Notes under the pieces: generated by a model
The model's input: only the letters and a program-made list of their open reading frames with translations
What the model was told of the DNA's origin: nothing
Database searches by the model: none
Part shown: positions 1 to 64,000 of the stretch, one piece after another
How positions within the stretch are numbered: the stretch's first letter is position 1
Layout of the letters: every line of letters begins with the position of its first letter
Source of the DNA: Acidobacteriota bacterium
GTDB lineage: Bacteria > Acidobacteriota > UBA6911 > JACQSX01
Assembly (NCBI GenBank): GCA_036507075.1
Contig: DASXQR010000097.1
Location: 1 to 64,000 of the forward strand
Direction of reading: 5' to 3'
DNA length: 64,000 bases
Position numbers and translations under genes: made by a program

Positions 1-259
1 TTTTCCTTCGCGCAACTTCCGTGACGCGCTCTTCGATGGAGACGATTCGATCCGGCCGGTCCTTGTGGAAATGCTTACGGTAAAGATGCTCGATGAATTG
101 CGGCAGCGGCATTTTCCACGGCTCCTGGCGATGGTTGGCGATTTTGCCGAACCGCTTGGGATGCATCCCAAGCTCCCTGGCCATCTGAACCTGAGCATGC
201 GTAAGGCGATATTTCTTGCGGGCATCAATCCAGATTTGAAAGGCCTTTGGGATTTTCAT
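1..259 (-). CDS. conserved hypothetical protein, runs off the left edge of the window (not in the ORF track)
   Basis: Manual translation from ATG at 259: MKIPKAFQIWIDARKKYRLTHAQVQMARELGMHPKRFGKIANHRQEPWKMPLPQFIEHLY... This is protein-like and resembles a small hypothetical family. The plus-strand ORF 65..295 is its shadow. Confidence 0.7.
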   Translation of the reverse strand, partial: MKIPKAFQIWIDARKKYRLTHAQVQMARELGMHPKRFGKIANHRQEPWKMPLPQFIEHLYRKHFHKDRPDRIVSIEERVTEVARRK

Positions 260-329
260 TCACGAATGCCTTTTCTGATTCCTTGGGACTCGTAATTGTG
301 AGCGCTCACGATTATAACCCTGTCGCTGG

Positions 330-995
330 TCACGGCGTCACGGTCCAAACTTCCAAAAATCGCCAGCCTCGTCGCGTCTGGCCGATGGCGCCGCTGATGT
401 CCCAGCCCGGCCGGCAGAGTTGCGAAACGCGCTTGGGCACTGGCACGGGGCCGATAGCGTCGGGCGACTCCGTCATCGGTTCGAGCCAGATCCTACCGGG
501 CTCGACCTTCTTGATCCAGAAGTGATCCTCGATCACAACGGAACTATGGATGGGCGGATTGTCAACAACATGTTCGTACAGCAGCTTCTCCACTTCGTGA
601 GCGACCGGCAAATCGCGACTGGCCTCCCCGGCTCGTTCGACGGCATCGGCCGCATCCTTAACGTAGCCTTTCTCCACCAGCCAGTTTGCCAGTTTCTTGG
701 TAACCGTCCCGGCCGCCTTCAGCGTCTCTTTGCCGCAGAGAACCTTTCTCGGCATGAAGTATCCAAGAAATTCCCCGTAATTGTTGATTATCTCTTCGGG
801 ACCGAACGTTGCGCAAAACGTGCCGCCTGTCCCAGTGACGCGCTCATACTCCTTCTGATCGTGCCCTGGCCAGTAGCTCTGAAGATAGGACTCAAAGAGC
901 TCAATGATGCCGCGGTACTTGTCCTGCGTCCTGGAACTCTGCCGCACCGCCTGCTCGGCCAGGAATTGCCGAAAGACTTCGGAGATGGTTTTCAT
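330..995 (-). CDS. hypothetical protein; N-terminus resembles an integrase SAM-like helical domain, no catalytic domain seen
   Basis: 221-aa ORF with ATG start and natural composition; 'FRQFLAEQAVRQSSRTQDKYRGII' segment. Confidence 0.7.
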   Translation of the reverse strand: MKTISEVFRQFLAEQAVRQSSRTQDKYRGIIELFESYLQSYWPGHDQKEYERVTGTGGTFCATFGPEEIINNYGEFLGYFMPRKVLCGKETLKAAGTVTKKLANWLVEKGYVKDAADAVERAGEASRDLPVAHEVEKLLYEHVVDNPPIHSSVVIEDHFWIKKVEPGRIWLEPMTESPDAIGPVPVPKRVSQLCRPGWDISGAIGQTRRGWRFLEVWTVTP

Positions 996-1078
996 TGAGT
1001 TTCCAATCCATGTCTTTAGAGATGGAAAAAGTTAAAGCTCGTACGCGGAACCTGATTGCGCCCGAACAACCACCACAA

Positions 1079-1507
1079 TTATGGGACGGTCAGTCCCTCG
1101 GTCCTGGCCAACTTTCCCTGGATGCGATCGAAGGTAAAAAACGCGTCCGCCCGCAACACCAAAGCCGAAGCAACATGGAGAATATCGAGGGTACGGGCGC
1201 CAATTTGCGGTGTTCGCTTCCGGGCAATCTGCTTGGCTTTCTCGAACACCGCGACGCCCCATGGTTGTAATACGAACACACCGGCATCGATATCCTTCTT
1301 AAGCAGCGCATTGGCAGCTTTGATTTTGGAAGGGAGAAGTTCCTTGCGAAAGAGGCGCTGCAAAATCGCATTGGTGAGCTCCAGTTCACCGAAAGGGGTC
1401 AGAAGTATGGGCAGGCTGGCTCGTTTCATTTGTGCAGCAGCGAGAGCGGAGTTTGCATCCAGAACGTACAACGAGACCAGAAAGCTCGGATCGGCGTATG
1501 AGCTCAA
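1079..1507 (-). CDS. vapC: type II TA toxin, VapC/PIN domain
   Basis: N-terminal 'YADPSFLVSLY' and C-terminal 'RTLDILHVASAL...FFTFDRIQ' PIN motifs; ATGA overlap with the upstream antitoxin. Confidence 0.85.
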   Translation of the reverse strand: MSSYADPSFLVSLYVLDANSALAAAQMKRASLPILLTPFGELELTNAILQRLFRKELLPSKIKAANALLKKDIDAGVFVLQPWGVAVFEKAKQIARKRTPQIGARTLDILHVASALVLRADAFFTFDRIQGKLARTEGLTVP

Positions 1508-1746
1508 TAGCGGCCTCGCTCGCGGGAGACAAGTTCCGCTCCCGTCACTTCTGCAGTCTTGCCGCCGTAGATTTTTTTCAAGCGCGCCAGGAAATCTGGA
1601 CGCCGAGAAGAAACCGGAGATTTCGCAGGGATCAGCCGAGCAATGATCCGTTTGCGCTTAGTGATCTGAATCTCTTCGCCTTCGCGGAGAAGATCCTCAA
1701 CTTCCGAAAATCGATAGCGGAGATCACGCACTGTAGCTTTTCTCAT
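1504..1746 (-). CDS. Phd/YefM-family (prevent-host-death) antitoxin
   Basis: MRKATVRDLRYRFSEVEDLLREGEEIQITKRKRIIARLIP; start reassigned to ATG at 1746. Confidence 0.85.
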   Translation of the reverse strand: MRKATVRDLRYRFSEVEDLLREGEEIQITKRKRIIARLIPAKSPVSSRRPDFLARLKKIYGGKTAEVTGAELVSRERGRY

Positions 1747-1783
1747 GTGATGCAATTTAGCATCACTTTGGCTTTCCAGGCAA
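1747..1783 (-). promoter_or_regulatory. probable leaderless sigma70 promoter with overlapping TA operator palindrome
   Basis: Minus strand reads TTGCCT-N18-TAAATT with TG extension, 7 nt before the ATG. Inverted repeat GTGATGC-N6-GCATCAC (1747..1766) straddles the -10 box. Confidence 0.6.
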
Positions 1784-1919
1784 GCCCCCAGCCGAGGCAG
1801 TGAGGTTCGATAAGCGTTAACGGCTCGCCGTCGCGGCCGCACATCTGAACCTGCCCCTCCCGTGGCGCGTCCCGAAGCACAGAGGGGTCAACATCCGCCA
1901 GAATCTGCTCGACCCTGGC

Positions 1920-1987
1920 ACAGCGCTTTGTTGCTCCGACAGATCAATGTACAAAGAATCGGTCTCTGGATAGTAATTCAGCTTCAT
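1920..1987 (-). pseudogene. truncated DUF2283-like antitoxin gene
   Basis: MKLNYYPETDSLYIDLSEQQSA, after which similarity is lost. Confidence 0.6.
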
Positions 1988-2225
1988 GGTTTAAGCCGCC
2001 GATCTAGAAATGCGTTATGAATAGTGACTTTATCATCCAGAGTATGACTCTCAAGAAACGTCCCTCATTTCGGGTAATTTCCGCCCAGAAACGGTAACGG
2101 TTTGTTTTTCTGCGGCTCTGATCGAATCGGATGCTCGAGGGCGCGGATGCACCACTCCATCTTCAGGTAGGGCCGCTGCGCAATACTTCCTTCTCGAAGT
2201 ATTCAGTGAACCGATAGCTTGCCAA
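1984..2225 (-). pseudogene. frameshifted small toxin-like partner of the DUF2283 gene
   Basis: Fragments in shifting frames: YRFTEYFEKEVLR / RPYLKMEW / NRYRFWAEI / DDKVTIHNAFLDRRLKP*. Confidence 0.55.
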
Positions 2226-2306
2226 GTTGAGAAAAAATATCGGAGCGGCAGTCGGGTCCCACAATCAGTCCGATCGGCTTGAACCCGGGCCTTCCTGATT
2301 TAATCT

Positions 2307-2396
2307 TCATGAGATTCGCCGACCAGTCGTGAACTGGTTGATTAAGTCAGTCGCCCCTCGGATGTCTTCCAGGAGCTTCTTCGTTTCAAGCTGCAT
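2307..2396 (-). pseudogene. truncated HEPN (DUF86-like) toxin gene
   Basis: MQLETKKLLEDIRGATDLINQFTTG stops after 29 aa; overlaps the end of the MNT gene as in MNT-DUF86 pairs. Confidence 0.6.
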
Positions 2397-2697
2397 AGAG
2401 CATCGTGCGGGTCTGGTTCACTTTTTCAAGAAAATAATGATTCCTAATCGCGCCGGCCACCACCAGGTCAACTGACCGGTCGAACAATTCCTGCAATGAC
2501 TCAAGCAGTCCGGAATACATATCCGCGTGTTGTCCCGATTGAAGGGCCAAGAATTCCACCAGAAAATCCAAATCACTCTGCTGCGCGTCAAACTGTCTGC
2601 CTTCGGCAGCCCAGCCAAACAGTTCAAACCGCTTAACCCGATACTTCCGGCAAAGTCGGCCGATCTGCTCGCGCTTCTGTTCAATGATCGGAATCAT
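2386..2697 (-). CDS. minimal nucleotidyltransferase (MNT) antitoxin, possibly degenerate
   Basis: 'LFGWAA...SDLDFLVEF...VDLV' motif; the canonical GS is GW here. Confidence 0.8.
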   Translation of the reverse strand: MIPIIEQKREQIGRLCRKYRVKRFELFGWAAEGRQFDAQQSDLDFLVEFLALQSGQHADMYSGLLESLQELFDRSVDLVVAGAIRNHYFLEKVNQTRTMLYAA

Positions 2698-2754
2698 TCG
2701 TTTGGTTCCCTCGGGCTATTATGAGACTGTTCATCGTGCTTCGTCGCGATGGTT

Positions 2755-2985
2755 TCACTTTGCTGCCAGTTCACGCGCGTGGGAAAGGTCGCGCCGGTTC
2801 ACGGGACGCAATTGAGGCAGCTGCACGGTAGTCACGGCCACCGTTTGACTGGTCAGTGTGACAAACTCAACCGCATAGGCTGCGCCGCCTTGATGAATGT
2901 GCACCACTGTACCCACATCACCGGCTCGCAACCCCTCGTCGGGAAGATGCTGCGTTAACACAATACAATCGTGTTCTTTGATCAT
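2755..2985 (-). CDS. DUF4926-family protein
   Basis: MIKEHDCIVLTQHLPDEGLRAGDVGTVVHIH...YAVEF; GGAGG RBS before ATG 2985. Confidence 0.8.
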   Translation of the reverse strand: MIKEHDCIVLTQHLPDEGLRAGDVGTVVHIHQGGAAYAVEFVTLTSQTVAVTTVQLPQLRPVNRRDLSHARELAAK

Positions 2986-3323
2986 AATTCCTCCACAGGA
3001 TACGCGGTGATGAGTCGCGGCGCAATCTGCCCTTTGTCCATCTGCCAGACCGTGCACACGAGCGGCTGGCGGCCATCCGGCACATAAGCTTGCCTTCCAC
3101 TTCATATCGGCGACCAAAACCGGTTTCTTTCAATTTGCTCACCTCATGCTGGCGGCCATGTTCGCGCAAGGCACGGGCCAGGATTGTCCACTCTTCCGGG
3201 CGACAGCCGAACTGCGCAAAGAACCGGGCCATGCTCGCGCCGAAACGATGCTGGCTGATTGAGCAGACACCTGATAATCTTGCCCTCCTCGACAACAGCT
3301 CCTTCAGCGTTTTGCACTCTCAT
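2982..3323 (-). pseudogene. frameshifted DUF6883-like gene (usual partner of DUF4926)
   Basis: MRVQNAEGAVVEEGKII..., ARFFAQFG...LARALREH...GRRYEVEG and VWQMDKGQIAPRLITAYP lie in different frames. Confidence 0.65.
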
Positions 3324-3360
3324 TTCCGGCTACTCTCCTCCACCGCTTCATTTCCAGACG

Positions 3361-4155
3361 TCAAGACGTAGAGGCGAAAAAAGCGCTCGTCGATTTCGCG
3401 CTCCCGCGCGTCGGTGGCCCCGCGCAACGACACAAAGCCTGTAATCCGTAGTCGGCTCCACTCGAACGGTATTTTTCAGCATATCTCCGCATTAATGATC
3501 GTATCGGCTTCAGAAGTTCAAATGAGTATTCGATATTCCATCCCCGCTTCCACCGACAACCGACGGGTTTCCTCTCTCGGGGACCAACAACCCCAGCCCA
3601 AAATGACAACTGCGCACCAATCGCGAGCGGACGGCGCGACGGCCGTGGACGTCTGAATGAGATGCGCAGCATTCGACCGTGTCCCTTCACTTCCAGGTTG
3701 CAGCGCCTTCGGCAGAAGCGCAACTCCGGATGAAACGGCTCCCTTTCTCCACATAGAGTCCGGCAGCGAGACCGAATGGATAAACACCGTCGGGATTTTT
3801 GGGCACCGCGTCCGGAAAATGGCAGTCTCCGTTCCCGCCCAACCGCGGCAGTAGTGGAAAGATCTCCGGCGGCTCCATTTGCGTAAAATATTGCCGGGGC
3901 GGTACCGGTTCTGTTCGCCTTTCCGCAGCCAATTCCGTGCAAATAGTCCTGAGTTCCCGCATGTGCATAGTCAAAGACCAGCTCTTCGATGTGCACATTA
4001 TCATCGGCCGCGATTAGCTTCTGCTCCCGGAGACCTTTGCGGATCTCCTGCGTAACTAAGCGAGGCCTATCATCCCGTCCATTGCAGGGTGTCAGGTCGA
4101 TAGAAACCTCGAAACGGGCGGAAGTCAGAATGGTTGTAGTGTTCAAGGCCTTCAT
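3361..4155 (-). CDS. hypothetical ORF directly downstream of the cas8 gene, possibly decayed
   Basis: ATG at 4155 lies 2 nt after the cas8 stop. The first ~65 aa look natural; the middle is R/S/C-rich and may be off-frame. Confidence 0.4.
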   Translation of the reverse strand: MKALNTTTILTSARFEVSIDLTPCNGRDDRPRLVTQEIRKGLREQKLIAADDNVHIEELVFDYAHAGTQDYLHGIGCGKANRTGTAPAIFYANGAAGDLSTTAAVGRERRLPFSGRGAQKSRRCLSIRSRCRTLCGEREPFHPELRFCRRRCNLEVKGHGRMLRISFRRPRPSRRPLAIGAQLSFWAGVVGPRERKPVGCRWKRGWNIEYSFELLKPIRSLMRRYAEKYRSSGADYGLQALCRCAGPPTRGSAKSTSAFFASTS

Positions 4156-4157
4156 GC

Positions 4158-5312
4158 TTACCCGGGCGAAGTTGCTGGAGAGAAGTTTCGAACTTTCCCG
4201 ATCGTGATCCGCCGGGAGCGATAGACTTCGGCGACCCCGACAGCTGAAAGCAAGCGCCGATTTGGAGAGTCCTCTTGCAGTTCCTGATGAGCCAGGAGAG
4301 TTCGCACTACGTCGAGGGTGGCTGGCTCGCTCCAAATTGGCCACGTCCAATACGTGTCGAAACTCTTGCGTCCCCGGAAACCAGTGGTAGCAACGAACGA
4401 TGCTTGAGGTGCTGTTGGCAACAACGGAATTCCTTCGATCGCAAGGCGATTCGCTCCAAGTACGGTTCCTTGTTTCTTGCGGACGGGATCGCCGCTCGGG
4501 TTTCGCCAGCGGAGCGCGTAGCGGACGTCATCAATCGGGTCCCAGCGGAGTGTGAGATTTTCTACCGGGTCATCGTAGCACCAGAGCGAAAAGAGTGCCT
4601 TCTCGAGGTGGTTAGCTGTCGTGGCAAGGACAATGTTGCGCATGAACGCGAGGAAATGCTGGTGGCCCGCGCCAGCCATCGTTCGAAGCCCTGTATCCTG
4701 AATTCTGCCAGCTTCATCTGTAACAGCTTCGCACCCGAAAGCCGCCGCGAAATCGGCGATACTTCGGTCATCGTGGGAGGCCGCCTGGGAAGCAGTCGCG
4801 GCAAAGTGGGCGAAGTCTGGTGCGGAGAGAGTTAAGTCGTCAGCAATCAGCAGGTGCGGACAGGCGATCTGGAGCAAGCCGAGTCTTGCCTCCTCGATAG
4901 CTACCTCGAACGACAGGATCTGCTCAGGCAGCCTTTCCCGCAGACGTTGACCGGATAAGCGTTGCTTCTTCAGAGTTTTCTCCCGCTCCCTCTCGTCATT
5001 GCCTTGCTGTGCACAAGCGGCAATGAACTTCGCTTCCCACTGCTTGGCCTCCTGACGGCGGCCGCGAAAAGCTCCGTATCGACACGCAGTGGCGACTTCG
5101 TCGAGCAGTTCATTTGAACTGATTTCGGGCTCTAGAATCATTCTCGGCCGCCACGCTCCGCGGTGGGGCTGCCAGCACATCACGACTCGGTGCTCCGGCA
5201 AACTGAGCGACAGCAGGCGCAACGTTCCGAGCGAAGCTAGGAAGGCGAGTGGATTTCCTCCGTCTAATCCAATGAACAGTACGCCATCATGGTTTTCCTT
5301 GCTTGAATTCAT
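4158..5312 (-). CDS. csb3: type I-G Cascade large subunit, Csb3/Cas8u2-like
   Basis: 'GLDGGNPLAFLASLGTLR', 'LRWDP...RYALRW.NPS', 'GANRLAIEG.PL' and 'WPIW' motifs; ATGA-coupled to cas3. Confidence 0.85.
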   Translation of the reverse strand: MNSSKENHDGVLFIGLDGGNPLAFLASLGTLRLLSLSLPEHRVVMCWQPHRGAWRPRMILEPEISSNELLDEVATACRYGAFRGRRQEAKQWEAKFIAACAQQGNDEREREKTLKKQRLSGQRLRERLPEQILSFEVAIEEARLGLLQIACPHLLIADDLTLSAPDFAHFAATASQAASHDDRSIADFAAAFGCEAVTDEAGRIQDTGLRTMAGAGHQHFLAFMRNIVLATTANHLEKALFSLWCYDDPVENLTLRWDPIDDVRYALRWRNPSGDPVRKKQGTVLGANRLAIEGIPLLPTAPQASFVATTGFRGRKSFDTYWTWPIWSEPATLDVVRTLLAHQELQEDSPNRRLLSAVGVAEVYRSRRITIGKVRNFSPATSPG

Positions 5313-8300
5313 GCGACTGCTCCTTTGACGTGGGGATCACGCTGGGCAATGTTCTTTTCCGCTTCGTCTTCGCTTTGGCGGTGATCGGCCAACATGAATA
5401 TGGCTTCCAGCCAAGCCAAGCCCCACCAACCATACCGCCGAACAAGCCGCCAAAAGCGTTCGGCAGCGCCGCTACTGAGTCGGTGCGCCGGAATCCACCG
5501 TTCTCGATCGCTCTGACTGATGGAAAGCCCATCAAAGACACCGCGAAGATCGATCCCAGGGGCGCCTTCGTCGAGTACGACTTGCGCCAACGGCCGGCAA
5601 AATCCGTGGTGGCAAGCTATCACATGGAGAACAAGGTCGCGGTCAATGTCGTCTCCGGTAATCAGCTGGTTAAAATCCTGGACAATTTTGAGTGAAACTT
5701 GTTCGTGCCTGAATCCATCGGGCAATCCGCTTGCATCCCAGGCGTTGCTTCGTGCATCACGATCGTCCACGAGCCCTCCGGACTTGGCGTAGAGCATCGA
5801 TGCCAGAGCTGCGCGAAGTGTGTTCCCTCCGTGTAGAAAAGCTTGGAATCGCGGGTCGGCTTTGCCAAGGTCATGGAGATGTCCGGTTACCAACATGCTC
5901 TGGACGATACTATTGCCAAAACCGCACTGTCGTGCGAAATCGGCGGCACGCCGTGCAACGCCATCGCTGTGCGCCTTGAGTGAGATGTTAGTGGTCGCGG
6001 ATGCGCTATCATCTTCCGTTGTGTAGGTCTCGGGTTGCATGAACTCCAATCGGCGATCAACAGGCAGCCGCTGTGATCCACGAATGACCACTCCGCCGAA
6101 GGGATGCGGCAGCCACTTGGCACGTGTATCCTCGACCACTAGGGTAATCAATCGGCGCACGTGCTCGGCTATTTGTGCAGACGCAGCAATTCCGCGCAAC
6201 AAGTCGCGGATCTCACGACGCTCAAGCTCTGCTTCCGGATCGGACAGAAGCTTTAGCAATTCCGCGTGCTCGTCGGGTTCGGACAGCTCCGCAGTTTCGC
6301 GCCAGTTCTTCACCAAGACACGGTGGAGCCGGAGCATCGCGTGCCGCCGGGCCTCGACATAGCAGTGATCCGCAACGTCGATCTGTGCCACATCGGCGAT
6401 TCGGAGTGGAATGTGTCCAAAATCGTCCCAACCACGGAGACTGGCGGGCAATACGATGGTGTCACCAGGACGAAGGTTGTCCCCCTGGGCGTCGAGAAAC
6501 TCACTGTCCTCCGGGCCTCGCCAGAGGACGCCGAAGGCAATCGGTTCCGGCCTAGGGTGCAACTCGACTTCACCCTCGGTACTTCCCGCTTCGATATCCG
6601 CAATCGCGGCGTCACATCGAAACCCTTCCTCCGCAGAACGCCACCAGCGACGGAAAGCCCACAACGGCACGGGGAGGCATTCAAGCACGGTCGGGGGACA
6701 GAGCGAGACTGCTTCGACGGCTCGGCTTCGGAGGCGATCACGTAGACGGCTTTTTTCGACATCCGCCAGATCGTCTTTAACATCGACGCTGCCATGCTCG
6801 GGCAGGTCTGCTCGCCAGCATACTTGCACTTCGGGCGCGCCGCGCTGCGGCCCGTGCAGGAAAACCGCCAAGTTCGGATCAGGACGCGGAACAGGCGATG
6901 TCTGTACCCAACAATCGACGTGAGCAGGCAACAATACCGGGGCATCCGGAGAGGGCGGAACAAGCATCGAACGCTGCTCCGGTTCAACCTGAGCAACCAG
7001 CTGACTAATTGTCGTGATACCGAAGTCGATTTCTGGCTCTGATAGATCGAACCCGACAGCGTGTTCGGTGAGCCACTGCCATGTGTTAGGGATCGCTTGG
7101 CCGTAAACGGGATCCACCACCGCCGTGTCTTTCTGATCGGCGCGGATGACAATCGCGCCGCGAGCGTCGCAGTCGGTCCGTCCGATCCGGTTGAGCCGTC
7201 CGAAACGCTGCTGCAAGGCGTCGAGACTCGCACACTCACTCACCATGCCATCAAAATCCAAATTCGCCCCCACCTCGAGGCACTGCGTCGCAACAACAAT
7301 CGCGGGACGGGGTACCGCTGGTCGCTTGCTCGACGTTCCAAACCAGATGAGCAAACCGCGCGCTGAGTTGGGTGGGCTCGCATATGGCGCCCAGTTTTCC
7401 ATAAGCTCGTCGCGATCGATGGAGCGCATCCTGCCGGTCAGCAGGACAGCGTCAAACTCGCCTGGCAGCAGCGTGGCAAGCTGGCGGATGTGTCTCCAAT
7501 CGACGTCCGGGTCTGCGTCTCCTGGATCGCGGACAGCACAAAGTAACCGGTAGATCATGCGAGCGGTATAGACTCGGTTTACCAAAATGGCGATTCGCTG
7601 GCGTGAGTTAGAGACTAATTCGGCAGCTCGGACGACCAGTTCGGCCGTGAGTTCGTCGAGTGCCCGCTTTCCCTTTGCCTCTGTCGCCACGATTAGACGC
7701 GTTGGCTTGGACGAAGTCACGCGACGACGCAGCACTTCGCAGTCGCGCAAGTCCTCGCTCTTTTCGTTTACATCGAGCCGCAACACGTCGTTAATTCCAG
7801 GCGGCGGAGTCGCGGACATGATCGTGAAATGGAACGGCCCGCCGAGGTGCTCCCGTGCCCACCGCTCCCCACGGTAGCGTTCGACCGCCTGCATCGTCTG
7901 AAGGAATGGGTTCGCGCAATGAGCTTCATCAAGAATGATCAATGCATCGTTTCCTGCCAGACCTGCATGGATCGGCCATGCCTTGAACGATCGGCCATAA
8001 CCGCGAAACAGCAGACGCGAACCGATTTGATCGACCGTACTGGCAATCACACACGGCTGGGTGGGCGTGCGTGCCCATGCATCGTCGCGGTACATACCAC
8101 CGCGAAGCTGGTAGCAGGTGAGTGGCGGCGCATCGGTTGTCCCATTCACTTTCCGTAACGCCTGGGCGACTTCCCAAAGAATTCCGTTACTCGCAGCATC
8201 CAGTCGCTCGGCAAGATTCAAGGCGTGCTCGAAAGCCTCGTCAACAATGACGCGTCTATCAACGACGAAAAGAATGCGTCGCACCGCCGTGCGTTCCTGT

Positions 8301-8515
8301 AATGGCAGCTCGGCTTGGCAAGCCAAGGCAAAGACAGCGATATCCAGGCAGGAGGTCTTACCACTGCCGGTTGGCAAGGCTATAGCTTCCGGCCAGACGC
8401 GCTGAGGCGGACGCGCCGTGAGCACACGTTCCACGAGTCGTTCTTGCCAACGGAAGGGGTTGCAATCACTCACCGCGCGAAAGAACTCACCGAAGTCTCC
8501 GAGTCCGATGCTCAA
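5309..8515 (-). CDS. cas3: type I-G Cas3 helicase-nuclease with C-terminal HD domain
   Basis: Helicase motifs LPTGSGKT, DEAH, MSAT, VATQ.LEVG and QRFGRLNR; C-terminal HD motifs HSDGV, LHDLGK, RHE, CHHG and LADH. Start reassigned to TTG 8515 (GGAGGAGG RBS, TTGA overlap with csb2). Confidence 0.95.
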   Translation of the reverse strand: MSIGLGDFGEFFRAVSDCNPFRWQERLVERVLTARPPQRVWPEAIALPTGSGKTSCLDIAVFALACQAELPLQERTAVRRILFVVDRRVIVDEAFEHALNLAERLDAASNGILWEVAQALRKVNGTTDAPPLTCYQLRGGMYRDDAWARTPTQPCVIASTVDQIGSRLLFRGYGRSFKAWPIHAGLAGNDALIILDEAHCANPFLQTMQAVERYRGERWAREHLGGPFHFTIMSATPPPGINDVLRLDVNEKSEDLRDCEVLRRRVTSSKPTRLIVATEAKGKRALDELTAELVVRAAELVSNSRQRIAILVNRVYTARMIYRLLCAVRDPGDADPDVDWRHIRQLATLLPGEFDAVLLTGRMRSIDRDELMENWAPYASPPNSARGLLIWFGTSSKRPAVPRPAIVVATQCLEVGANLDFDGMVSECASLDALQQRFGRLNRIGRTDCDARGAIVIRADQKDTAVVDPVYGQAIPNTWQWLTEHAVGFDLSEPEIDFGITTISQLVAQVEPEQRSMLVPPSPDAPVLLPAHVDCWVQTSPVPRPDPNLAVFLHGPQRGAPEVQVCWRADLPEHGSVDVKDDLADVEKSRLRDRLRSRAVEAVSLCPPTVLECLPVPLWAFRRWWRSAEEGFRCDAAIADIEAGSTEGEVELHPRPEPIAFGVLWRGPEDSEFLDAQGDNLRPGDTIVLPASLRGWDDFGHIPLRIADVAQIDVADHCYVEARRHAMLRLHRVLVKNWRETAELSEPDEHAELLKLLSDPEAELERREIRDLLRGIAASAQIAEHVRRLITLVVEDTRAKWLPHPFGGVVIRGSQRLPVDRRLEFMQPETYTTEDDSASATTNISLKAHSDGVARRAADFARQCGFGNSIVQSMLVTGHLHDLGKADPRFQAFLHGGNTLRAALASMLYAKSGGLVDDRDARSNAWDASGLPDGFRHEQVSLKIVQDFNQLITGDDIDRDLVLHVIACHHGFCRPLAQVVLDEGAPGIDLRGVFDGLSISQSDRERWIPAHRLSSGAAERFWRLVRRYGWWGLAWLEAIFMLADHRQSEDEAEKNIAQRDPHVKGAVA

Positions 8516-9996
8516 GTCTCGTCCTCCTCCACGGCGAGCGGGCGACATAGGCCGTATCCGCGATACCGACCAGCCCCAAGCAATACCGGACCGTGTACGG
8601 CGCACGGAAAGGTGATGACTGCGTGGGTCTGCCGAATCATTCCGTCGTCGGTTTTGCGCTGGATGCGGGGCATCTGGCGAGTGTGTGGCGAACCGATGAA
8701 CATCGACACAGGAGCCGCAATCACATCTTGGGGTTGGGGCAAGCCGATCCGTTCACAGCCATCAGCGATGGATCTCTCTATTTGGGAATGTGGGTCGTCA
8801 AACTTCGCATGCCGATCGATTGCTATGGGCGTGACCGTTGCCCAACGCCGCGACGGCCCGGTCCAGGTCTCGCTCCGCAATGCGTGACGGTATGCCTGTC
8901 CCTCATCGAGTTCGAGCACGCACTGGCCAAGTTTGCCGAGCACCAGTCGGATTTGCTTAGGCCAGCCTGCATCATCGAAAAGAAAAGCACCAAGACATCG
9001 CGCGATCTCCGACTGTGTTATATCGGACGGCACCGCAACGGCGAGACCAAGCACGTGACCGTCGGCATGCTTACGACCGACATGCGGCAAAGGCACAAAC
9101 GCCAAGTGTCCGGCGGTTCTCTCACTGCGTTTTCCGTCAGCTTGGTGACCACTGACCCATTCCGGCGGCGGTTGCACTGGGGACATGGACATGATCGTGT
9201 CCCGCAGCGCCTTCGTGAGCAGCAGCGTGGATTCCAACCCGAATGACCGACCTTCAATCTGTCGCAGGATGATCAAGCTCTGCGCAAGATAGGGTGAGGG
9301 GATCTCCGTGCGGTCAGCTATCACCATTGCGGGCGAGTATCCCTGCCACACCGATCCAGCAGGGCGCAGACCCGCATCAAACCGCGACCTAAGTTGCGTG
9401 AGTCGGCCGGGGCAAAAGATCCTGAGGCGATGGCGCGACCCGTCGTCGTTCAAAGGCCGGAGGATTTGGCGATTATTCAGATTAGGCACGGTGGGGGGCA
9501 CTTCAAACTGGTCAGCCACCCACATCTGCACCATCGACGCCGAATGTCCAACCGCTGTCACCTTGCCGGCGAGGGACGCTAAAGCAGTTGACTGATCTGG
9601 CGATGGCTGTGCATCCCTCCAAAGTAGATGCACAACCGGATTGTCCGGGATTGCCACAGGAAACTGCCGCGGCTGCCGGTCGCGTCCGATGACCAGGGAA
9701 CCGGCTGACATGAGCGGTTTGTGTTTCTTGATGGGACTGGACGTGTCATTGACCGGGACGAAAGTCGTGACTGATTCGGGCGATCGGGCTGGCGACGCTA
9801 CAACGATCGGCGGCGACTGACGTTCGAGCCACTCAAGTGCGCCACGTTCTCGTTCATCTCCCTCGGTTTCAAAATGCGCCGCGGCCAAGGCCATGAAAAC
9901 GCGGTCCGGATGTGGCGGCCATTCCGCTTTCTCGCGATCCGCCGGGTGCGTCGCCATCGCCCAGCCGTTTAGGTAGTGAATGCCAATGCTAAACAT
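8512..9996 (-). CDS. csb2: type I-G Csb2 (Cas5-Cas6 fusion)
   Basis: 'EWPPHPDRVFMALAA', 'LPHVG...ADGHVLG', 'WATVTP' and the G-rich C-terminal 'GPVLLGAGRYRGYGLC' loop. Confidence 0.95.
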   Translation of the reverse strand: MFSIGIHYLNGWAMATHPADREKAEWPPHPDRVFMALAAAHFETEGDERERGALEWLERQSPPIVVASPARSPESVTTFVPVNDTSSPIKKHKPLMSAGSLVIGRDRQPRQFPVAIPDNPVVHLLWRDAQPSPDQSTALASLAGKVTAVGHSASMVQMWVADQFEVPPTVPNLNNRQILRPLNDDGSRHRLRIFCPGRLTQLRSRFDAGLRPAGSVWQGYSPAMVIADRTEIPSPYLAQSLIILRQIEGRSFGLESTLLLTKALRDTIMSMSPVQPPPEWVSGHQADGKRSERTAGHLAFVPLPHVGRKHADGHVLGLAVAVPSDITQSEIARCLGAFLFDDAGWPKQIRLVLGKLGQCVLELDEGQAYRHALRSETWTGPSRRWATVTPIAIDRHAKFDDPHSQIERSIADGCERIGLPQPQDVIAAPVSMFIGSPHTRQMPRIQRKTDDGMIRQTHAVITFPCAVHGPVLLGAGRYRGYGLCRPLAVEEDET

Positions 9997-11228
9997 TACT
10001 CCTCCCCGACAGCCTGGGAAGCCAGTTCCTGGCTCCTGCGAACCAACTCAATAAGCTGCGGCGACGGTGTGAGCACAAGTTCCTTCTCACGCCATGGCAA
10101 GCCTGCATCCTTCGCAGCTTGCAGCGCGTCGTTGAAAAGAGAAATGGCAGCGTTACCCGAAAGGTTGAACTTCGCCGGTTCTTCGCCTGGTTTATCCAGC
10201 AGTTCCCACATGACGGGCTCAGTGGGGACGAGCTGGCAACGCGATCGTAAATCGCAGCCTTGTTCCTCAGTAAGAGCCCCCGCGCAAAGTGCAAGCGCCG
10301 CCAGCGTGGCTCGTGCAGCAGCATCAATCTTTCCATCAGACTTGGCATCGCCATTCAGAGGAAATCGCAGGCGGCGGAGCGCTGGCAAGGACACAACGGT
10401 CGTTTGCACGGCATGACGGATGGTCACCCCACCATCGGCAATTGTGGGTGTTACATTGCCATGATTCGCCTCGGACGGTCGACCGTCTTTGCCAAGCTTG
10501 ACGGGCTCCTTCTTAGTCTTGCTTACAGTAGCGGCCTTTTCAGGATCGAGCGTCCATCCGATGCCATGTGTCTCGGCAGCCTTGTAGAGCGGGCCGGCGC
10601 TAAGTTGTATTTGCAGCGGGTCGATACGGCTGCTCGTCTTCTTCTCGATCTGTGCATCGATGCCAATGATTTCAGAAACCACCGCTCTCGCGAACTTGGC
10701 TCCGAGCCCTCCTTTTGGACCTGTCGAATCCCACATCCCAAACACGAGTGCAGTGGGACAGATTTCGAACAACGCTGTCGCATTCCGCCCATCGACGTTG
10801 TCCAACCGTTTGCCTAATTCACTTTTTCGGAACGGCTTTCCATCCATCAAGCTGTCGCGAATGATCGCGTCTGCGACGCGATGTGGCATTTCGAGGCTGG
10901 TAATCCGCAGTACTTTCTCAAGCTGATTGCCTTTGAAATCGACCGTGATCACAGGGAGTGAGATTTGGTCCGCTTCCCAGGCATCCAACAGGGCCAGCTC
11001 CATCCGATTTGCCTGCGACTGCACAGAATCGAGTAATACGCGATCCGCCTTTTTGGTTTCGCTGTCGACGCGCAACCCGACGGTGGCATATCTCCCGCCT
11101 TCATACGTTGGCGGAAAAATAGTGGACCCCTCACCTCCAGCTGGCTGCAATTTCGTTACAGAGCGAAATGCGGCAGCTGTTCCGCGAATGGCGTGCTGAA
11201 GCTTTTCCAGTGTCAAGCTGTCACTCAT
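9996..11228 (-). CDS. csb1: type I-G Cas7 backbone subunit Csb1
   Basis: 'LQPAGG...FPPTY', 'LLDSVQSQANRME', 'PHRVADA' and 'PTALVFGMWDS' motifs. Start reassigned to ATG 11228 (GAGGAGG RBS). Confidence 0.95.
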   Translation of the reverse strand: MSDSLTLEKLQHAIRGTAAAFRSVTKLQPAGGEGSTIFPPTYEGGRYATVGLRVDSETKKADRVLLDSVQSQANRMELALLDAWEADQISLPVITVDFKGNQLEKVLRITSLEMPHRVADAIIRDSLMDGKPFRKSELGKRLDNVDGRNATALFEICPTALVFGMWDSTGPKGGLGAKFARAVVSEIIGIDAQIEKKTSSRIDPLQIQLSAGPLYKAAETHGIGWTLDPEKAATVSKTKKEPVKLGKDGRPSEANHGNVTPTIADGGVTIRHAVQTTVVSLPALRRLRFPLNGDAKSDGKIDAAARATLAALALCAGALTEEQGCDLRSRCQLVPTEPVMWELLDKPGEEPAKFNLSGNAAISLFNDALQAAKDAGLPWREKELVLTPSPQLIELVRRSQELASQAVGEE

Positions 11229-11354
11229 TTTCTCCTCCTCTTCGAATTGTTCTTGGTATGTGAAAAGATAAAAGCCAATCGAAATAACCCTGAGCTCACC
11301 AAAAGTCTGCCATCCCAGAGTATGAGCTAGCGGCCCGTTTGCGGACATCCGGCC

Positions 11355-11906
11355 TCAGTCTTGAAGCTGCTGCTTTAGTCGCGTCCAAAATCGGGAATAC
11401 CACTGGCGCAATGTTTCGGGTCTTACTCGAAGGTTCTTTGAAAGCAGGTCATAACGTTCACCGTCGAGCAGGGCCAAAATGGCTTCCTGTCGTCGATGGG
11501 GAAGTCCGTTTAGCTCCCGCTGTGCTACTGCCGCAATTTCAGTGACCAGGACTGATCTTTCTGTGGCGTGCAGGCGTTCTGGCCGGAAAGAAACGTGCGG
11601 TCGTGCAAGAATGTCGAATGCGCGCGTCTCTTTGCACATCATGCTAGGCTGTCGTTCAATGACCGCAATTGCGTTCTTACAGCGATTGTTTTTTCGATAG
11701 TACTGAACGCGTACGCACTTCGCGATTTGACAGATTAGCCCCTCTTGATTCTCGGTCCAATCTATTGGGCTGAGCTGCGCGCTCCGTTTCTTGTCATAAA
11801 CTAGAACCTTCAGGCAGACGTCTTGATAAGCGTCATCGATGAACGTTCTGGTTATAAATGGAGGCACACGCAGTTTGAATCTCTCGAGTTGTTCAATCAT
11901 GTTCAT
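11355..11906 (-). CDS. divergent ECF-type (sigma70 group 4) RNA polymerase sigma factor
   Basis: 183 aa. Region-2-like 'DDAYQDVCLKV' and 'LICQIAKCVRVQYYRK'; region-4-like HTH 'LNGLPHRRQEAILALLDGERYDLLSKNLRVRPETLRQWYSRFWTRLKQQL'. Confidence 0.75.
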   Translation of the reverse strand: MNMIEQLERFKLRVPPFITRTFIDDAYQDVCLKVLVYDKKRSAQLSPIDWTENQEGLICQIAKCVRVQYYRKNNRCKNAIAVIERQPSMMCKETRAFDILARPHVSFRPERLHATERSVLVTEIAAVAQRELNGLPHRRQEAILALLDGERYDLLSKNLRVRPETLRQWYSRFWTRLKQQLQD

Positions 11907-11950
11907 ATCTGATTAATCGCCGGCACGATCAATTTGTGACACCTTTCTTT

Positions 11951-11971
11951 AAAACTTGCCCATTCAATAAA
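11951..11971 (-). promoter_or_regulatory. self-target (partial protospacer plus TTT PAM) of the mini-array spacer
   Basis: Minus strand reads TTT-ATTGAATGGGCAAGTTTT; the spacer 5' end reads ATTGATTGGGCAAGTTTT (17/18 identical). Confidence 0.85.
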
Positions 11972-11979
11972 GTTTATAG

Positions 11980-12007
11980 TTGACTTCATGGACGGCGATG
12001 TTACGCT
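11980..12007 (+). promoter_or_regulatory. probable sigma70 promoter of the mini-array
   Basis: TTGACT-N16-TACGCT with TG extension, ~25 nt upstream of repeat 1. Confidence 0.55.
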
Positions 12008-12032
12008 GACAGGCTGATAGGAAGCAACGAAT

Positions 12033-12142
12033 TCCGTTCCAGGATCTTTTTCCTGGCCCCATTGAAGCATTGATTGGGCAAGTTTTTTTGGATCACCAGC
12101 ATGAACAATCCGCGGTCATCAAGACCGCGGCCCCATTGAAGT
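12033..12142 (+). CRISPR. CRISPR mini-array: two non-identical type I-G-like repeats and one 38-nt spacer
   Basis: R1 12033..12068 TCCGTTCCAGGATCTTTTTCCTGGCCCCATTGAAGC (stem CCAGGA/TCCTGG); spacer 12069..12106; R2 12107..12142 AATCCGCGGTCATCAAGACCGCGGCCCCATTGAAGT (stem CCGCGGTC/GACCGCGG). Both end in GGCCCCATTGAAG, typical of I-G repeats. Confidence 0.85.
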
Positions 12143-12227
12143 ATTGACGTGGTTGGGTCTTAGCCTAGCGTGGCTTGCGCCATTCTCACCTAGATCCAAG
12201 GCTGGCACGGCTGTGCTCATTGGACGT

Positions 12228-12290
12228 CGTCCAGCACAATTAACCAGATGGCCACAATGATGTCTTGCCCAAGCCTGTGGGCAGGTTGCG
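12228..12290 (-). pseudogene. relic of a cas3 5' region (Walker A)
   Basis: Minus strand encodes NLPTGLGKTS and then, after a 1-nt shift, IVAIWLIVL, matching the I-G Cas3 motif I context. Confidence 0.55.
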
Positions 12291-12649
12291 GTCACCTTGA
12301 TCTGATAAGCGACAGTCAATCAGAATTCCTTATGCGCTTCCTTGACCGGCTCCGGCTTCATGGATCAACACACGGTCTGCTGAACCGCGACCCCTGCGCG
12401 CCAGGACCTGACGGATCGCGGTATTGAGGGTGACTGGAATGATACTCCTGGCCTAATCCACGCATCTTTCGACGGCTCCGCCACGTCAACCACGCTCCGA
12501 TATCCAAGTTCTACCTCTCTCGCACGACAAGGGAGGTCGTGCCAGCCAATAATTTCTGTGGAGGGCGGCCGACCAAGCTTGCCGATCTCCCCGTCTTATT
12601 CCCACTTTGAGAACACCCCGTAATTTCGACCAAGCACGGCCTTGCAGAA

Positions 12650-12960
12650 GCACCCCTGCGCGCCAAAAGTTGGCGCGGCCACACGGCTGGTATGCTTCCG
12701 CCCTGTCGCTTACATGCAGCTTCAACCGCAAGTGCCCGCAGTCTGGTAACAAATCCCCGCGCCCGTGCGGGCCGAAGTCCAAATTTACGAGGGAAAGGGG
12801 GCTGTAAGCTCGAATTCTAAGACGTTACAGGCCGCAATCAAGCTTTATTGGAAATTGCAAAACTGGTTAACAACAAAGGCACAAAGGTATCCCGGGTCAA
12901 CTCTGTGCCGTTATTGGCTAGCGCGGTTGAGTTCGTTCCATGTCTGCAACCTTATCAACT
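12650..12960. repeat. copy A of a ~310-bp dispersed direct repeat containing a minus-strand promoter and operator
   Basis: Aligns with 15904..16223; shared core TCGAATTCTAAGACGTTACAGGC.GCAATCAAGCTTTATTGGAAATTGCAAAACTG. Confidence 0.9.
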
Positions 12961-13070
12961 TAATGTGGCGTTTTAATTCCGGCTGGGTTGTTGCTCCTCC
13001 CTATTGGTAACGGTCCAATCTGCCAGCCACAGCAGCGTATAATGTGGTTGGGAACCTTCTTGGCGACCAT

Positions 13071-14333
13071 ATGGAACAATTTGCCATTCTGCAGCGCCGC
13101 AAGACGCGGTGCCAGTACGGAATTGTTGCCGGCGCTGCCTTCCTCTTTGTGTCTCTGCCGATCCGATTCATTCCCGGATTAAATGACAAACTGTGCGGCC
13201 CGCCCCGATATATGCAGGCGGTTGCCACCGTAATGGCCCGACAACTCGCCGCCGCCACCCAGGGTCAGTATCCGGTGCTCGTAGCTGCGCGCGAAGAATC
13301 CGATTGCCGGGCCGTGAACCTGCCCGAGGCAGACGATTACGACGATCAATATTTTGTGATCCGCTATTCCGAGAAAGCGCGCCTTCTCTGTTTGGATGGT
13401 TATGCAAAAGGGGTGCGGTCTTCCAAATCACCCACGGCCGCTACTCTGAATCCCGATATCGGCCGCAACTTCGGCCGCGCTTTAACCGCTCCGGTAAGGG
13501 TGATCTTGTCGTATCGCAAGCCATCGGTTCTTCCACAGGATTATCTCTCGCTGTTGCACTGGCGAACCAAAGCCAACCCTTTGTCTGCCGCCAGTGGCGG
13601 TGTGTCCCACCTGCTTACTTCGCCTGGGGGCGGGGCGGTGGCCAATCTTTCGGTGAACTACGTCGATCTTCGCGCAGAGGTGGCGAAGCGACACAATTGG
13701 ATCAACCGCCTGTTACTCTTTATCATCCTGTCGGGAGTTGGCGCCGTCTTGGCTTCGCTGGCAACACTGAGGCTGCTCTATTCCGAGTGCGCCCAATCAT
13801 TGCGCGGCTATGATTTCTCTCTGTCCATGAATCTCTTTCTAAGTGAGAACTTGAATAAAGTTGGAGAGCTGGCGCAAAACCGTTATCACGAGTACCGGCA
13901 ACACCTGCAGACACAGGCGCGGCTCGATCATTTCTACCGGCGGGAGAAGCAAGAGGTGCAGAGGCATTTGAAGGCTTTGTTAGCCGCCGCGAGCGATGAT
14001 GAGCGGCGCCTTTTGATTCAAAAGACGCTGGACAGTGGCGGCCTCGAAGAGATGCATGCGCTGCTTGACCATCTCCAGCCCCAGACGAGGGAGAAGCTTC
14101 CCGAGGAGCGCTTGCGTCTACTGCTGGAAGCCATTAAGGAATACTGCACCGAGAGCGAGTTTCAGGATTGCCAAAATGAGGTCCTGAAAGTCTTTCACCG
14201 CTCGGGATTCAGAGAAGCCCGGGAAATTATTGTTCGGCGGCATGACGAGCTGCGAGCGCGATCGAAGGCTCTAAAAGAAGACGAGGAAGACCAACAAGTC
14301 CGCCAAGTCTTCCAGCGGCATTCTTCGCCTTAG
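13071..14333 (+). CDS. hypothetical membrane protein (two hydrophobic helices, helical cytoplasmic C-terminus)
   Basis: Long ORF with TM-like 'GIVAGAAFLFVSLPI' and 'LLLFIILSGVGAVLASLATL'; TATAAT at 13038. Confidence 0.7.
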   Translation: MEQFAILQRRKTRCQYGIVAGAAFLFVSLPIRFIPGLNDKLCGPPRYMQAVATVMARQLAAATQGQYPVLVAAREESDCRAVNLPEADDYDDQYFVIRYSEKARLLCLDGYAKGVRSSKSPTAATLNPDIGRNFGRALTAPVRVILSYRKPSVLPQDYLSLLHWRTKANPLSAASGGVSHLLTSPGGGAVANLSVNYVDLRAEVAKRHNWINRLLLFIILSGVGAVLASLATLRLLYSECAQSLRGYDFSLSMNLFLSENLNKVGELAQNRYHEYRQHLQTQARLDHFYRREKQEVQRHLKALLAAASDDERRLLIQKTLDSGGLEEMHALLDHLQPQTREKLPEERLRLLLEAIKEYCTESEFQDCQNEVLKVFHRSGFREAREIIVRRHDELRARSKALKEDEEDQQVRQVFQRHSSP

Positions 14334-14399
14334 CATTGACGAGACCGGCGATGTACGAAACACCGCCGATCCAGAACTCGGTAGCCTGACCGAGTGCTG

Positions 14400-15005
14400 G
14401 AGAACGTTGACTCGGCCCAAGGGAACGGCCAGTGTCGCGAACCGCATTCGCCACTTCCACACTGTGGCAGGCGATCGTTTTCCGTTCGTTGTAACTCAAG
14501 TTCTCGCCGTCTTGCTGATCGTCGGCTTCGTCGAGGGCTTGAACGTCCTTGGGGATTGTCGGCAGCGGGATGGCCGAAACCGCCGCACGTGAGTCGGGAT
14601 CGAATCCCCGATCGGTGCGATAACCACCGCACGACGCCGCGACGCACACGATCCGTCCGAGTAACAAACTCGCACGGGTTGCCTCGATCCACTCGCCGTC
14701 GATCCAGTCCCACACCCAAGCACGCATCCCGCCGGAAAGTTTCGGCTTGCGGTTCGCCTGTGTTTCCTTCCCACAGAGCCAATCGCGAGCTTTCAGAAAC
14801 GGAACGGCGCACAATTCTCGCCGCTGAGGACGACGCCTGGCAGACGGCGACTCCGACTTTTCCAAGTCGAGCCAGAAAACCTGTAAATCCCGGGTCGACT
14901 CAGAAATCGTTCGCGCCAACCATCGCGTTCTGCCGGCCGAAAGCGGCTGTGAACCAGTTCAATTCCGTCATTTCGCCCGGCGGCTTGACTCAAAAACCGC
15001 TCCTC
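14400..15005 (-). pseudogene. internally deleted relic of a second type I-G cas3
   Basis: 'IELVHSRFRPAERDGW' (helicase), then in another frame 'RDLQVFWLDL..PQRRELCAVPF..WVWDWIDGEW..GGY..GFDP..IACHSVEVA'; no HD core. Confidence 0.7.
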
Positions 15006-15006
15006 A

Positions 15007-15429
15007 TTAACCTGGTCGCTTTGCACGTTGAAACTTGCTACTCACCAGGCCGACAATGGCCTGGGCCGCATCGACGGCCCGGCCTCCTTGCTCCTGGGTA
15101 TAAGACTGAAACGGGACGGCAGGGGGAGCAAGGGCATCCGGGTAACGAGTGGGGATATAGTATTGATCCAGGATCCGGCCTGGCCCAATATGCGTCGAAA
15201 AATCACTGTCCATCTGCGAGCACATCTCAGCCAATTGCGCCACCGAGTGAATCGGAACAGAGCGATGACCCGCCCCAACCAGAAACCCCTTCAAGGCCTT
15301 CTGGCTTGACTGCTCGGCCATAAAACAAGCGTCGGAGTAGTCCCCTCGCTCTTGATGGTTGCGGGCCACCACCAGGTCATGCTCAGCCTGGAGCAGCCAG
15401 CGCAAGCCCACTTCATGTCTCGGCTTCAT
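15007..15429 (-). CDS. HEPN domain protein (MNT-HEPN toxin)
   Basis: 'WLLQAEHDL...ACFMAEQSSQKALKG...HS...LDQYYIPTRYPD'. Confidence 0.9.
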   Translation of the reverse strand: MKPRHEVGLRWLLQAEHDLVVARNHQERGDYSDACFMAEQSSQKALKGFLVGAGHRSVPIHSVAQLAEMCSQMDSDFSTHIGPGRILDQYYIPTRYPDALAPPAVPFQSYTQEQGGRAVDAAQAIVGLVSSKFQRAKRPG

Positions 15430-15482
15430 AGACCGTCTTCCCGTTCAACCCACCGAATCAGACCACATCTTCCACGAGCGCT

Positions 15483-15797
15483 TCACCGCTCAGCTTCATA
15501 CACCACTTTCCCGTCGCGGAGCGCCTCGGTAATGAAAGCGTTGTCCTCCTGCAGCATTGCTTCAATCTCTTGCGGAGTGTAGACCAGGATATCGGCTCGA
15601 ACGCCGGCAGGGCACAGACGAGCCATTGCCTCGAGCCTGGCGACAAAAGGCTCCTGCGTCTCCTTGATCACCAATAGATCGAAATCGCTGGCGGCATCAG
15701 CGTCGCCACGGGCAGCAGAACCAAACAGGATGATCCGCTGCGGACGATAAGGCCGAAGCGCCTCCAATAAGGCATCAAGAGATGCGTTCATGGACAA
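15483..15797 (-). CDS. minimal nucleotidyltransferase (MNT) antitoxin
   Basis: 'ILFGSAARGDADAASDFDLLVI...DILVYTPQE'. Confidence 0.9.
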   Translation of the reverse strand: MSMNASLDALLEALRPYRPQRIILFGSAARGDADAASDFDLLVIKETQEPFVARLEAMARLCPAGVRADILVYTPQEIEAMLQEDNAFITEALRDGKVVYEAER

Positions 15798-15903
15798 CCC
15801 CTTGCATCTTTGAATTCTCTTGCGAGGCCGCCAACGCCTTCCGCAACTGGCGTGTGCTTTGCAAGTTTACGACCTATCGGCATCAAGAGCCCCGGTTCGC
15901 CCG

Positions 15904-16223
15904 GCACCGCTGAGAGGCGAGAGTTCGCGCGACCAGACAGCTGGCATGCTTCCGCCCTGTCATTTACAGCCAGCTTCAGACGCAAGTGGCTGCAATCCGG
16001 TGAACAAGTCCCCGCGCCCGTGCAGGCCGAAGTCCAAATTTACGAGCTAAGAGGGGCTGTAAGATCGAATTCTAAGACGTTACAGGCGGCAATCAAGCTT
16101 TATTGGAAATTGCAAAACTGATTAACCACAAAGACACAAAGGGCACAAAGGTGTCCGGGTTAACTCTGCGCCGTTAGTGGCTCGGATGGCCCACTTGTTT
16201 CCCGGTTTGCGACCTCATCAACT
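15904..16223. repeat. copy B of the ~310-bp direct repeat
   Basis: Aligns with 12650..12960; lies directly upstream of the MNT-HEPN pair on the minus strand. Confidence 0.9.
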
Positions 16224-16284
16224 CCGTCCTGAAGATCGGGCCCTGCCGCTCCAACGATTGCGTCTGTAACCTCCGGCGGCGCTT

Positions 16285-16527
16285 CTACATCGCGCAGACG
16301 GCGGGTAATGGCTCGCGTGCGGCGGGAGACGTCTTGGCGGCTTCATCGCGTGCGCGGGAGAACTCGTCCCGCAAACCCCGCTCGGCGCGCTCGATTTCTC
16401 CGAGTACCGCGCCGTCCTGCACCGATGCGGCGAGACTTCTCAGTTTCCGATACAGAAGCGCGAGGACGAGAACTTCAATAACTCCAAAGGTAAGCAGAAT
16501 GCTTACGACCATAAATGACCTCGTCAA
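16285..16527 (-). pseudogene. 5' fragment resembling the N-terminus of RmuC-family proteins
   Basis: TM helix followed by coiled-coil 'ERAERGLRDEFSRARDEAA'; ends after ~80 aa. Confidence 0.4.
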
Positions 16528-16789
16528 GAGAGGCTATCCACGACGGGCGACAGGCGAGGTCGCGCGAATGAATTTTTTAGTGGATTAGCGAAGCGGTGTC
16601 TCGCGAAACAAACCTTATGAAACCCCTGACGGGGTTTTCTATCGTTGTGGGGAAGGGGACCCAGGGCGTCGCGCCAAAAACGCGCTCTGCCCCAGGCTAT
16701 CCTATTCGACCCCTCCGCGGTCCCTAGCGCGGCTCCGCCGCGCTCATCTCCGTGTTAAATAACAACACAGACCACGGAGAGGGCAAAGA

Positions 16790-17845
16790 TCAGCGCTCGA
16801 CATTTTTGCGGGCGTAAGACCGCCCTCCCGCGGCACGTTCGACCGGGCGGCTCGGTTTTTTTGCCGGAGGGGTCCGATAGAGCGAGGCTGCCAGGAGACA
16901 TTGCTCCGAGACAAGATTTCGCAGCGATGCCGGCTCAAGCACCTGCGCCTGTGCGCCGAAACTCAAGATCCATTTCTGGAGATCGACCCCGGGATGGACA
17001 TGCATCGTGAGCTCAACACCCAAAGGTCTAACCGTCAGGGTCTGTGAGGGATGCCACTGGTGCTCACTGACCAGAACTGCGGCCTTGCCGGTAAACCGAA
17101 TTCGCACCTGCTCTGGTTCACCCTGCCAGATTTCAAAACTCGCTTCGAACGCAGCCTGAGGCGATGTCCCCGCGGGCACAAAAGTTTGATCCGTGGCACG
17201 CAAGTCGCGAATGCGGCTGATGTGGAAGGTCCGCATTCCTCGCCGCTCGTGACAGAACCCCCAGATGTACAGATTCGGATGGGCCGTGATAATCGCATAA
17301 GGGTCGACAAGCCTCCGTCGAACTTCGCCGGTGTTGAGGGCCTGGTAGACAATTTCAGTCGTTTTGTGATTTATGATCGCGTCACCGACCTGCTCATCAA
17401 TATAGCGGGGACTGAGCGCCGGGTGAATGTTTCTTGGTCCGGTAATAAGGATTGCAGCCTCTGCCTGCTGCAGAAAGTCACGCTTCTTGTCGGTCAGCCC
17501 CGCGAACATTTTTCCGCACAGCGATCGCAGGGCTGCGGCTCCAGGGAGCTGCTGCTGCTGCGCAGTGATGTTTGCAGAATGGAGCGCCATCAACTCATGT
17601 GCGTCCAAAGGCATCGGCAGCGAGGTGCGACCGTCAAGAAACCATACCACCTGCTTGCCGCGCATTTCGGAGTAAATCTGAAACCCGGCATCTTCCAGTG
17701 CAATGACATCACGTTGGATCGTCCGCAACGCGGGGACGACGTCCGGTTCAAGGGTTTGCATTAGATCGGAGTACGTCGCTCCGTAACGCAATTCAGCCAA
17801 GCGACGCAGAATCTTCCATTGTCGGATTAGCTGCCGATTTCGCAC
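16790..17845 (-). CDS. HTH-WYL-WCX transcriptional regulator
   Basis: N-terminal wHTH 'RTIQRDVIALEDAGF', WYL 'RLVDPY...LYIWGFCHERRGMRTFHISRI', C-terminal 'WILSFGAQAQVLEPASLR'. Confidence 0.92.
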   Translation of the reverse strand: MRNRQLIRQWKILRRLAELRYGATYSDLMQTLEPDVVPALRTIQRDVIALEDAGFQIYSEMRGKQVVWFLDGRTSLPMPLDAHELMALHSANITAQQQQLPGAAALRSLCGKMFAGLTDKKRDFLQQAEAAILITGPRNIHPALSPRYIDEQVGDAIINHKTTEIVYQALNTGEVRRRLVDPYAIITAHPNLYIWGFCHERRGMRTFHISRIRDLRATDQTFVPAGTSPQAAFEASFEIWQGEPEQVRIRFTGKAAVLVSEHQWHPSQTLTVRPLGVELTMHVHPGVDLQKWILSFGAQAQVLEPASLRNLVSEQCLLAASLYRTPPAKKPSRPVERAAGGRSYARKNVER

Positions 17846-18085
17846 GGGCTACTCCCTTCTGGTGCGGCCATTGACGGTTTACCGCTCACTGTTACGTTAT
17901 AAGAGAGACTGGATTGTAACGTTCGCCAGGGAAGAATTCAATGCAACGGAAACTGCGCTTTCCTCTGGAAATCATTCATTCCCAAATTGAAACCATCCGG
18001 TTGGTAAAGCTCAGCCACGACGTGGGCCGGTAAGAATCTCCTGCCAAAACAGAAGGCCCATTTGTCAGGCCGCCAAGATGCTGGC

Positions 18086-18355
18086 ACACTCGTGCTGTAT
18101 GAGTGGTTGCGAGGCCCTTGGCTCGAAGAGGAGCTGCTGGATCAGCAGGGCCTTTTCCCTGACGAATCAATTACACCCTTTGGCCGAGAGGAAGCTGCCA
18201 TCGCCGCAGGACTGCACCGACGCATTCGGCGCCCGCGGGGACGTGAACTTGACGTTGCAATCGCGGCTTGTGCAATTGCACAGAACGCTGTGCTGTGGAC
18301 GCTGAATGTGCGGGATTTCGAAGACATCCCGGGACTACAAGGTGTCGAAACCTGA
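18086..18355 (+). pseudogene. 5'-truncated VapC/PIN toxin
   Basis: 'VLYEWLRGP...DVAIAACAI...LWTLNVRDFEDIPGL'; the N-terminal catalytic D(T/S) strand is missing and no antitoxin is seen. Confidence 0.7.
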
Positions 18356-18643
18356 GTAGAGCACCTTGTCGAGTCGTGTCACGTCCGCTCCAGGCACCAT
18401 CTCCAGACCCACCACCCTGCTCGCCGCAACCTGACGGATGCGGTACTGCGGTCAGTTCGACTCCACGGCCGCGCCATTATCGTCTTCAGATTGCGCCTGT
18501 ATCTCCGACTTAACTGCCCTGCTGTTGAATTTGCGAAACAATTTGCAATTCGGGCAGAAAATATTTTCGCAGATTTCGCTCCTGGTCAGTTTAGTAGGGT
18601 GTACTGAAATCCTGGGAAAGGAGAGTAGAAGGAGAAACTAATC

Positions 18644-19270
18644 ATGGCGAAATCAAAACACAACAAAGATGATGAATACGCGGCGCAGCAGGGCAGGATT
18701 GAGGAGCTCAGGCACAAAGTGGAAGGGTTGGGGGGATACTGCGGCTTTACGTCCGAGGCGTGTCCTCCGGACATCGAAGAACAGTTCCTGAAGAACGTCC
18801 TAGCATATGAGACAGCGCAAGAGCAGTCGCTCTTTGATATGCTGACCAGATCGAGCATCTTGCTGCCCCGGCCAGACGACCTGAACGATGCCCAACTGAC
18901 GGAAAAACTCTGGGAGGTGATCCGCGCGCTGGCTTTGCTGCACGTGTATCTTGAATGCACGGACCATCTCAGCGACCGGGAACTTTACACCGATCTCTGG
19001 ATGGACCTGCTGCGCGAGCCGATTGTGATTTTTACGGACGATTCCACCTTCGAATACCATCTCGATATTGTTAGCAGCGGGAGCGAAGAAGACATTAGTC
19101 TCTGGCTGAAATACTACGCCGACAAAAGAACGCGGAAACGCTGGGCCAAAGAATGGGGTAGTGCCCAAGTCCCGCCGCCCCGGCGGCCGCCCTATGACAG
19201 GGATCGCTTGCTGCCAAAGCCAGAGACGCACGGAGGACCCGAATCGCAGACTATTAATCGGCGACAGTGA
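18644..19270 (+). CDS. hypothetical acidic protein
   Basis: 208-aa ORF with AGGAG RBS and 'TDHLSDRELY' motif. Confidence 0.8.
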   Translation: MAKSKHNKDDEYAAQQGRIEELRHKVEGLGGYCGFTSEACPPDIEEQFLKNVLAYETAQEQSLFDMLTRSSILLPRPDDLNDAQLTEKLWEVIRALALLHVYLECTDHLSDRELYTDLWMDLLREPIVIFTDDSTFEYHLDIVSSGSEEDISLWLKYYADKRTRKRWAKEWGSAQVPPPRRPPYDRDRLLPKPETHGGPESQTINRRQ

Positions 19271-19349
19271 CGACAAGCAACAAACTTGTGACAGATTTTG
19301 CATCAGGCCCGGCATAAGGCAACGTCAGGCCGGCACCACGGGGAATTCC

Positions 19350-20453
19350 ATGGGCGTAGGTTTACGGAGCTTTAGAGGTCGGGCACGCATCTGGCTGTGG
19401 GGCGTGATTTGGGCTTTTGTGTTCACGAAGTCAACGCTCGCTCATAACGTGCCGTTCAGCTATCTCGATCTGCGTCTGGGGGCGGGCGGGATCGAAGGCA
19501 CGCTGGTGGCGCATTCGGTCGACCTCTCCTATGACCTCGCGTGGGTTACGCCCGACGAATTGATGGATCGCTCGACGGCGGAGAAGTGGCGCGGTGAAAT
19601 GGAAAAGCTGATCCGCTCGCGGCTGGTTGTCGGGGGTGAGGGTAAAGAGCTGCAGATCGAAATCGGGAACATGGATGTTCTGCAAGAACGGCAGGCGTTG
19701 CAGTTCCACTTGAGATTCCCCTGGCGAAAGGTCCCCGGCACGATCGGCCTGCGCTGCATGCTCTTTCCTTACGATCCGCAGCATCAGACATTCGTCAACA
19801 TCTACGAACGGGGACGCCTGGCGCATCAGGAGATCCTAAGCAAGGCGCGTCCGGAGCTCATGTACTACACGGGAAGCACGCAGGGGCACTTCGCGGTTTT
19901 GAAAAAGTTTATCCCTGCCGGCATCGAGCACATCCTGATCGGCCCCGACCACGTTCTTTTCATTGTGGGACTGCTTCTGCTGGGCGGCGGAATATGGCGG
20001 CTTCTGAAGATCGTCACCGCCTTCACCCTGGCGCACAGCATCACGCTTTCGCTGGCGGCACTAGACATTGTCAGCCCGCCGGCGCGGCTGATCGAGCCGG
20101 CCATTGCGCTGAGCATCGTCTACGTCGGCCTCGATAATCTCCTGATCGGCAGGGAAGGGCGAGACGCGCGCGCCTGGATTGCGTTCTTTTTCGGGTTCAT
20201 TCACGGCTTCGGCTTTGCCAATGTGCTGCGCGAGTTCGGGCTGCCTCGGCAGGCGCTGGGCTGGTCACTGTTCTCTTTTAATTTTGGAGTTGAAATCGGA
20301 CAGGCGCTTATCGTGGTGATGGTAGCTTTGATCCTGAATGTCATTCGAAGTCGCAGCCACAGGCTTGCGCGACAAATTGTTTTTGCGGGCTCGGCAGGAG
20401 TGATGCTGGCGGGGGCGTACTGGTTTGTGCAGCGAGTGTTTTTTGGGGGATGA
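19350..20453 (+). CDS. HupE/UreJ-family membrane protein
   Basis: 'GIEHILIGPDHVLF', 'TAFTLAHSITL', 'FGFIHGFGFA' and 'FNFGVEIGQ'. Confidence 0.9.
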   Translation: MGVGLRSFRGRARIWLWGVIWAFVFTKSTLAHNVPFSYLDLRLGAGGIEGTLVAHSVDLSYDLAWVTPDELMDRSTAEKWRGEMEKLIRSRLVVGGEGKELQIEIGNMDVLQERQALQFHLRFPWRKVPGTIGLRCMLFPYDPQHQTFVNIYERGRLAHQEILSKARPELMYYTGSTQGHFAVLKKFIPAGIEHILIGPDHVLFIVGLLLLGGGIWRLLKIVTAFTLAHSITLSLAALDIVSPPARLIEPAIALSIVYVGLDNLLIGREGRDARAWIAFFFGFIHGFGFANVLREFGLPRQALGWSLFSFNFGVEIGQALIVVMVALILNVIRSRSHRLARQIVFAGSAGVMLAGAYWFVQRVFFGG

Positions 20454-20552
20454 AAGAATCCAACCAAAAAGACACAGCCCGGCAAAGCCGCAACCAAGAA
20501 TAGGATGTTCCCGCTTGGCAGCCTGATCGTCATAGGCTGATGTGGAAAGTCA

Positions 20553-20658
20553 CATTCCTTCACCGCAGAGGCGCAGAGAACGCAGAGACTGCGCAGAGAC
20601 ATGCAAACGAAACTGTGCGCATTCTCTGCGTCCTCTGTGCCTCTGCGGTGAAGGAATG
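20553..20658. repeat. palindromic REP/MITE-like element (CACCGCAGAG family); second copy at 54663..54755
   Basis: CATTCCTTCACCGCAGAG...CTCTGCGGTGAAGGAATG with 9-nt sub-repeats. Confidence 0.85.
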
Positions 20659-20669
20659 CAGGTGCCAGA

Positions 20670-20892
20670 CAAAACATGCGATGTCCAGGTGTTCCCAGAA
20701 AGTCTTGTTCCAGCCGGGACGCCTGCCGGTAATCGCGCCGAGCGCGGCCCCGCCAGCAACGACATGGTCGTACTTGTCGCGCAGACCTCGACCCGACATA
20801 TAGCGCTCGATATCATCCATTAAACGGAAATCCATGCAACTCAACAACAGCGCGTCGGCCTTGCCTGCCGCCTGGGTGACGCCACCGGCCAT
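20670..20892 (-). pseudogene. fragment of a beta-carbonic-anhydrase-like gene
   Basis: 'ALLLSCMDFRL...YDHVVAGGAALG...TFWEHLDIA'; the downstream HxxC ligands are missing and the frame runs into a repeat. Confidence 0.65.
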
Positions 20893-20934
20893 GCACCGCG
20901 ACCGGACGCGAGTGCTGGGCCAGGATGTGGCTCA

Positions 20935-21055
20935 GACAGGGACTGAGGGACTGAGAGACTGAGGGACTGAGAGACTGATTCCGTTCCCTCCGTCCCTCCA
21001 TCTCTCCATCTCTCCATCTCTCCATCTCTCCATCTCCCAGTCTCTCAGTCCCTCA
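20935..21055. repeat. palindromic element with 8-nt tandem units (GACTGAGG / CCATCTCT); related copy at 62492..62697
   Basis: Visible tandem 8-mers forming inverted arms. Confidence 0.85.
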
Positions 21056-21118
21056 ATCATTAATTTGGGTCTGTGCCCCACTTAAACGGATAATAGGTTC
21101 ATTTGTCTGGGAGGGTGA

Positions 21119-24100
21119 ATGGATAGGAAGCAAAGAACTGGGCGAAGCGGTAATTTTTTTCGGAAGCAGAGAATCCCGGGTTTGAGATGCACGCGACTCC
21201 ATGTGCTGGTTGCAGTCGTTCTCTGTTCGATCTTCAGCGCTGGAGTACTGGCCCAAACTGCGACGGGCCGAATCGTGGGGACCGTTCAGGATTCGAGCGG
21301 AGCGGTTATTCCCGGCGTGACGGTTACCGCGCTCAATGAAAGTACCACTGTCAGCTTTACCACACTCTCCAGTGAAACCGGCCAGTACGTTTTCGAAGCA
21401 TTGCCGCCGGGTCTTTACACCGTATCGGCTGAGCTGTCAGGCTTTAAGAAATACCTCACAGCCAAGAATGTCATAACCGCCAACGATACGGTCACCATTA
21501 ATATCCCACTGCAGCCGGGAGAGATTTCCCAGTCGGTACAGGTGGAATCGACTTACGAGAAAGTGCAAACCAGCCAGTCGGGCAATATCGGCACTATCGT
21601 GACCGAGCGAACACTGCAGACATTTCCCATCGCCGCCAGAAATCCGTTGAATCTGATCGCAATCCAGCCGGGGGTGGCCAGCGGCGCCAATACGGGCGGC
21701 GGAACGCATGTGTTTGGCGCGCGCGACCGCGCGATCAATATCACGCTGGATGGAATCGACATCAATGAAACTTCCAACGGCAGCGCCACTTTTTCGCCAG
21801 TGCGCACCAATCCCGATTCGCTGCGCGAATACCGCGTCATCACCTCCAATCCATCGGCCGAATTCGGCAGAAACAGCGGGGCTCAGGTGGCAATGATCAC
21901 CAAATCAGGAAGCAATCAGTTCCATGGCAATATTTTCGAATTCCACCGCAATCGCGTTCTGAACGCCAACGAGTGGGAACTGAACCGCCAGGGAACTCCG
22001 CGGCGATTTCTGCTGCGCAACCAATTTGGAGGAAGTTTTGGCGGCCCTCTCATACTGCCGGGGCTTTACAACGGGAAGAGCCGCACATTCTTTTTCTTCA
22101 ACACACAGATCCAGCGCCAGATCCAGACCCTAGAGCAGGTCAATACCGTCTATACCGAAACGGCGCGCGCGGGAATTTACAGATATGTTGTCAATAACGG
22201 GCCGGCGATCCGCAATCAGCCGTTTGGTGTGCCCGGCGCCTCAGTGGATGCCCAGGGGAATCCCGTTCCGGGTCTTGCGATCGGTACTTATAACGTCGCG
22301 GCAAATGATCCGCGTGGAATGCCGCTCGATCCCACCGTCAAATCCATAATCGCTCTCACGCCGCTGCCCAACCGGTTTGACCGGGGAGATGGCTTGAACA
22401 CAGCCGGGTACAGCTCACTGGCTCGGCGCACCGACCCTCAGCGCGACTTTGTCGCGCGCATTGATCACACGATCAACGAGAATCAAAGCATTTTCGGACG
22501 CTATTACTGGGGCCGGCAGGACACCGTCGGCGACACGACCAATTCAGGCGCCGCCCGCTTCCCCGGACTTCCGCCAATTGTCTCTACGTTCCGCACGCCG
22601 CGAAATCTGGCCGTGGGATGGCGCTCCACTCTCAGCTCAAGAACCGTCAACGAGCTGATCCTGGGTGGGAATCATTTCGGGTTTGATTTTGCGATCCCAT
22701 CGAATCAAGATCCTCGAACTACTCCCATCATCACCGTTTTGCCTACAGATCCGCTTTCTAATTCATTTGGGAATAAGCGCACCATCAACACATTTCAGAT
22801 CCTGGATAATATCAGCCACCTGCGCGGAGCTCACACTTTCAGATTTGGCGTAAACTTCCGCCTGCAGCAACATTGGGATGTGCGCGGAACGGTAGCCGGT
22901 ATAGACGCAAATCCGGAATACCGGCTGGGGGGAGCGGTTGATCCAACGACTTTCAAACTGCCGGCGCCTTGCAGCACTACGGTCACTACCAACTGTATTA
23001 ACAATTCCAATGACCGTCCCCGCCTGCAGAGTTTTATCAACGACATGCTGGGAAAACTCAACCAGGTGCGCGTCGGTCTGGTGGACATTGGAGGCCAGTA
23101 TGGCCCGCCGGGAACCGCGTTCACTTTTGACGCCTGGTATCCGGAATACGACTTCTACTTTCAGGATGATTGGAAAGCGCGGCCGAATCTGACGCTTAAC
23201 TTCGGCCTGCGATGGGAGCCCAAGCCGAAGCCTTACACCCGGGGAACCCGCAAGATCATCATTCCAGACAAACCGTTCACTCTGGGCGCGCCGCCATCTA
23301 CGGATATTACATTTGTGGAAGGCGACCTGTACAAAAGCGACTGGAATAATTTTGGGCCCGCCATAGGCGTTGCCTGGGATCCTTTCGGCAGTGGAAAGAC
23401 CGCGGTACGCGCCAATTACCGCGTGGCATTTGATCGCATCTCAACCTTTACACCTTCATCGGCCGTTTACCCCGCCGTTCCCGGAGCAACCCTTGCGGTG
23501 AGCAACACGGTCATCGGCCAGACCGATTATCGCCTGCGCGACGGCATACCTTCACTGGCGCCGCCCGCCGGTTCCAGCCCGAAGACGCTCGCGAAACCGC
23601 CGGCGCCCAATACGGGACTGGCGCAGGAACTGATCGATCCGGCGTTCCAGACCCCAATCACCTATATGTGGTCTTTCGGTGTTCAGCGTGAAATTGGGTC
23701 CGGTATGGTTGTCGATATCCAATACATCGGCCGCGCCGGGCGCCATCTGATCGGGGGTTACGAGCGAAACCAGGTTGAGATCTTTAAGAACGGTTTTCTG
23801 GAAGCTTTCAAGACGGCGAAGGCCGGAGGCGAGAGCGCTCTACTGGATCAGTTGACCAGCCGCCATCCGAGCCGTACTTCAGGGGAATCCGGCGCCGCGT
23901 TTTTGAGGCGGTTTTTCAGCTCATCGCTGACGAACAATAACGTTGCTTCTCTGGCTGCAGCACTGAACAACACGCTGATCACTGTCAACAGCGTGCTGAA
24001 GCATCTGCCGGACGCGAACGGCCTCGGACCTTTCTTCTTTAACGATTACCCACAGTTTCTCGGCGGCTTTGTAGTGATGGACAGTAACTCATTCTCCAAT

Positions 24101-24871
24101 TACCACGCCGGCGTTTTTCAGCTCCAGCGCCGCTTTCAGGCCGGATATGAATTTGGCCTGAGCTACACTTTTTCGAAGTCCCTGGATGACAAATCCTACG
24201 ACCCAACGATCACCCGCATCAGCGGAGGCACGGGACAATCCGCCCAGAGCACTCCATTGATCCCGGGCAACCGCCGGATCAATTATGGTCTTTCCGACTT
24301 TGATCGAACCCATGTTTTGCAGGGAGGCGGTTTGTTCGAACTTCCCTTTGGACGGGGCAAGCGATTTGGCTCCCATTCGAGCGGTGTGGTGGCGCCCCTG
24401 ATAGGCGGATGGACCGCAACGGCAAGCGTTGTCTATGAAAGCGGTCGGCCCATTACTCCCATATCCGGTACCAACTCTTTCAGCAATAAGAACGTATCGC
24501 GCGCGAATTATTCAGGAGCGAACTTCAGCCCTCGTTATCATGACGATCCGGCAGGGTTGCCCTTCCTGTTCACACCGGAAGAACGCGGCCGGTTTTCTCT
24601 CCCGGCACCAGGAGAATACGGGAACATCGGACGCAACTCCTTCCGGCTTCCTTCTCTGTTCAATCTGGATGCTTCTCTGATCAAGAAAATTGCCATCAGC
24701 GAGGCAATGAACGCTGAATTACGGGCGGAAGTTTTCAATTTGACGAATACCCCCTATTACGGGTTCCCATCGGCCGGTGTGAGTGTTCTAAGCGGCTCGA
24801 CGTTTTCCAGCAATACAGGGTCGGAATCGTCGGCGCGGGTCATTCAGGTTGCGTTTAAGTTCAGCTTTTGA
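21119..24871 (+). CDS. TonB-dependent receptor-like outer-membrane protein with carboxypeptidase-regulatory-like N-domain (Oar type); start uncertain
   Basis: 'GRIVGTVQDSSGAVIPGVTVT', 'TKSGSNQFHG', 'QDDWK..PNLTLNFGLRWE' and C-terminal 'RVIQVAFKFSF'. Confidence 0.92.
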   Translation: MDRKQRTGRSGNFFRKQRIPGLRCTRLHVLVAVVLCSIFSAGVLAQTATGRIVGTVQDSSGAVIPGVTVTALNESTTVSFTTLSSETGQYVFEALPPGLYTVSAELSGFKKYLTAKNVITANDTVTINIPLQPGEISQSVQVESTYEKVQTSQSGNIGTIVTERTLQTFPIAARNPLNLIAIQPGVASGANTGGGTHVFGARDRAINITLDGIDINETSNGSATFSPVRTNPDSLREYRVITSNPSAEFGRNSGAQVAMITKSGSNQFHGNIFEFHRNRVLNANEWELNRQGTPRRFLLRNQFGGSFGGPLILPGLYNGKSRTFFFFNTQIQRQIQTLEQVNTVYTETARAGIYRYVVNNGPAIRNQPFGVPGASVDAQGNPVPGLAIGTYNVAANDPRGMPLDPTVKSIIALTPLPNRFDRGDGLNTAGYSSLARRTDPQRDFVARIDHTINENQSIFGRYYWGRQDTVGDTTNSGAARFPGLPPIVSTFRTPRNLAVGWRSTLSSRTVNELILGGNHFGFDFAIPSNQDPRTTPIITVLPTDPLSNSFGNKRTINTFQILDNISHLRGAHTFRFGVNFRLQQHWDVRGTVAGIDANPEYRLGGAVDPTTFKLPAPCSTTVTTNCINNSNDRPRLQSFINDMLGKLNQVRVGLVDIGGQYGPPGTAFTFDAWYPEYDFYFQDDWKARPNLTLNFGLRWEPKPKPYTRGTRKIIIPDKPFTLGAPPSTDITFVEGDLYKSDWNNFGPAIGVAWDPFGSGKTAVRANYRVAFDRISTFTPSSAVYPAVPGATLAVSNTVIGQTDYRLRDGIPSLAPPAGSSPKTLAKPPAPNTGLAQELIDPAFQTPITYMWSFGVQREIGSGMVVDIQYIGRAGRHLIGGYERNQVEIFKNGFLEAFKTAKAGGESALLDQLTSRHPSRTSGESGAAFLRRFFSSSLTNNNVASLAAALNNTLITVNSVLKHLPDANGLGPFFFNDYPQFLGGFVVMDSNSFSNYHAGVFQLQRRFQAGYEFGLSYTFSKSLDDKSYDPTITRISGGTGQSAQSTPLIPGNRRINYGLSDFDRTHVLQGGGLFELPFGRGKRFGSHSSGVVAPLIGGWTATASVVYESGRPITPISGTNSFSNKNVSRANYSGANFSPRYHDDPAGLPFLFTPEERGRFSLPAPGEYGNIGRNSFRLPSLFNLDASLIKKIAISEAMNAELRAEVFNLTNTPYYGFPSAGVSVLSGSTFSSNTGSESSARVIQVAFKFSF

Positions 24872-25008
24872 GGACTCCTCACGGAATCCTTCGTCATGTA
24901 AGTCCGAAAGCTTTGTGCCTTGGTGGCTAAAAAAATTGAACCACCAAGACACCAAGCCAGCCTTTTAACCTGCGAGCCGAACACAACTACAGGAGATGCC
25001 GGCGGAAT

Positions 25009-26343
25009 TCAAAGCCGGTGCGGGGGCAGGAAACAGGTGACCATCAGCCCGCCGCCCTCGCGGTTCTGGATTCGGATATGGCCGCCGTGGGCCTCCAGGA
25101 TTTCGCGGCAGAGCGGAAGCCCCAGTCCCGTGCCGGCCTGCTTGGTGGAATAAAACGGCAGCAGCGATTGCTTAAGCACTTCTTCTTCCATTCCTTTGCC
25201 GCGATCCATGACCAGGATGCGGCTGCCAAATTCCGCGCTGGAATCAATGCGCACTTTGACATGATCGGAACCATTGCTTGCCTCAATCGCGTTCTTCAGC
25301 AGATTGATCAAAACCTGCTGAATTTGAGATGGATCGAAGAAGCCGTCCTCTCTGGGAAGCTCTCCCTCAAGCTCAAACGGATACAATTCTGTGACGAGCG
25401 CCAGGAATTCGGGCCATGACACTCGCTGCTTTCGGGGCTTGGGAAGCCTGGCAAAGCGCGCATAACCTTCAAGGAAGGATTTCAGATAGCCCATGCGCTC
25501 GCCGATTGCGTCGAACACCTGATCAAGACGATGCGCATGTTGCGGCTGATCCTTGATGGTCTTTGCCGAGTGCAGCATCGATGAGATCGGCGCCAAAGAA
25601 TTGTTCAGCTCGTGGCTGATCACCCGGATGACTTTTTTCCACACTTCCACTTCCTGCCGGCTCAACTCGCGAGTCAGCCGGGCAAACATATAAAGGACGT
25701 GCACCTGGGCGTTCAGACGGAAGGGCCGTCTTGAAAGATGAAAGGTCTCCTGCTCTGCTCCGGTCTCCACGGTAAAGAGCGCGTCGTGATCGCTGTCGAT
25801 GATCTCGCGCATGGGCGGCGGGCATCCCTGAAGGATCTCACGGAAGGAATGCCCTTCCGGTTTCCTCCCTCCAAAAAACATCCGGCGCGCAGCGCGGTTG
25901 CTGAAGACGATGCGGTCGCGCACGTTGGTCAGGACTACGGCGGTGGGAGTGCTCTGCAGCACGGTGTCGAGCATCAGCTCGCGCTGCAGAATCGCGCCCC
26001 GCTCTTCGCGCAACAGGTCACCGAGACGATTGTAAAGCGCCAACAACTCTCCCAGTTCATCGTGGCGCGTTTCCGCCAGGCGCATGCTGAAATCGCGGTC
26101 TTTGAAACTACGGATGCCGTCGGCAATCATTCGCAGCGTTCGGTTCACTGGAGAAAGCGAGCGCCGCACCAGAAAAATGCCCAGGCTTAACCCCAGCGCG
26201 AGAGTGGCGGAAAAAACGATCCAGGGTCGCGGAAAAAACCAGGTAATGGCGGCCGCTGCGCCCGACATCAGCGCCACAGCGAGCGCGAACAGAGCCGTTA
26301 TTCTTGCAGCCAGAGAAAAACGGCGCTTAGCCGGTTTTGGCAA
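25009..26343 (-). CDS. HAMP/PAS sensor histidine kinase
   Basis: H box 'SHELNNSLAPI', N box 'INLLKNA', 'DRGKG' and 'GTGLGL'. Confidence 0.92.
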   Translation of the reverse strand: MPKPAKRRFSLAARITALFALAVALMSGAAAAITWFFPRPWIVFSATLALGLSLGIFLVRRSLSPVNRTLRMIADGIRSFKDRDFSMRLAETRHDELGELLALYNRLGDLLREERGAILQRELMLDTVLQSTPTAVVLTNVRDRIVFSNRAARRMFFGGRKPEGHSFREILQGCPPPMREIIDSDHDALFTVETGAEQETFHLSRRPFRLNAQVHVLYMFARLTRELSRQEVEVWKKVIRVISHELNNSLAPISSMLHSAKTIKDQPQHAHRLDQVFDAIGERMGYLKSFLEGYARFARLPKPRKQRVSWPEFLALVTELYPFELEGELPREDGFFDPSQIQQVLINLLKNAIEASNGSDHVKVRIDSSAEFGSRILVMDRGKGMEEEVLKQSLLPFYSTKQAGTGLGLPLCREILEAHGGHIRIQNREGGGLMVTCFLPPHRL

Positions 26344-26348
26344 ACCCT

Positions 26349-27782
26349 CTATCCTTTCGGCCGGCGCTCCAGGACGATGCCGAATTTTTCCATCTTCCGG
26401 TAGAAGGCCTGCCTGCTGATACCAAGCTCGGAAGCCGCCAGGGAAACGACGCCGTCCGCCCGTATCAGCGCCTCCTCAATTCTCGCTCTTTCCGGGTCGA
26501 TTTCGCCACTGGTGCGTTCCGCCGTTTCTGGTCTCCCGGCCGGCTGCGGCCTGGATGGGACGTGGATTCCGAGATCTTCGGGCTCGATGGCGTCGCGTTG
26601 CCGGGTTAGAGTGGCGCGATGAACCATGTTTCGGAGCTCTCTCACGTTGCCGGGCCAGTGATACTGGAGCAGAGATTCCTCGGCCTGGGGGCTGAGCGGC
26701 GGCGGGGGCTCGCCGCGCCCTTGTGAAAATTCTCTCAGGAAATGTTCGGCCAGAGGAAGGATATCTTCAGAGTGTTCGTGAAGCGGCGGTACGTCGATCT
26801 CGATCACCTGCAGTCGAAAATAAAGATCCTCCCGGAAATCGCCCTCGCTGATGGCGCGGCGCAGATCGGTGTTTGTCGCGCTCAGAATGCGCACGTCCAC
26901 CTTTCGCGTGCTGCTGCTGCCCAGGCGTTCAAACTCTCCGCTCTGGAGCACCCGCAGCAGTTTCATCTGCCCGCTGGACGACAGATTCCCTACCTCGTCC
27001 AAAAAAAGCGTGCCGCCGTTGGCCGCTTCAAATCTTCCCACGCGAAGTTTTTGCGACCCGGTAAATGCGCCCGGCTCGGCTCCAAACAGCTCGCTTTCCA
27101 TCAGGTCGTCCGGGATGGCTCCCACATTGACGCGCACAAACGGTGCCCGGCTGCGCGTAGAGTTGGCCTGGATAATTTCGGCTATCTTCTCCTTGCCCGA
27201 TCCGCTCGGACCGGTAATCAGCACCGGGACATCGGAACGCGCAATAGTAGCCGCCAGTGAAATGACGCGATGCATCGCTTCGCTGGCATAAACCACGCCA
27301 CAGATGTTGTAGCGGCGCGACAGCGCCTCCCTAGCCTGGCGTTTCTCCTGGTACAGGCGCATGTTTTCCATCTGCAACTGGCGCATCTTGAGGAGGTTTT
27401 GCACGCTGTTTAGAAGCTTTTCGTCATCCCACGGTTTGGCAAGGTAGTCCGCCGCTCCTTCTTTAATGAGTGCAACCGCTGTCTCGAGTGAAGTCCATCC
27501 GGTAATCAGAAGGATGGGAAGGTCCGGATCCCCGCTGCGAATTTGCCGAAACAGTGCGACCCCTTCTTCTCCCGAAGTCTTGTCCCGCCCAAAGTTCATG
27601 TCCTGAATCACTACACCGATCTCTTTCCGATGGATCTTGTCGAGCGCTTCTACCGGGGTAAACGCCGTCTCGCATCCAACGCCATGGATCTCGAAGAGAA
27701 CCTTCAGCGCTTTGCACACAGCCGGCTGGTCGTCAACGATGAGAACCTTAGGCACGATAGAGTTTCGAATTGGCGAATTCAA
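26349..27782 (-). CDS. sigma54-dependent NtrC-family response regulator
   Basis: REC domain, 'GPSGSGKE', 'GAFTG', 'WPGNVREL' and Fis-type HTH. Confidence 0.95.
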   Translation of the reverse strand: MNSPIRNSIVPKVLIVDDQPAVCKALKVLFEIHGVGCETAFTPVEALDKIHRKEIGVVIQDMNFGRDKTSGEEGVALFRQIRSGDPDLPILLITGWTSLETAVALIKEGAADYLAKPWDDEKLLNSVQNLLKMRQLQMENMRLYQEKRQAREALSRRYNICGVVYASEAMHRVISLAATIARSDVPVLITGPSGSGKEKIAEIIQANSTRSRAPFVRVNVGAIPDDLMESELFGAEPGAFTGSQKLRVGRFEAANGGTLFLDEVGNLSSSGQMKLLRVLQSGEFERLGSSSTRKVDVRILSATNTDLRRAISEGDFREDLYFRLQVIEIDVPPLHEHSEDILPLAEHFLREFSQGRGEPPPPLSPQAEESLLQYHWPGNVRELRNMVHRATLTRQRDAIEPEDLGIHVPSRPQPAGRPETAERTSGEIDPERARIEEALIRADGVVSLAASELGISRQAFYRKMEKFGIVLERRPKG

Positions 27783-27967
27783 TTCAGCACCCGCATGGCG
27801 GTCCTTCGGGGCCGCGGCTGTGCTTGCCCAACGAGGCCCTCGGGGCTCTGCAAGTTGCGCCCCGAATGAGCCGATGCCCTTACATTCCCTAAAATGTCCA
27901 GAGCCCGGGGCGCGAAATAAGTCGCTCCCGGACGCGGCAGAGCCGCGTCAGCCGGACACACACGGAA

Positions 27968-29170
27968 CTACACGGTGCGCGTGGCCAGCGCGGGCTTGAT
28001 GCGTGCGCCCCGAAGCGCCGGGGCAAAGGCCGAGCTCAGACCGGTGAACCAGAGCAGCAGCACGCCGCCGACCACCAGCCTCCAATCCATCTTCGTCCCG
28101 CTGACAAAGGTGACCAGCAGGTAATTAAGGCCATAGGTGAAACCCACACCCGCGGCCACGCCCAGGGAGGTGATGATCCAGTTCTCCAGCAGGAAGTATC
28201 GCACGATGTCCAGTTTGCGCGCGCCCAGCGCCCGCCGGGTTCCAATGTGATGGGTGCGCTCCGTCACCGAGAACGAAGTAATTCCTACGATTCCCAGAGC
28301 CGTGACAAAGACCAGCAGGAAAATGACCGCTGTCAGCATCTTGATCACTGCCCGGTTGGCTTCGTAAGTCCTGGCTTTCATTTCGGAGAGCGTCTTGAGC
28401 TCGACGTTGCGGCCGTTGTTCAGCTTCAGCAGCTCCTTCTCGAGCCTGGGAATCAGAGCGGGAACCTGGCTGGGCGACGCGCGCACGATGTAGCGAAGAC
28501 CCCAGTTGAAGTTTCCTGGCTTGTCAGGGAAAAAGGTAACGTAGGTGACGTTGCGCCACGTTGGCCAGGAACCCATCATCGTCTCCGTGATCCCCACGAT
28601 CGTGTGTGGATACTCGGCAGTCCGGCTCTGGAGCTGTTTACCCAAAGCGTCCCCCCTGGGGAAGAGCCGGTCGGCAAAGGCCTTGGTAATGATCACGTTC
28701 TTGGATCTGCTTGCGGTGATGTCCGAATCAACGAAGTTTCTTCCCTGAATCAGCCGTACTCCCAAAGCATTCAGAATATCGATGCCGGCCTCAAAGTAAC
28801 CGGTGCCGATTGTGTTCTTTTTGTCTCCGAGCGGTTTGTATCCGGAAGAACTGCCCGAACCGCTCAGGGGAAAGGCGCTGATCGATTCGGCCGCAATCAC
28901 GCCGGGAATGGATCGCATCATCTCCACGTCGGCCTTGCGCGCATTGTCCAGGTATTGCTTCTCCTTGAAATCGGCGGCGAACGGCATGCTGGTGATGGCA
29001 ATGATGCCGCCCTCGTCGAGTCCAGTGGAACGGTTGATCTGGTTGAGCGTGTGCAGCGTTATGTTGATGCAATTCACCACGATCGCAAGCGTCAGCGCCA
29101 CTTCCAGGCTGATGAGAATGAATCGGGTCTTGTTGCGTGTCAGTGTTCTGAAAATCGGTCCGAATTCCAT
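27968..29170 (-). CDS. ABC transporter permease (MacB/FtsX family)
   Basis: 'ERTHHIGTRRALGA' and four-TM layout. Confidence 0.9.
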   Translation of the reverse strand: MEFGPIFRTLTRNKTRFILISLEVALTLAIVVNCINITLHTLNQINRSTGLDEGGIIAITSMPFAADFKEKQYLDNARKADVEMMRSIPGVIAAESISAFPLSGSGSSSGYKPLGDKKNTIGTGYFEAGIDILNALGVRLIQGRNFVDSDITASRSKNVIITKAFADRLFPRGDALGKQLQSRTAEYPHTIVGITETMMGSWPTWRNVTYVTFFPDKPGNFNWGLRYIVRASPSQVPALIPRLEKELLKLNNGRNVELKTLSEMKARTYEANRAVIKMLTAVIFLLVFVTALGIVGITSFSVTERTHHIGTRRALGARKLDIVRYFLLENWIITSLGVAAGVGFTYGLNYLLVTFVSGTKMDWRLVVGGVLLLWFTGLSSAFAPALRGARIKPALATRTV

Positions 29171-29173
29171 GAT

Positions 29174-30487
29174 CTACTGCTCCTTTAGATAAACGGCCGG
29201 CGGAATGGAACAGATGCGCCAAGCCGGGTAAAGTCCCGCAATCAGTCCCGCCGTCAAAGCCAGGCCGATGGCGGCTATCACCATCAGGCCGTCGAGCTGA
29301 AATTTGAAATTTATTTCGAACAGAGAGTTGATCAGCTTCAGCCCGCCGATCGACAACAGCACGCCCAGCACGCCGCCCAGCACGCCCACCAATTCGCATT
29401 CAATGATGTGCTGGACAAAAATAGACCACTTGCTTGCGCCCAGCGCGCGCCGCACGCCGACCTCGGGAGCCCTGCCCAGGAATTTCCCCAGCAGAATACC
29501 GATCAGATTGAGGGCGCACACCACTAAAAACAGCATCGAGATTACCAGCATGCTGGTGGCTTCTTCGGGAACGACCTTCTCAATCTTCATCCATTCCATC
29601 ACCGGCAGCAGCTTGTTGTTCAAGGGCCGCTGCATGCGGCCGAGTAACTTCTGGCCCTTGACATAGGAATTCAGGAAATCCATGTAGGCTTCCTTCTGCT
29701 TTTCCGTGTCGAGCTGCACCCACATCTGGATCCAGATCGATTCTCCGTTCAAATGCGCTTCAAAGCCTTCGCCGTCGTCGTTCTTCCATCCCGAAGTGTT
29801 CCCTGCGCTGTACAACTCGAGCGGACGGACAAAGTTGAATGGAAGATAGATCTCCTCCGGCTTTTCAAAGGCGCCGTTATGCACGTCAAAAAACTTCGGG
29901 CGCGGAAACCATGGCTTCAGTACGCCGACCACTTTGAATTCGCGGTCCTCGACGCGCAGCAGCTTTCCCACGCTGTTCCGGCCTCCGAAGACCTTCTGGT
30001 TGGTTTCGTTGTCGAGCACCACAACCTGCTCAGGACCGGCATCGGCGCTTCTGGGCCAGCCCGAACCATATTGAAAAGGAACGTCGAACAACGGAAAGAA
30101 ATCACTGAAGCACATCCGCGCCACCACTTTGAAAGGACGTCCCACATTGGGAGGCGGATGAACATACAGCGATGCCTTGAAACTCCCCCCCTGGTAGGTG
30201 GGGATGTTGCTCTTCATGATCTCCACCGTGTCGCGGTAAGTAAGCTGGTTGGGGGTCGCTTTGGGGTTGGAATCATCCCAGCCCCGGGCCGGATCCCAAC
30301 TGTCCAACTCGACGTAGTAGAGCCTGTCGCTCTTATGCGGAATAGGATTTCCCGACAACAGGTGGTGCGTCGTCATGAATGTCGTGGAAACGCCGATGCC
30401 CAGGGCTATTCCGAAGATGATCAGCGTGGAAAGAATCGGGTTGCGTCTCAGGCTCTTGAACGCGATGCGCAGGTGATAAAGCAGCAT
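29174..30487 (-). CDS. ABC transporter permease (MacB/FtsX family)
   Basis: 'RAPEVGVRRALGAS' and C-terminal 'GLYPAWR'. Confidence 0.9.
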   Translation of the reverse strand: MLLYHLRIAFKSLRRNPILSTLIIFGIALGIGVSTTFMTTHHLLSGNPIPHKSDRLYYVELDSWDPARGWDDSNPKATPNQLTYRDTVEIMKSNIPTYQGGSFKASLYVHPPPNVGRPFKVVARMCFSDFFPLFDVPFQYGSGWPRSADAGPEQVVVLDNETNQKVFGGRNSVGKLLRVEDREFKVVGVLKPWFPRPKFFDVHNGAFEKPEEIYLPFNFVRPLELYSAGNTSGWKNDDGEGFEAHLNGESIWIQMWVQLDTEKQKEAYMDFLNSYVKGQKLLGRMQRPLNNKLLPVMEWMKIEKVVPEEATSMLVISMLFLVVCALNLIGILLGKFLGRAPEVGVRRALGASKWSIFVQHIIECELVGVLGGVLGVLLSIGGLKLINSLFEINFKFQLDGLMVIAAIGLALTAGLIAGLYPAWRICSIPPAVYLKEQ

Positions 30488-30495
30488 GCAACCTC

Positions 30496-31218
30496 CTAAG
30501 TCGTGGCTGAAGCGGGGTTGACGTGGGTATACAGAGCGGCGGGCCTTTCCGGCTGCAGGTCGATTACCTTGCCGTCGAGCAAGTGAATAGACCGGGCCGC
30601 GCGCGCCGCCAGTTCCGGATCATGCGTCACCATGATGATGGTGGTGCCCTCCTGATTGATCTTCTCCATCAGGTCCATGATCTCGCGCGCCATCAGCGAG
30701 TCCAGGTTGCCGGTCGGTTCGTCGGCCAGGATAAGCCTCGGCCTTCCGACCAGCGCCCGGGCAATGGCCACGCGCTGCTGCTGGCCTCCGGAAAGCTGCG
30801 ACGGGTAATGCTTCATGCGGGAGACAAGACCCACTATTGACAGTGCCTGTTCAATGGCACTCTTGCGCTCCGCCTTATTCTTGCGGCTGTAGCGCAGCGG
30901 AACATCGATGTTGTCGTAGACGTTCAGGTCGGGAATCAGGTTGAAGGTTTGGAAAATGAACCCGATCTTCTGGTTGCGAATGCGCGACATCTCTCCATCG
31001 CTCAAACGCGAGACATCTGCTCCGTCCAGGTGGTAGGTCCCGTTCTCAAACGTGTCGAGCAAGCCGGCGACGTTCAAAAACGTGGTTTTGCCGCAGCCGG
31101 AAGGCCCCATGATCGAGATGAACTCTCCGGATTCGACTTCCAGATCAAACTCACTCAGGGCGTGGGTCTCGATCATGTCAGTCCGGTAGATCTTGCTGAC
31201 TTTGGCCATCTTTAACAT
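30496..31218 (-). CDS. ABC transporter ATP-binding protein (LolD/MacB-like)
   Basis: [16 protein letters not shown] and [17 protein letters not shown] before ATG 31218. Confidence 0.95.
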
Positions 31219-31272
31219 TCGAAATTCCTCCAATTAGAACTGAACAGCGAAGGCGCGAAAGCGCGAATTGTT

Positions 31273-32550
31273 TTACTTCCTGAGTAGAAGGGTCCTGGCT
31301 CCTTCAAACCGGGTGGCGTCGGATAAGATGATTTCTTCTCCTTCGTCCAGGCCCGAGACCACTTCCACTTCCGTCACGCTGATTGCTCCCACTTGAATAG
31401 GACGCAGCCGGGCCATGTTGTCCTCGACCACGTAGGCCTGCCGGCCGCCCAGGCTCTCCAGGAACGGGCCGCGCGGAACTTTTAGAACATTGCGCCTTCC
31501 TTCCAGGATCAGGCGCGTGCTGACTCGCTGGTTTTCTTTAAGACCGGAAGGCGAAGCGGACGAGAAAACCACAACCGCTTTTACCTGGCTGTTTTCCACT
31601 TCGGGCGAGATCGATTTCACTTGGCCGGTGTACTCCTGTCCTTCATAAAGAATGGAGGCGCCGGTTCCCGGCCGGATCTCACCGGCAAAGTTCTCGGGGA
31701 TCAGGACCTCGACCTGATATTTGGAAAGATCGACCACGCTGAACAAAACCTGGTTGGGCTGGACCATGTCCTTGTCTTTCACGTCCACGCGCGCGACCAT
31801 GCCACTGACCGGAGACACGAGCGCGAGTTCGGAGATTCGACGCTGCACTTCCTTTACCACCAGCCCCTGGCGCTCGACCAGCAATTCCCTGTTGCGGATT
31901 TCAAAGTCGGAGGTTTCCTTATCCAGTTTGGTCTTTTCCCTGGCGTGGGCCAGCTCGAGCGAAGAGACCTTCACGTCATCCTGCGCCTTTTCGTAATCAA
32001 TCGCATTGCCCAGACCCTGCTCGGCCAGACTTTTGGCGCGCTTCATCGCCCGTTCATTTGCTTCCAGGCGCACCCCCAGCAGGTTTGCCTGCTGGACGTT
32101 CTGCAGATATGCCTGCTTGCTTGTGATCTTTTGACGTTCCAGATCGGATTTCAGGGAAAGCAGAGTAGACATTTCCTGCTTTAACTGGTTCTGCAGTTCC
32201 GGGCTTTCAATGCGCGCCAGCACCGACCCGCGGATGACGACTTCGCCCGCTTTCGAGGCTATGGAAATAATTCCCTGCGCGGGACTGACGATGGTGGGAT
32301 GGTCTGAGGCCACGATTTTGCCCTGCACGGAAACATCACGGACCAGGTCCCCTCGCGCGACGCGACCGAAATTGAGGCGCGATGCCTCCACCGATTGTTC
32401 GGCAATCGCCCAGCGGCGCAGCGAAGGATAAAGAGACACGACAACCGCCAGAATGACAATTCCCACTCCTGCGGTCGCCGCTGCCTTCCAGCTCTTGAAC
32501 CACGCCTTCTTCCGAATGACGCGGTCCATGGTTGAAGCTTCTTGAATCAT
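31273..32550 (-). CDS. efflux periplasmic adaptor (HlyD/MacA-like)
   Basis: N-terminal TM, lipoyl-like 'SPVSGMV', coiled coil and 'VEVVSGLDEGEEII'. Confidence 0.9.
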   Translation of the reverse strand: MIQEASTMDRVIRKKAWFKSWKAAATAGVGIVILAVVVSLYPSLRRWAIAEQSVEASRLNFGRVARGDLVRDVSVQGKIVASDHPTIVSPAQGIISIASKAGEVVIRGSVLARIESPELQNQLKQEMSTLLSLKSDLERQKITSKQAYLQNVQQANLLGVRLEANERAMKRAKSLAEQGLGNAIDYEKAQDDVKVSSLELAHAREKTKLDKETSDFEIRNRELLVERQGLVVKEVQRRISELALVSPVSGMVARVDVKDKDMVQPNQVLFSVVDLSKYQVEVLIPENFAGEIRPGTGASILYEGQEYTGQVKSISPEVENSQVKAVVVFSSASPSGLKENQRVSTRLILEGRRNVLKVPRGPFLESLGGRQAYVVEDNMARLRPIQVGAISVTEVEVVSGLDEGEEIILSDATRFEGARTLLLRK

Positions 32551-32565
32551 TTGACTTTCTGCTTT

Positions 32566-32580
32566 GCAATCGATGTGCCA
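32566..32580 (-). promoter_or_regulatory. sigma54 -24/-12 promoter
   Basis: TGGCAC-ATCGA-TTGC on the minus strand, 15 nt before the operon ATG; the operon encodes an NtrC-like activator. Confidence 0.85.
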
Positions 32581-32656
32581 CTGACCAACTTCAGTTAGAC
32601 GGTGTTACGGCACAATAGGTTGGGGGAACGATGAAGAACCCTGGCGGGGCCGGAGT

Positions 32657-32693
32657 TGACATTTGTCCGGGGTTTTTTGCGGACAAGTGTCCG
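32657..32693. promoter_or_regulatory. candidate upstream activator sites
   Basis: Paired palindromes TGACATTTGTCCG and CGGACAAGTGTCCG, ~80-110 bp upstream of the sigma54 promoter. Confidence 0.55.
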
Positions 32694-32701
32694 GTCAAAA
32701 A

Positions 32702-32854
32702 GACTGAACCGCCAAGAGCACCAAGAGCGCTAAGAACGGCGAAGGGACGAGGCCATGGGGGCGCCCGACGCGCCTTTGATGCCACCTATATTCAAGTTTT
32801 TCGCCCCGTACCGTCTGCTGTCTTGGCGCTCTTGGCGTTCCTGGCGGTCCAGTC
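32702..32854. repeat. palindromic element, ACCGCCAAG family
   Basis: Arms GACTGAACCGCCAAG and CTGGCGGTCCAGTC with 9-nt sub-repeats. Confidence 0.8.
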
Positions 32855-32869
32855 TTTTTGAATTGTCCC

Positions 32870-33211
32870 TCAGACGGCGTGGCGGCGGTCGCCGCGACGG
32901 CGGTCGGCTACGCGTCTATCGTTGGGGTAGGGAATCGCCGAACTTGCCTGGCGCCGATCGCCCTTGCGGCGGTCGCCTCTGCGGCGCTCGGTCCAGTAAA
33001 AGTGCTCATTGACAACCGCCATCACCTGATTGCGACAATCCAGGCACTCGATAATGTGATCGATGATGACGCGTTCCTTTTGTTCCGAATTCAACGGGCC
33101 CAGGACAAAGCGGCGAAGCTCTTCAGGACTGATGCAGGAATTCATGGAATCGGTGCCCCCCATGACAAAAGTGTAATGCTTCAAGACGGGCAATTTCAAC
33201 CATTTCAGCAC
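32870..33211 (-). CDS. small hypothetical protein with zf-HC-like HxxxCxxC and repeated DRR motifs; true start probably downstream
   Basis: 'DHIIECLDC' and 'ERRRGDRRKGDRR...DRRVADRRRGDRR'. Confidence 0.6.
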   Translation of the reverse strand: MLKWLKLPVLKHYTFVMGGTDSMNSCISPEELRRFVLGPLNSEQKERVIIDHIIECLDCRNQVMAVVNEHFYWTERRRGDRRKGDRRQASSAIPYPNDRRVADRRRGDRRHAV

Positions 33212-33344
33212 CTTTTTGCGAACTTGTGAATCCGGTCACCGCCGGCCGCTGCGGTCATCGATTATTTTCGCAGTGTCCTCATCGGCGGTCCGGCTAGGCG
33301 GCTCCCATCGAAAGGACCTTCAAAAATCCACAGAGGCGGGATCG

Positions 33345-33719
33345 ATGCATAAAATTCTGGTCGTAGATGATGACACCATGGTCATCCAGTTTCTTAAGAA
33401 CTTCCTGGAGAAAAAAAATTATCAGGTTGTGACCGCATCCAACGGTGTGGAAGCTCTTGAAAAAGTGCAGCAGGAAAGTCCGCACATCATTCTGATGGAT
33501 GTCTACATGCCTCAGATGGGCGGCCTGGAAGCCCTCAAGAAGATAAAGCAGATTAACAAGGAGATCGGCGTCATCATGGTCACCGCAATGGAAGACGAAA
33601 AGCTTGGATCGACGGCTCTAAACCTTGGAGCCTTCGATTACATAGTCAAGCCTCTGGACCTGAATCGTCTGCAGAATTTGGTCTGGACAAAGCTGCAGAT
33701 GCTGGAAAAGGCTTCCTGA
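33345..33719 (+). CDS. single-domain response regulator (CheY-like)
   Basis: 'KILVVDDD', 'ILMDVYMP' and 'YIVKP'. Confidence 0.9.
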   Translation: MHKILVVDDDTMVIQFLKNFLEKKNYQVVTASNGVEALEKVQQESPHIILMDVYMPQMGGLEALKKIKQINKEIGVIMVTAMEDEKLGSTALNLGAFDYIVKPLDLNRLQNLVWTKLQMLEKAS

Positions 33720-33720
33720 A

Positions 33721-33941
33721 GCTGCGCGTCAGTCTTCCCTGAAAATTTACCGCCAAGACCGCCAAGAACGCCGAGACGGCGCCAAGGACGGGGCTGAAAC
33801 TTGAAGTATGAAGCCCATCAAAACCATGTCAGGCACCGACATGGTGGCTTCAGACTTCAAGTTTCAGCCCCGTCCTTGGCGCTGTGCTTAGCGCTCTTAG
33901 CGGTCTTGGCGGTGAATTTTTAGGGAAGACTGACGCGCAGC
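33721..33941. repeat. long palindromic element, ACCGCCAAG family
   Basis: Inverted arms including GGACGGGGCTGAAACTTGAAG and CTTCAAGTTTCAGCCCCGTCC. Confidence 0.85.
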
Positions 33942-34825
33942 GGCGGGGGTGGCGAGCAGGTGATCTCCATCCACTTCCCCCACTCGGGATGTTGAAATTC
34001 GAGGCGCTCCGAGTGCAGCCAGTATCCAGTGTCACCTGGCAGGGCGCGTGTGCCTTCGATGGGACTGCCTCCCGGCGCGTAAAGCGTATCCCCTGTAAGA
34101 GGGTGCCCTGCGGCAGCAAGGTGGATACGGATCTGGTGGGGTCGCCCGGTCGCGATCACGACTTCCACCAGTGAGCTTTCCGCGCGCCGCTGCAGCACGC
34201 GCACCCGGGTGTGGGCCGGTTTTCCCTGGAAAGAGACCGCATAGACGCTGCCAAGAATCGGGTGTGGGACCGGCCCAACGGGGGCGTCGACGGCAAAATC
34301 GTCACGATCCGGCACTCCTGAAATCAGGGCGCGGTAGACCTTCACCACTTCACTGCGCCGCCAGGCGGCGCTCAACCTGCTGCGGGACTCCGCCGTTCTG
34401 GCAAACAGCACCACGCCCGATGTGCCGCGACCTAAGCGGTGCAGCGGATCCGCCTCCGGATAGATCCGTTTGACCCGCGATAGCAGCGTGTTTTCAAGAA
34501 AACCTCCACCCGGAATTGTGGGGAGCCCGGATGGCTTGGCCAAGCCAATCAGGCACGCATCCATATAGAGAATTGCGAAGTGCAGCGGAGCCTGCGGCTC
34601 CTGCCACGGCGGCCGGCGCCAGATAAGCAGTTGGCCGGCAGAAAGGATGACCTCCGGCACAGCCGTGTTCCCTTGAAGCAACAGAAGATTCGATTCAATG
34701 CGGGCACGCCACTCCTCGCGGCTTGAGTGCCGATACTGCCGGCACAGGTAATCGAGCAACTGCAGTCCGGCCGCTTCGGCGCCAAGCTGTTCCCGATATT
34801 CAAATCCGCGATTCAGATGGGGCAT
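33920..34825 (-). CDS. RluA-family RNA pseudouridine synthase
   Basis: 'AKPSGL', 'HRLGRGTSG' and 'TGRPHQIRIH'. Confidence 0.9.
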   Translation of the reverse strand: MPHLNRGFEYREQLGAEAAGLQLLDYLCRQYRHSSREEWRARIESNLLLLQGNTAVPEVILSAGQLLIWRRPPWQEPQAPLHFAILYMDACLIGLAKPSGLPTIPGGGFLENTLLSRVKRIYPEADPLHRLGRGTSGVVLFARTAESRSRLSAAWRRSEVVKVYRALISGVPDRDDFAVDAPVGPVPHPILGSVYAVSFQGKPAHTRVRVLQRRAESSLVEVVIATGRPHQIRIHLAAAGHPLTGDTLYAPGGSPIEGTRALPGDTGYWLHSERLEFQHPEWGKWMEITCSPPPPLRVSLP

Positions 34826-34941
34826 ATGGAAATCATCCCCCGTTGACGAAAACCTGAAAACACCAGACTATAATCTGGACCTTGCGTTGCACGGGTGACC
34901 GCACCGGCTCGCCCGGCAAGGATCTCCCCCGCGAGGAAAAT

Positions 34942-37077
34942 ATGAGAAACATATCTGCGAAATTCTCTACCCGCTTGCTGTTTATGTGCCGCATCGCTAT
35001 TGCCCTGGTACTGCTTTTGGCCGTCACGGGAGGTGATACACGCAAAACCGTAAAGGCCGCCGGCAGGCGCCCTCTCGAGCTGATAGATTACTACCGAATC
35101 GAAGCGGCGGGCAGGCCGTCAATTTCTCCAGACGGAAAATGGATTGCGTTTACGCGCACTCGGATAGCGGAGGAAGAAAATCGCCGTCACTCCGAGATTT
35201 GGCTGGCGCCCGCAGATGGTTCCGCTGCTGCTTTCCGAATTACCCGCCCTTCGTTCAACTCTTCGAATCCCAGATGGAGTCCCGACGGCAGACTGCTGGC
35301 CTTTACTTCACGGCGCAGCGCGGTTTCGGGGGAGGAAGACACGAGTGAAAGCTCCGTCTGGTTCCTAAGAATGGATACTCCCGCAGGTGAAGCGTTCCAG
35401 ATTCCGGGTGTCGGCGGCTCTCCGCTTTTCAGCCCCGACAATCAGTGGATTGCGTTTACAAAGAAAACCCCCGCGTCCGTGGTGCCGAAAGAAGTCGGAT
35501 CGGAGCTGGAGCGCACGCTTGCCAAAAGATTCAAGGGGCGTATCTACGAGTGGATGAACTTTCGTTTTGACGGCCGTGGCTACCTGCCCGATCCGCGGGA
35601 TTCAAACGCCACCCCTGCAGAAGAACTCTATATTGTTCCCAGAGCAGGCGGAACGCCCCGCCAGGTGACCCGGATGGGAGTGAATGTAGAGTCCCCGGCC
35701 TGGCGGCCGGACAGCGCCGCTCTGGCCATCATCGCCAACCAATACCAGCGCGACGAATACACTTATGAGCGGGCCGATCTATGGCTGGCAGACGTCAACG
35801 GCAGTGTGCGTCGGTTGACCAATGACGGCTTCAACTACAACGCTCCCTGCTGGGCGCCGGACGGAAAATCGCTGGCTGTCCGCCGCCAGCAGGGATTAAG
35901 CGAAGTGATCTCGGCCAGGCAGAACTACGGCGGCGCCGTCGATCTGTACCGCATCTCCACTGAAGATGGAAAACTGAAAAATCTTACTGCCGAATGGGAC
36001 CTGATTCCAGACGACGCCTTATGGCACCCCGATGGACGTTATGTTTATTTCACCGCCGCGGCAGGTGGAAACACACACCTCTTTCGTGTGCCTTCAGCGG
36101 CGGGCGCAGTCGAGCAGGTAACGCGCGGCGACCGCAGGCTTGGCGATCTCAGCGGCTCCGCCACGCTGGATCGGATCGCCTACACTTCCGCAGATCCGGC
36201 GCATCCCGCCGAAGTCTATTCTTCGCGGCTGGACGGTTCCGACGAGAAGAGAATCTCTTCGATCAACGCCGATTTCACTCAAGAAGTGAATTTGAGCAAA
36301 CCGGAGAGAATCACGTTTTCGAGCAAAGACGGTACGCCGGTGGAAGGATGGGTACTGCTGCCCGCCACGTATGCGGGCAATCAGAGCGCTTATCCTCTTA
36401 TTGTGTGTATTCATGGAGGCCCGCACGGCGCTTACGCAAACGACTTTTCTTTTCCGTTTCAATTGCTGGCGGCGAATGGCTACGTGGTGCTGTATACCAA
36501 TCCGCGCGGTTCGACCGGATATGGCGAGAAATTTCTCTGGGCCACATGGGGCGGATGGGGCGTCCTGGATTACCAGGATGTCATGGCCGGGGTCGATTTC
36601 GTCACCGATCATTATCGAATCGATACCCGCCGCATGGGCGTGACCGGCTATTCTTACGGCGGCTTTCTGACCAACTGGATCATTACCCAGACCGACCGCT
36701 TTGCTGCGGCGGTGACCGGCGCGGGAATTTCCAACTGGATCAGCGACTACGGCACAGCCGACATTCCGCGTACAAAGGAGAGCGAGTTCTACGGACCACC
36801 CTGGGAGTCGAGCAGCGGCGAACTGCTGTGCAGGCTCTCTCCGATTACCCACGCGGCCAAAGTACGGACGCCGACGCTCTTTGTTCATGGCGAGGCGGAT
36901 TTGCGGGTCCCCATCGAGCAAGCCGAACAGATGTACACGGCCCTGAAGAAGCTGCGGATACCGGCGCGCTTCGTCCGTTATCCCGAGATGTACCACGGCG
37001 GCTGGACGCCATGGAACACCGTACACCGTTACAACCAGGAGTTGAAATGGTGGGGGAAGTACCTGGGAAATCAGTGA
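34942..37077 (+). CDS. S9-family (prolyl oligopeptidase / acylaminoacyl) peptidase
   Basis: PD40-like repeats, 'IHGGPH', 'GYSYGG' nucleophile and 'HGEADLRVP'. Confidence 0.92.
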   Translation: MRNISAKFSTRLLFMCRIAIALVLLLAVTGGDTRKTVKAAGRRPLELIDYYRIEAAGRPSISPDGKWIAFTRTRIAEEENRRHSEIWLAPADGSAAAFRITRPSFNSSNPRWSPDGRLLAFTSRRSAVSGEEDTSESSVWFLRMDTPAGEAFQIPGVGGSPLFSPDNQWIAFTKKTPASVVPKEVGSELERTLAKRFKGRIYEWMNFRFDGRGYLPDPRDSNATPAEELYIVPRAGGTPRQVTRMGVNVESPAWRPDSAALAIIANQYQRDEYTYERADLWLADVNGSVRRLTNDGFNYNAPCWAPDGKSLAVRRQQGLSEVISARQNYGGAVDLYRISTEDGKLKNLTAEWDLIPDDALWHPDGRYVYFTAAAGGNTHLFRVPSAAGAVEQVTRGDRRLGDLSGSATLDRIAYTSADPAHPAEVYSSRLDGSDEKRISSINADFTQEVNLSKPERITFSSKDGTPVEGWVLLPATYAGNQSAYPLIVCIHGGPHGAYANDFSFPFQLLAANGYVVLYTNPRGSTGYGEKFLWATWGGWGVLDYQDVMAGVDFVTDHYRIDTRRMGVTGYSYGGFLTNWIITQTDRFAAAVTGAGISNWISDYGTADIPRTKESEFYGPPWESSSGELLCRLSPITHAAKVRTPTLFVHGEADLRVPIEQAEQMYTALKKLRIPARFVRYPEMYHGGWTPWNTVHRYNQELKWWGKYLGNQ

Positions 37078-37080
37078 CCG

Positions 37081-37291
37081 TTAGCCTGGAGTACTAAAAA
37101 AAACTTCACCGCCAAGACCGTTAAGAACGCTAAGAAAAGCGCAAAGGACGGGGCTGAAACTTGAAGGATGAAGGCACCCGCCGAAATCTCATCTGCTTTG
37201 ATGATCTTCAAGTTTCAGCCCCGTCCTTTGCGCTGTCTTGGCATTCTTGGCGGTCTTAGCGGTGAAGTTTTTCTTGAATGCTGCAGCCTAA
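37081..37291. repeat. long palindromic element, ACCGCCAAG family
   Basis: Same inner arms as 33721..33941; lies between convergent genes. Confidence 0.85.
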
Positions 37292-37300
37292 TGTCTGGTC

Positions 37301-38428
37301 TCAGTCCGGGAGGGAACCGCTGAGCAGAGGCTCAACGGGAATTGTTTTGGCGCCGCTTTCGGTGCATACGGCGAACATGCTTCTTTCGCCGCTGTAAAGC
37401 GCCACTCCAGCGTACTCGCCCTTCTTGTTAACGATGTAAAAGTTCACATTGAAGTTCGGGTTGCCTTTGCTGTTGAGCAACCGCCTTTCAATGGTGTTCG
37501 CCTTGATGCGTTTCAGCGCCGCCATCCCGGCGTCTTTGGGATGCATTCCCTGGCGCATGCTCTCGACAATGAGAAAAGACGAAAGCGCAAACAGATTCGC
37601 CTCGCCGCGGCCTGTCGAACCCGCCGCGCCTACGTCGTTGTCCACGTAGAGACCCGCTCCCAGGATGGGTGAATCTCCGACGCGACCCGGGATCTTCCAC
37701 GCCAAGCCGCTGGTTGTGGTGACGCCGCAAACCTCGCCTTTGGAATTTACGCCGTTGCAGTTGATCGTGCCGTAGAGATGATCGAGATCGATCAACCCCT
37801 CCCTGACCATCTGCAGGCCGGCTTGAAAACCAGCCTCGGCGCGCTCTTTGGGGTTCAGATAGTGCAACGGGTCGGTGCGCCGCTTCCATTCCAGCCACAA
37901 GCGTCGTGATTTTTCGGTGTTCAGATCGTCTTCGATCTTAAAACCGATGTTGCGCGCAAATCGCTGCGCGTCGTGCCCCACAAGCAGGTGGTTGTCTGTT
38001 TGTTCCATCACGCCGCGCGCTACCAGCGAAGGCGTTCGCACACCTTCCAGAGCCGCGACCGCGCCCGCCCGCTTCCTGGGCCCATGCATGCAGGAGGCGT
38101 CCAGTTGAACCACACCTTCCGCATTAGGCAAGCCACCGTATCCGACGCTGGTGTCCTCCGGATCGAGCTCGACTATGTTGACGCCTGCAATCAGGGCGTC
38201 GAGGACGTCAGAGCCCTCCACCATCATCTGAAAGGCCCTTTCAACGCAGGTAAGGTTTCCGCCGTTCTTATGTTTGTTTCCATTGGCCGAGGAAATCACG
38301 AGCGGTTTGACGTCGCGCGAGGCGATTACTTGCGGCCCGCTCGCCAGCGCGCTCGAGGCCGTTCCGGCCAGCGCAGCGGCTCCGGCGCCTGTTCTGACAA
38401 AATCACGGCGTGTGATGCTTCTATGCAT
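37301..38428 (-). CDS. N(4)-(beta-N-acetylglucosaminyl)-L-asparaginase (Ntn hydrolase) with Tat signal
   Basis: 'TRRDFV' Tat motif, 'SVGYGGLP', 'GTIN' and 'TTSGL..KIPGRVGDSP'. Confidence 0.9.
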   Translation of the reverse strand: MHRSITRRDFVRTGAGAAALAGTASSALASGPQVIASRDVKPLVISSANGNKHKNGGNLTCVERAFQMMVEGSDVLDALIAGVNIVELDPEDTSVGYGGLPNAEGVVQLDASCMHGPRKRAGAVAALEGVRTPSLVARGVMEQTDNHLLVGHDAQRFARNIGFKIEDDLNTEKSRRLWLEWKRRTDPLHYLNPKERAEAGFQAGLQMVREGLIDLDHLYGTINCNGVNSKGEVCGVTTTSGLAWKIPGRVGDSPILGAGLYVDNDVGAAGSTGRGEANLFALSSFLIVESMRQGMHPKDAGMAALKRIKANTIERRLLNSKGNPNFNVNFYIVNKKGEYAGVALYSGERSMFAVCTESGAKTIPVEPLLSGSLPD

Positions 38429-38547
38429 GAGAATGCTCCTCGGAAAAGAATTATGACATCCGGGGCGAGAGTTGCACATTTGAAAATTCAAGATCCGATT
38501 GTGGTATGCGACTGCGGGGGGAGAGCTAAGTTCAAAAATGTGGACTT

Positions 38548-38641
38548 TGGAATGTGGAATGCGGAATAGGAATTGGCTTTGATCGCGGCTTAGGAAACTT
38601 ACGGTGAATATCTTCCGCATTCCGCATTCCGCAATCCGCAC
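38548..38641. repeat. palindromic element with 7-nt tandem units (GCGGAAT / ATTCCGC)
   Basis: GGAATGTGGAATGCGGAAT ... ATTCCGCATTCCGCAATCCGCA. Confidence 0.7.
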
Positions 38642-38650
38642 TCGGTTTTT

Positions 38651-39283
38651 TCAGTCGACCAAGCCTTGCTTCAGCGCGTAGCGCGTCAACTCGGAATTGT
38701 TCTTCATCTTCATCTTGGCGAGCAAACGCGTGCGGTGAGTACTGACTGTCTTCACGCTGAGGGAGAGCTGATTTGCAATTTCCGTCAATGACAACCCCGA
38801 AGCGATCATGCACAGGACACGAAATTCCCGGTTGGAAAGGGTGCGGTGCGGCGGCTTGGTGATGTCGCCGTCAATCTCCATGGCAAGCAGCTCGCCCAGC
38901 TCCGGACTGATGTAGCGGCCGCCGGAGTGAACTTTACGAATCGCCTGGATAAGCTGATCCGGCGCTGCATCCTTGCACAGGTATCCGGCTGCGCCTGCCA
39001 TGAGGGCCCTGAGACCGTATTGATCCTCCGCATGCACGCTCAAGACAAGGACCGGCAACTTGGGCCATTCCCCCTTGATTTCTTTGAGAAGTTCGAGGCC
39101 TCCCCTGCCTGGCAGGCTGATGTCCATCAATACCACGTCGCAACCGGACTTGCGGATACTCTCCAAGGCCTCCGGTGCATTGCCGGCTTCAGCGGTTACG
39201 CGCAAGTCCGTCGTTTTTTCGGTGATGCGCTTTAACCCTTCCCGAATTGCAGGGTGATCGTCTACCAGCAGAACTCGAATCAC
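38651..39283 (-). CDS. NarL/UvrY-family response regulator
   Basis: REC plus LuxR HTH 'LSNREFRV...LSVKTVSTHR'; GTGA overlap with the upstream kinase. Confidence 0.92.
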   Translation of the reverse strand: MIRVLLVDDHPAIREGLKRITEKTTDLRVTAEAGNAPEALESIRKSGCDVVLMDISLPGRGGLELLKEIKGEWPKLPVLVLSVHAEDQYGLRALMAGAAGYLCKDAAPDQLIQAIRKVHSGGRYISPELGELLAMEIDGDITKPPHRTLSNREFRVLCMIASGLSLTEIANQLSLSVKTVSTHRTRLLAKMKMKNNSELTRYALKQGLVD

Positions 39284-40116
39284 GCAGCGCTGTACCCATT
39301 TGCCAGAGGTACTTTTACCCAGACCCAGGTGCCCCCTCCGGCAATTCCAGTAATGTTGACCCGGCCGCCCCAGGCTATGGCACGTTCCCAAATTCCGGCC
39401 AGGCCGTAGGACTTCTTTTCAAACTCGTCAGTGCGAATGCCTCGCCCGTTGTCTTTAATGATGACAATCAAGTGATCCCCTTTTCGCTCCACGCGGACGC
39501 GAACTTCGGTGGCATCCGAATGGCGCACCACATTCGTCAGTGCCTCCTGCACAATCCGGAACAATGCGCCGGAGAGATCCGGATGCAGCGTTGAGTCTCC
39601 ACCGTAGAAATCAAGCCTGCACCGGATTCCGGTCCGCTGCTGAAATGAGCGAACCTGCCACTCGAGCGCCGCTACCAGACCTTCGCTTAAGACCGCAGGG
39701 CGAAGGCTGGTGGATATTTTCCTGACCGTCTCCAGGGCTGTGTTGATGCTCTGCGCCATCAAATCCAGCCCCGAGGTGACAGATTCTTCAGGCGCTGCTC
39801 GCGACGCCAGATTTTCGCGGATGCGGGCAAGATCCAGTTTCAGCAACGTCAACATCTGTCCCAGCTCGTCGTGGATCTCTCTGGCCAACTCACACCTTTC
39901 GTCTTCTTGCAACGAGCGCCGGCCATTGGATTCAGTTGACAAAGACTTCAGCTCGCTGACTGGCAAGGATACCGCATCGCAGTAAACGAACAGACTTGCA
40001 TAACCTTTGCCGGAACGGATGACCCTGATGTTGCTGCGGCCCTGGATGACATACGCCGAGCGGCCTGCTGGATGGGTCCCTAAAGCTCCGGTGGGAGTAT
40101 TACACTCTTTCAGCAT
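39280..40116 (-). CDS. HisKA_3 histidine kinase with little or no sensor domain; start uncertain
   Basis: 'LAREIHDELGQ', 'QEALTNVVRHS' and 'DNGRG'. Confidence 0.8.
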   Translation of the reverse strand: MLKECNTPTGALGTHPAGRSAYVIQGRSNIRVIRSGKGYASLFVYCDAVSLPVSELKSLSTESNGRRSLQEDERCELAREIHDELGQMLTLLKLDLARIRENLASRAAPEESVTSGLDLMAQSINTALETVRKISTSLRPAVLSEGLVAALEWQVRSFQQRTGIRCRLDFYGGDSTLHPDLSGALFRIVQEALTNVVRHSDATEVRVRVERKGDHLIVIIKDNGRGIRTDEFEKKSYGLAGIWERAIAWGGRVNITGIAGGGTWVWVKVPLANGYSAA

Positions 40117-40457
40117 AAATCATCAACAGGGACTGTCCCAAAACACGACTCACAGGTCCCGGACCTTCAGTCTCACAGTTTGTAAAACGCGATAAGAGTT
40201 GTTTACACGCTAAGTTACAACATTTCGAATGGACATTTCCAGAAATTTGACGGGTGGTCGGTCTTGGCGCGATTTCGCGAAAAATAAGGATGATCGGAGA
40301 GATGGCCTGAGGGCCGTCTCTACTCACAAAATGTAGAATTCCCTGAGACGGCCCTCAGGCCGTCTCTCCAGTCCCAAAATGTAAAAAATAGAGGCTGCGA
40401 TATGTTGAGGTTTGGCTCTGACCGGGGGTGCCGCGTCGCTACGTGCCTAAAGGTCTT

Positions 40458-41039
40458 TCAGGGCCGGGATGGATTTCGCTGAACCGTTGAGGACTTCGTA
40501 ACAGGCTTGAAATCAGAGTGTTCGTTTGTGACCCATTGGCGCGCCTTGAGCAGGGCGCTGGTGGCGGCATCCTTTCTGTTATGGAAAGTGCGGTTGCGGC
40601 TGGGATGAAAATGGACATGGCCGGCGGTCCCAATATACCGTTCCGCCTGCCAGGAGTCGTCCCACATCCCAACCAGTTCGCGCCCCATGAATCGTATTGA
40701 CCATCCGCCAGTCCGCTCTATTCCCAGCTCTCCAAGCTTGCTGTCCACTTCATGCTCAGCTCGCGAGAGCTTGAGTGCGATCTCCGAACCATTCAAGCCT
40801 CGTGCAAAAAGCGTCCACAATCGGTTAACTTCATCTTCATTCCAGTCGTTCCTGATGTTCAGATGCAAACCGAACTCTCCTGGGTGCTGGACGGAGTTTT
40901 TCCGCCCTGGGTTACGTATCATTTCTCCGAGCGTAACAAGGGTGCGCGAAGGGTGTTTGGCGGCGCTGGTGCGAGCTCTGCAGCCACGCGTGACTCCCAT
41001 GTCAGCACCGTGTCGGCTTCCGGAACGCACGGCGCGCAC
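40458..41039 (-). CDS. hypothetical protein with HTH-like segment; true start probably downstream
   Basis: 'WNEDEVNRLWTLFARGLNGSEIALKLSR'. Confidence 0.5.
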   Translation of the reverse strand: MRAVRSGSRHGADMGVTRGCRARTSAAKHPSRTLVTLGEMIRNPGRKNSVQHPGEFGLHLNIRNDWNEDEVNRLWTLFARGLNGSEIALKLSRAEHEVDSKLGELGIERTGGWSIRFMGRELVGMWDDSWQAERYIGTAGHVHFHPSRNRTFHNRKDAATSALLKARQWVTNEHSDFKPVTKSSTVQRNPSRP

Positions 41040-41494
41040 CTTCCGTTCTGCGGAGAGAAGCTGTAAAACTGTTGAAGGAGCAGTCCCGCTTCGTCCCGCA
41101 CTTCTACTTTGCAGAGCTGACCGGAGCCGGACGTAAACTTGGCAAGAATTGCCAACGCGCGGTCCAACTCACGGACTGTCGGAAGATCGCATCTTCCGAC
41201 GGAGTCGTGAATGTCCCAGCCCTGCTTGGAAGGCGTGAGGGTGTAGATAATAAGAGCTGTTATTGCCCCTTCCATTTTAAGGTCCCAAGCCCAGAGGTGA
41301 GTACTGCTGCCCCAACAGCATAGCATCCAAAACGGTCTGAATACTTCAACGTTAAGCCCTTTGTACTTATCACACAATTACGGCTCTCTGAGATTGGAGT
41401 CGGAAATACACCTATTTTTTTGTAAGAATCTCGCTATTTGCGTTTGTTGCTGATTAGGCGTACGTTAGAGCTACTCCCGGCCTCGAGTGATGAA

Positions 41495-42100
41495 ATGAGT
41501 TTGACCAAGACTTCCCACACTTGTGGAACGTATGACGTTGTGGCTTTTGCGTCGTCGGCCGGCGGCTTGCACGCGCTCCGGACCGTGCTCTCGCAGCTCC
41601 CCGGCGATTTTCCCGCCGCGGTGGTGCTGGTGCAGCACCTGGATCCGAGGCACCCCAGCATGATGGCCGACATCCTTGGGCGGGGCAGCCCACTGAGCGT
41701 GCGGGAGGCCAGAGAAGGTGACCAACTGATCCAGTCACAGGTTTATATAGCGCCGCCCAACCGGCACCTGCTGGTGAATCCGGGCGGCGGCCTGACGCTG
41801 TCGGAATCGGCTTTGGTGAACTTTGTCAGACCCTCTGCCGACCTCCTGTTTGAGTCGGTCGCCTCGAGCTACAAAAACCGGGCTATCGCTGTCGTACTTA
41901 GCGGCGCAGGCAGTGACGGCGGCATGGGTGTGCGGGCGATCCATCGAATGGGCGGCATTGTCATCGTCCAGGACGAAAAGACTTCGCAGTTCTTCGGCAT
42001 GCCGGGTACCGCCATTGGAACCGGGGCCGCAAACTTCGTTCTACCCCTGGAAACAATTGCTCCCACGCTGGTCCGGCTTGTGACGGGAAAAGTAAGTTAA
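41495..42100 (+). CDS. cheB: CheB-type methylesterase domain protein
   Basis: 'SSAGG', 'VQHL', 'RPSADLLF', 'LSGAGSDG' and 'GMP'. Confidence 0.9.
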   Translation: MSLTKTSHTCGTYDVVAFASSAGGLHALRTVLSQLPGDFPAAVVLVQHLDPRHPSMMADILGRGSPLSVREAREGDQLIQSQVYIAPPNRHLLVNPGGGLTLSESALVNFVRPSADLLFESVASSYKNRAIAVVLSGAGSDGGMGVRAIHRMGGIVIVQDEKTSQFFGMPGTAIGTGAANFVLPLETIAPTLVRLVTGKVS

Positions 42101-42138
42101 GACTGACAGCCTGGTCCGACTTGTGACGGGAGAGGTTA

Positions 42139-43989
42139 ATGACTGACAGCGAGAAAGACGACAAGTTCGAGGCGGTGCTGGAATACCTGCGGCGCACCCG
42201 CGGCTTCGATTTTACCGGATACAAGCGTCCCAGCCTGATGCGGCGCGCCCAAAAACGGATGCAGGTTGTCGGCATCAAGGACTTCGGCGACTATCTGGAT
42301 TACCTCGAGGTCCATCCCGAGGAGTTTGTCCAGCTTTTCAATACCATCCTGATTAATGTGACCTCTTTTTTTCGGGATCCCACGGCATGGGACTTCCTGG
42401 TCCGCGAGGGGATTCCTCCTATTCTGACCGCCAAGGCAAAAGACGAGGCTGTGCGTGTCTGGAGCGCAGGTTGCGCCACGGGCGAGGAGGCCTACACTCT
42501 GGCGATCCTCATGGCTGAAACCATGGGAGTGGATGCCTTCAAACAGCGGGTGAAGATTTACGCAACCGATATGGATGAAGACGCCCTGGTGCAGGCGCGA
42601 CAGGCGACCTACACGGCCAAAGAAATTGAGCCGATCCCGCCGGAGCTGCGGGATAAATACTTCGAGCAGATCGGCACGCGTTACGTATTTCGCGGCGATC
42701 TCCGGCGTTCCGTGATATTTGGACGCCACGACCTGATCCAGGACGCGCCCATCTCCCGCGTTGATATCCTCGCCTGCCGCAATACATTGATGTATTTCAA
42801 CGCTGAAACTCAGGCCCGCATTCTTGCCCGGTTCCACTTCGCGCTCAACGAGAAGGGGTGCTTGTTTCTGGGAAAGGCGGAGCTGATGCTGTCGAACGGG
42901 GAGCTTTACAACGCTCTGAATCTCAAGCAGCGCGTGTTCTCCAAAATTCCCAAAGCCAGCCTGCGCGATCGCCTGCTCGTTCTTGCGCAGGGAGGAAGTG
43001 TGGAAGCGGGGAATCAACTCGGCAACCAGGTGCAGCTGCGCGAACTCGCGTTTGACACGGCTCCTGTGGCGCAAGCGATTATCGACTTGAACGGCAATCT
43101 GGCGATGATGAACGAGCGGGCGCGGCGGCTGTTCAACTTGAACTCGCGCGACGTGGGACGCCGCTTTCAGGATCTTGAATTCTCTTCCAAGCCGGTAGAA
43201 ATTCATGCCATGATCCAACGGGCATATGCCGAACAGGAAGCCGTCGTACTGCGCGACGTTGAACGAAATTTTCCGGACGGTGAAAGCCATTTCCTCGATG
43301 TGGTGGTTACGCCTCTGACCGAGAACAGCAGCGTCATCGGAGTCAGCGTCACATTCAACGACGCCTCACGCTACCAGCAAATCAAAGATGAGCTGCAGCG
43401 GTCCGCCGAAGAGCTGGAAACCGCCTACGAAGAACTTCAATCCAGCAATGAAGAACTCGAAACAACCAATGAAGAATTGCAGTCCACGGTCGAGGAGCTG
43501 GAAACAACCAACGAAGAGCTCCACTCCAGCAATGAGGAGCTGGAGACGATGAACGAAGAGCTCCAGTCGACCAATGAAGAGCTGAACGCCATGAATGCGC
43601 AGCTGCGCAGCTCGACCCAAGAGTCAAAGCGCGTCAATTCCTTCCTTGAGTCGATCCTTTTCAGCATGCGCACGGGCGTTGTGGTGCTCAACTCCGATTT
43701 TCAAACCCAGGTCTGGAACCGCAAGTCTGAAGACCTGTGGGGCATCAGGAGCGAGGAAGTTCGGGGGAAGAACTTCCTCAACCTGGATATCGGCTTGCCG
43801 GTGCAAAAACTGACACAGCCGATCCGATCGTGCTTGAATGGAGAGGCCGAGGAAGTCGAATTGGTGCTTGATTGCACCAACCGTCGCGGCAAACCTATAA
43901 AATGCGCGGTCACCTGTATTCCTTTGACTGGCTCGGACGGAGCCCGCGGCGTGATTCTCTGCGTAGAAGAAGCGGGCGGGAGCAGGTGA
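42139..43989 (+). CDS. cheR: CheR methyltransferase with PAS domains and heptad coiled coil
   Basis: 'INVTSFFRD', 'WSAGCATGEE', 'CRNTLMYF' and repeated 'NEELET/QS' heptads. Confidence 0.92.
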   Translation: MTDSEKDDKFEAVLEYLRRTRGFDFTGYKRPSLMRRAQKRMQVVGIKDFGDYLDYLEVHPEEFVQLFNTILINVTSFFRDPTAWDFLVREGIPPILTAKAKDEAVRVWSAGCATGEEAYTLAILMAETMGVDAFKQRVKIYATDMDEDALVQARQATYTAKEIEPIPPELRDKYFEQIGTRYVFRGDLRRSVIFGRHDLIQDAPISRVDILACRNTLMYFNAETQARILARFHFALNEKGCLFLGKAELMLSNGELYNALNLKQRVFSKIPKASLRDRLLVLAQGGSVEAGNQLGNQVQLRELAFDTAPVAQAIIDLNGNLAMMNERARRLFNLNSRDVGRRFQDLEFSSKPVEIHAMIQRAYAEQEAVVLRDVERNFPDGESHFLDVVVTPLTENSSVIGVSVTFNDASRYQQIKDELQRSAEELETAYEELQSSNEELETTNEELQSTVEELETTNEELHSSNEELETMNEELQSTNEELNAMNAQLRSSTQESKRVNSFLESILFSMRTGVVVLNSDFQTQVWNRKSEDLWGIRSEEVRGKNFLNLDIGLPVQKLTQPIRSCLNGEAEEVELVLDCTNRRGKPIKCAVTCIPLTGSDGARGVILCVEEAGGSR

Positions 43990-44153
<164 letters not shown>

Positions 44154-44154
44154 C

Positions 44155-44946
44155 ATGCTGAAGACCAATAAGGCAAAACAAACCCTGAAGGACGGCGGCG
44201 TCTGCTTTGGGACAATGCTGCGCCTGCTGCATTCACCGCACGCCATACCCTTGTGCGCCTCGGCTGGATGGGACTTCATCATTATTGACACCGAGCACGG
44301 TGACTTTGACTCTGAGACACTGGCGGGAATGTGCGTGGCTGCCAAGTATGAGGAGCTGGCCCTGCTGGCGCGCGTTCCCGACAAGCTTTATCACCAACTG
44401 GCCAAGCCGCTCGATCTGGGATTGGAAGGGCTCGTCATACCTCGCGTGGAAGAAAGCGCAGAAGTGCAGCACATTCTGCAATCCACCAAATACCACCCGA
44501 TGGGCGCGCGCGGCGCCAGCGTGTCGACAACGGCGACCCTGTTTCGAGATCACGATGCCGTGTCTTACATGGAATGGGCCAACCGCGAGACATTGATCGT
44601 GGTTCAGGTTGAATCCCAGCGCGCCGTGGAGAATGTTGACAAGATTGTCTCGGTCTCCGGTGTAGACGCGGTGCTCATCGGACCGTTCGATCTTTCTCAA
44701 AGCATGGGAATCCCGGGCCAGACTTCCCATCCGCGCATGGCCGATGCTTTCCGGCGCGTGATTGAGGCCTGTAAGCGCCACCATGTCGCGCCCGGCATTC
44801 ACCTCTCTTCCATCGAATCGGCGGCGCAGTGGGTCAAAGCGGGCATGCGGTTTGTAACCTACAGCTACGACGCCAAGTTCCTGCTCGATTCCAGCCAGGA
44901 GGCGGTAAAGCAACTGCGTGACATAGCTCGGCACCCGAAAAACTGA
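44155..44946 (+). CDS. HpcH/HpaI aldolase family
   Basis: 'IDTEHG', 'PMGARG', 'QVES' and 'IGPFDLS'. Confidence 0.9.
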   Translation: MLKTNKAKQTLKDGGVCFGTMLRLLHSPHAIPLCASAGWDFIIIDTEHGDFDSETLAGMCVAAKYEELALLARVPDKLYHQLAKPLDLGLEGLVIPRVEESAEVQHILQSTKYHPMGARGASVSTTATLFRDHDAVSYMEWANRETLIVVQVESQRAVENVDKIVSVSGVDAVLIGPFDLSQSMGIPGQTSHPRMADAFRRVIEACKRHHVAPGIHLSSIESAAQWVKAGMRFVTYSYDAKFLLDSSQEAVKQLRDIARHPKN

Positions 44947-45090
44947 ACCGCCAAGAACGCAAAGACCGGCAAGATTCTAAAGAGCTATGATCTGATTCCC
45001 TGCAGCAGCATCCATTCCGCAAGGTGAATTTAGAAATGCCAAGCTGAAAAAATAACCTTCGCGTTCTTGGCGTTCTTGGCGGTTTAGTTG
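44938..45090. repeat. palindromic element, ACCGCCAAG family
   Basis: AACCGCCAAGAACGC ... GCGTTCTTGGCGGTT. Confidence 0.8.
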
Positions 45091-45094
45091 TTTT

Positions 45095-46024
45095 TCAGTG
45101 CATTTCGACTTCGCAGGTGCCGATACCGGGGCGATAGAAATTAAACTGGACGCTGGGATGGTCGGCCAGCAGTGACATGGGCACGGAACTGTCCATGATC
45201 TTGTGCGAAATCATCCAGGTGGTGAGCCGCTGCCCGAAAGGGGTATCGTGAGTTCCCGCGTGCCAGATGGAAACCTTATCGGCTTTCCAGGTCTCCTGCG
45301 GGCCAACCGAAAGCGCCTGGCGGGGTACGGCGGCCACGTTTCCTCCGCCCGAAGTGCGCGCATTCTGAACCAGCGTGAGCGGATGCAGGTCCACCACGCG
45401 AGCGGCAAGCTGGCGATATTCGGCCGGGCTGGGCGGCGCATCCCGATATTTTCCCTCGCGACGCACGGGATCATTGAAGGCCCAGTGTTTTGTCTCTCCC
45501 TGCCCGCCCTGCATCACTGCACAGCGCGCCCGGTCCCAGCTCGACTGGTAGGCTTGCAGGTCCGCGGTGGGAAAGTGAAGATTCTCGTCCGGCATCGCCA
45601 GCTCCGGCCGGATTCGATCAAAGCAGAGCTCCATATCGGTTCGCTTGAACGAAAGCGGGTGATCTTCGCCCACTTCTTTTCCGCCGATAAACCATTCATC
45701 CATCGCCCAGAAGTGCGCGTGCCTCAACGGGATGGCCAGCTCATTGACCAGTCTGGCAACCAGCGGCAACTGCTCGGTAGGTCCGATCGGACCGCAGATT
45801 CCCACCGGGACTGCGGCGGTCGCCTGCCTCCACGCCTGGATGTATTCGAGCGCTTCGGCCAGATAGAATTCCTCCAGCGTTTCATAGAAGACCACGCGAA
45901 ACCCCGGCCGGCCGAGCTTCAGCATCTCCTCGGGCGTCAAACGAGCCGTGCGTGCAAGAACGTCGTCGTCCAGCGTGGTGTAATCCCACCAGTCAAGCGC
46001 GATGGAACTAAGTTTACGGATCAT
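45095..46024 (-). CDS. glucosamine-6-phosphate deaminase/isomerase-like (NagB superfamily) protein
   Basis: 'HFWAMDEW', 'HPLSF' and '[14 protein letters not shown]'. Confidence 0.75.
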
Positions 46025-46053
46025 AGTTGTTTCCAAATGCCACCAAACGCCGA

Positions 46054-46851
46054 TCACCCCTCGAGCTCTGCTTCATACTCCCGGTTGACCAGGTACTTCT
46101 GGCCCAGGGCTTCCCGCAGGGGATCGGCATCGGGCGCGCAGAATCCGAAATGCAAATGGCGCCTCCAGCCCTCGGCGTGCTTGAATCTACCGGAGATTGA
46201 TCCGAGCTGCAGAGACATCTCTTCCATCGCCTGCATATACGAACTTAGTTGCTGGCTCGTGTCCAACCACTGTTGCTGGCTGCGGTGGCACGCCAGCGCC
46301 GATCTTTTCAAATCCTGAACCGAGGTGGTGTCAACAAAGGCGCCGGGATTGATCCGCTTCCTAAGCGCGTTTCTCATGCCGTGCGGCATGGCGTGGTAAA
46401 TCGTGACCTGGCGGTCAGTGTGCGCGCGGGGAGGAGTAGTTCTAAAATTTGGCATCCCACGGACAAAAGCTGCGGTCACAGCAAGCCGGCACGCGTTTGT
46501 GTGGTCTTCCATGTAATCCTGCGGGGAGTGAATCAGCAGCACGACAGGCTCGACCTGGCGCACGATGCCGGCCAGCCTGCGCAGCAGCTTCGCTTCGTAA
46601 ATAATCTCGATGTCGTTGACGAGGCTCTCGTGGAATTGAGCACCGAGGACTTGAGCCGCCTTGCGGGATTCCCGCTGCCGGGTCTTCTTTATTTCGGCGG
46701 CACTTTGATCGGCGCTGCCGCAGGAGCCGTTGGCAAGGGTCAGATAATGCGTTTTGTATCCGGCCTGCCGCAGCAGCAGCAGCGTTCCGGCCATCATGAA
46801 TTCGATGTCATCCGGATGCGCTGCGATGGCCATCGCCACCCTTTCAGCCAT
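46054..46851 (-). CDS. PIG-L/LmbE-family deacetylase
   Basis: 'AHPDDIE', 'R..E...AA..LG' and 'EDH'. Confidence 0.88.
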
Positions 46852-47884
46852 GCATTTCCGAGATTTTAACCGGCCGTCCTTCCGAAGCCGACTGGTCGGC
46901 TGCAAATATGATCCGGTGCGTCTGCAGAGCATCGCCCAGGCTGGTGAGCGGCATTTCTTCGTTTCGCCTGAGAGATTCAAAAAAAGCCTGGAACTGCGTC
47001 AGGTAGGGATGGTCGGAAACATCCCCCGAATCGAGCAGCTTCATTGACAACTGGCTCCAGGAGTGGCGGTCTATGCCTGCTATCTCGCTGGAATAAAATT
47101 TGTTGTCGAGCAGGCTTCCGCGGCTGCCCACCAGATGAACGTGGAAGTAGTAAGGCTGCAGGCAATCAATCACAGAAGCAACTTTGCCTGCGCGGCCGTC
47201 CTTGAACCTCAGGATCGTGACGCTGGTAGTGGGATACTCGTAATTGGCGAACGATTCATGACCGGAAAAGGTGGAATAGCTGCAAACTGTGTCCACCTCC
47301 GCTCCCATGATCAGCAGCAGGGCGTCCATGGCGTGGCATCCTGCGGAAAGAAGACTGCTGCCCCCCGCGTTCTTCTTTGTATTCCATCGGTATTGCCCGT
47401 ACCAGGGACCAATGCCATGGAAGTAGTCGACTTCGGCGTAATGAAGCTTCCCCAGCAGGCCGCGGTCGACGGTTGCCTTGGTGGCGAGAAACTGGCTCGA
47501 GTACCGGCATTCAAAGCAGACGCAGGTCTTGACGCCGTTGTCGCGCACGGCCCGGTCCATCGAAAGACAGTCTTTCCAGGATAAAGCGAGCGGTTTTTCG
47601 ATAATCAAATGCTTTCCAGCTCCGGCGGCCGCGATCGTCTGCGTTGCGTGCTCGTAAGGATAGCTGCAGATTGACACCACATCGACGCCGCTTTCATGCA
47701 GCAGTTTCGTCAGGTCCTGATAGCAGGCGATCTTGGCGCCGTGACGGGCGCTCATTTCGCCGGAATCCAGCTTTCGGGAGGAATAAACGGCAGTGACTTC
47801 GGCCTGTCCGGTGGCATTGATGGCAGCGATGTGGGCTCCTGCTACCCAGCCGTATCCTGCAATTCCGACTTTGTATTTGGTCAT
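46844..47884 (-). CDS. Gfo/Idh/MocA oxidoreductase
   Basis: 'GIAGYGWVA' and 'GKHLIIEKPLA'. Confidence 0.9.
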   Translation of the reverse strand: MTKYKVGIAGYGWVAGAHIAAINATGQAEVTAVYSSRKLDSGEMSARHGAKIACYQDLTKLLHESGVDVVSICSYPYEHATQTIAAAGAGKHLIIEKPLALSWKDCLSMDRAVRDNGVKTCVCFECRYSSQFLATKATVDRGLLGKLHYAEVDYFHGIGPWYGQYRWNTKKNAGGSSLLSAGCHAMDALLLIMGAEVDTVCSYSTFSGHESFANYEYPTTSVTILRFKDGRAGKVASVIDCLQPYYFHVHLVGSRGSLLDNKFYSSEIAGIDRHSWSQLSMKLLDSGDVSDHPYLTQFQAFFESLRRNEEMPLTSLGDALQTHRIIFAADQSASEGRPVKISEMHG

Positions 47885-48042
47885 TCTCGGTTAGCGGGTT
47901 TCGGGTTTTCGGGTTACGAGTTACGAGTTTCGAATTCGCAGTTCAACAGTTTTTGGGAAATATAGCAGCATTCCATTGGAAAGCAAACCGCGAAGGCGCG
48001 AAGAACATCTGTCGGTCTGTTTTCCTCAGGATGATTGAGTCC

Positions 48043-48181
48043 ATTTGCCACGAAGGCACGAAGACACGAAGGACCGGTGTTTTGTTTAGAGTGCTACTTC
48101 TCATAACTCGGTCATGGTGCTGCAGAAGTGGCACTTCTGACTAAATCATTGCACTTCGTGTCTTCGTGTCTTCGTGGCAAA
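48043..48181. repeat. palindromic element, GCCACGAAGGCACGAAG family; related copy at 61220..61381
   Basis: Inverted arms plus a shared inner AAGTGGCACT. Confidence 0.8.
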
Positions 48182-48278
48182 CCCACTCGTTCGCGTCTTC
48201 GCGGTTCAAGCTTTTCCGGAGTTATGGAAATTCCTCACTCATCCAATTAAACTCTTCCTACCCGAGGAGAAAGAACCC

Positions 48279-49226
48279 ATGAAAACCGCCAATCGAAAGA
48301 TCCTACCGGAGGCGGCCCAATCAAGGCGCGCCTTTATTCGCACCGTCACTGCAGGCCTTGGAGGCGCAGTCGCGGTCCAGAATCCAGCCCGCGCGTCCGC
48401 TGTCCTCCAGGGACCGGGAAAGTTGCCGCGCCGCTTCATCATTGACTCCCATCACCATTTTGAAGAGAAGGCCGATTATTTTGATCGGTTGATTAAAAAC
48501 TACCGCCCCAGAAACGCGATGGTTTGCGTCAATACGTTCATGTCCGGATTCGAGGCCGTAAAGAAAGCCGCGGCTCAATTCCCGAACGTCGTCATTCCCT
48601 ATGGCAGGATCAATGTGGACGAGCCGGGTGCGTTGTCGGAAATAGAACAATTTGCCGCAGCCGGATTCAAGGGAATAAAAATGCACAGCCCGCGGCACAA
48701 CTGGGATGATCCTCAATATTTCCACCTGTATGCGCGGCTGCAGGACTTAAAGCTGGTGGCGTTGTTTCACACCGGAATTGCTTTCCATGTCGATACCCCG
48801 CAGTACACGTCAATGGCGCGTATGCGGCCCTCGTTTCTGGATACGCTCACTCGCGCATTTCCCAACCTCTACATACAGGGGGCACATCTTGGAAATCCCT
48901 GGTATGACGAGGCGGCTGAAGCGGCCCGGTGGGGCCCGAAGCTTTACTTCGATCTGACCGGATCGTCCTTAATGAAAAAGGAGAAAAACCTTGGTGTCTT
49001 CAAAGAGTATCTGTGGTGGGCAGGCCCAAGCCAGCACAGCTCTCCACATGCTGTGTACGCGTTCGAAAAGCTCGTATTTGGAACCGATGAACCACCCGAG
49101 CAGCTAGACGGCGTTCTGACCCGTTTTGAAGCGATGCTGGACGTTTGCGACGTTCCCGAGGCCAGCCGGCGCAAGATCTATGGCGAAACCATGGCGAAAA
49201 TTCTGGGGGTCAAGGTCAGGCCCTGA
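48279..49226 (+). CDS. amidohydrolase_2-family protein with Tat signal
   Basis: 'SRRAF', 'IDSHHH', 'KGIKMH', 'FHTG', 'AHLG' and 'FGTD'. Confidence 0.88.
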
Positions 49227-49251
49227 CACCTGTCGGACCCGCGACCGTAAG

Positions 49252-49450
49252 CTGGGATTATTCATAAACTGAAAGAATTGGCGGCTGATCTACACGGAAA
49301 ACACGGATTAGTATCGGGGTCGAGGGATGGGCTCCATAACAGTAGTGAGTCAGCTTCGCCGGGCATCGACGCCCATCCCTCGACCCCGATACCGTCAGCG
49401 TTGTCCGCGTAAATCGGCGGCTAGTTCCTGCAGTTTGTGAATAGTCCCGG
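49252..49450. mobile_element. 199-bp MITE-like element with TAAG target-site duplication
   Basis: Imperfect TIRs CTGGGATTATTCATAAACTG / CAGTTTGTGAATAGTCCCGG; perfect 21-bp inner stem (49311..49331 / 49372..49392); TAAG at 49248..49251 and 49451..49454. Confidence 0.7.
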
Positions 49451-49467
49451 TAAGGAGGTATCCCCTC

Positions 49468-50520
49468 TCAGCTTGGAGGGCGTTCGGCGTGCTTGGCGCC
49501 GCGACGGTAATTCAGGCTGGCAGTGGTCCGCTGAAGTCTGTAGTAATCGGGCATGAAGACGACCAACCCAAAGTTGCGCATGTTCTTGGAATAGCCGGCG
49601 ACCAGTTGTTGGTTGTAGTGATCAATTGAAAAATCAAAGATGTCTTTGGGCGCCTGGTCAATGATCTGCAGGTCGGCGTCAACCATAGTCAGCTTGCCGA
49701 AGCGCAGTGTTCCCCCCCGATAGTACATGTAATTGGCCGCCTTCGGATATGAAGGGTTCAGGCGTCCGGCTGATGCGCCGGAGCCGTCGGTGCCGGAACC
49801 GAATATTTGGATCACCTCGTTGCCGATAATCTGAACCGCCGTAACTTTTCCCAGAATATTCGGAGGAGGGGTCATTCGCTCGGGATCCATGATCAAATCG
49901 TTGTCGTCGATTTTAACGCCTCGCGCCTCCCGAGCCTTGATTAACTCATCGAGTTCAACGCCAAACAGATGCATCAACCCTTTGACTGCGATACCCCCGG
50001 CTTTGATCGATGTGGGGTGGAGTCGAATCTTGCCGTCCGCCGTGACGCTGAGATCTCCCACCATTCGGAAAGGAACGTCGATCACCTTATGCATGGTTCC
50101 TTCCTGCTCGATCTGATTTCCATGAGTAGTGATGCGAAGGTTCTTCAGAGGCGAATGAGGATAAGCAAAGACGTAATTGTTCATCAGGTTCGTCAGGCTG
50201 TCGATCGTGATTCCAATGGTTCCCGAGTCGATTCGAACGATGAAGGATCGCTTGTCGTCGAAAACCGGCGGAGATGCTTTGTGCGCTCTGAGAAGCGCGC
50301 CGCGCAGGCTCTTAATATCAAGCGCAATATTGTCGTCGAGATGGAAGTTGACATTCCTCATTCGGACTTGAGTCACCGAATCAACAGACCTTGCCGTCGC
50401 GGAGGCCGGGCGATGCGTCTTTAGATTATTGCTGTGGTCGTTTGATCTGGAGTAACCGGACACGCTCAGAAGCAGAGCGAACGCTGCTAAGCTACACATT
50501 GCTAGTATTCTCATTCTCAT
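49468..50520 (-). CDS. secreted hypothetical protein
   Basis: 350-aa ORF with signal peptide and GGGAG RBS. Confidence 0.8.
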   Translation of the reverse strand: MRMRILAMCSLAAFALLLSVSGYSRSNDHSNNLKTHRPASATARSVDSVTQVRMRNVNFHLDDNIALDIKSLRGALLRAHKASPPVFDDKRSFIVRIDSGTIGITIDSLTNLMNNYVFAYPHSPLKNLRITTHGNQIEQEGTMHKVIDVPFRMVGDLSVTADGKIRLHPTSIKAGGIAVKGLMHLFGVELDELIKAREARGVKIDDNDLIMDPERMTPPPNILGKVTAVQIIGNEVIQIFGSGTDGSGASAGRLNPSYPKAANYMYYRGGTLRFGKLTMVDADLQIIDQAPKDIFDFSIDHYNQQLVAGYSKNMRNFGLVVFMPDYYRLQRTTASLNYRRGAKHAERPPS

Positions 50521-50857
50521 CCCAAAGCTCCCTTCAGCCGATACTGCTTCCTCCTAATTCAGTTTAGCTTCACAACCAAACGCCGTGGGTCGTCCGGGAT
50601 CAGTCCCGTTAACTCCTCCGGACATGTTGGCAATACAACTGCTACGGCTGCAAGTAACTGAATTGTTGATTCAAAAAGTTGGAGAAAGGAAAGCTGCTGC
50701 GGCTTTTCCAATGTAAATATGCCGGAAATTTCTTCCGGTAATCCTCTCTTCTTCCGAGCGCGTCAAAAATCTGAAATAGATTAATCCGGCTTTCGTATTA
50801 CAGATTGTAAGTTTCGACTACTACCCGGTGAAGAGTGACTTTTGCTCTTCAATCTCG

Positions 50858-52834
50858 ATGATGCTCAAGAAACTCGTTCTCTGTTGCGCGTTCTTATTCC
50901 TTTCCCCGGCCACTGCGCTGGCGCGAACTGTCGACCTTGAGCTTGCCGGCGGCATCGATTTGCAGATTTCACTTTCGCTTCTTCCTGCCGCAGAGGAGTG
51001 GGAGGAAACCGCTCCCAACAGTTTCCAGTGCAACGGTTACACACTCGATCTGGACGAATCGAGGCAAGGAGGGAGATCGGCGCTGAAGATAAGGCTTACG
51101 CGCATCGATCAGGCCCCTTTCTGGCTGCGGAATTTCCAGGCTCTGTGGGTTTTCAACAAACCGGATCTTTTCGCTGTTTGGACCTATGTCCAGAATCCTT
51201 CCACGCACAGGAATTATACCGCCTTGAGCAGTGAGCCTTTTGGGGCGGTCACTTCGGCCAATTCAGGCATTCCTTACGCCATGGCAGTCACAAGCGAAGG
51301 CCGGAATCTGCTGGCCGTGGGAACTCTGACACAGAATCAAACCATGTACCTGGGAGGCGCTCCCTATGAAGACGGGGCCTACTATTTCTACATGGGAACA
51401 CAGGTTCCAATCTACCAGAAGACTTTTACCGAAAGCCTGTTCATCGACGTCACGGCCGGCAACTGGTTTGATATCACTCGCGGTTATGCCGACTGGGTCG
51501 ACGCCGAGCGCAGCTACGAGCCTTTCCCTGTCTCGCCTGCGTGTTTCCACCCGATGTACGACAGTTGGTATTGGACCCTGGATGCGGTCAATTTGGATCT
51601 CCACTGGAAAAACCTGGTTCTTGCCAGAGATCTCGGGTTCCAGTCGTATCTCTTTGACGCGGGTTGGGAGTCCAAGACAGGAGAATTAGCCAAGTGGCTG
51701 GCCGGCGCCCTGGGCAATTATTCGGCGCCACGGGATAAGCTGCCCAATTTCGACCAGTTTTTGCAAAAGGCCAAGCGCGATCTCAAGATGAACGTGATCC
51801 TGTGGATGGCTCCTTATGCGGTCGGAAGACAAAGCGTCAATTACGCCGGCACACGAGGATCGCATTCGCTGTTTCGGATTTCCAGACCAGGATACAAGGG
51901 GGGCTCAACGGAGACTCCTTACACGCTGCCGCTGAACTCTCGTTATGAAGAGAATGTCAATTTATGCCCGCGCCATCCGGACACAGCGCCGTACTTGAAA
52001 GCACTGATGGAGCAAGTATCGCAGACTTACGCGCCCGACGGCTACTGGCTCGACTTCCAGGAGAGTATTCCCTTTATTTGCGAAGCGAGACACCGGCATT
52101 CGTCGTCGTTTGCAACAGCCTTTAATTCATCCCAGACGGGAATCAGCCGGGGAATTCTCAACCGTATCATTCAGCCCACGGTAGAGATGCGTTATCCGGC
52201 GGCAAATCTTAATAACAAGAAGTTCGCCAATCTGTGGCAAAGCATCGACTTTCCCGGGGACTTCGACGCCATGCGCCTTTGCAATCTGATGATGCGTCCA
52301 TTCAGCCGGGGTGTCGTCATGGGGACAGACGAAATGTACTGGCCCCCCACGGAAGACGATACCCGCGTGGCCAAATTTGCGGCTACGGTGATTTTCAGCG
52401 GCGTCCCCGCCTTTGGGGCCAACTTTCTAAACGGACCGCGCTCACATTCGGAGATTGTCAAAGCCTGGCTGAAGTTTTATCGGGATAATCAGGCCGACCT
52501 CACCGGCGGCGTGTTCAAGCCGTTCGGTAGTTTTGTAACACCGGAACAGAAAATAGAATCCGAACAGAAAGCCTTCCTCTATTTGCGCACCGGCTACACA
52601 ACGGAAGCACCATTGGACGGAACACCTGAGACAATTTACATTTCCAACTGCACGGATCTGGATTATGTGGAGATCAATCTGTCCGGCGCCAAGAGCGGCA
52701 GGTATCAGCTCGAGAACTATGACAATCACCTGCGTCTTCTAGCCAGGGCGGTCCGGAACTTCGGCGAGCCTTTCTTCATCAGCGAAGAAGTGCCCCAGGG
52801 AGGATTATTGAAGCTTCGAAGATTGGAAGATTAA
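50858..52834 (+). CDS. secreted glycoside hydrolase, GH36/alpha-galactosidase-like
   Basis: Signal peptide; 'YDSWY', 'FDAGW', 'LWMAPY' and 'GYWLDF' TIM-barrel motifs. Confidence 0.7.
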   Translation: MMLKKLVLCCAFLFLSPATALARTVDLELAGGIDLQISLSLLPAAEEWEETAPNSFQCNGYTLDLDESRQGGRSALKIRLTRIDQAPFWLRNFQALWVFNKPDLFAVWTYVQNPSTHRNYTALSSEPFGAVTSANSGIPYAMAVTSEGRNLLAVGTLTQNQTMYLGGAPYEDGAYYFYMGTQVPIYQKTFTESLFIDVTAGNWFDITRGYADWVDAERSYEPFPVSPACFHPMYDSWYWTLDAVNLDLHWKNLVLARDLGFQSYLFDAGWESKTGELAKWLAGALGNYSAPRDKLPNFDQFLQKAKRDLKMNVILWMAPYAVGRQSVNYAGTRGSHSLFRISRPGYKGGSTETPYTLPLNSRYEENVNLCPRHPDTAPYLKALMEQVSQTYAPDGYWLDFQESIPFICEARHRHSSSFATAFNSSQTGISRGILNRIIQPTVEMRYPAANLNNKKFANLWQSIDFPGDFDAMRLCNLMMRPFSRGVVMGTDEMYWPPTEDDTRVAKFAATVIFSGVPAFGANFLNGPRSHSEIVKAWLKFYRDNQADLTGGVFKPFGSFVTPEQKIESEQKAFLYLRTGYTTEAPLDGTPETIYISNCTDLDYVEINLSGAKSGRYQLENYDNHLRLLARAVRNFGEPFFISEEVPQGGLLKLRRLED

Positions 52835-52905
52835 AAGAATTGGAAAATTAGAAAATTGCCCCGAATTTCTGATTTTTCAATCTTCCGATTATTAATTCGA
52901 TGATT

Positions 52906-54420
52906 TTACGGGCTCAGTTGGATTTGAACCACTCGTTCGAACTCCGGCCGCACACCCGAAGAGTGGAAATAAACCTTCAGATCGCGGCAGGGCCCGAACA
53001 CGCGAAACAGATTGCCCGAATCTGTGTACCAGATCAGGTCGCTGTTTTCAGGGACGCCGACAAGCAGAGCAGTGCCGCAATCGAATCCACCCGGAATTGC
53101 CGCATGGAACTCTTTCAGGAGCCTGGCTGAAGTGCGCGAACTCGTCACCGGCCAGGAATTGACGCGGTTGTTTAAGACACCTGTGAAGGTGCTGAAAACA
53201 AAGATGGCCATGGCCGGCGCCAGCACATATTTGAATTTCGTTCTGACCACTTCACTCACGAAAACACCAGCCAGGAGGGCCACTCCGAGCAAGGGGATAT
53301 AAAGATTGTGCTGCATCACTTTTCCGGCCAGTGGCAGCACCGGCGCCAGCGCCAGAAGAAACCAGATCAGCCCTAGAAGTGACGCGCGATGGAGGCGACG
53401 GATGGCTCGTCCGACGAACGCCAGAAAGACGATGATGACGGGAAACATCAAAAGAGCGGCGGCAGTCGTCAGCCGGGGATAGGCTGGTTTAATGGGAACC
53501 GAAAGGCCCGGGACGCCGGAAACAAAAAAAGACGCCATCCCGGTTCCCTGGGGCAGGTTTAGACCCCACCACAGATACTTTACCTTCATGACGGCAGATT
53601 CGAGCGACAGCGATGCGCGGTATGGATGCGCGGCCGAATCGGGATAAAGAGCGCCGCCTCGCATGAACCAAATAGCGCCGATGAAGAGGAGCGCCAATCC
53701 CCAGAAAATCGCGGTCTGTTTCGCACTCGCCCAAAGACGCCGTGAGACTCTCTCTTCATTACTTCGCATCACCTCATAGCTTGTCAGGATTGCCGGTAGA
53801 AACACGGCTGATTCTTTGCTCAGAACGGAAGCGATCCATGAAACGTAAGCGATGGCAATCCAGCGGTCATTCCGCTCAGATTTAAGATACGCGAAAAACG
53901 CCGACAGTAGAAAAAAGGCGCCTGTGAAGTCGGGAATGAACGTGATGCCGTAAGTGACGAAAAAATTAACTCGATGCAGCGCGAAAACAAAAGCAACCGC
54001 CAGCGCCGCCACGGGACTCGGCAGCAGGCGGCGGGCGATCAAATATGCCAGCACTGTGTTGACAGCGTGAAACACGAGTGGGACCAGATGATGGCCCGGT
54101 GGGTTGTATCCAAACAGCGGAAAGAACAGGTACGTGAACATTACCAGCCCCATCGGCCGATAGTGTCCGCGGTCATCGATGGCAACGAAGGCGCGGATCA
54201 GATCCGGCCAGCCGTGCAGGAACCTGCCAAAATAATAAACGGCATCCGGACCGAAGAACTCGCTGCGGTTCCACGAGAAAAGACCCGCCATCAGTCCCAG
54301 AATGAAGATCAGTCCGACAAGGATCGGTTTGTGGCGGTTCCATGCACCAAGCAGCGCGCCCGCGCCCAGCCTGAAATACCACCGCGTGGGCCCGGCCGGA
54401 GACGTTAAGGTGTGCATCAT
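52906..54420 (-). CDS. polytopic membrane protein, GT-C/ArnT-PMT-like glycosyltransferase
   Basis: 'YRP', 'FALH' and 'LSKESA' motifs with many TM helices. Confidence 0.7.
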   Translation of the reverse strand: MMHTLTSPAGPTRWYFRLGAGALLGAWNRHKPILVGLIFILGLMAGLFSWNRSEFFGPDAVYYFGRFLHGWPDLIRAFVAIDDRGHYRPMGLVMFTYLFFPLFGYNPPGHHLVPLVFHAVNTVLAYLIARRLLPSPVAALAVAFVFALHRVNFFVTYGITFIPDFTGAFFLLSAFFAYLKSERNDRWIAIAYVSWIASVLSKESAVFLPAILTSYEVMRSNEERVSRRLWASAKQTAIFWGLALLFIGAIWFMRGGALYPDSAAHPYRASLSLESAVMKVKYLWWGLNLPQGTGMASFFVSGVPGLSVPIKPAYPRLTTAAALLMFPVIIVFLAFVGRAIRRLHRASLLGLIWFLLALAPVLPLAGKVMQHNLYIPLLGVALLAGVFVSEVVRTKFKYVLAPAMAIFVFSTFTGVLNNRVNSWPVTSSRTSARLLKEFHAAIPGGFDCGTALLVGVPENSDLIWYTDSGNLFRVFGPCRDLKVYFHSSGVRPEFERVVQIQLSP

Positions 54421-54867
54421 TTGCTACCAGAAGTATTGATGAAAACGACGATGGTGCCGGGATTTCACCCCCCAAGGAAATACGGCACGGCTGATATTCG
54501 ATAAAGATAGCGAACAGAAAACCTGCGTGAGTGTTTTTATTTTAGCATTCACCGCCCTTAAGTTTGAACATTTTCGGAGGCGACAAGCTTCGCCATCGTC
54601 GGACCCCCATACGTCAGGGCCTGTTGTCCAAATCGAAAGGGGGCTGAGACGGACACGTTGCATTCACCGCAGAGCCGCAAAGAACGCCAAGTTTCCGCGG
54701 AGATCCCATTGCCAACCTCTGCGAGGCTTAGCGTCCTCGGCGACTCTGCGGTGAAAGTGATGTTCCGAATCAGTAACAGGCGCAATGGCTCTTTGACTTC
54801 GCTCGTCGCCCTGCATAAACTCGACCTCACATCGACAACACATCGCATATTGGTTAAGGAGGCAATC

Positions 54868-56112
54868 ATGGCGTCGAAATCCGATACCATCAAACGGCCG
54901 TCTGAAGAATCGCGCACAGAATCGGGCGGGCGCAGGCTGGGAAGACGCGAATTCCTAAAGTCTGCAGCGGCCACAGGAGCCGGATGGACCATCGTCAAAC
55001 CCGGGTCGGTTTATGGCACGGAAGCAAATTCCCGGCTTGAGCTCGGAGTTATCGGAAGCGGAGGTCGCGGCAGGTTCATCGCCGGTCTCTTCGAAAAGAA
55101 CTCAAACACCAAGGTGGTGGCGCTGCACGATTACTTTGCCGATCGCGTCGACCAATTGGGCGAGAGGTTGCAGGTGGAGTCCGAGCGCCGATACACGGGC
55201 CTTGACGGATATCGCCGCCTGCTGGACGGAAAATTGGATGCAGTAGCGATCGAAAGCCCTCCCTATTTCCATCCCGAGCAGGCAATTGCCGCATTGGACG
55301 CGGGAAAACATGTCTATCTGGCCAAACCGATCGCCGTCGATGTCGTCGGCTGCCTGGCCATCCTGGATGCCGCCGGCAAGGCAAGGGGAAAGCGGAGCAT
55401 TCTGGTCGATTTTCAAACCCGAAACGATCCGCTCTTCCGCGAAGCAGCTTCACGGGTTCACCAGGGAGATATCGGCACACCCGTCCTGGGCCATGTTTAT
55501 TATCATGCCGGGCGCCTTAAGCCCCAGGCCCAGGGCACGAGTCAGGCGGCGCGCCTGCGCAACTGGGTTTTCGACAAGGCACTCTCGGGCGACATCATCG
55601 TAGAGCAGAATATCCACGTGATCGATGTGGCCAACTGGTACTTGCAGTCTCACCCCATCAAAGCGCAGGGATTTGGAGGCCGCAAGGCTCGAGTGGATGT
55701 CGGTGATTGCTGGGACCACTACGTTGTCACGTACTTGTATCCGAACGAAGTGGTCGTTGATTTCAGCTCCGCGCAGTTCACCAAGGGTTACGACGATCTC
55801 TGCATCCGTCTTTATGGGGGCAGCGGCACGGTGGATTCTCATTATGACGGCGACGTGCGCATTCGCGGCGACAAACCGTGGGACGGCGGAAGCACGAAAG
55901 GGTTGTACACCAGCGGCGCGGTCAACAACATCAAGGACTTTTACGCCAGCGTCGCCGGCGGCAATTATCTTTTTGATACGGTTGCTCCCAGCGTCGAAAG
56001 CAACCTGGCAGCCATCTTGGGCCGCATGGCCGCCTACGAAGGACGCGCTGTGACATGGAATGAAATGCTGAAATCCCGCCAGCGTATCGACGCCAGGCTG
56101 CAAGGGTTATGA
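54868..56112 (+). CDS. Gfo/Idh/MocA oxidoreductase with Tat signal
   Basis: 'RREFLK', 'GSGGRG', 'GKHVYLAKP' and 'SGDIIVEQNIH'. Confidence 0.9.
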   Translation: MASKSDTIKRPSEESRTESGGRRLGRREFLKSAAATGAGWTIVKPGSVYGTEANSRLELGVIGSGGRGRFIAGLFEKNSNTKVVALHDYFADRVDQLGERLQVESERRYTGLDGYRRLLDGKLDAVAIESPPYFHPEQAIAALDAGKHVYLAKPIAVDVVGCLAILDAAGKARGKRSILVDFQTRNDPLFREAASRVHQGDIGTPVLGHVYYHAGRLKPQAQGTSQAARLRNWVFDKALSGDIIVEQNIHVIDVANWYLQSHPIKAQGFGGRKARVDVGDCWDHYVVTYLYPNEVVVDFSSAQFTKGYDDLCIRLYGGSGTVDSHYDGDVRIRGDKPWDGGSTKGLYTSGAVNNIKDFYASVAGGNYLFDTVAPSVESNLAAILGRMAAYEGRAVTWNEMLKSRQRIDARLQGL

Positions 56113-57222
56113 AGGCATGCGTCTGACCGAACCTGGCTTAAACGGGCGGTGTGATTCGGCACTGGCCACGGCGGCAAAGCAAAGCTCCAATCCGCGCATG
56201 TGGCTGAGGGCATTGTTCTCAGGCTCGCGATCTTCCTCGATGGCGCACAGCAATTCTCCCATCGTTCCGCGAAAACCATCCGGGAACCAATGGCCCTTCA
56301 GCTTCGGGCTCGCGACGCCCCGGTACCACTGAAGCGTGACCTTCTGACTGGCCAGATCCGGACCACCGCTAAAAACCGCCCCCGCCGACCCCACGATGTA
56401 AGTCCGATCTTCGGCCCCGATCTTGGTGTCGCCGTTGAATGCCAGCACCGCCTGGCCGTGGTCGTACTCAATCAGGGCCTGTCCCAGCAGTGGAGGGTTT
56501 GCCTTCTGGCCGCGCGAGCGCGCAAACGACGCAAACACGCGCCTTGCGCTGCGCCTTCCGAAGAAACAGGTCAGCAAGTCGAACCAGTGAATTCCAAAAT
56601 CATAAAGAATGATATGTCGCACTCGATTAAACTCGGTGCCGGCAACCCAGTTGTGGTTCCAGCTCACCGTGCACTGGACAGACAGCACATCGCCGATCAG
56701 TCCTTTTCTGATCACATGGCGGATATAGCTGAAGTGCGGCGCCCATCGCCCGTTGGTATTGACGGCCAGCTTGACCTTCCGTTTGGCGGCCAGTTTGACC
56801 ATGCGACGCCCAAACGACAGATCCGTCGTGAAAGGCTTTTGGCTGAGCACATGCTTGCCGGCCAGGATTGACGATTCAATGATTTTTTGGCGCTGGCCGG
56901 GATGCGTGGCGATGTCGACCACTTCAATATCGTCGCGCGCCAACACCTGTTTGTAGTCAGCGTAAACGGCCGCTTTCGGGTAAAACTCCTTCTGCCGTTG
57001 GAAGGCCCTTTCTACTTTGCGGTCACATACGGCGAGCACCCTGAATCCAGCCTTTTTGTAGGCCCTCAGGTGCTGCACGCTGATTCCGCCGCACCCGATC
57101 AGTCCGATGCCGGGGTTGTAGTGCCGGGGGCTGCGCGGCTCGTAGGGCAAAGATGGTGCCCTGACAGGTCTGCCGACGACTTTCGCCCCCATGCCATAGT
57201 CGTTGGTTTTTCTCTTTGCCAT
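56107..57222 (-). CDS. Gfo/Idh/MocA oxidoreductase
   Basis: 'GLIGCGGI', 'GKHVLSQKP' and 'DFGIHWFD'. Confidence 0.9.
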   Translation of the reverse strand: MAKRKTNDYGMGAKVVGRPVRAPSLPYEPRSPRHYNPGIGLIGCGGISVQHLRAYKKAGFRVLAVCDRKVERAFQRQKEFYPKAAVYADYKQVLARDDIEVVDIATHPGQRQKIIESSILAGKHVLSQKPFTTDLSFGRRMVKLAAKRKVKLAVNTNGRWAPHFSYIRHVIRKGLIGDVLSVQCTVSWNHNWVAGTEFNRVRHIILYDFGIHWFDLLTCFFGRRSARRVFASFARSRGQKANPPLLGQALIEYDHGQAVLAFNGDTKIGAEDRTYIVGSAGAVFSGGPDLASQKVTLQWYRGVASPKLKGHWFPDGFRGTMGELLCAIEEDREPENNALSHMRGLELCFAAVASAESHRPFKPGSVRRMPS

Positions 57223-57309
57223 GGCTGTATTAAAGCTTTGTGGTTCTTTGTGTCTTGGTGGTTAAAAGGATTTCACCACCAAGACACAAAGAACACGAAG
57301 ACACACGGA

Positions 57310-58383
57310 TCAGCGCAGCAGCGGTACCGGACGCTGCTGCGAGGAGCTGAGAAGCGCTGCGTCCACAATCTGCTGGCCGATCCGGCTTATCGCCGGCGAA
57401 AGCGGGCCTTCAATGCGACGCCCGTTCTCGAGACAATCAATCACATACTGCACGGGATTCTTGAAGCGCAAATTGTCCACGGGCATTTCGAGACCTTCAG
57501 GATGACTGGAGGTCTGGACGCGAACTAACTTTTCATAATCGTAGCTGCTGATCGTGCCGCCTGTGCCGACGATAACAAAGCCGCATTTGGGCTGCGGCTG
57601 GCAGGTCCAGGGATCGGTAAAGGTTCCCCAGCGCGTTTCAAATTTCGACAGCGCTCCGTCGTCGTAGCGGGCTACGGTGACACTGTGCTCGTCAACCTCC
57701 AGATTGGCCGCGCCGCCGATGACTGTTGTGACCTCGACCGGTATTCGACCGTCCATGAACCAGGTTCCAAGCGTCGTACCGTAACCGAGATAGTCCAGGA
57801 GCGATCCTCCACCCTGCTCTTTTCTGTAAAACCAGCTGCCTGGTTTTTCCCGCGCCACTTCTTCGGCAGTCTTGTTGATCTTGTCTGCCATATGCCAGAG
57901 CGGACCGCGGTTGCCGTCATAATAGTGGACCTCCCGCACGATTCCAATCCGGCCTTCATCCACCAGGCGTTTGGCTGTGACATGGGGCGGATACCAGGCC
58001 AGCGGCCAGTTAATGGCAAGCATCTTGCCGGATTTTTTCATCGCTTCGATCATGGCATCAGCATCCGACAGCGAAGCGCCAAACGGCTTCTCCATGATGA
58101 CGTGACTCCCGAAGGGAGCGACCTTTTCAGTCCACTCGCGATGGCGGGCGGTTGCGGGACAAAGCAATACAATATCAGGCGAAGTCTTGTCGAGACACTC
58201 ACGATAGTCGGTGAAAATTCGGCCGGCTGGAATGTTGAAATTCTTAGCCGACACCTGCATCCGGTCAGGTTGCTCGTCACAAATTCCGACAATCTCCGCC
58301 TGCGGATGTTCAAAAACCATCCGCAGGTTATCGCCCATGTGCATATGGTCAAAATTGATGCCGGCGATTTTCCACTTCTTCAT
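57310..58383 (-). CDS. Gfo/Idh/MocA oxidoreductase
   Basis: 'HVIMEKPF' and 'GGGSLLDY'. Confidence 0.88.
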   Translation of the reverse strand: MKKWKIAGINFDHMHMGDNLRMVFEHPQAEIVGICDEQPDRMQVSAKNFNIPAGRIFTDYRECLDKTSPDIVLLCPATARHREWTEKVAPFGSHVIMEKPFGASLSDADAMIEAMKKSGKMLAINWPLAWYPPHVTAKRLVDEGRIGIVREVHYYDGNRGPLWHMADKINKTAEEVAREKPGSWFYRKEQGGGSLLDYLGYGTTLGTWFMDGRIPVEVTTVIGGAANLEVDEHSVTVARYDDGALSKFETRWGTFTDPWTCQPQPKCGFVIVGTGGTISSYDYEKLVRVQTSSHPEGLEMPVDNLRFKNPVQYVIDCLENGRRIEGPLSPAISRIGQQIVDAALLSSSQQRPVPLLR

Positions 58384-58488
58384 ATCATGCCACGGCGTCG
58401 CTGCGCTCCTCCCGTAGAGACGCGACATGTCGCGTCTGAGCTCTGACGCGGCATGCCGCGTCTCTACGCCCCAGGGCAAACGCCCGGT

Positions 58489-59280
58489 TCATTTCCTACC
58501 GGCATCTTTGTATAACTCCGCCAGCCGGCGGGCGTGCTCATCATAGGCGGACTCAAACAGTTCGGACGCGCGCTCGGGACCTACCACTGTCGCGCCGGCC
58601 AAAACCTTTGGCGGCGAACCGGCCCGCGTAAGCAGCGCAGCCACCTCCGCCTTAATGGCATTGATCAGCAGGCAACCGCCGATAGTCGATCCAGGAGAGA
58701 CAGGCGCTTCAAGTCCGGGAATGCAGACCATCGCGTCTCCAGCCGGAGCGCCGGTGTCCAGGACAAGATCGACCACGTCGGTCAGCTTCAATCCGCCCGG
58801 ATGGCGACTGGCGCTGGCCTCGCAATGGCTCCGGCTGACAATGCCGGCGGTCTTGATGCCTCTTTTGCGAAAACCTTCTGCCATTTCAATGGGCACCAGA
58901 TTGCAGCCGCTGGAGGAAATCACCAGGGCGCTGTCCCTGTCGGAAAGGCCGAAATTCCGCAGGATTCTTTCCGCGAGCCCGCCGACGTTTTCCAGGTACA
59001 TCGCCTGCCGCTGACCGTTGGCTCCTACCACCTGATTGTGGAACGTGAGAGATAACTCGACGATCGGATTGAATCCGGGAAAAGATCCGTAACGAGGCCA
59101 CATTTCCTCAACCACGATTCTGCTGTGGCCGCAGCCAAACAGGTGCACCATGCGTCCGGCAAGAATTGTGTCGCTGAACCAGGCCGCGACTGTTTCGATG
59201 GCGGCCTGCTGGCGCTCCACGGCCGCGAGGATCTCTTTGCATTTATCCAAGTACTGCATCGCGGGGTTGAGACCACTCAT
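58489..59280 (-). CDS. SIS-domain sugar isomerase-like protein
   Basis: 'FGCGHS', 'VISSSG.N..PIEMA' and 'DTGAPAGDA'. Confidence 0.88.
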   Translation of the reverse strand: MSGLNPAMQYLDKCKEILAAVERQQAAIETVAAWFSDTILAGRMVHLFGCGHSRIVVEEMWPRYGSFPGFNPIVELSLTFHNQVVGANGQRQAMYLENVGGLAERILRNFGLSDRDSALVISSSGCNLVPIEMAEGFRKRGIKTAGIVSRSHCEASASRHPGGLKLTDVVDLVLDTGAPAGDAMVCIPGLEAPVSPGSTIGGCLLINAIKAEVAALLTRAGSPPKVLAGATVVGPERASELFESAYDEHARRLAELYKDAGRK

Positions 59281-59370
59281 GGTTTATCGACCTACTCAAC
59301 AATGGGTTAAGCTGGCTTGGTGTCTTGGTGGTTTCATTTTTTTGACCGCCAACGCACCAAGCTCACGAAC

Positions 59371-60288
59371 TTACTCTTCTTCCATCTGCATCGCAAATCG
59401 CGCGGCTCCCAAAGCACCCGAAAAATCTCCCAGCGTAGCGGGCAGTAGTTTGACTCGAACACCTGACGGGCGCCACTCATACTTATCAAGAAATCGATTC
59501 AGCGGTTCAAAAAGGACTTCTCCGGCCCGCGCCACTCCGCCGCCGATGATTACCGCTTCCGGATCGAGAATGTTAATCAGGGAAGCTACTGCCGCAGCCA
59601 GGTCCTGAACTGATTTCAGCCAGATGGAAGAGGCCACGGCATCTCCGCGTTTGACATCTTCCAGCAGTTGGTGCGCGTTTGCGTATCGGCCCTGAGAACG
59701 CTGCGAGAGGCCGCATTCTCCCACCGCGGCTTCCAGACTTCCAGGCATTCCCACAATATCCTGGGAACCGTCGGGATCCAAAGTGATGTGTCCAATGTGG
59801 CCGGTGCGCCCGCATCGTCCCTGCACCAGGCTGCCCTGGATCAGAATAGCCCCACCCACTCCGGTGCCGAGCGTCAGCAGGATAACGTCCTGATAACCGT
59901 GCGCGGCGCCCAGCCAGTGTTCTCCCACAAGGGCCGCATGCGCGTCATTCAGCACCGGCACCGTGCGGGTGCGCGCCAGGAACCGGCTCCAGTCCAGACC
60001 TTCCAGGCCGGCCAGGCGTCCCGGCATGAGAGCAATGGTTCGATTATCGGGCGAAGCGAGCCCGGGGGCCGCAATTCCCAGCCAGTGTGCCGCCCCGTTG
60101 CGTTCTTCTAAATTCGCGGCCAGTCGTTTTACCGTTTCGGCCCAGATGGGAACGGAAGGCTGCCCAAGTCCGATTTTGTCTCGCGTCGGCTCCCGAATCT
60201 CATGCAAGACCGCTCCCGCTTCGGTCACTGCCACCATCTTGATGTTGGTGGCGCCCAGATCGATACCGATTCCGTAATGTTGGGCCAT
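59371..60288 (-). CDS. ROK-family sugar kinase
   Basis: 'GIDLGATNIK', 'NDAHAA..GE' and 'TLGTGVGGA'. Confidence 0.9.
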   Translation of the reverse strand: MAQHYGIGIDLGATNIKMVAVTEAGAVLHEIREPTRDKIGLGQPSVPIWAETVKRLAANLEERNGAAHWLGIAAPGLASPDNRTIALMPGRLAGLEGLDWSRFLARTRTVPVLNDAHAALVGEHWLGAAHGYQDVILLTLGTGVGGAILIQGSLVQGRCGRTGHIGHITLDPDGSQDIVGMPGSLEAAVGECGLSQRSQGRYANAHQLLEDVKRGDAVASSIWLKSVQDLAAAVASLINILDPEAVIIGGGVARAGEVLFEPLNRFLDKYEWRPSGVRVKLLPATLGDFSGALGAARFAMQMEEE

Positions 60289-60334
60289 TCTTGGTCGCCG
60301 CCGTCGCAAAAGAAACCGGGGGGCTTTGGGAAAT

Positions 60335-61123
60335 TCAGTACTGGCCTTCACTCACGTCCCAGCCGCCATCAACGGCAAGAACCTGGCCGGTGGTAAATCG
60401 AGAATCGTCGGACATGAAGTAAATCGCGGCCGCATCCAAATCGGCGGGCTTGCCAATGCGTCCCCCATCCAGCGGCTGCTTTGTCTTGATGAATTTCATG
60501 ATAACGTCGTTCTCCGCAGCGCGGCGCGACATCGGCGTTTCCACCAGAGCCGGCGCAATCACATTGAAGCGAATATTCTGAGGGGCATAATAGGCTGCCA
60601 ATGCCCGCGTCATCCCGATCGCTGCAGCTTTGGCCGCTGCGTAACCATGCGTTGCAAAGTGGCCGGGAGAAGGCGAGTACGCCAGCACTGAACTGATGTT
60701 CAGAACACTGCCACCTGTCTTTTGCTTCTGAAACTGCTTTACCGCACCCCTGTTTGAATACATCAGTGAAGTCAGATTCAGACGAATAGTTGCATCCCAC
60801 CCGCTGTCACTGAGTTCGTGCAGGGGGCCATCGCCGATTTCGCGCCCGCTGCCGCCGGCCACGTGATACAGGCCGTGGAAACCGCCAAACGTGATCAGCG
60901 CTTCCCGTATGGCGCGCTCAGCGGTGTTGGGCGACTGAGCGTCCCCGGCCAGCACGAGCGCCGCATCGCCAAGCTCGCGCGCGGCAATTTCGATCTTCTC
61001 TGACTGGCGGCCCACGATAACCACTCTGGCTCCCGCCGCGACAAAAGCTTGCGCGGCCGAATAGCCGATTCCACTGGTGCCCCCGATGATAACCAGGGTC
61101 TTGTCAGCGAGCATCGCAGTCAT
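60335..61123 (-). CDS. SDR-family oxidoreductase
   Basis: 'GGTSGIG' and 'YAAAK'. Confidence 0.92.
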   Translation of the reverse strand: MTAMLADKTLVIIGGTSGIGYSAAQAFVAAGARVVIVGRQSEKIEIAARELGDAALVLAGDAQSPNTAERAIREALITFGGFHGLYHVAGGSGREIGDGPLHELSDSGWDATIRLNLTSLMYSNRGAVKQFQKQKTGGSVLNISSVLAYSPSPGHFATHGYAAAKAAAIGMTRALAAYYAPQNIRFNVIAPALVETPMSRRAAENDVIMKFIKTKQPLDGGRIGKPADLDAAAIYFMSDDSRFTTGQVLAVDGGWDVSEGQY

Positions 61124-61456
61124 GGGGATCTGTATTGCAATCTGGAGGAGTCTTGTCTGAGTCTAAATGGGGTGTCAAGGTCGATTTCACCTCGGTAGCG
61201 GTCAGTTTCGCTTTTCCTGCCAGGTCCACGAGTTGCCACGAAGGCACGAAGACAGAAGGTTTCCCGTATTTATCCTGAAGTGATACGTTACCAAATCCAC
61301 AATAATGTTCCTGAAAGTGGCACTCTAAGATCAGGCTAGATCTTTGTGACTTCGTGACTTCGTGGCAACTCGTGGACCTGGGCGGTTCGGTTGCCGGTGA
61401 AAACTCGTGGCCTTGGTGCTTTCGCAGCGATTTCTTTCACGCTAAGATTCACGGGC

Positions 61457-62491
61457 ATGAACCGCCCTCCCCTTCGCACCACCGTGATTGGCAGTTATCC
61501 GTTTCCTGGATGGCTTGAGTTTGCCTGCCGGCATCTTGATAAATTCGGCACGGACGACGTGGAGGAAATGATCCAAGACGCGGTGGTCGCCGCCATCCAC
61601 GATCAAATGAACGCCGGCCTGGATGTAATCACCGATGGCGAGCAAACCCGCCTCGATTTCAATCTGTCCTTCTACGGCTTTCTTGAAGGGATTGAGCGAG
61701 AAACCGAGACGGCTCGACGTTTCGGCCCTCCCGCTCACGACCAGCGGGGTAAACATCCCGTGACCGGTGAAATCCGGGCGCCGCGAGGATTGGGCGTGGT
61801 TGATGAATTCGCACGCCTGAAAAAGCTGGCGCCTAAAGGTCCCGCATTAAAGGCCAGCGTGCCGGGTCCCTATACGCTGAGCGGGCGCCTGATTCCGAAT
61901 GCGGCATATCCGGATCGATACGCGCTGACAGAGGCGCTGCTGCCGATTGTGCGTGCAGAACTGGAAGCGCTGGTACGAGCCGGCTGCACCGAGATTACGG
62001 TAGACGAGCCATCGATGAGCTGCTATGCGCACCGGGAAGATCCCGAGCGCTTCGTCGAAATCTTTAACCGCACCGTTGCGCCCGTTTCAGGAAAGTGCCG
62101 GCTCTCGATTCATCTCTGTTTCGGGAACTACAAGGGCAGAGCGGTGGGCTTGCGTCGCTACGCGCCCATGTTCCCGGCATTTCTGGAAATGAACGTGGAT
62201 GAAATTCACGTCGAAATGGCGAGCCGTGAATTTGCCGAGATTGAGCTAATCGGCCCGATCAGCGACCGAAGAGACGTGGCGGTGGGAATCGTCGATGTAA
62301 AGAGCTATTACATCGAAACCGAAGAAGACATAGCCCATCGCGTGCGGCTCTGCCTGCGTCACGCGCCGCCGCAGCGTGTCTCCTTTGCGCCTGACTGCGG
62401 CCTCAGCCAGACAGCGCGGTGGGCTGCACGGATCAAACTGAAGAACATGGTAGCCGGCGTAAGGCGGGTGCGGGAGGAATTGGGGGGCTAG
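61457..62491 (+). CDS. cobalamin-independent methionine synthase II-like protein (MetE C-terminal domain only)
   Basis: 'TTVIGSYP', 'ITDGEQ', 'GPYTL', 'HLCFGN' and 'PDCGL'. Confidence 0.85.
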   Translation: MNRPPLRTTVIGSYPFPGWLEFACRHLDKFGTDDVEEMIQDAVVAAIHDQMNAGLDVITDGEQTRLDFNLSFYGFLEGIERETETARRFGPPAHDQRGKHPVTGEIRAPRGLGVVDEFARLKKLAPKGPALKASVPGPYTLSGRLIPNAAYPDRYALTEALLPIVRAELEALVRAGCTEITVDEPSMSCYAHREDPERFVEIFNRTVAPVSGKCRLSIHLCFGNYKGRAVGLRRYAPMFPAFLEMNVDEIHVEMASREFAEIELIGPISDRRDVAVGIVDVKSYYIETEEDIAHRVRLCLRHAPPQRVSFAPDCGLSQTARWAARIKLKNMVAGVRRVREELGG

Positions 62492-62697
62492 CGATGGAAG
62501 GATGGAGGGATGGAGGGATGGAGGGATGGAGAGATGGAGGGATGGAGAGATGGAGAGATGGAGGGATGGAGCGATGGAGAGATGGAGAGATGGAGAGATG
62601 GAGGGATTGCCCTCCTGTTCCTCCATCTCTCAGTCCCTCCATCCCTCTTTCCCTCAGTCCCTCCATCCCTCAATCCCTCAATCCCTCAGTCCCTTCA
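62492..62697. repeat. long 8-nt tandem repeat palindrome (GATGGAGA/GATGGAGG ... TCCCTCAG)
   Basis: More than 10 tandem 8-mers followed by the complementary arm. Confidence 0.9.
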
Positions 62698-63533
62698 TCT
62701 ACCGTCCAGCGCTCGCCGCAGCGCAGGAGCTTGTGCGGTTGCCGCAGCCGCTCGGCTTCGGCTACGAATTCGTCAGGCGACGCGGTGTTGAACTGAAACA
62801 TCTCATAGTGGCACGGGATGACCAGCCCGGCCCCCATGCTTTTGGCGAGAGCGGCGGCTTCAGGTCCGGTCAGATTTCCAGCGACCCGGCGCGCCCGGGA
62901 GCGTCCATTGATCGGAAGCAGCGCCACAGTGACGTTATAACCGCGCAGTCTTTCCGCCAATCCGTCGTAATCAACGGTGTCGCCGCTGTGATAGACCGTC
63001 CAGCACCCGAATCGAATGACATAGCCGAGAAACCGGCAGCGCCCCTGTTCGTCGCGTTGAATTTCCTCGTGGGCGGAAGCGACGCCAATGAAACGAAATG
63101 GTCCGACGTGCACCATCAGGCTGTCATCAATGCCCAGCAGCGCGTCCGCTGAAATTCCCAGGCGCTGCGCCGCAAAATCACGGTTTGCGCTGGGGACGAT
63201 CATCTGCGCAGCCGGATTTTTCCGCAAGATTGGGACCACCGTTTCTGCGTCCAGATGGTCCGAATGATTGTGGCTGGAGCTGATCACTTCGATGAAGTCC
63301 AGCCGGTCGGGGGCTACGACACGCGCCGTCATTCTCACATGCGGCTTGTCGGTGCCTGCGTATTTCCGGGTAAGTGAGTCAGAGAGGTAAGGATCAATCA
63401 GAAGGTGGTGGCACTGCCACCGGATCAAGAATCCGCTCTGGCCCAGCCACCAGAGATGAAAAACATCCTGATTCTTCTGCGCTCCCTTCACGTCGGCCAG
63501 AAACTGATCATCCTTCAAAACGGGTTGTATCAT
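62670..63533 (-). CDS. MBL-fold metallo-hydrolase (UlaG-like)
   Basis: 'WLGQSGF', 'IDPYLS', 'SHNHSDHLD', 'HSGDT' and 'IPCHY'. Confidence 0.9.
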   Translation of the reverse strand: MIQPVLKDDQFLADVKGAQKNQDVFHLWWLGQSGFLIRWQCHHLLIDPYLSDSLTRKYAGTDKPHVRMTARVVAPDRLDFIEVISSSHNHSDHLDAETVVPILRKNPAAQMIVPSANRDFAAQRLGISADALLGIDDSLMVHVGPFRFIGVASAHEEIQRDEQGRCRFLGYVIRFGCWTVYHSGDTVDYDGLAERLRGYNVTVALLPINGRSRARRVAGNLTGPEAAALAKSMGAGLVIPCHYEMFQFNTASPDEFVAEAERLRQPHKLLRCGERWTVDEGTEGLRD

Positions 63534-63554
63534 GGGAGTTGACCACGGGATTGA

Positions 63555-63660
63555 GCACGAATTATCACGAATTTCACGAATTTCACGAAGCTATTTGGAA
63601 TTTTACGAACTTAACTCAAAAGATTCGTGAAATTCGTGTCATTCGTGCAAATTCGTGATC
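63555..63660. repeat. palindromic element with 9-nt units (CACGAATTT / AAATTCGTG)
   Basis: Tandem CACGAATT units and complementary ATTCGTG units. Confidence 0.8.
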
Positions 63661-64000
63661 AACTCAAGGAACGGCTTTCCCCACGATTTCATTCGCGCTT
63701 CCAGCTTTTCCGTGCAGTCGCAATCGCAGCACGCCCATGGCTCTGTTCCGTTCTCATCAAGACACTGGCGGCGATCGTGGGCATCCTGGATCTTCACCAG
63801 ATCGAAATACTCCTCCCAGTACGGGCGCTCCTCCTCGAGCGGCGTCCAGCAGAAGCACACTTCCAGCCAGTGCACAGAGCCGTCATCGAGGACCCGCGCC
63901 TGAAACATGTCGCGCACATATTCATCGCCGGCGATGGAACCTTTTCCGAGCGCTCCGGATTCAATCGCATCCCGCAGAGCCTTCTCTTTGCCGGGTTTCA
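63639..64000 (-). CDS. Cys-rich hypothetical protein, 5' end outside the window
   Basis: 'WLEVCFC..PLEEERPYWEEYF...WACCDCDC'; the frame is open to the window edge. Confidence 0.7.
   Translation of the reverse strand, partial: KPGKEKALRDAIESGALGKGSIAGDEYVRDMFQARVLDDGSVHWLEVCFCWTPLEEERPYWEEYFDLVKIQDAHDRRQCLDENGTEPWACCDCDCTEKLEARMKSWGKPFLELITNLHE

What the first reader, a model, noticed from the sequence alone, without database searches (positions are those of the whole stretch)
4158..12142. Type I-G Cascade-Cas3 operon headed by an ECF sigma factor and wired to a self-targeting mini-array
Seen: csb1-csb2-cas3-csb3 are translationally coupled and intact. An ECF-like sigma gene sits 126 bp upstream on the same strand, with no anti-sigma gene beside it. 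The only CRISPR spacer in the window points at the region just upstream of that sigma gene. Established: ECF sigmas are usually held in check by anti-sigma factors; repeat-like guide RNAs (CreA/CreR, scaRNA) make Cas effectors repress promoters; dCas12f-sigmaE systems couple a Cas protein to a sigma for RNA-guided transcription. Inference: Cascade plus guide may replace the anti-sigma. In one model, loss or Acr inhibition of Cascade derepresses the sigma, which switches on cas genes or a wider defence regulon. In the alternative model, bound Cascade recruits the sigma for guided activation. I do not know of a described class 1 / ECF-sigma circuit of this kind, but cannot verify novelty here.
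Basis: partly seen in the sequence, partly recalled or inferred. Interest (0 to 1): 0.93.

Follow-up and report, generated by a model that had tools for sequence, protein, structure and literature searches.

The report
CRISPR-silenced sigma factor heading cas operon
This bacterial CRISPR system appears to use a small built-in guide RNA to keep its own promoter switched down, and the first gene under that promoter is a transcription factor of the sigma type, so disabling the CRISPR machinery would be expected to switch on a second response.

Summary
An intact type I-G operon (csb1-csb2-cas3-cas8g) is headed by a divergent ECF-type sigma gene. A divergent two-repeat mini-array matches the sigma upstream region at 17 of 18 seed bases. 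The one mismatch is at position 6, the PAM is TTT, and the target is unique in the genome.

The layout recurs. 13 of 128 related I-G loci carry a sigma-like gene in this slot, and 11 of the 13 have a guide aimed 40-115 nt upstream of it, against 31 of 115 sigma-less loci. A further case with a different operon order was found by a search that did not use csb1.

The guide circuit is therefore CreR-type autorepression, already noted for I-U, and it does not need the sigma. The new part is the recurrent sigma cargo, almost always under guide control, with no anti-sigma found in this window. Guided activation (dCas12f-sigmaE style) is disfavoured: targets lie on both strands at variable distance, and the sigmas do not co-vary with Csb1. 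Most likely, Cascade loss or inhibition releases the sigma. Whether it then drives a regulon or acts as a toxic decoy is untested. Verdict: new variant of a known kind.

The parts
4158..5312 (-). cas8g (csb3), large subunit
   Evidence: PADLOC Cas8g E 1.5e-87; NF049934 E 4e-71; ATGA overlap with cas3
5309..8515 (-). cas3g, helicase plus C-terminal HD nuclease, catalytic motifs intact
   Evidence: TIGR02621 E 3.5e-206; motifs located; TTG start overlapping the csb2 stop
8512..9996 (-). csb2 (Cas5-Cas6 fusion, crRNA processing)
   Evidence: TIGR02165 E 2.6e-87
9996..11228 (-). csb1 / cas7g backbone
   Evidence: TIGR02570, PF09617
11355..11906 (-). divergent ECF-type sigma factor gene (181-183 aa, sigma2 + sigma4), first gene of the operon
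   Evidence: leave-one-out E 8.4e-15; pLDDT 80.6 with alignment; best hits all ECF sigmas; no close homologue
11951..11968 (-). protospacer matched by the guide seed (17 of 18, mismatch at position 6)
   Evidence: unique in the genome
11969..11971 (-). PAM TTT (I-G uses TTN)
   Evidence: TTN PAM stated in 10.1101/2022.08.08.503147 (passage)
11980..12007 (+). candidate promoter of the mini-array (TTGACT-16-TACGCT), 8 of 12 consensus, below the scan threshold
   Evidence: read by eye; not reported by the scan; inference only
12031..12068 (+). degenerate repeat 1: 6-bp hairpin, 4 nt, 8-nt handle
   Evidence: fold z -2.0; same geometry as Csb2 cleavage; 18 of 36 identical to the C193 repeat
12069..12106 (+). 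38-nt spacer (regulatory guide)
12107..12142 (+). repeat 2: 8-bp hairpin, 4 nt, 8-nt handle
   Evidence: fold z -4.3; 22 of 36 identical to the C193 repeat

Best explanation
Csb2 processes the mini-array into a crRNA-like guide (inferred from repeat geometry). Cascade uses the guide to bind the TTT-flanked site 62-68 nt upstream of the sigma gene. Only 18 of 38 bases pair, so it binds without licensing Cas3 (inferred from CreR/CreA precedent) and holds down the promoter of the sigma-csb1-csb2-cas3-cas8g unit. When Cascade is diluted by competing crRNAs, lost, or blocked by an anti-CRISPR, the promoter opens. More Cas is then made and, first in the transcript, an ECF-type sigma with no neighbouring anti-sigma. 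The sigma binds core RNA polymerase and redirects transcription to its own promoters, as a second-line defence output. Shown here: the anatomy, the sigma fold, the guide-target match and the recurrence. Inferred: repression, co-transcription, sigma activity and its targets.
For: Seed, PAM and position-6 mismatch. Both repeats fold with the Csb2 cleavage geometry. 43 related loci have guide-target pairs with different sequences, and with no PAM rule 32 of 37 best matches still carry TTN. Mismatches concentrate at positions 6/12/18 (86 of 129) against 25 of 430 at positions that are not multiples of three. 11 of 13 sigma loci have a guide against 31 of 115 sigma-less loci (Fisher p 8e-5, kin not independent). 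Sigma loci are scattered on the Csb1 tree (12 changes for 13 loci). An additional locus found through a different gene has guide + target + sigma before a cas3-first operon. In several sigma loci the target covers or abuts a sigma70-like promoter (L043, L086, L105, L136). Two near-orthologue pairs keep sigma4 (52 of 55, 50 of 55) better than the linker (13 of 28, 27 of 37), which suggests purifying selection.
Against: No promoter for the sigma gene, no Shine-Dalgarno and no sigma-specific promoter motif could be identified in this window. The family is very divergent (median 23% identity; 24% where Csb1 is 87%). It has mostly lost the region 2.3 tryptophan (2 of 14 against 24 of 31 ordinary ECFs, alignment-dependent), which fits a decoy or decaying protein as well. 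115 of 128 loci lack the sigma, so it is dispensable. An anti-sigma encoded elsewhere is not excluded; the genome has about 30 other sigma-type hits.
Confidence: 0.45

Rival explanations
1. The circuit is the same, but the sigma-like protein is a CRISPR-repressed toxin of the CreT/CreP type. It occupies core RNA polymerase without productive initiation and arrests growth when Cascade fails (addiction or abortive infection).
For: Near-obligate guide control (11 of 13). The core-binding D-x-x-Q motif is often kept (D 9 of 13, Q 7 of 13) while the region 2.3 W is mostly lost. Rapid turnover and patchy distribution like other cargo. The slot also holds other small orphan ORFs. Precedent: CreP (passages).
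Against: The sigma4 recognition helix is conserved within orthologue pairs, and T/R of region 4.2 across the family (12 of 14, 14 of 14). Two sigma loci (L038, L125) have no detectable target.
Confidence: 0.25
2. Ordinary CreR autorepression of the cas operon. The sigma gene is a passenger that landed in a shuffling hotspot behind the cas promoter and has no role in defence.
For: 31 of 115 sigma-less loci have the same guide geometry. Shmakov et al. describe this slot in I-D loci as a hotspot with TA and regulator cargo (section 24). The sigmas are barely alignable to each other.
Against: Sigma-like genes occupy the same slot in 14 of 191 loci plus L201, across distant Csb1 branches. In 7 of these they travel with the same clade of a 68-aa gene. 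The ORFs are intact and the domain-wise conservation suggests selection.
Confidence: 0.2
3. Cascade bound at the target recruits the sigma and RNA polymerase for RNA-guided activation, as dCas12f-sigmaE does.
For: Sigma, effector and guide are adjacent. The window lacks a consensus sigma70 promoter near the target. In dCas12f systems guides can target their own locus (passage).
Against: Targets lie on the sense strand in 7 and the antisense strand in 4 of 11 sigma loci, 40-115 nt from the start codon, whereas dCas12f-sigmaE starts a fixed 46 bp from the TAM and co-evolves with its sigma (passages). Sigma identity does not follow Csb1 identity. Cas3 is catalytically intact. The guide has no target outside the locus, and the same geometry occurs without any sigma.
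Confidence: 0.05
4. The mini-array is a dead remnant and the match is incidental.
For: Repeat 1 is degenerate (18 of 36 to the main repeat), and expression was not observed.
Against: Chance expectation 1e-4, correct PAM, position-6 mismatch and preserved hairpin-handle geometry; 43 parallel cases.
Confidence: 0.03

Closest known systems
CreR / crlRNA mini-array autorepression (Liu et al., 10.1101/2023.03.10.532045; Shmakov et al., 10.1101/2023.03.03.530964)
   Same: Degenerate two-repeat mini-array, partial seed match with PAM, target at the head of the cas operon, position-6 mismatch. Liu et al. mention creA-like elements in I-U (passage). Shmakov et al. describe cargo genes, including transcriptional regulators, in I-D loci (section 24).
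   Different: Subtype I-G was not tested in the passages seen, and the word sigma does not occur in either main text. Here the cargo is a recurrent ECF-type sigma.
CreTA / CrePA and CRISPR-supervised immune systems (10.1101/2024.01.05.574328; 10.1101/2024.12.27.630466)
   Same: Cascade-guide repression of a gene inside or beside the cas operon, released by anti-CRISPR action (passages).
   Different: The known cargo is an RNA toxin, a cell-division toxin or a defence system in I-B, I-C or I-F. The cargo here is a transcription initiation factor, and its toxicity is untested.
CASP-sigma/Csx30 (III-E, PMC10028731), CalpL-CalpT-CalpS (III-B), DdvS/DdvA (PMC6061681)
   Same: An ECF sigma tied to a class 1 CRISPR locus. 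CASP-sigma motifs lie before cas1, and DdvS drives a cas cluster.
   Different: All three are held by a protein anti-sigma and released by proteolysis or a membrane signal. Here no anti-sigma or protease lies beside the sigma in the window, and the control appears to be transcriptional and RNA-guided.
dCas12f-sigmaE RNA-guided transcription (PMC12259090)
   Same: Sigma gene beside an RNA-guided effector and its guide.
   Different: That system is class 2 and nuclease-dead, has a co-evolving sigma and a fixed TAM-to-start distance, and has distant targets. None of these holds here.

Membership tests
Type I-G CRISPR-Cas | cas7g (csb1), csb2, cas8g, cas3 with C-terminal HD domain; TTN PAM | tested here: met
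CreR / crlRNA autorepression | Mini-array of repeats related to the system's own repeat, processable | tested here: met
   geometry matches Csb2 cleavage
CreR / crlRNA autorepression | Partial PAM-proximal match with cognate PAM upstream of the cas operon | tested here: met
   17 of 18 with TTT; 20 of 38 overall
CreR / crlRNA autorepression | Target overlaps or abuts the promoter | tested here: inconclusive
   no consensus promoter in the window; overlap seen in several relatives
CreR / crlRNA autorepression | Cascade- and guide-dependent repression without cleavage | not testable with these tools
   needs a reporter assay
ECF (group 4) sigma factor | sigma2 and sigma4 domains only, about 20 kDa | tested here: met
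   The model was built with an alignment holding 31 ordinary ECFs, so it leans towards that fold; the single-sequence model failed
ECF (group 4) sigma factor | Reaches a curated family cut-off | tested here: not met
   TIGR02937 21.5 bits against cut-off 42.9; no Sigma70_r2 or r4 hit; 6 of 13 slot relatives pass a Sigma70_r4 or r4_2 cut-off
ECF (group 4) sigma factor | Co-encoded anti-sigma | tested here: not met
   The neighbours are csb1 and the mini-array. The 68-aa companion gene of some relatives is absent from this genome (best E 0.42), and the membrane ORF at 13044-14333 was not found in 191 loci
ECF (group 4) sigma factor | Binds core RNAP and initiates at its own promoters | not testable with these tools
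   needs ChIP or in vitro transcription
CreTA / CrePA toxin module | Repressed gene is toxic on derepression | not testable with these tools
   needs an expression test
dCas12f-sigmaE-like guided activation | Nuclease-dead effector | tested here: not met
   Cas3 motifs intact
dCas12f-sigmaE-like guided activation | Fixed strand and distance of target to the activated start; sigma co-evolves with effector | tested here: not met
   7 sense and 4 antisense, 40-115 nt to the start codon (start sites of transcription not known)

The most novel reading that the evidence does not exclude
An RNA-guided substitute for an anti-sigma factor. In a recurrent subset of type I-G loci, Cascade loaded with a dedicated guide is the only off-switch of an ECF sigma. 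Anti-CRISPR action or Cascade loss is thereby converted into a sigma-driven transcriptional programme (cas re-expression, other defence genes or dormancy). The extreme divergence of these sigmas would give each locus its own private promoter code.
Probability: 0.4. Interest if true: 0.8.

Novelty: new variant of a known kind. Interest (0 to 1): 0.62.

Why it matters
Known CRISPR-repressed cargo genes are toxins or defence enzymes, and known CRISPR-linked sigmas are gated by protein anti-sigmas. A sigma gated by Cascade itself would join these two themes. It would let a cell turn the failure of its immune effector into a broad transcriptional response, and it offers a ready reporter for I-G anti-CRISPRs. 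The survey also shows that guide-based self-regulation is common in this I-G clade (42 of 128 loci), and it yields natural target-pairing rules for the I-G Cascade.

Tried and rejected
Direct homologue searches with the window's sigma found only itself (1 of 87 candidates; itself and one unrelated HTH-repeat protein), so recurrence had to be shown through csb1 neighbourhoods. A single-protein locus scan with Csb1 found nothing. Single-sequence folding failed (pLDDT 41).

A co-folding job for the L078 sigma with its 68-aa neighbour gave no answer (score 0.00). It is not used for or against binding. No RNA holder was listed for the region; this too is no evidence. The alignment of the 68-aa gene was too variable for a viral scan, so its presence in viruses is open.

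No shared DNA motif between the sigma upstream region or the sigma-csb1 gap and the rest of the genome was found by short-word BLAST. The membrane ORF 13044-14333 was considered as an anti-sigma and set aside: it is on the opposite strand, about 1.1 kb away, and absent from 191 loci. Four profile hits were dropped as not in the slot: L155 and a second L043 hit (opposite strand, 1.7-5 kb away), L191 (3 kb away) and L091 (1.5 kb away, weak, looks like a PAS-LuxR protein by eye). A second phylum sample gave 7 further csb1 loci, none with a sigma and 2 with a guide pair. Earlier scan findings held nothing relevant.
Full report
Observation. The window holds a complete type I-G interference operon on the minus strand: csb1/cas7g, csb2, cas3g and cas8g. 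Stop and start codons overlap at all three junctions, and Cas3 keeps its helicase and HD motifs. ORF 11355-11906 ends 126 bp before csb1. A two-repeat mini-array at 12031-12142 points away from it. Both repeats fold into a hairpin followed by 4 nt and an 8-nt handle, which is the cleavage geometry reported for Csb2 (10.1101/2022.08.08.503147, passages). The first 18 spacer bases match 11968-11951 at 17 positions. The mismatch is at position 6 and the PAM is TTT, fitting the TTN PAM stated in the same paper; 20 of 38 bases match overall. The expected chance count is about 1e-4 for the window, and the site is unique in the genome. The genome has only this I-G operon and an ordinary array with a related repeat at the end of contig C193. 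No cas1 was found in the 95.7%-complete assembly.

The sigma. The protein is an orphan by direct search and falls under all curated cut-offs (TIGR02937 E 1.4e-4). Three lines place it among ECF sigmas. ESM Atlas neighbours score 0.96-0.98. A profile of other csb1-upstream proteins built without it scores it at E 8.4e-15. An alignment-based model (pLDDT 80.6) has ECF sigmas as its best Foldseek hits (E. coli sigmaE 6jbq_F, E 8.9e-4, probability 1.0). That model used an alignment containing 31 ordinary ECFs and so leans that way; the single-sequence model failed.

Recurrence. I collected 191 loci around Csb1 relatives. I kept 128 that have at least 1 kb upstream, Csb1 at 240 bits or more and no cas8g upstream; 8 duplicates were among those dropped. 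Sigma-like genes in the slot before csb1 were seeded by eye and extended by profile search. There are 14 such loci including the window, 13 of them eligible; L137 has too little flank. A guide-target pair was called when at least 14 of 20 seed bases matched next to TTN, above 20 shuffles, within 1.5 kb upstream. This rule was set after looking at the data. Pairs were found in 42 of 128 loci: 11 of 13 sigma loci (10 of 12 without the window) and 31 of 115 others (Fisher p 8e-5; kin are not independent). As a control, with no PAM rule, 37 of 87 spacers followed by a second repeat had a match of at least 15 of 20, and 32 of those 37 carried TTN. L038 has a mini-array but no detected target, and L125 has only a degenerate repeat. 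The sigma loci are scattered over the Csb1 tree (127 leaves; 12 changes for 13 loci, shuffled mean 12.5). Named hosts are mostly Planctomycetota. One locus in the tally and tree, L002, comes from an unpublished genome (G049). It counts as one sigma-less, guide-less row and no claim depends on it.

Independent case and companion gene. A 68-aa gene sits in the same slot in 13 of 191 loci, 6 with a sigma directly before it and 7 without. The sigma-linked copies share a distinct sequence signature. Searching 401 genomes with this gene gave 5 hits. One new hit, L201, has mini-array, TTC-flanked target, sigma-like gene (E 1.4e-13), small gene and then a cas3-first operon. This case was not found through csb1 and has the other gene order. 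The small gene has no Pfam or PADLOC match, has unnamed Planctomycetota neighbours in the Atlas, and is absent from the window's genome.

Mechanism. The circuit reads as repression. Targets lie on either strand (7 sense, 4 antisense in sigma loci) at 40-115 nt from the start codon. They often cover the -10 region or abut the -35 of a sigma70-like promoter: 11 of 25 well-scoring promoters have their -10 within the footprint zone, against about 24% expected, and a second group has the -35 just past the paired seed (matrices recalled). The same geometry exists without any sigma. dCas12f-sigmaE, by contrast, has a fixed 46-bp TAM-to-start distance and co-evolves with its sigma (PMC12259090, passages). 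Here sigma identity is 23% at the median and 24% between loci whose Csb1 is 87% identical. In the window itself no consensus promoter or Shine-Dalgarno is evident, so promoter overlap is not shown for this locus.

What the sigma does is open. For function: the ORFs are intact, the slot is conserved, the sigma is nearly always coupled to a guide, and two near-orthologue pairs conserve sigma4 (52 of 55; 50 of 55) and sigma2 (72 of 80; 57 of 75), with the linker at 13 of 28 and 27 of 37. The second pair's contrast between sigma2 and linker is small. For a decoy or decay: the divergence is extreme and the region 2.3 tryptophan is mostly lost (2 of 14 against 24 of 31; region labels recalled). I put 0.45 on a working sigma released on Cascade failure, 0.25 on a toxic core-binding decoy, 0.20 on a passenger, 0.05 on guided activation and 0.03 on a dead remnant.

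Comparison with print. Liu et al. (10.1101/2023.03.10.532045, passages) show CreR autorepression for I-B, I-E and V-A and mention creA-like elements in I-U (their Fig. S7, not seen). Shmakov et al. (10.1101/2023.03.03.530964, passages and sections 22 and 24) describe mini-arrays and cargo, including regulators in I-D. The terms I-G, I-U and sigma do not occur in their main text, but their Table 1 is an image and their supplements were closed. CreP (10.1101/2024.01.05.574328, passages) and CRISPR-supervised defence systems (10.1101/2024.12.27.630466, passages) are the closest cargo precedents. 10.1101/2024.10.29.618823 gave zero counts for I-G, I-U and sigma. ECF sigmas in class 1 loci are known with anti-sigmas: CASP-sigma (PMC10028731, passages), DdvS (PMC6061681, abstract) and CalpS (search listing). 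Searches listed no paper on a guide-repressed sigma in a type I locus. The library lacks most subscription papers, and unseen supplements of the two 2023 surveys could show such loci.

Verdict. The feature is real and recurrent. It is a new variant of crRNA-like promoter regulation whose cargo is a sigma-type protein. Interest 0.62.

Noticed in passing
43 guide-target pairs, L001-L184: Besides positions 6/12/18 (86 of 129 mismatched), positions 3/9/15 are mismatched more often (34 of 129) than other seed positions (25 of 430; p 1e-9). A three-base periodicity was reported for I-E Cascade binding (recalled, paper not held).
   Followed up: partly
L078:3477-3680, L141:4711-4914, L105:4705-4911 and 10 more loci; L204: Conserved unnamed 68-aa gene in the guide-repressed slot before csb1, with or without the sigma. 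The same domain occurs inside a longer protein in L204 that looks by eye like a GIY-YIG nuclease beside a DNA methylase. Candidate toxin, DNA-binding protein or anti-sigma.
   Followed up: partly
L041, L045, L059 (Dehalococcoidia), about 290-40 nt before csb1: A second small (about 58 aa) conserved ORF lies between guide target and csb1.
   Followed up: no
600 nt upstream of csb1 in L009, L038, L081, L088, L091, L101, L105, L119, L140, L176: Perfect TGAC-N7-GTCA palindrome in 10 of 128 loci against 0 in an equal stretch inside csb1; possibly an operator of the WYL regulators that often precede csb1. Not present at the window's operon.
   Followed up: partly
window 1079-3295, 15007-15797, 16790-17845, 18062-18355: The operon sits among PIN/Phd, nucleotidyltransferase, DUF4926/DUF6883, HEPN-MNT and WYL genes: a toxin-antitoxin-rich defence neighbourhood.
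   Followed up: partly
window 12668-12887 and 15922-16142: A 220-nt segment is duplicated at 88% identity on either side of ORF 13044-14333; no coding identity found.
   Followed up: partly
G000:C193 about 30690-31120: Ordinary I-G-type array running off the contig end, with one truncated repeat-spacer unit; no cas gene beside it in the assembled part.
   Followed up: partly
L010, L032, L038, L091, L112, L151, L170: Short N-terminal fragments of a different cas3-like helicase lie directly before csb1, suggesting remodelling of an older cas3-first operon.
   Followed up: no
window 20969-21082, 44088-44162, 62466-62723: Octamer tandem repeats, some in inverted pairs.
   Followed up: no

Follow-up and report, generated by a model that had tools for sequence, protein, structure and literature searches.

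The window, a 64,000-nucleotide stretch of an Acidobacteriota assembly, holds a type I-G CRISPR-Cas operon that comprises cas7g, csb2, cas3g and cas8g and opens with a gene for a small sigma-like protein. On the opposite strand a degenerate mini-array of two repeats adjoins the operon, and the start of its spacer pairs with a site between the two (Table 1).

Table 1. Coordinates of the I-G operon, the mini-array and the features between them
Feature	Position	Strand	Remarks
cas8g-type large subunit (Cas3-extension family)	4158..5312	-	NF049934
cas3g	5309..8605	-	TIGR02621, 688 bits; helicase and HD motifs intact
csb2 (Cas5/Cas6 fusion)	8512..9996	-	TIGR02165
cas7g (csb1)	9996..11228	-	PF09617 4e-54, TIGR02570
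ECF-sigma-like gene	11355..11906	-	183 aa; divergent from array, first gene of the operon
Possible leader ORF	11903..11932	-	9 codons, TTG start; stop overlaps sigma ATG
Target (protospacer)	11951..11968	-	17/18 match to spacer start; sole mismatch at position 6
PAM TTT (I-G TTN)	11969..11971	-	three bases 5' of target
Predicted sigma-70-type guide-RNA promoter	11980..12007	+	TTGACT, 16 nt, TACGCT; -35 is 9 bp from PAM
Repeat 1 (degenerate I-G)	12033..12068	+	6-bp hairpin of its own, 4 nt, 8-nt handle ATTGAAGC
Pseudo-spacer	12069..12106	+	38 nt, taking repeat 2 as 36 nt; first 18 nt pair with the target before the sigma gene
Repeat 2	12107..12142	+	8-bp hairpin, -15.7 kcal/mol; ends ATTGAAGT

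The operon and its first gene

An earlier reading made from the sequence alone (the sequence-only reading) had described the catalytic motifs of Cas3 as intact, which is borne out, and in an alignment of 91 sequences the C-terminal His458 of Csb2 is conserved in 99%. Searched against the PDB, the sequence of this Cas7 has no match at E 0.001, which points to a distant branch. The adaptation module (cas4/1, cas2) and a linked array are absent from the locus, and a search of the assembly, 95.7% complete, gave no match to Cas1, which could mean a system in decay. A single I-G array was found in the genome (G000:C193:30700-31120, locus L001); it is remote from the operon, at the end of contig C193 with no cas genes adjoining on that contig side, and has one truncated unit and a degenerate last repeat. 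Self-matches of its six spacers end at position 15 or earlier, and in two of the six they do not extend to position 14.

Downstream of cas8g, a toxin-antitoxin-type cluster (1079-3295) combines PIN with Phd/YefM, a nucleotidyltransferase, DUF4926 and DUF6883. On the other side, direct repeats of about 240 bp (12650-12887 and 15904-16142, spaced 3,255 bp) bound what looks, from its sequence, like an insertion, with a 429-aa ORF without a Pfam match and a nucleotidyltransferase-HEPN pair (15007-15797) between them. The repeats and what they enclose stand between the mini-array and a gene for a WYL-type regulator (16790-17845); such a gene also occurs upstream of the I-G operon in L046, L077, L106 and L146, and is a possible second control layer for these operons.

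What is the protein at the head of the operon? It scores below the cut-off of TIGR02937, like its other single-sequence scores against curated cut-offs, and single-sequence searches returned only itself and one repeat-protein HTH match, with no sequence relatives. The Atlas places it at 0.96-0.98 to sigma clusters, two of the top three of which are viral. A profile of 13 locus sigmas (the window's and 12 positional counterparts) matches ECF SigE at 1e-19. A structure model (pLDDT 80) has ECF sigmas as its top fold matches (E 6e-4, whole-chain TM 0.27-0.36), evidence that is not fully independent because the alignment beneath it took in ordinary ECF sigmas; the alignment-free fold (pLDDT 40) was unusable. 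The predicted architecture is that of an ECF factor, with sigma-2 and sigma-4 domains, no sigma-3, and region 4 ending at the C-terminus. By profile and model, then, the 183-aa protein is a predicted ECF-fold sigma-like transcription factor. Complex prediction with Cas7g and Cas8g scored 0.00, which counts neither for nor against contact, and an ECF promoter pattern is not enriched (3/12 vs 2/27, p 0.16). A ribosome-site-like purine run lies 7 nt upstream of the possible leader ORF, whose standing as a true ORF is speculative.

The clearest promoter in the window, judged from its motifs, would drive the array strand: it takes the top array-strand score in a crude scan with consensus weights, and stays below the threshold of the standard scan. 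In the sigma direction the standard scan of the window finds none and the crude scan three weak candidates (scores 9.4-10.1), each of which the target overlaps or sits just downstream of.

The mini-array and its target

Both repeats fold into a hairpin followed by a 12-nt unpaired tail, as does the I-G array repeat on contig C193, to which repeat 1 is identical at 18/36 positions and repeat 2 at 22/36. This geometry is that reported for I-G in Thioalkalivibrio sulfidiphilus, where Csb2 cuts 4 nt after the hairpin, leaving an 8-nt handle, and the PAM is TTN (10.1101/2022.08.08.503147). The hairpin of repeat 2 is likely the 3' hairpin bound by Csb2. The T. sulfidiphilus Cascade is also like this one in its subunits (Cas7, Csb2, Cas8g, Cas3), 36-nt repeat and flipped sixth base; unlike that system as described, the present locus has a regulatory guide and a sigma gene (10.1101/2022.08.08.503147). 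An Rfam search gave no matches, and RNA folding of 12005-12260 (z -1.8) was uninformative.

The sequence-only reading had claimed a pairing that starts at the first spacer base, tolerates a mismatch at position 6 and lies behind a TTT PAM before the sigma gene, and every part of this stands. Mismatches resume at positions 19, 20, 21 and 23, and 45-62 bp separate the target from the sigma start codon at 11906. With up to 2 mismatches allowed, the first 18 spacer nucleotides match no other non-self site in the 6.1 Mb assembly, and no other TTN site there pairs with the spacer at 11 positions or more once every sixth is skipped. When the local DNA was resampled 20,000 times with a Markov model, the best match never rose above 15/18. 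For the 36 nt that follow repeat 2, the genome contains no seed target behind TTN. Contigs from other studies contain the same DNA (X2 without a difference across 11017-12863, X4 with one across 11936-12086), which is evidence of its presence only.

Could the spacer be an ordinary antiviral one, aimed at a phage or plasmid? One plasmid matches 26/28 of its bases (E 0.01), but the site has no TTN PAM, a mismatch at position 3 and 74% coverage, and the plasmid is from marine Roseobacteraceae. Neither the 50,697 phage records nor the 72,556 plasmid records contain a match at 80% coverage, and exact matches to two spacer patterns in IMG/VR number 0. The full-length 38-nt match that the sequence-only reading had named as a better explanation of the spacer is thus found in neither the phage and plasmid records nor IMG/VR, and we consider this origin the least probable of those weighed here.

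The arrangement itself has close precedents. Regulatory mini-arrays of the CreR kind (I-B, I-E, I-F1 and V-A; 10.1101/2023.03.10.532045, 10.1101/2023.03.03.530964) are described with two degenerate repeats, a handle in the first and a hairpin in the second, divergent transcription, and a partial, PAM-flanked match before the cas operon with sixth-base mismatches. The window has a degenerate stand-alone mini-CRISPR adjoining a cas operon, an upstream repeat that retains the handle and processing geometry of the cognate repeat, and a partial PAM-proximal match with cognate PAM and sixth-base mismatches. It differs from CreR as described in being I-G with pre-bound Cas3, in having a sigma-like gene as the first controlled gene, and in the extra tolerance at positions 3, 9 and 15 shown by its relatives (below). 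CreR has been tested in I-B, I-E and V-A, and I-U (I-G) cases were predicted by manual search (10.1101/2023.03.10.532045), where Figure S7 may show I-G loci of this sort. The kind of pairing is known (CreR/crlRNA), with I-U cases already predicted in print; in the parts of 10.1101/2023.03.03.530964 covered here, there is no mention of I-G, I-U or sigma.

Guides of related I-G loci

A first scan for related loci with the single Cas7 sequence gave none, and 0/4 same-family genomes match this Cas7. The survey rests on the best 80 of 588 genome loci and the best 80 of 587 metagenome loci with related Cas7, together with loci from phylum searches: 167 distinct loci, with L033 (genome G049) counted only as a negative in denominators. 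Across these, handle-led spacers with at least 11 matches, sixth bases skipped, number 21 with a TTN target and 16 with a different PAM, against 0.23 and 4.1 in a swapped-locus control. The period is specific: skipping every sixth base yields the 21 TTN matches, and skipping every fifth, seventh or eighth yields 9-10.

A second scan was run without PAM or position weights on 52 two-repeat candidates, 41 of them isolated, with the target within 1.5 kb. Among the 41 isolated arrays upstream of related cas7g, 26 match locally at 15/20 or better, and all 26 targets lie behind TTN, compared with 11/205 in the null, one of them TTN. The TTN PAM proposed by the sequence-only reading, TTT in the window and reported for I-G, is thus confirmed in relatives. 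Exceptions are seven of the 41 arrays with a non-TTN best match and one more with only 12/20; L181 was removed from the array set as a chance match.

The 33 guides among the 41 mini-arrays, window included, that have at least 14 matches and a TTN PAM draw a consistent profile. The fraction matched is 0.36, 0.33 and 0.33 at positions 6, 12 and 18, and 85, 73 and 70% at positions 3, 9 and 15; the remaining positions of 1-17 are matched in at least 85% and up to 100%, and those beyond 18 fall to 0.15-0.45. Mismatches at 3, 9 and 15 (24/99) exceed those at other positions (19 mismatches), a pattern noticed before it was tested, and 22 of the 24 are not wobble pairs; this tolerance may reflect a mid-segment feature of the I-G Cas7. 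Each of the four possible TTN PAMs is represented. In 14 of the 33, repeat 1 folds with a tail of 12 unpaired nucleotides, compared with 25 of 660 shuffles.

The sequence-only reading had taken the spacer for a selected regulatory guide and not accidental autoimmunity. By sequence comparison this is well supported, because unrelated spacers in 33 of 41 I-G mini-arrays show one signature of PAM, sixth-base mismatches and length. The same profile bears on the possibility that the mini-array is a relic or accident, a self-acquired spacer or old duplication decayed to harmlessness after adaptation was lost. The missing cas1, the remote and truncated I-G array and a sigma without sequence relatives would all fit such a history, but in 33 unrelated spacers decay would not have left the PAM and exactly positions 1-5, 7-11 and 13-17 intact, nor would it keep the hairpin geometry with new stem sequence, and we hold it to be very improbable.

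Cas3 accompanies many of these guides: of the 32 mini-array loci with a Cas3 ORF, 28 have the HD motif and three of the remaining four are cut by the locus end; 14 mini-array loci have no Cas3 in the locus DNA. Six loci (L093, L117, L143, L147, L183 and L185) encode Cas3 and Cas8g as a single ORF of about 1,360-1,440 aa, the two being separate in the window. Short remnants resembling a Cas3 N-terminus stand before cas7g in L094, L039, L043 and L092, which suggests replacement of an older CRISPR locus. In 17 of 39 loci, where 6.4 are expected, there is overlap between the target and the top-scoring sigma-70-like promoter of the cas strand, a count to be read with the crude weights in mind and with the preference of both targets and promoters for AT-rich DNA. 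The mini-arrays of L089 and L191 are each some 850 bp away from their target, behind related reverse-strand genes apparently transcribed from a promoter beside the target.

Another small gene recurs before cas7g. Its product, a conserved protein of some 70 aa outside any Pfam family (for instance L148:6170-6373), is encoded between the guide target, or the sigma, and cas7g in L046, L085, L112, L117, L148, L162, L167 (two copies), L147, L045, L132, L047, L088 and L108; it is absent from the window. All 11 such loci with 1.5 kb of upstream DNA have a mini-array. The protein is a candidate second cargo or Cascade accessory.

Sigma genes, repression and activation

ECF-like ORFs stand directly before cas7g in 14 loci; the upstream ORF of L098 was excluded from the set as LuxR-like. 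Wherever upstream DNA is available for sigma loci a mini-array is found (13/13), and 12 of the 13 have a TTN target near the sigma start, ten scoring at least 12 (the swapped maximum is 6.5 of 156) and two more with a position-3 mismatch; in L045 the array is present and a target was not found. Among the 107 loci with 1.5 kb upstream, arrays occur in 11/11 sigma loci vs 27/96 others, figures in which two arrays per side come from other scans or by hand (the automatic scan alone gives 9/11 and 25/96) and kin are non-independent. The sigmas themselves are at most 31% identical across loci, and about 25% where the Cas7 proteins are 77-87% identical. On a Cas7 tree of 99 rows they are confined to one Planctomycetota-rich half, interleaved with array-only loci, with 10 changes against a shuffled mean of 12.2; the close relative L094 has none upstream of cas7g. 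Targets in sigma loci face one way in 8 cases and the other in 4, mixed even inside one well-supported clade.

A sigma gene beside a guide inevitably recalls dCas12f-sigmaE, in which an ECF sigma gene also lies beside a Cas effector and the guide is aimed upstream of its own locus (PMC13472631). As described there, the nuclease is dead, the sigma carries an extended C-terminal domain, and transcription runs one way from a start site (TSS) at a constant 45-48 bp from the TAM. Might the I-G locus be a class 1 counterpart, in which a Cascade-Cas3 still able to cleave draws in the locus sigma through its partial R-loop and turns transcription on? A guide-loaded Cascade-Cas3 would then bring sigma and RNA polymerase to a fixed distance from the PAM, in positive feedback, and whether one and the same complex cuts or activates a gene would depend solely on guide length. 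The tight coupling of sigma gene and mini-array speaks for such a scheme, as does the great divergence of the sigmas; in sigma loci the housekeeping promoter of the sigma direction scores lower (10.7 vs 11.9, p 0.055), and transcription beginning 45-48 bp past the PAM would start some 15-18 nt ahead of the sigma ATG. However, target orientation is not fixed as in dCas12f-sigmaE, and targets facing both ways favour repression over activation of that style. The effector here is also not nuclease-dead by its motifs, and most guides, among them those of 27 loci, occur where no sigma gene was found. Sigmas at some 25% identity beside such conserved Cas7 are unlike a co-evolved interface: they are short and interchangeable, and the 183-aa protein has no extended C-terminal domain beyond region 4 (PMC13472631). 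We give recruitment of sigma by a loaded Cascade-Cas3 little credence, and a class 1 counterpart of dCas12f-sigmaE equally little.

The sequence-only reading had proposed TSS mapping as the way to tell repression from activation. This does not separate them, since type I-C guides repress 4.8- to 60-fold even though their targets are 37-46 bp upstream of the TSS (10.1101/2024.12.27.630466). The I-C guides belong to CRISIS, which with CreTA/CrePA (10.1101/2024.01.05.574328) offers another likeness: a variable non-cas cargo in the cas operon under a crRNA-like guide, reported with targets at that distance, mismatches at 6 and 12, and release on anti-CRISPR action. In the window and 11 more target loci the non-cas gene directly behind the target is the sigma-like gene. 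The cargos described there are enzymes or toxins in I-C, I-F and I-B, unlike the ECF-fold transcription factor predicted here. As far as covered, the CRISIS, CreP and phage crlRNA (10.1101/2024.10.29.618823) papers have guide-repressed cargo and no sigma factor or I-G case.

On these analogies, the locus is probably under a self-brake of the CreR/crlRNA type, in which the guide binds before the sigma-cas operon and does not cut. The mini-array would be transcribed away from the operon by a housekeeping-type promoter, and Csb2, to go by the repeat geometry, would cut both hairpins to give a crRNA-like guide with an 8-nt handle. Cascade-Cas3 would bind the TTT site in an R-loop spanning roughly three Cas7 segments (18 of the 36-38 nt), long enough to hold the DNA and too short for cleavage. 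The bound complex would obstruct the operon (sigma-cas7g-csb2-cas3g-cas8g) at its promoter region, and would probably shut the promoter of the guide itself as well. Once Cascade was titrated by crRNAs or blocked by anti-CRISPRs, the brake would lift and the Cas proteins and the sigma-like protein would be made.

The target abuts the best array-strand -35 in 9/11 divergent sigma loci vs 3/20 non-sigma loci; in the window 9 bp separate the -35 from the PAM. Cascade poised just upstream of that -35 might curb mainly the guide and any co-transcribed genes, affecting the operon indirectly. This -35 test was chosen post hoc with crude weights, however, and CreA has the same geometry between two divergent promoters, both repressed (10.1101/2023.03.10.532045). 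A guide without another job is also hard to select for, and a guide that limits chiefly itself seems to us quite unlikely.

Within the self-brake, cleavage-free binding at 18 bp is the weakest step. The sequence-only reading had held that partial R-loops do not license Cas3, a view drawn from other subtypes. In I-G as described, Cas3 is a stable part of Cascade that is required to form R-loops efficiently and that nicks inside them (10.1101/2022.08.08.503147). Because I-G Cas3 is pre-bound in this way, the step is extrapolated from the other subtypes. The conserved stop near position 18, together with intact HD motifs, suggests that a cleavage threshold exists.

What the sigma would do under the brake is less clear. 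A CRISPR-supervised cargo, released on Cascade failure, is the reading we tentatively favour, short of thinking it probable, because the sigma is 25% identical beside an 87% identical Cas7, patchy on the tree and absent in L094, with mostly viral top Atlas clusters. A role as amplifier of cas transcription is possible and rather less likely, and a mere passenger is doubtful.

Judged from sequence and analogy, the guide is real, selected and of a known kind; its function in the I-G subtype we infer. In the literature searched, with subscription journals largely outside it, we did not find a description of a recurrent sigma cargo or an I-G mismatch map, nor of a guide-controlled sigma gene in type I. 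Together, these comparisons show that I-G systems, with Cas3 always on board, have repeatedly evolved guides of 17-18 nt against their own DNA. The 33 guides amount to a natural tolerance map, in which positions 6, 12 and 18 are free, 3, 9 and 15 are loose and pairing stops near 18, and which could be used directly for truncated-guide repression with a minimal type I effector. A sigma under such a brake would convert the loss of Cascade into a wider transcriptional response.

Follow-up and report, generated by a model that had tools for sequence, protein, structure and literature searches.

A two-repeat mini-array with a predicted CreR-like guide facing an ECF-sigma-factor-like gene in a type I-G CRISPR locus

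Positions 12033 to 12142 of the window (the whole 64,000-nt stretch of DNA that was analyzed) hold a mini-array of two repeats, with a repeat-spacer-repeat organization, that adjoins a type I-G cas operon. Its hairpins have the geometry of type I-G repeats, its spacer has a unique PAM-flanked target next to the operon, and the same design is found in many related loci. The mini-array is real and looks functional; most likely, it encodes a CreR-like guide, which would be a predicted extension of a known mechanism to type I-G systems. What appears to be new here is the recurring placement of such guides over a sigma-factor-like gene, along with a three-nucleotide mismatch signature in the guides.

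The locus is of type I-G and, on the minus strand, comprises the genes for an ECF-sigma-factor-like protein (11355..11906), Csb1/Cas7g (9996..11228; the ORF opens at 11348, with the likely start at 11228), Csb2, a Cas5-Cas6 fusion responsible for crRNA processing (8512..9996), the Cas3g helicase-nuclease with its Walker A, DEAH, and HD motifs (5309..8605), and a short, large-subunit-like protein of the type I-G Cas3-extension family (4158..5312; NF049934). All these genes, including cas3g, are uninterrupted. The sigma-like ORF is separated from csb1 by 126 nt, which could accommodate a separate, unrepressed cas promoter. Since cas1 and cas2 were not found in the genome, which is 95.7% complete, and the only ordinary array is on another contig and is cut by its end, this CRISPR system could be incomplete or decaying. 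The operon sits in a stretch that resembles a defense island (window positions 1079-3117, 15007-15797, and 16790-18355) and contains a PIN gene with a Phd/YefM-like partner, a nucleotidyltransferase, a DUF4926 protein, a HEPN-MNT pair, a WYL-WCX regulator, and another PIN gene. An element of 239 nt is present at 12650-12887 and 15904-16142 (86% identity) and nowhere else in the genome; its two copies bracket an uncharacterized 429-aa ORF and a HEPN/nucleotidyltransferase pair. Intergenic runs of 8-nt tandem repeats are found at 20969-21082, 44088-44162, and 62466-62723.

The degenerate first repeat, R1 (12033..12068, plus strand), consists of a 6-bp hairpin, formed by CCAGGA at 12039-12044 and TCCTGG at 12051-12056, followed by CCCC and the exact 8-nt handle ATTGAAGC, so that CCCCATTGAAG comes right after the stem at 12057-12067. 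The second repeat, R2 (12106..12142, plus strand), is close to the ordinary repeat of this genome and has an 8-bp hairpin, formed by CCGCGGTC at 12110-12117 and GACCGCGG at 12123-12130, with the same CCCCATTGAAG next to it at 12131-12141. Between them lies the spacer (12069..12105, plus strand), 37 nt long when R2 is taken to span 37 nt and 38 nt long in the ungapped register of the scripts; its first 18 nt represent the guide part. R1 folds with -9.5 kcal/mol (z score of -2.0, 7 of 200 shuffled sequences being equally good) and R2 with -16.3 kcal/mol (z score of -4.3, none of 200), so both hairpins can be considered real. The initial annotation had described two repeats that differ in their stems and retain the hairpin and the 3' handle, and this description was borne out by both the sequence and the folding. 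The two repeats share a certain asymmetry with those of the relatives: R1 keeps the exact 5' handle and R2 keeps the 3' hairpin with its 8-bp stem. No target was found for the sequence 3' of R2 and, therefore, there is no second guide; an Rfam search produced no match anywhere in the window. Three DNA sequencing runs, two of which may be the source of the analyzed DNA, showed no variant letters. With just two repeats, alike in 18 of 36 positions, a single spacer, and no cas1 or cas2 found, this element does not qualify as an ordinary CRISPR array.

Both stems end 4 nt before the 8-nt handle. The Csb2 protein of Thioalkalivibrio, as described in the available part of Shangguan 2022 (PMC9638904), cuts 4 nt below the hairpin, before the 8-nt handle, and is a tight binder of the repeat hairpin. 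By this published geometry, the predicted cuts fall after position 12060 in R1 and after position 12134 in R2 and would release a product of 74 nt (12061-12134), a normal crRNA size for this system. According to the available part of a preprint on the Bifidobacterium Csb2 (10.1101/2022.08.19.504415), the stem is not essential for cutting. Because the stem would be dispensable for cutting whereas the hairpin is tightly bound, Csb2 binding may be the object of selection on the stems, above all for R2. The hairpin has been retained despite the change in its sequence. The earlier suggestion that the structure is selected for processing by Csb2 stands insofar as the hairpin has been kept by two-sided stem changes, which do not separate cutting from binding.

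These changes become apparent from a comparison with the genome's one ordinary array that has the same handle. This array is found at the end of contig C193, where it occupies the last 420 nt, is cut by the contig end, and includes one truncated and one degenerate repeat. The exact 13-nt handle occurs twice in the window and otherwise only in this array (six exact matches genome-wide). The degenerate last repeat is on the side expected if the handle represents the 3' end, which supports the plus-strand reading of the mini-array. The C193 repeat matches R2 in 29 of 36 positions with one gap (by hand count) and R1 in 18 of 36 positions without gaps. The six stem pairs that can be compared are all kept in R1, R2, and the C193 repeat (18 of 18 cells are paired), and three of the six, two in R1 and one in R2, have changed on both sides. 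This compensatory pattern was matched by 23 of 500 shuffled sequences and slid controls paired in 28 to 44% of cases, in a comparison that covers three sequences and a structure chosen by the analyst. The C193 spacers have no full self-match.

The 5' end of the spacer matches, in 17 of 18 positions, a partial protospacer at 11951..11968 on the minus strand, with the sole mismatch at position 6. Adjoining this protospacer is TTT (11969..11971, minus strand), a form of TTN, which is the PAM of type I-G systems according to Shangguan 2022 (PMC9638904); the same source, in its available part, describes Cas7 as flipping out every sixth base. With every sixth position left free, this site is the unique best one in the 6.1-Mb genome, with a run of 18 and the next best run of 12; among the 677 genomic sites with TTN plus the seed, the next best run is 10. 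In 1,000 shuffled spacers, the best local match was at most 13 of 18. A relaxed rule adds one more site, of 14 nt, on the same contig outside the window; a match of 17 is attained by the local site alone. The ATG codon of the ECF-sigma-like ORF, which heads the same-strand run of genes, comes 62 nt after the target, and only ∼80 nt separate the target from R1. Just downstream of the protospacer, at 11935-11941 of the minus strand, there is a TGTCACA sequence, which we take to resemble an ECF-type -35 element. Because of this resemblance and the lack of a clear ribosome-binding site in the sigma-like ORF, the promoter of that gene could possibly be nearly leaderless and self-driven.

The initial annotation placed the target correctly and overlooked the sigma-factor-like nature of the gene directly behind it. 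The 183-aa product of this ORF (11355..11906, minus strand) resembles ECF sigma factors. Direct sequence searches with this ORF retrieved only the protein itself and one weak hit, and the Atlas groups it with sigma-70-like clusters. A profile built from 11 equivalently placed ORFs of the relatives aligned with it in hhalign (97.5%, E value of 6e-12), a second profile comparison with the relatives' ORFs gave an E value of 2e-15, and the family profile matched solved ECF sigma factors over both domains (positions 19-163, E value of 2e-18), in agreement with the presence of region 2 and region 4 domains, as in ECF sigma factors. The match to TIGR02937 had an E value of 1e-4, below the family cut-off. 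The fold obtained from the single sequence was poor (pLDDT of 45); a further model had a pLDDT of 78 and a pTM of 0.41, and ECF factors were ranked at the top in its Foldseek search, with TM scores of only ∼0.3. In these searches, the ORF matched ECF sigma factors and no toxin family. As a putative ECF sigma factor, it may bind RNA polymerase and direct it to a promoter. Bipartite promoter words shared by the regions upstream of the sigma gene and csb1 showed no clear excess over shuffled sequences in a comparison of low power.

Genome searches for the locus with a single protein found nothing, and the related loci were obtained with a Csb1 alignment. It yielded 160 loci in addition to the present one; an upstream region of at least 500 nt was available for 141, and removal of 5 near-duplicates left 136. 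In 35 more distant csb1 loci (L002-L036), which are outside the 136, no two-repeat array was found in the 1.5-kb flanks. Two-repeat mini-arrays were detected in 33 relatives. When the matches were scored regardless of PAM and seed, TTN flanked the best local match for 28 of the 33 mini-arrays; of the two controls, the sequence 3' of R2 gave 3 of 33 and swapped pairs gave 7% of 1,056. The P values of this comparison overstate the significance, as the relatives are kin and not independent. Matches in at least 14 of 20 positions with TTN were found for 27 of the 33 mini-arrays and for 10 of the 1,056 swapped pairs; five mini-arrays have no TTN-flanked local target. Under a rule drawn from the same data (TTN plus a match in 11 of the 12 positions that are not multiples of 3), a guide with its target is present in 39 of the 136 loci, compared to 1 of 492 swaps. 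Stems of at least 5 bp that end 4 nt before the handle are present in R2 of 27 and R1 of 14 of the 28 loci (shuffle means of 5.6 and 4.5, respectively), in a count that includes the present locus and a handle filter that fixes two basal G's. This Csb2 geometry in the relatives, along with the stem-pair changes, lends support to the earlier view of the mini-array as a regulatory CRISPR-like RNA, specifically one of type I-G.

The guides of these 28 loci tolerate mismatches in a regular manner: positions 6, 12, and 18, where Cas7 flips out the base, are mismatched in 19, 18, and 19 of them, respectively, and positions 3, 9, and 15 in 25 of 84 cases, whereas positions not divisible by 3 (within 1-17) have 14 mismatches in 336 cases. 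Beyond position 20, pairing of guide and target is at the chance level. A three-nucleotide periodicity was reportedly observed for the type I-E Cascade by Jung in 2017; the available parts of two papers on Cascade R-loops mention only a 6-bp periodicity. The target lies within 130 nt upstream of the array in 14 of the 28 relatives; the remaining 14 targets are farther away or on the opposite side of the array, but still close to the gene that would be regulated.

The sigma-like gene is found upstream of csb1, on the same strand, in 13 of the 136 loci, and in 11 of these 13 (one of which required a looser handle filter) the guide is aimed at its 5' end; no such guide was found in L044 and L131. 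The sigma-directed targets are mostly 40 to 70 nt before a plausible start codon, 7 of them on the strand of the gene and 4 on the opposite one. Under the strict rule, 9 of the 12 relatives with a sigma gene have a guide, compared to 29 of the 123 without one. Loci that combine the sigma gene with a guide are scattered over a quickly built Cas7 tree (9 changes among their 10 rows), which includes two unrelated long rows, probably wrong-frame translations; the named sigma relatives are all planctomycetes. Other genes are found next to the mini-arrays as well. In L114, L175, and L195, upstream of csb1, a PIN/DUF3368 gene on the strand opposite to csb1 has the TTN-flanked target of the guide next to its 5' end, making these loci candidates for CRISPR-repressed toxin modules in type I-G. 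Similar ORFs of 163 to 171 aa adjoin the mini-array in L042, L087, and L189, between it and csb1 and on the array strand; they belong to no clear Pfam family, with a weak APH match in L189, and are possibly kinase-like cargo. Look-alike ORFs of 73 to 81 aa, with no confident Pfam family, are found directly behind the target and before csb1 in L046, L107, and L162.

The initial annotation was right about the location of a candidate mini-array promoter (11980..12007, plus strand), which reads TTGACT-N16-TACGCT and includes an extended -10 TG. This promoter is plausible, but it was not called by the promoter tool and may be a chance occurrence; nor are sigma-70 promoters enriched upstream of the relatives' arrays (4 of 28 loci, with shuffled sequences giving 1.9). 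In the 11150-12050 region, no promoters were called for the sigma-like gene or csb1. The PAM (11969-11971) is 8 nt away from the candidate -35 box, in agreement with the earlier statement that the target lies within ∼10 bp of it.

Very probably, Cascade loaded with the mini-array guide binds its target without cutting it and blocks transcription of the sigma-like gene, along with, probably, that of the cas operon, acting as a CreR-like feedback brake. The mini-array would be transcribed on the plus strand, and Csb2 would be expected to cut each repeat 4 nt below the hairpin, producing a crRNA-sized RNA of ∼74 nt (12061-12134). Guide-loaded Cascade would then bind the TTT-flanked site at 11951-11971 and, because pairing stops after 18 nt, the DNA would be bound but not destroyed, judging from other subtypes. 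The bound complex would block the promoter region of the sigma-like gene, where an overlap of the target with a real promoter is assumed, as well as the csb1-csb2-cas3 operon if all these genes are on one transcript. Such negative feedback can be expected to relax whenever Cascade is scarce, occupied by ordinary crRNAs, or inhibited by an anti-CRISPR. More tentatively, Cascade in a widespread group of type I-G systems may use the guide to silence a dedicated ECF sigma factor encoded in the same locus, with RNA replacing an anti-sigma protein; depletion of Cascade or an anti-CRISPR would then free the sigma factor and lead to amplified cas expression or activation of a wider defense regulon, with the guides recording the three-nucleotide periodic mismatch tolerance. 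We regard this second proposal as possible, though short of probable.

The position of the target directly before a non-cas gene would also suit an addiction module of the CreTA/CrePA kind, in which a harmful gene, either the sigma-like ORF or a small RNA that escaped notice, is kept silent by the guide, the cell would suffer if Cascade were lost or inhibited, and control of the cas genes is secondary. The PIN/DUF3368 genes beside the target in L114, L175, and L195 indicate that toxin-type cargo does occur in this family. However, the similarity of the ORF in question is to regions 2 and 4 of ECF sigma factors and not to a known toxin family, and only ∼80 nt between the target and R1 are available for a separate toxin RNA, which makes this explanation an unlikely one. 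The chance is smaller still that the guide chiefly represses its own divergent promoter, buffering Cascade and hardly affecting the sigma-like or cas genes. The PAM next to the candidate -35 box, the protospacer that spans the AT-rich stretch upstream of that box, and the targets within 130 nt upstream of the array in half of the 28 relatives would all fit such self-repression, but the candidate promoter is not significant, and the other half have targets that are remote from the array or beyond it and close to the gene that would be regulated. Self-regulation of the guide, suggested in the initial annotation, is therefore plausible and unsupported; it is possibly a side effect rather than the purpose.

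Recurrence of the sigma-like gene beside the guide target could be taken to mean that target-bound Cascade recruits the locus-encoded sigma factor and activates transcription, as does dCas12f with sigma-E, a precedent in another effector class (PMC13472631, in its available part; PDB 9n9q). Against this, the targets are found on either strand of the gene (7 and 4), which fits steric blocking and not recruitment with a fixed geometry, and 29 of the 38 guide-bearing relatives lack the sigma-like gene, so RNA-guided activation appears highly improbable. Just as improbable is the view that the mini-array is what remains of a decayed ordinary array and matches the local site by chance: the absence of detectable cas1 and cas2 and the low similarity of R1 to the ordinary repeat (18 of 36 identical positions, ungapped) would agree with decay, but the compensatory stem changes, the shuffled-spacer control, and the combination of the PAM with the position-6 pattern would not, and this view is already contradicted by the comparative counts, 28 of the 33 relatives sharing this design.

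The feedback brake proposed here would add type I-G to the systems in which Cas proteins are autoregulated through guide-like RNAs, and the comparison of related loci (39 of 136) supports it strongly. If the sigma factor is indeed controlled by the guide, the status of CRISPR surveillance would control a sigma factor, an anti-CRISPR attack could become a transcriptional response, and the locus would represent a two-tier sensor-amplifier. The mismatch pattern of the natural guides (tolerance at positions 3, 6, 9, 12, 15, and 18, with ∼17 nt being enough) predicts off-target binding by type I-G systems and provides a prediction for the design of CRISPRi with this compact system. The type I-G loci that combine a guide with its target offer ready test cases.

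Among the known systems, the closest likeness is to CreR. In the available text of Liu et al. (bioRxiv 10.1101/2023.03.10.532045), CreR autorepression is demonstrated for I-B, I-E, and V-A systems, and creA-like elements found by hand are reported for I-U as well; the CreR mechanism has also been shown for I-F1. Similarly to the CreR of Liu et al., the mini-array consists of two degenerate repeats and one spacer, the first repeat providing the 8-nt handle and the second one the hairpin, and its 5' match of ∼15-18 nt is to a PAM-flanked site upstream of effector genes. Its repeats are related to the CRISPR repeat of the genome, and its complementarity to the target is partial, PAM proximal, and accompanied by the PAM of the subtype. 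In contrast to CreR as described there, the first gene behind the target is ECF-sigma-like and not a cas gene; the word "sigma" is absent from the text of that preprint, whose I-U examples (Figure S7) may include sigma genes. In Shmakov et al. (PMC10120712), where I-G appears only in a table in the available part, mini-arrays are listed for 4% of 235 I-G loci, far below the 39 of 136 loci of the csb1-first clade with guide and target, a fraction obtained by a different method. The mini-arrays described there share with this guide the partial seed match, the PAM, and the mismatch at position 6, and those of type I-D have cargo behind the target, some of it genes for transcriptional regulators; no sigma factor is named in the text or the two supplementary PDFs. 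Term searches found no mention of I-G or I-U in two further preprints and no mention of CRISPR in an ECF classification paper, and no paper describing a guide placed over a sigma factor was found in a literature search that covered few of the subscription papers.

The CreTA/CrePA modules, as presented in the available part of bioRxiv 10.1101/2024.01.05.574328, likewise have a guide-like RNA that is directed to a site between divergent promoters, at a non-cas gene of the locus; unlike them, the locus described here has no identified toxin, and the presumed repressed gene looks like one for a sigma factor. A link between an ECF sigma factor and a CRISPR effector or cas expression is common to this locus, the dCas12f-sigmaE system (PMC13472631), and DdvS (PMC6061681), going by the available parts of these two papers. 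The dCas12f-sigmaE system is a class 2 nuclease-dead activator, whereas the present locus is of type I-G, with Cas3 motifs and no nuclease-dead Cas12f, and it is a guide of the class 1 Cascade that appears to control the sigma gene. DdvS, in turn, is under the control of an anti-sigma protein, whereas here the sigma gene itself appears to be controlled by a Cascade guide.
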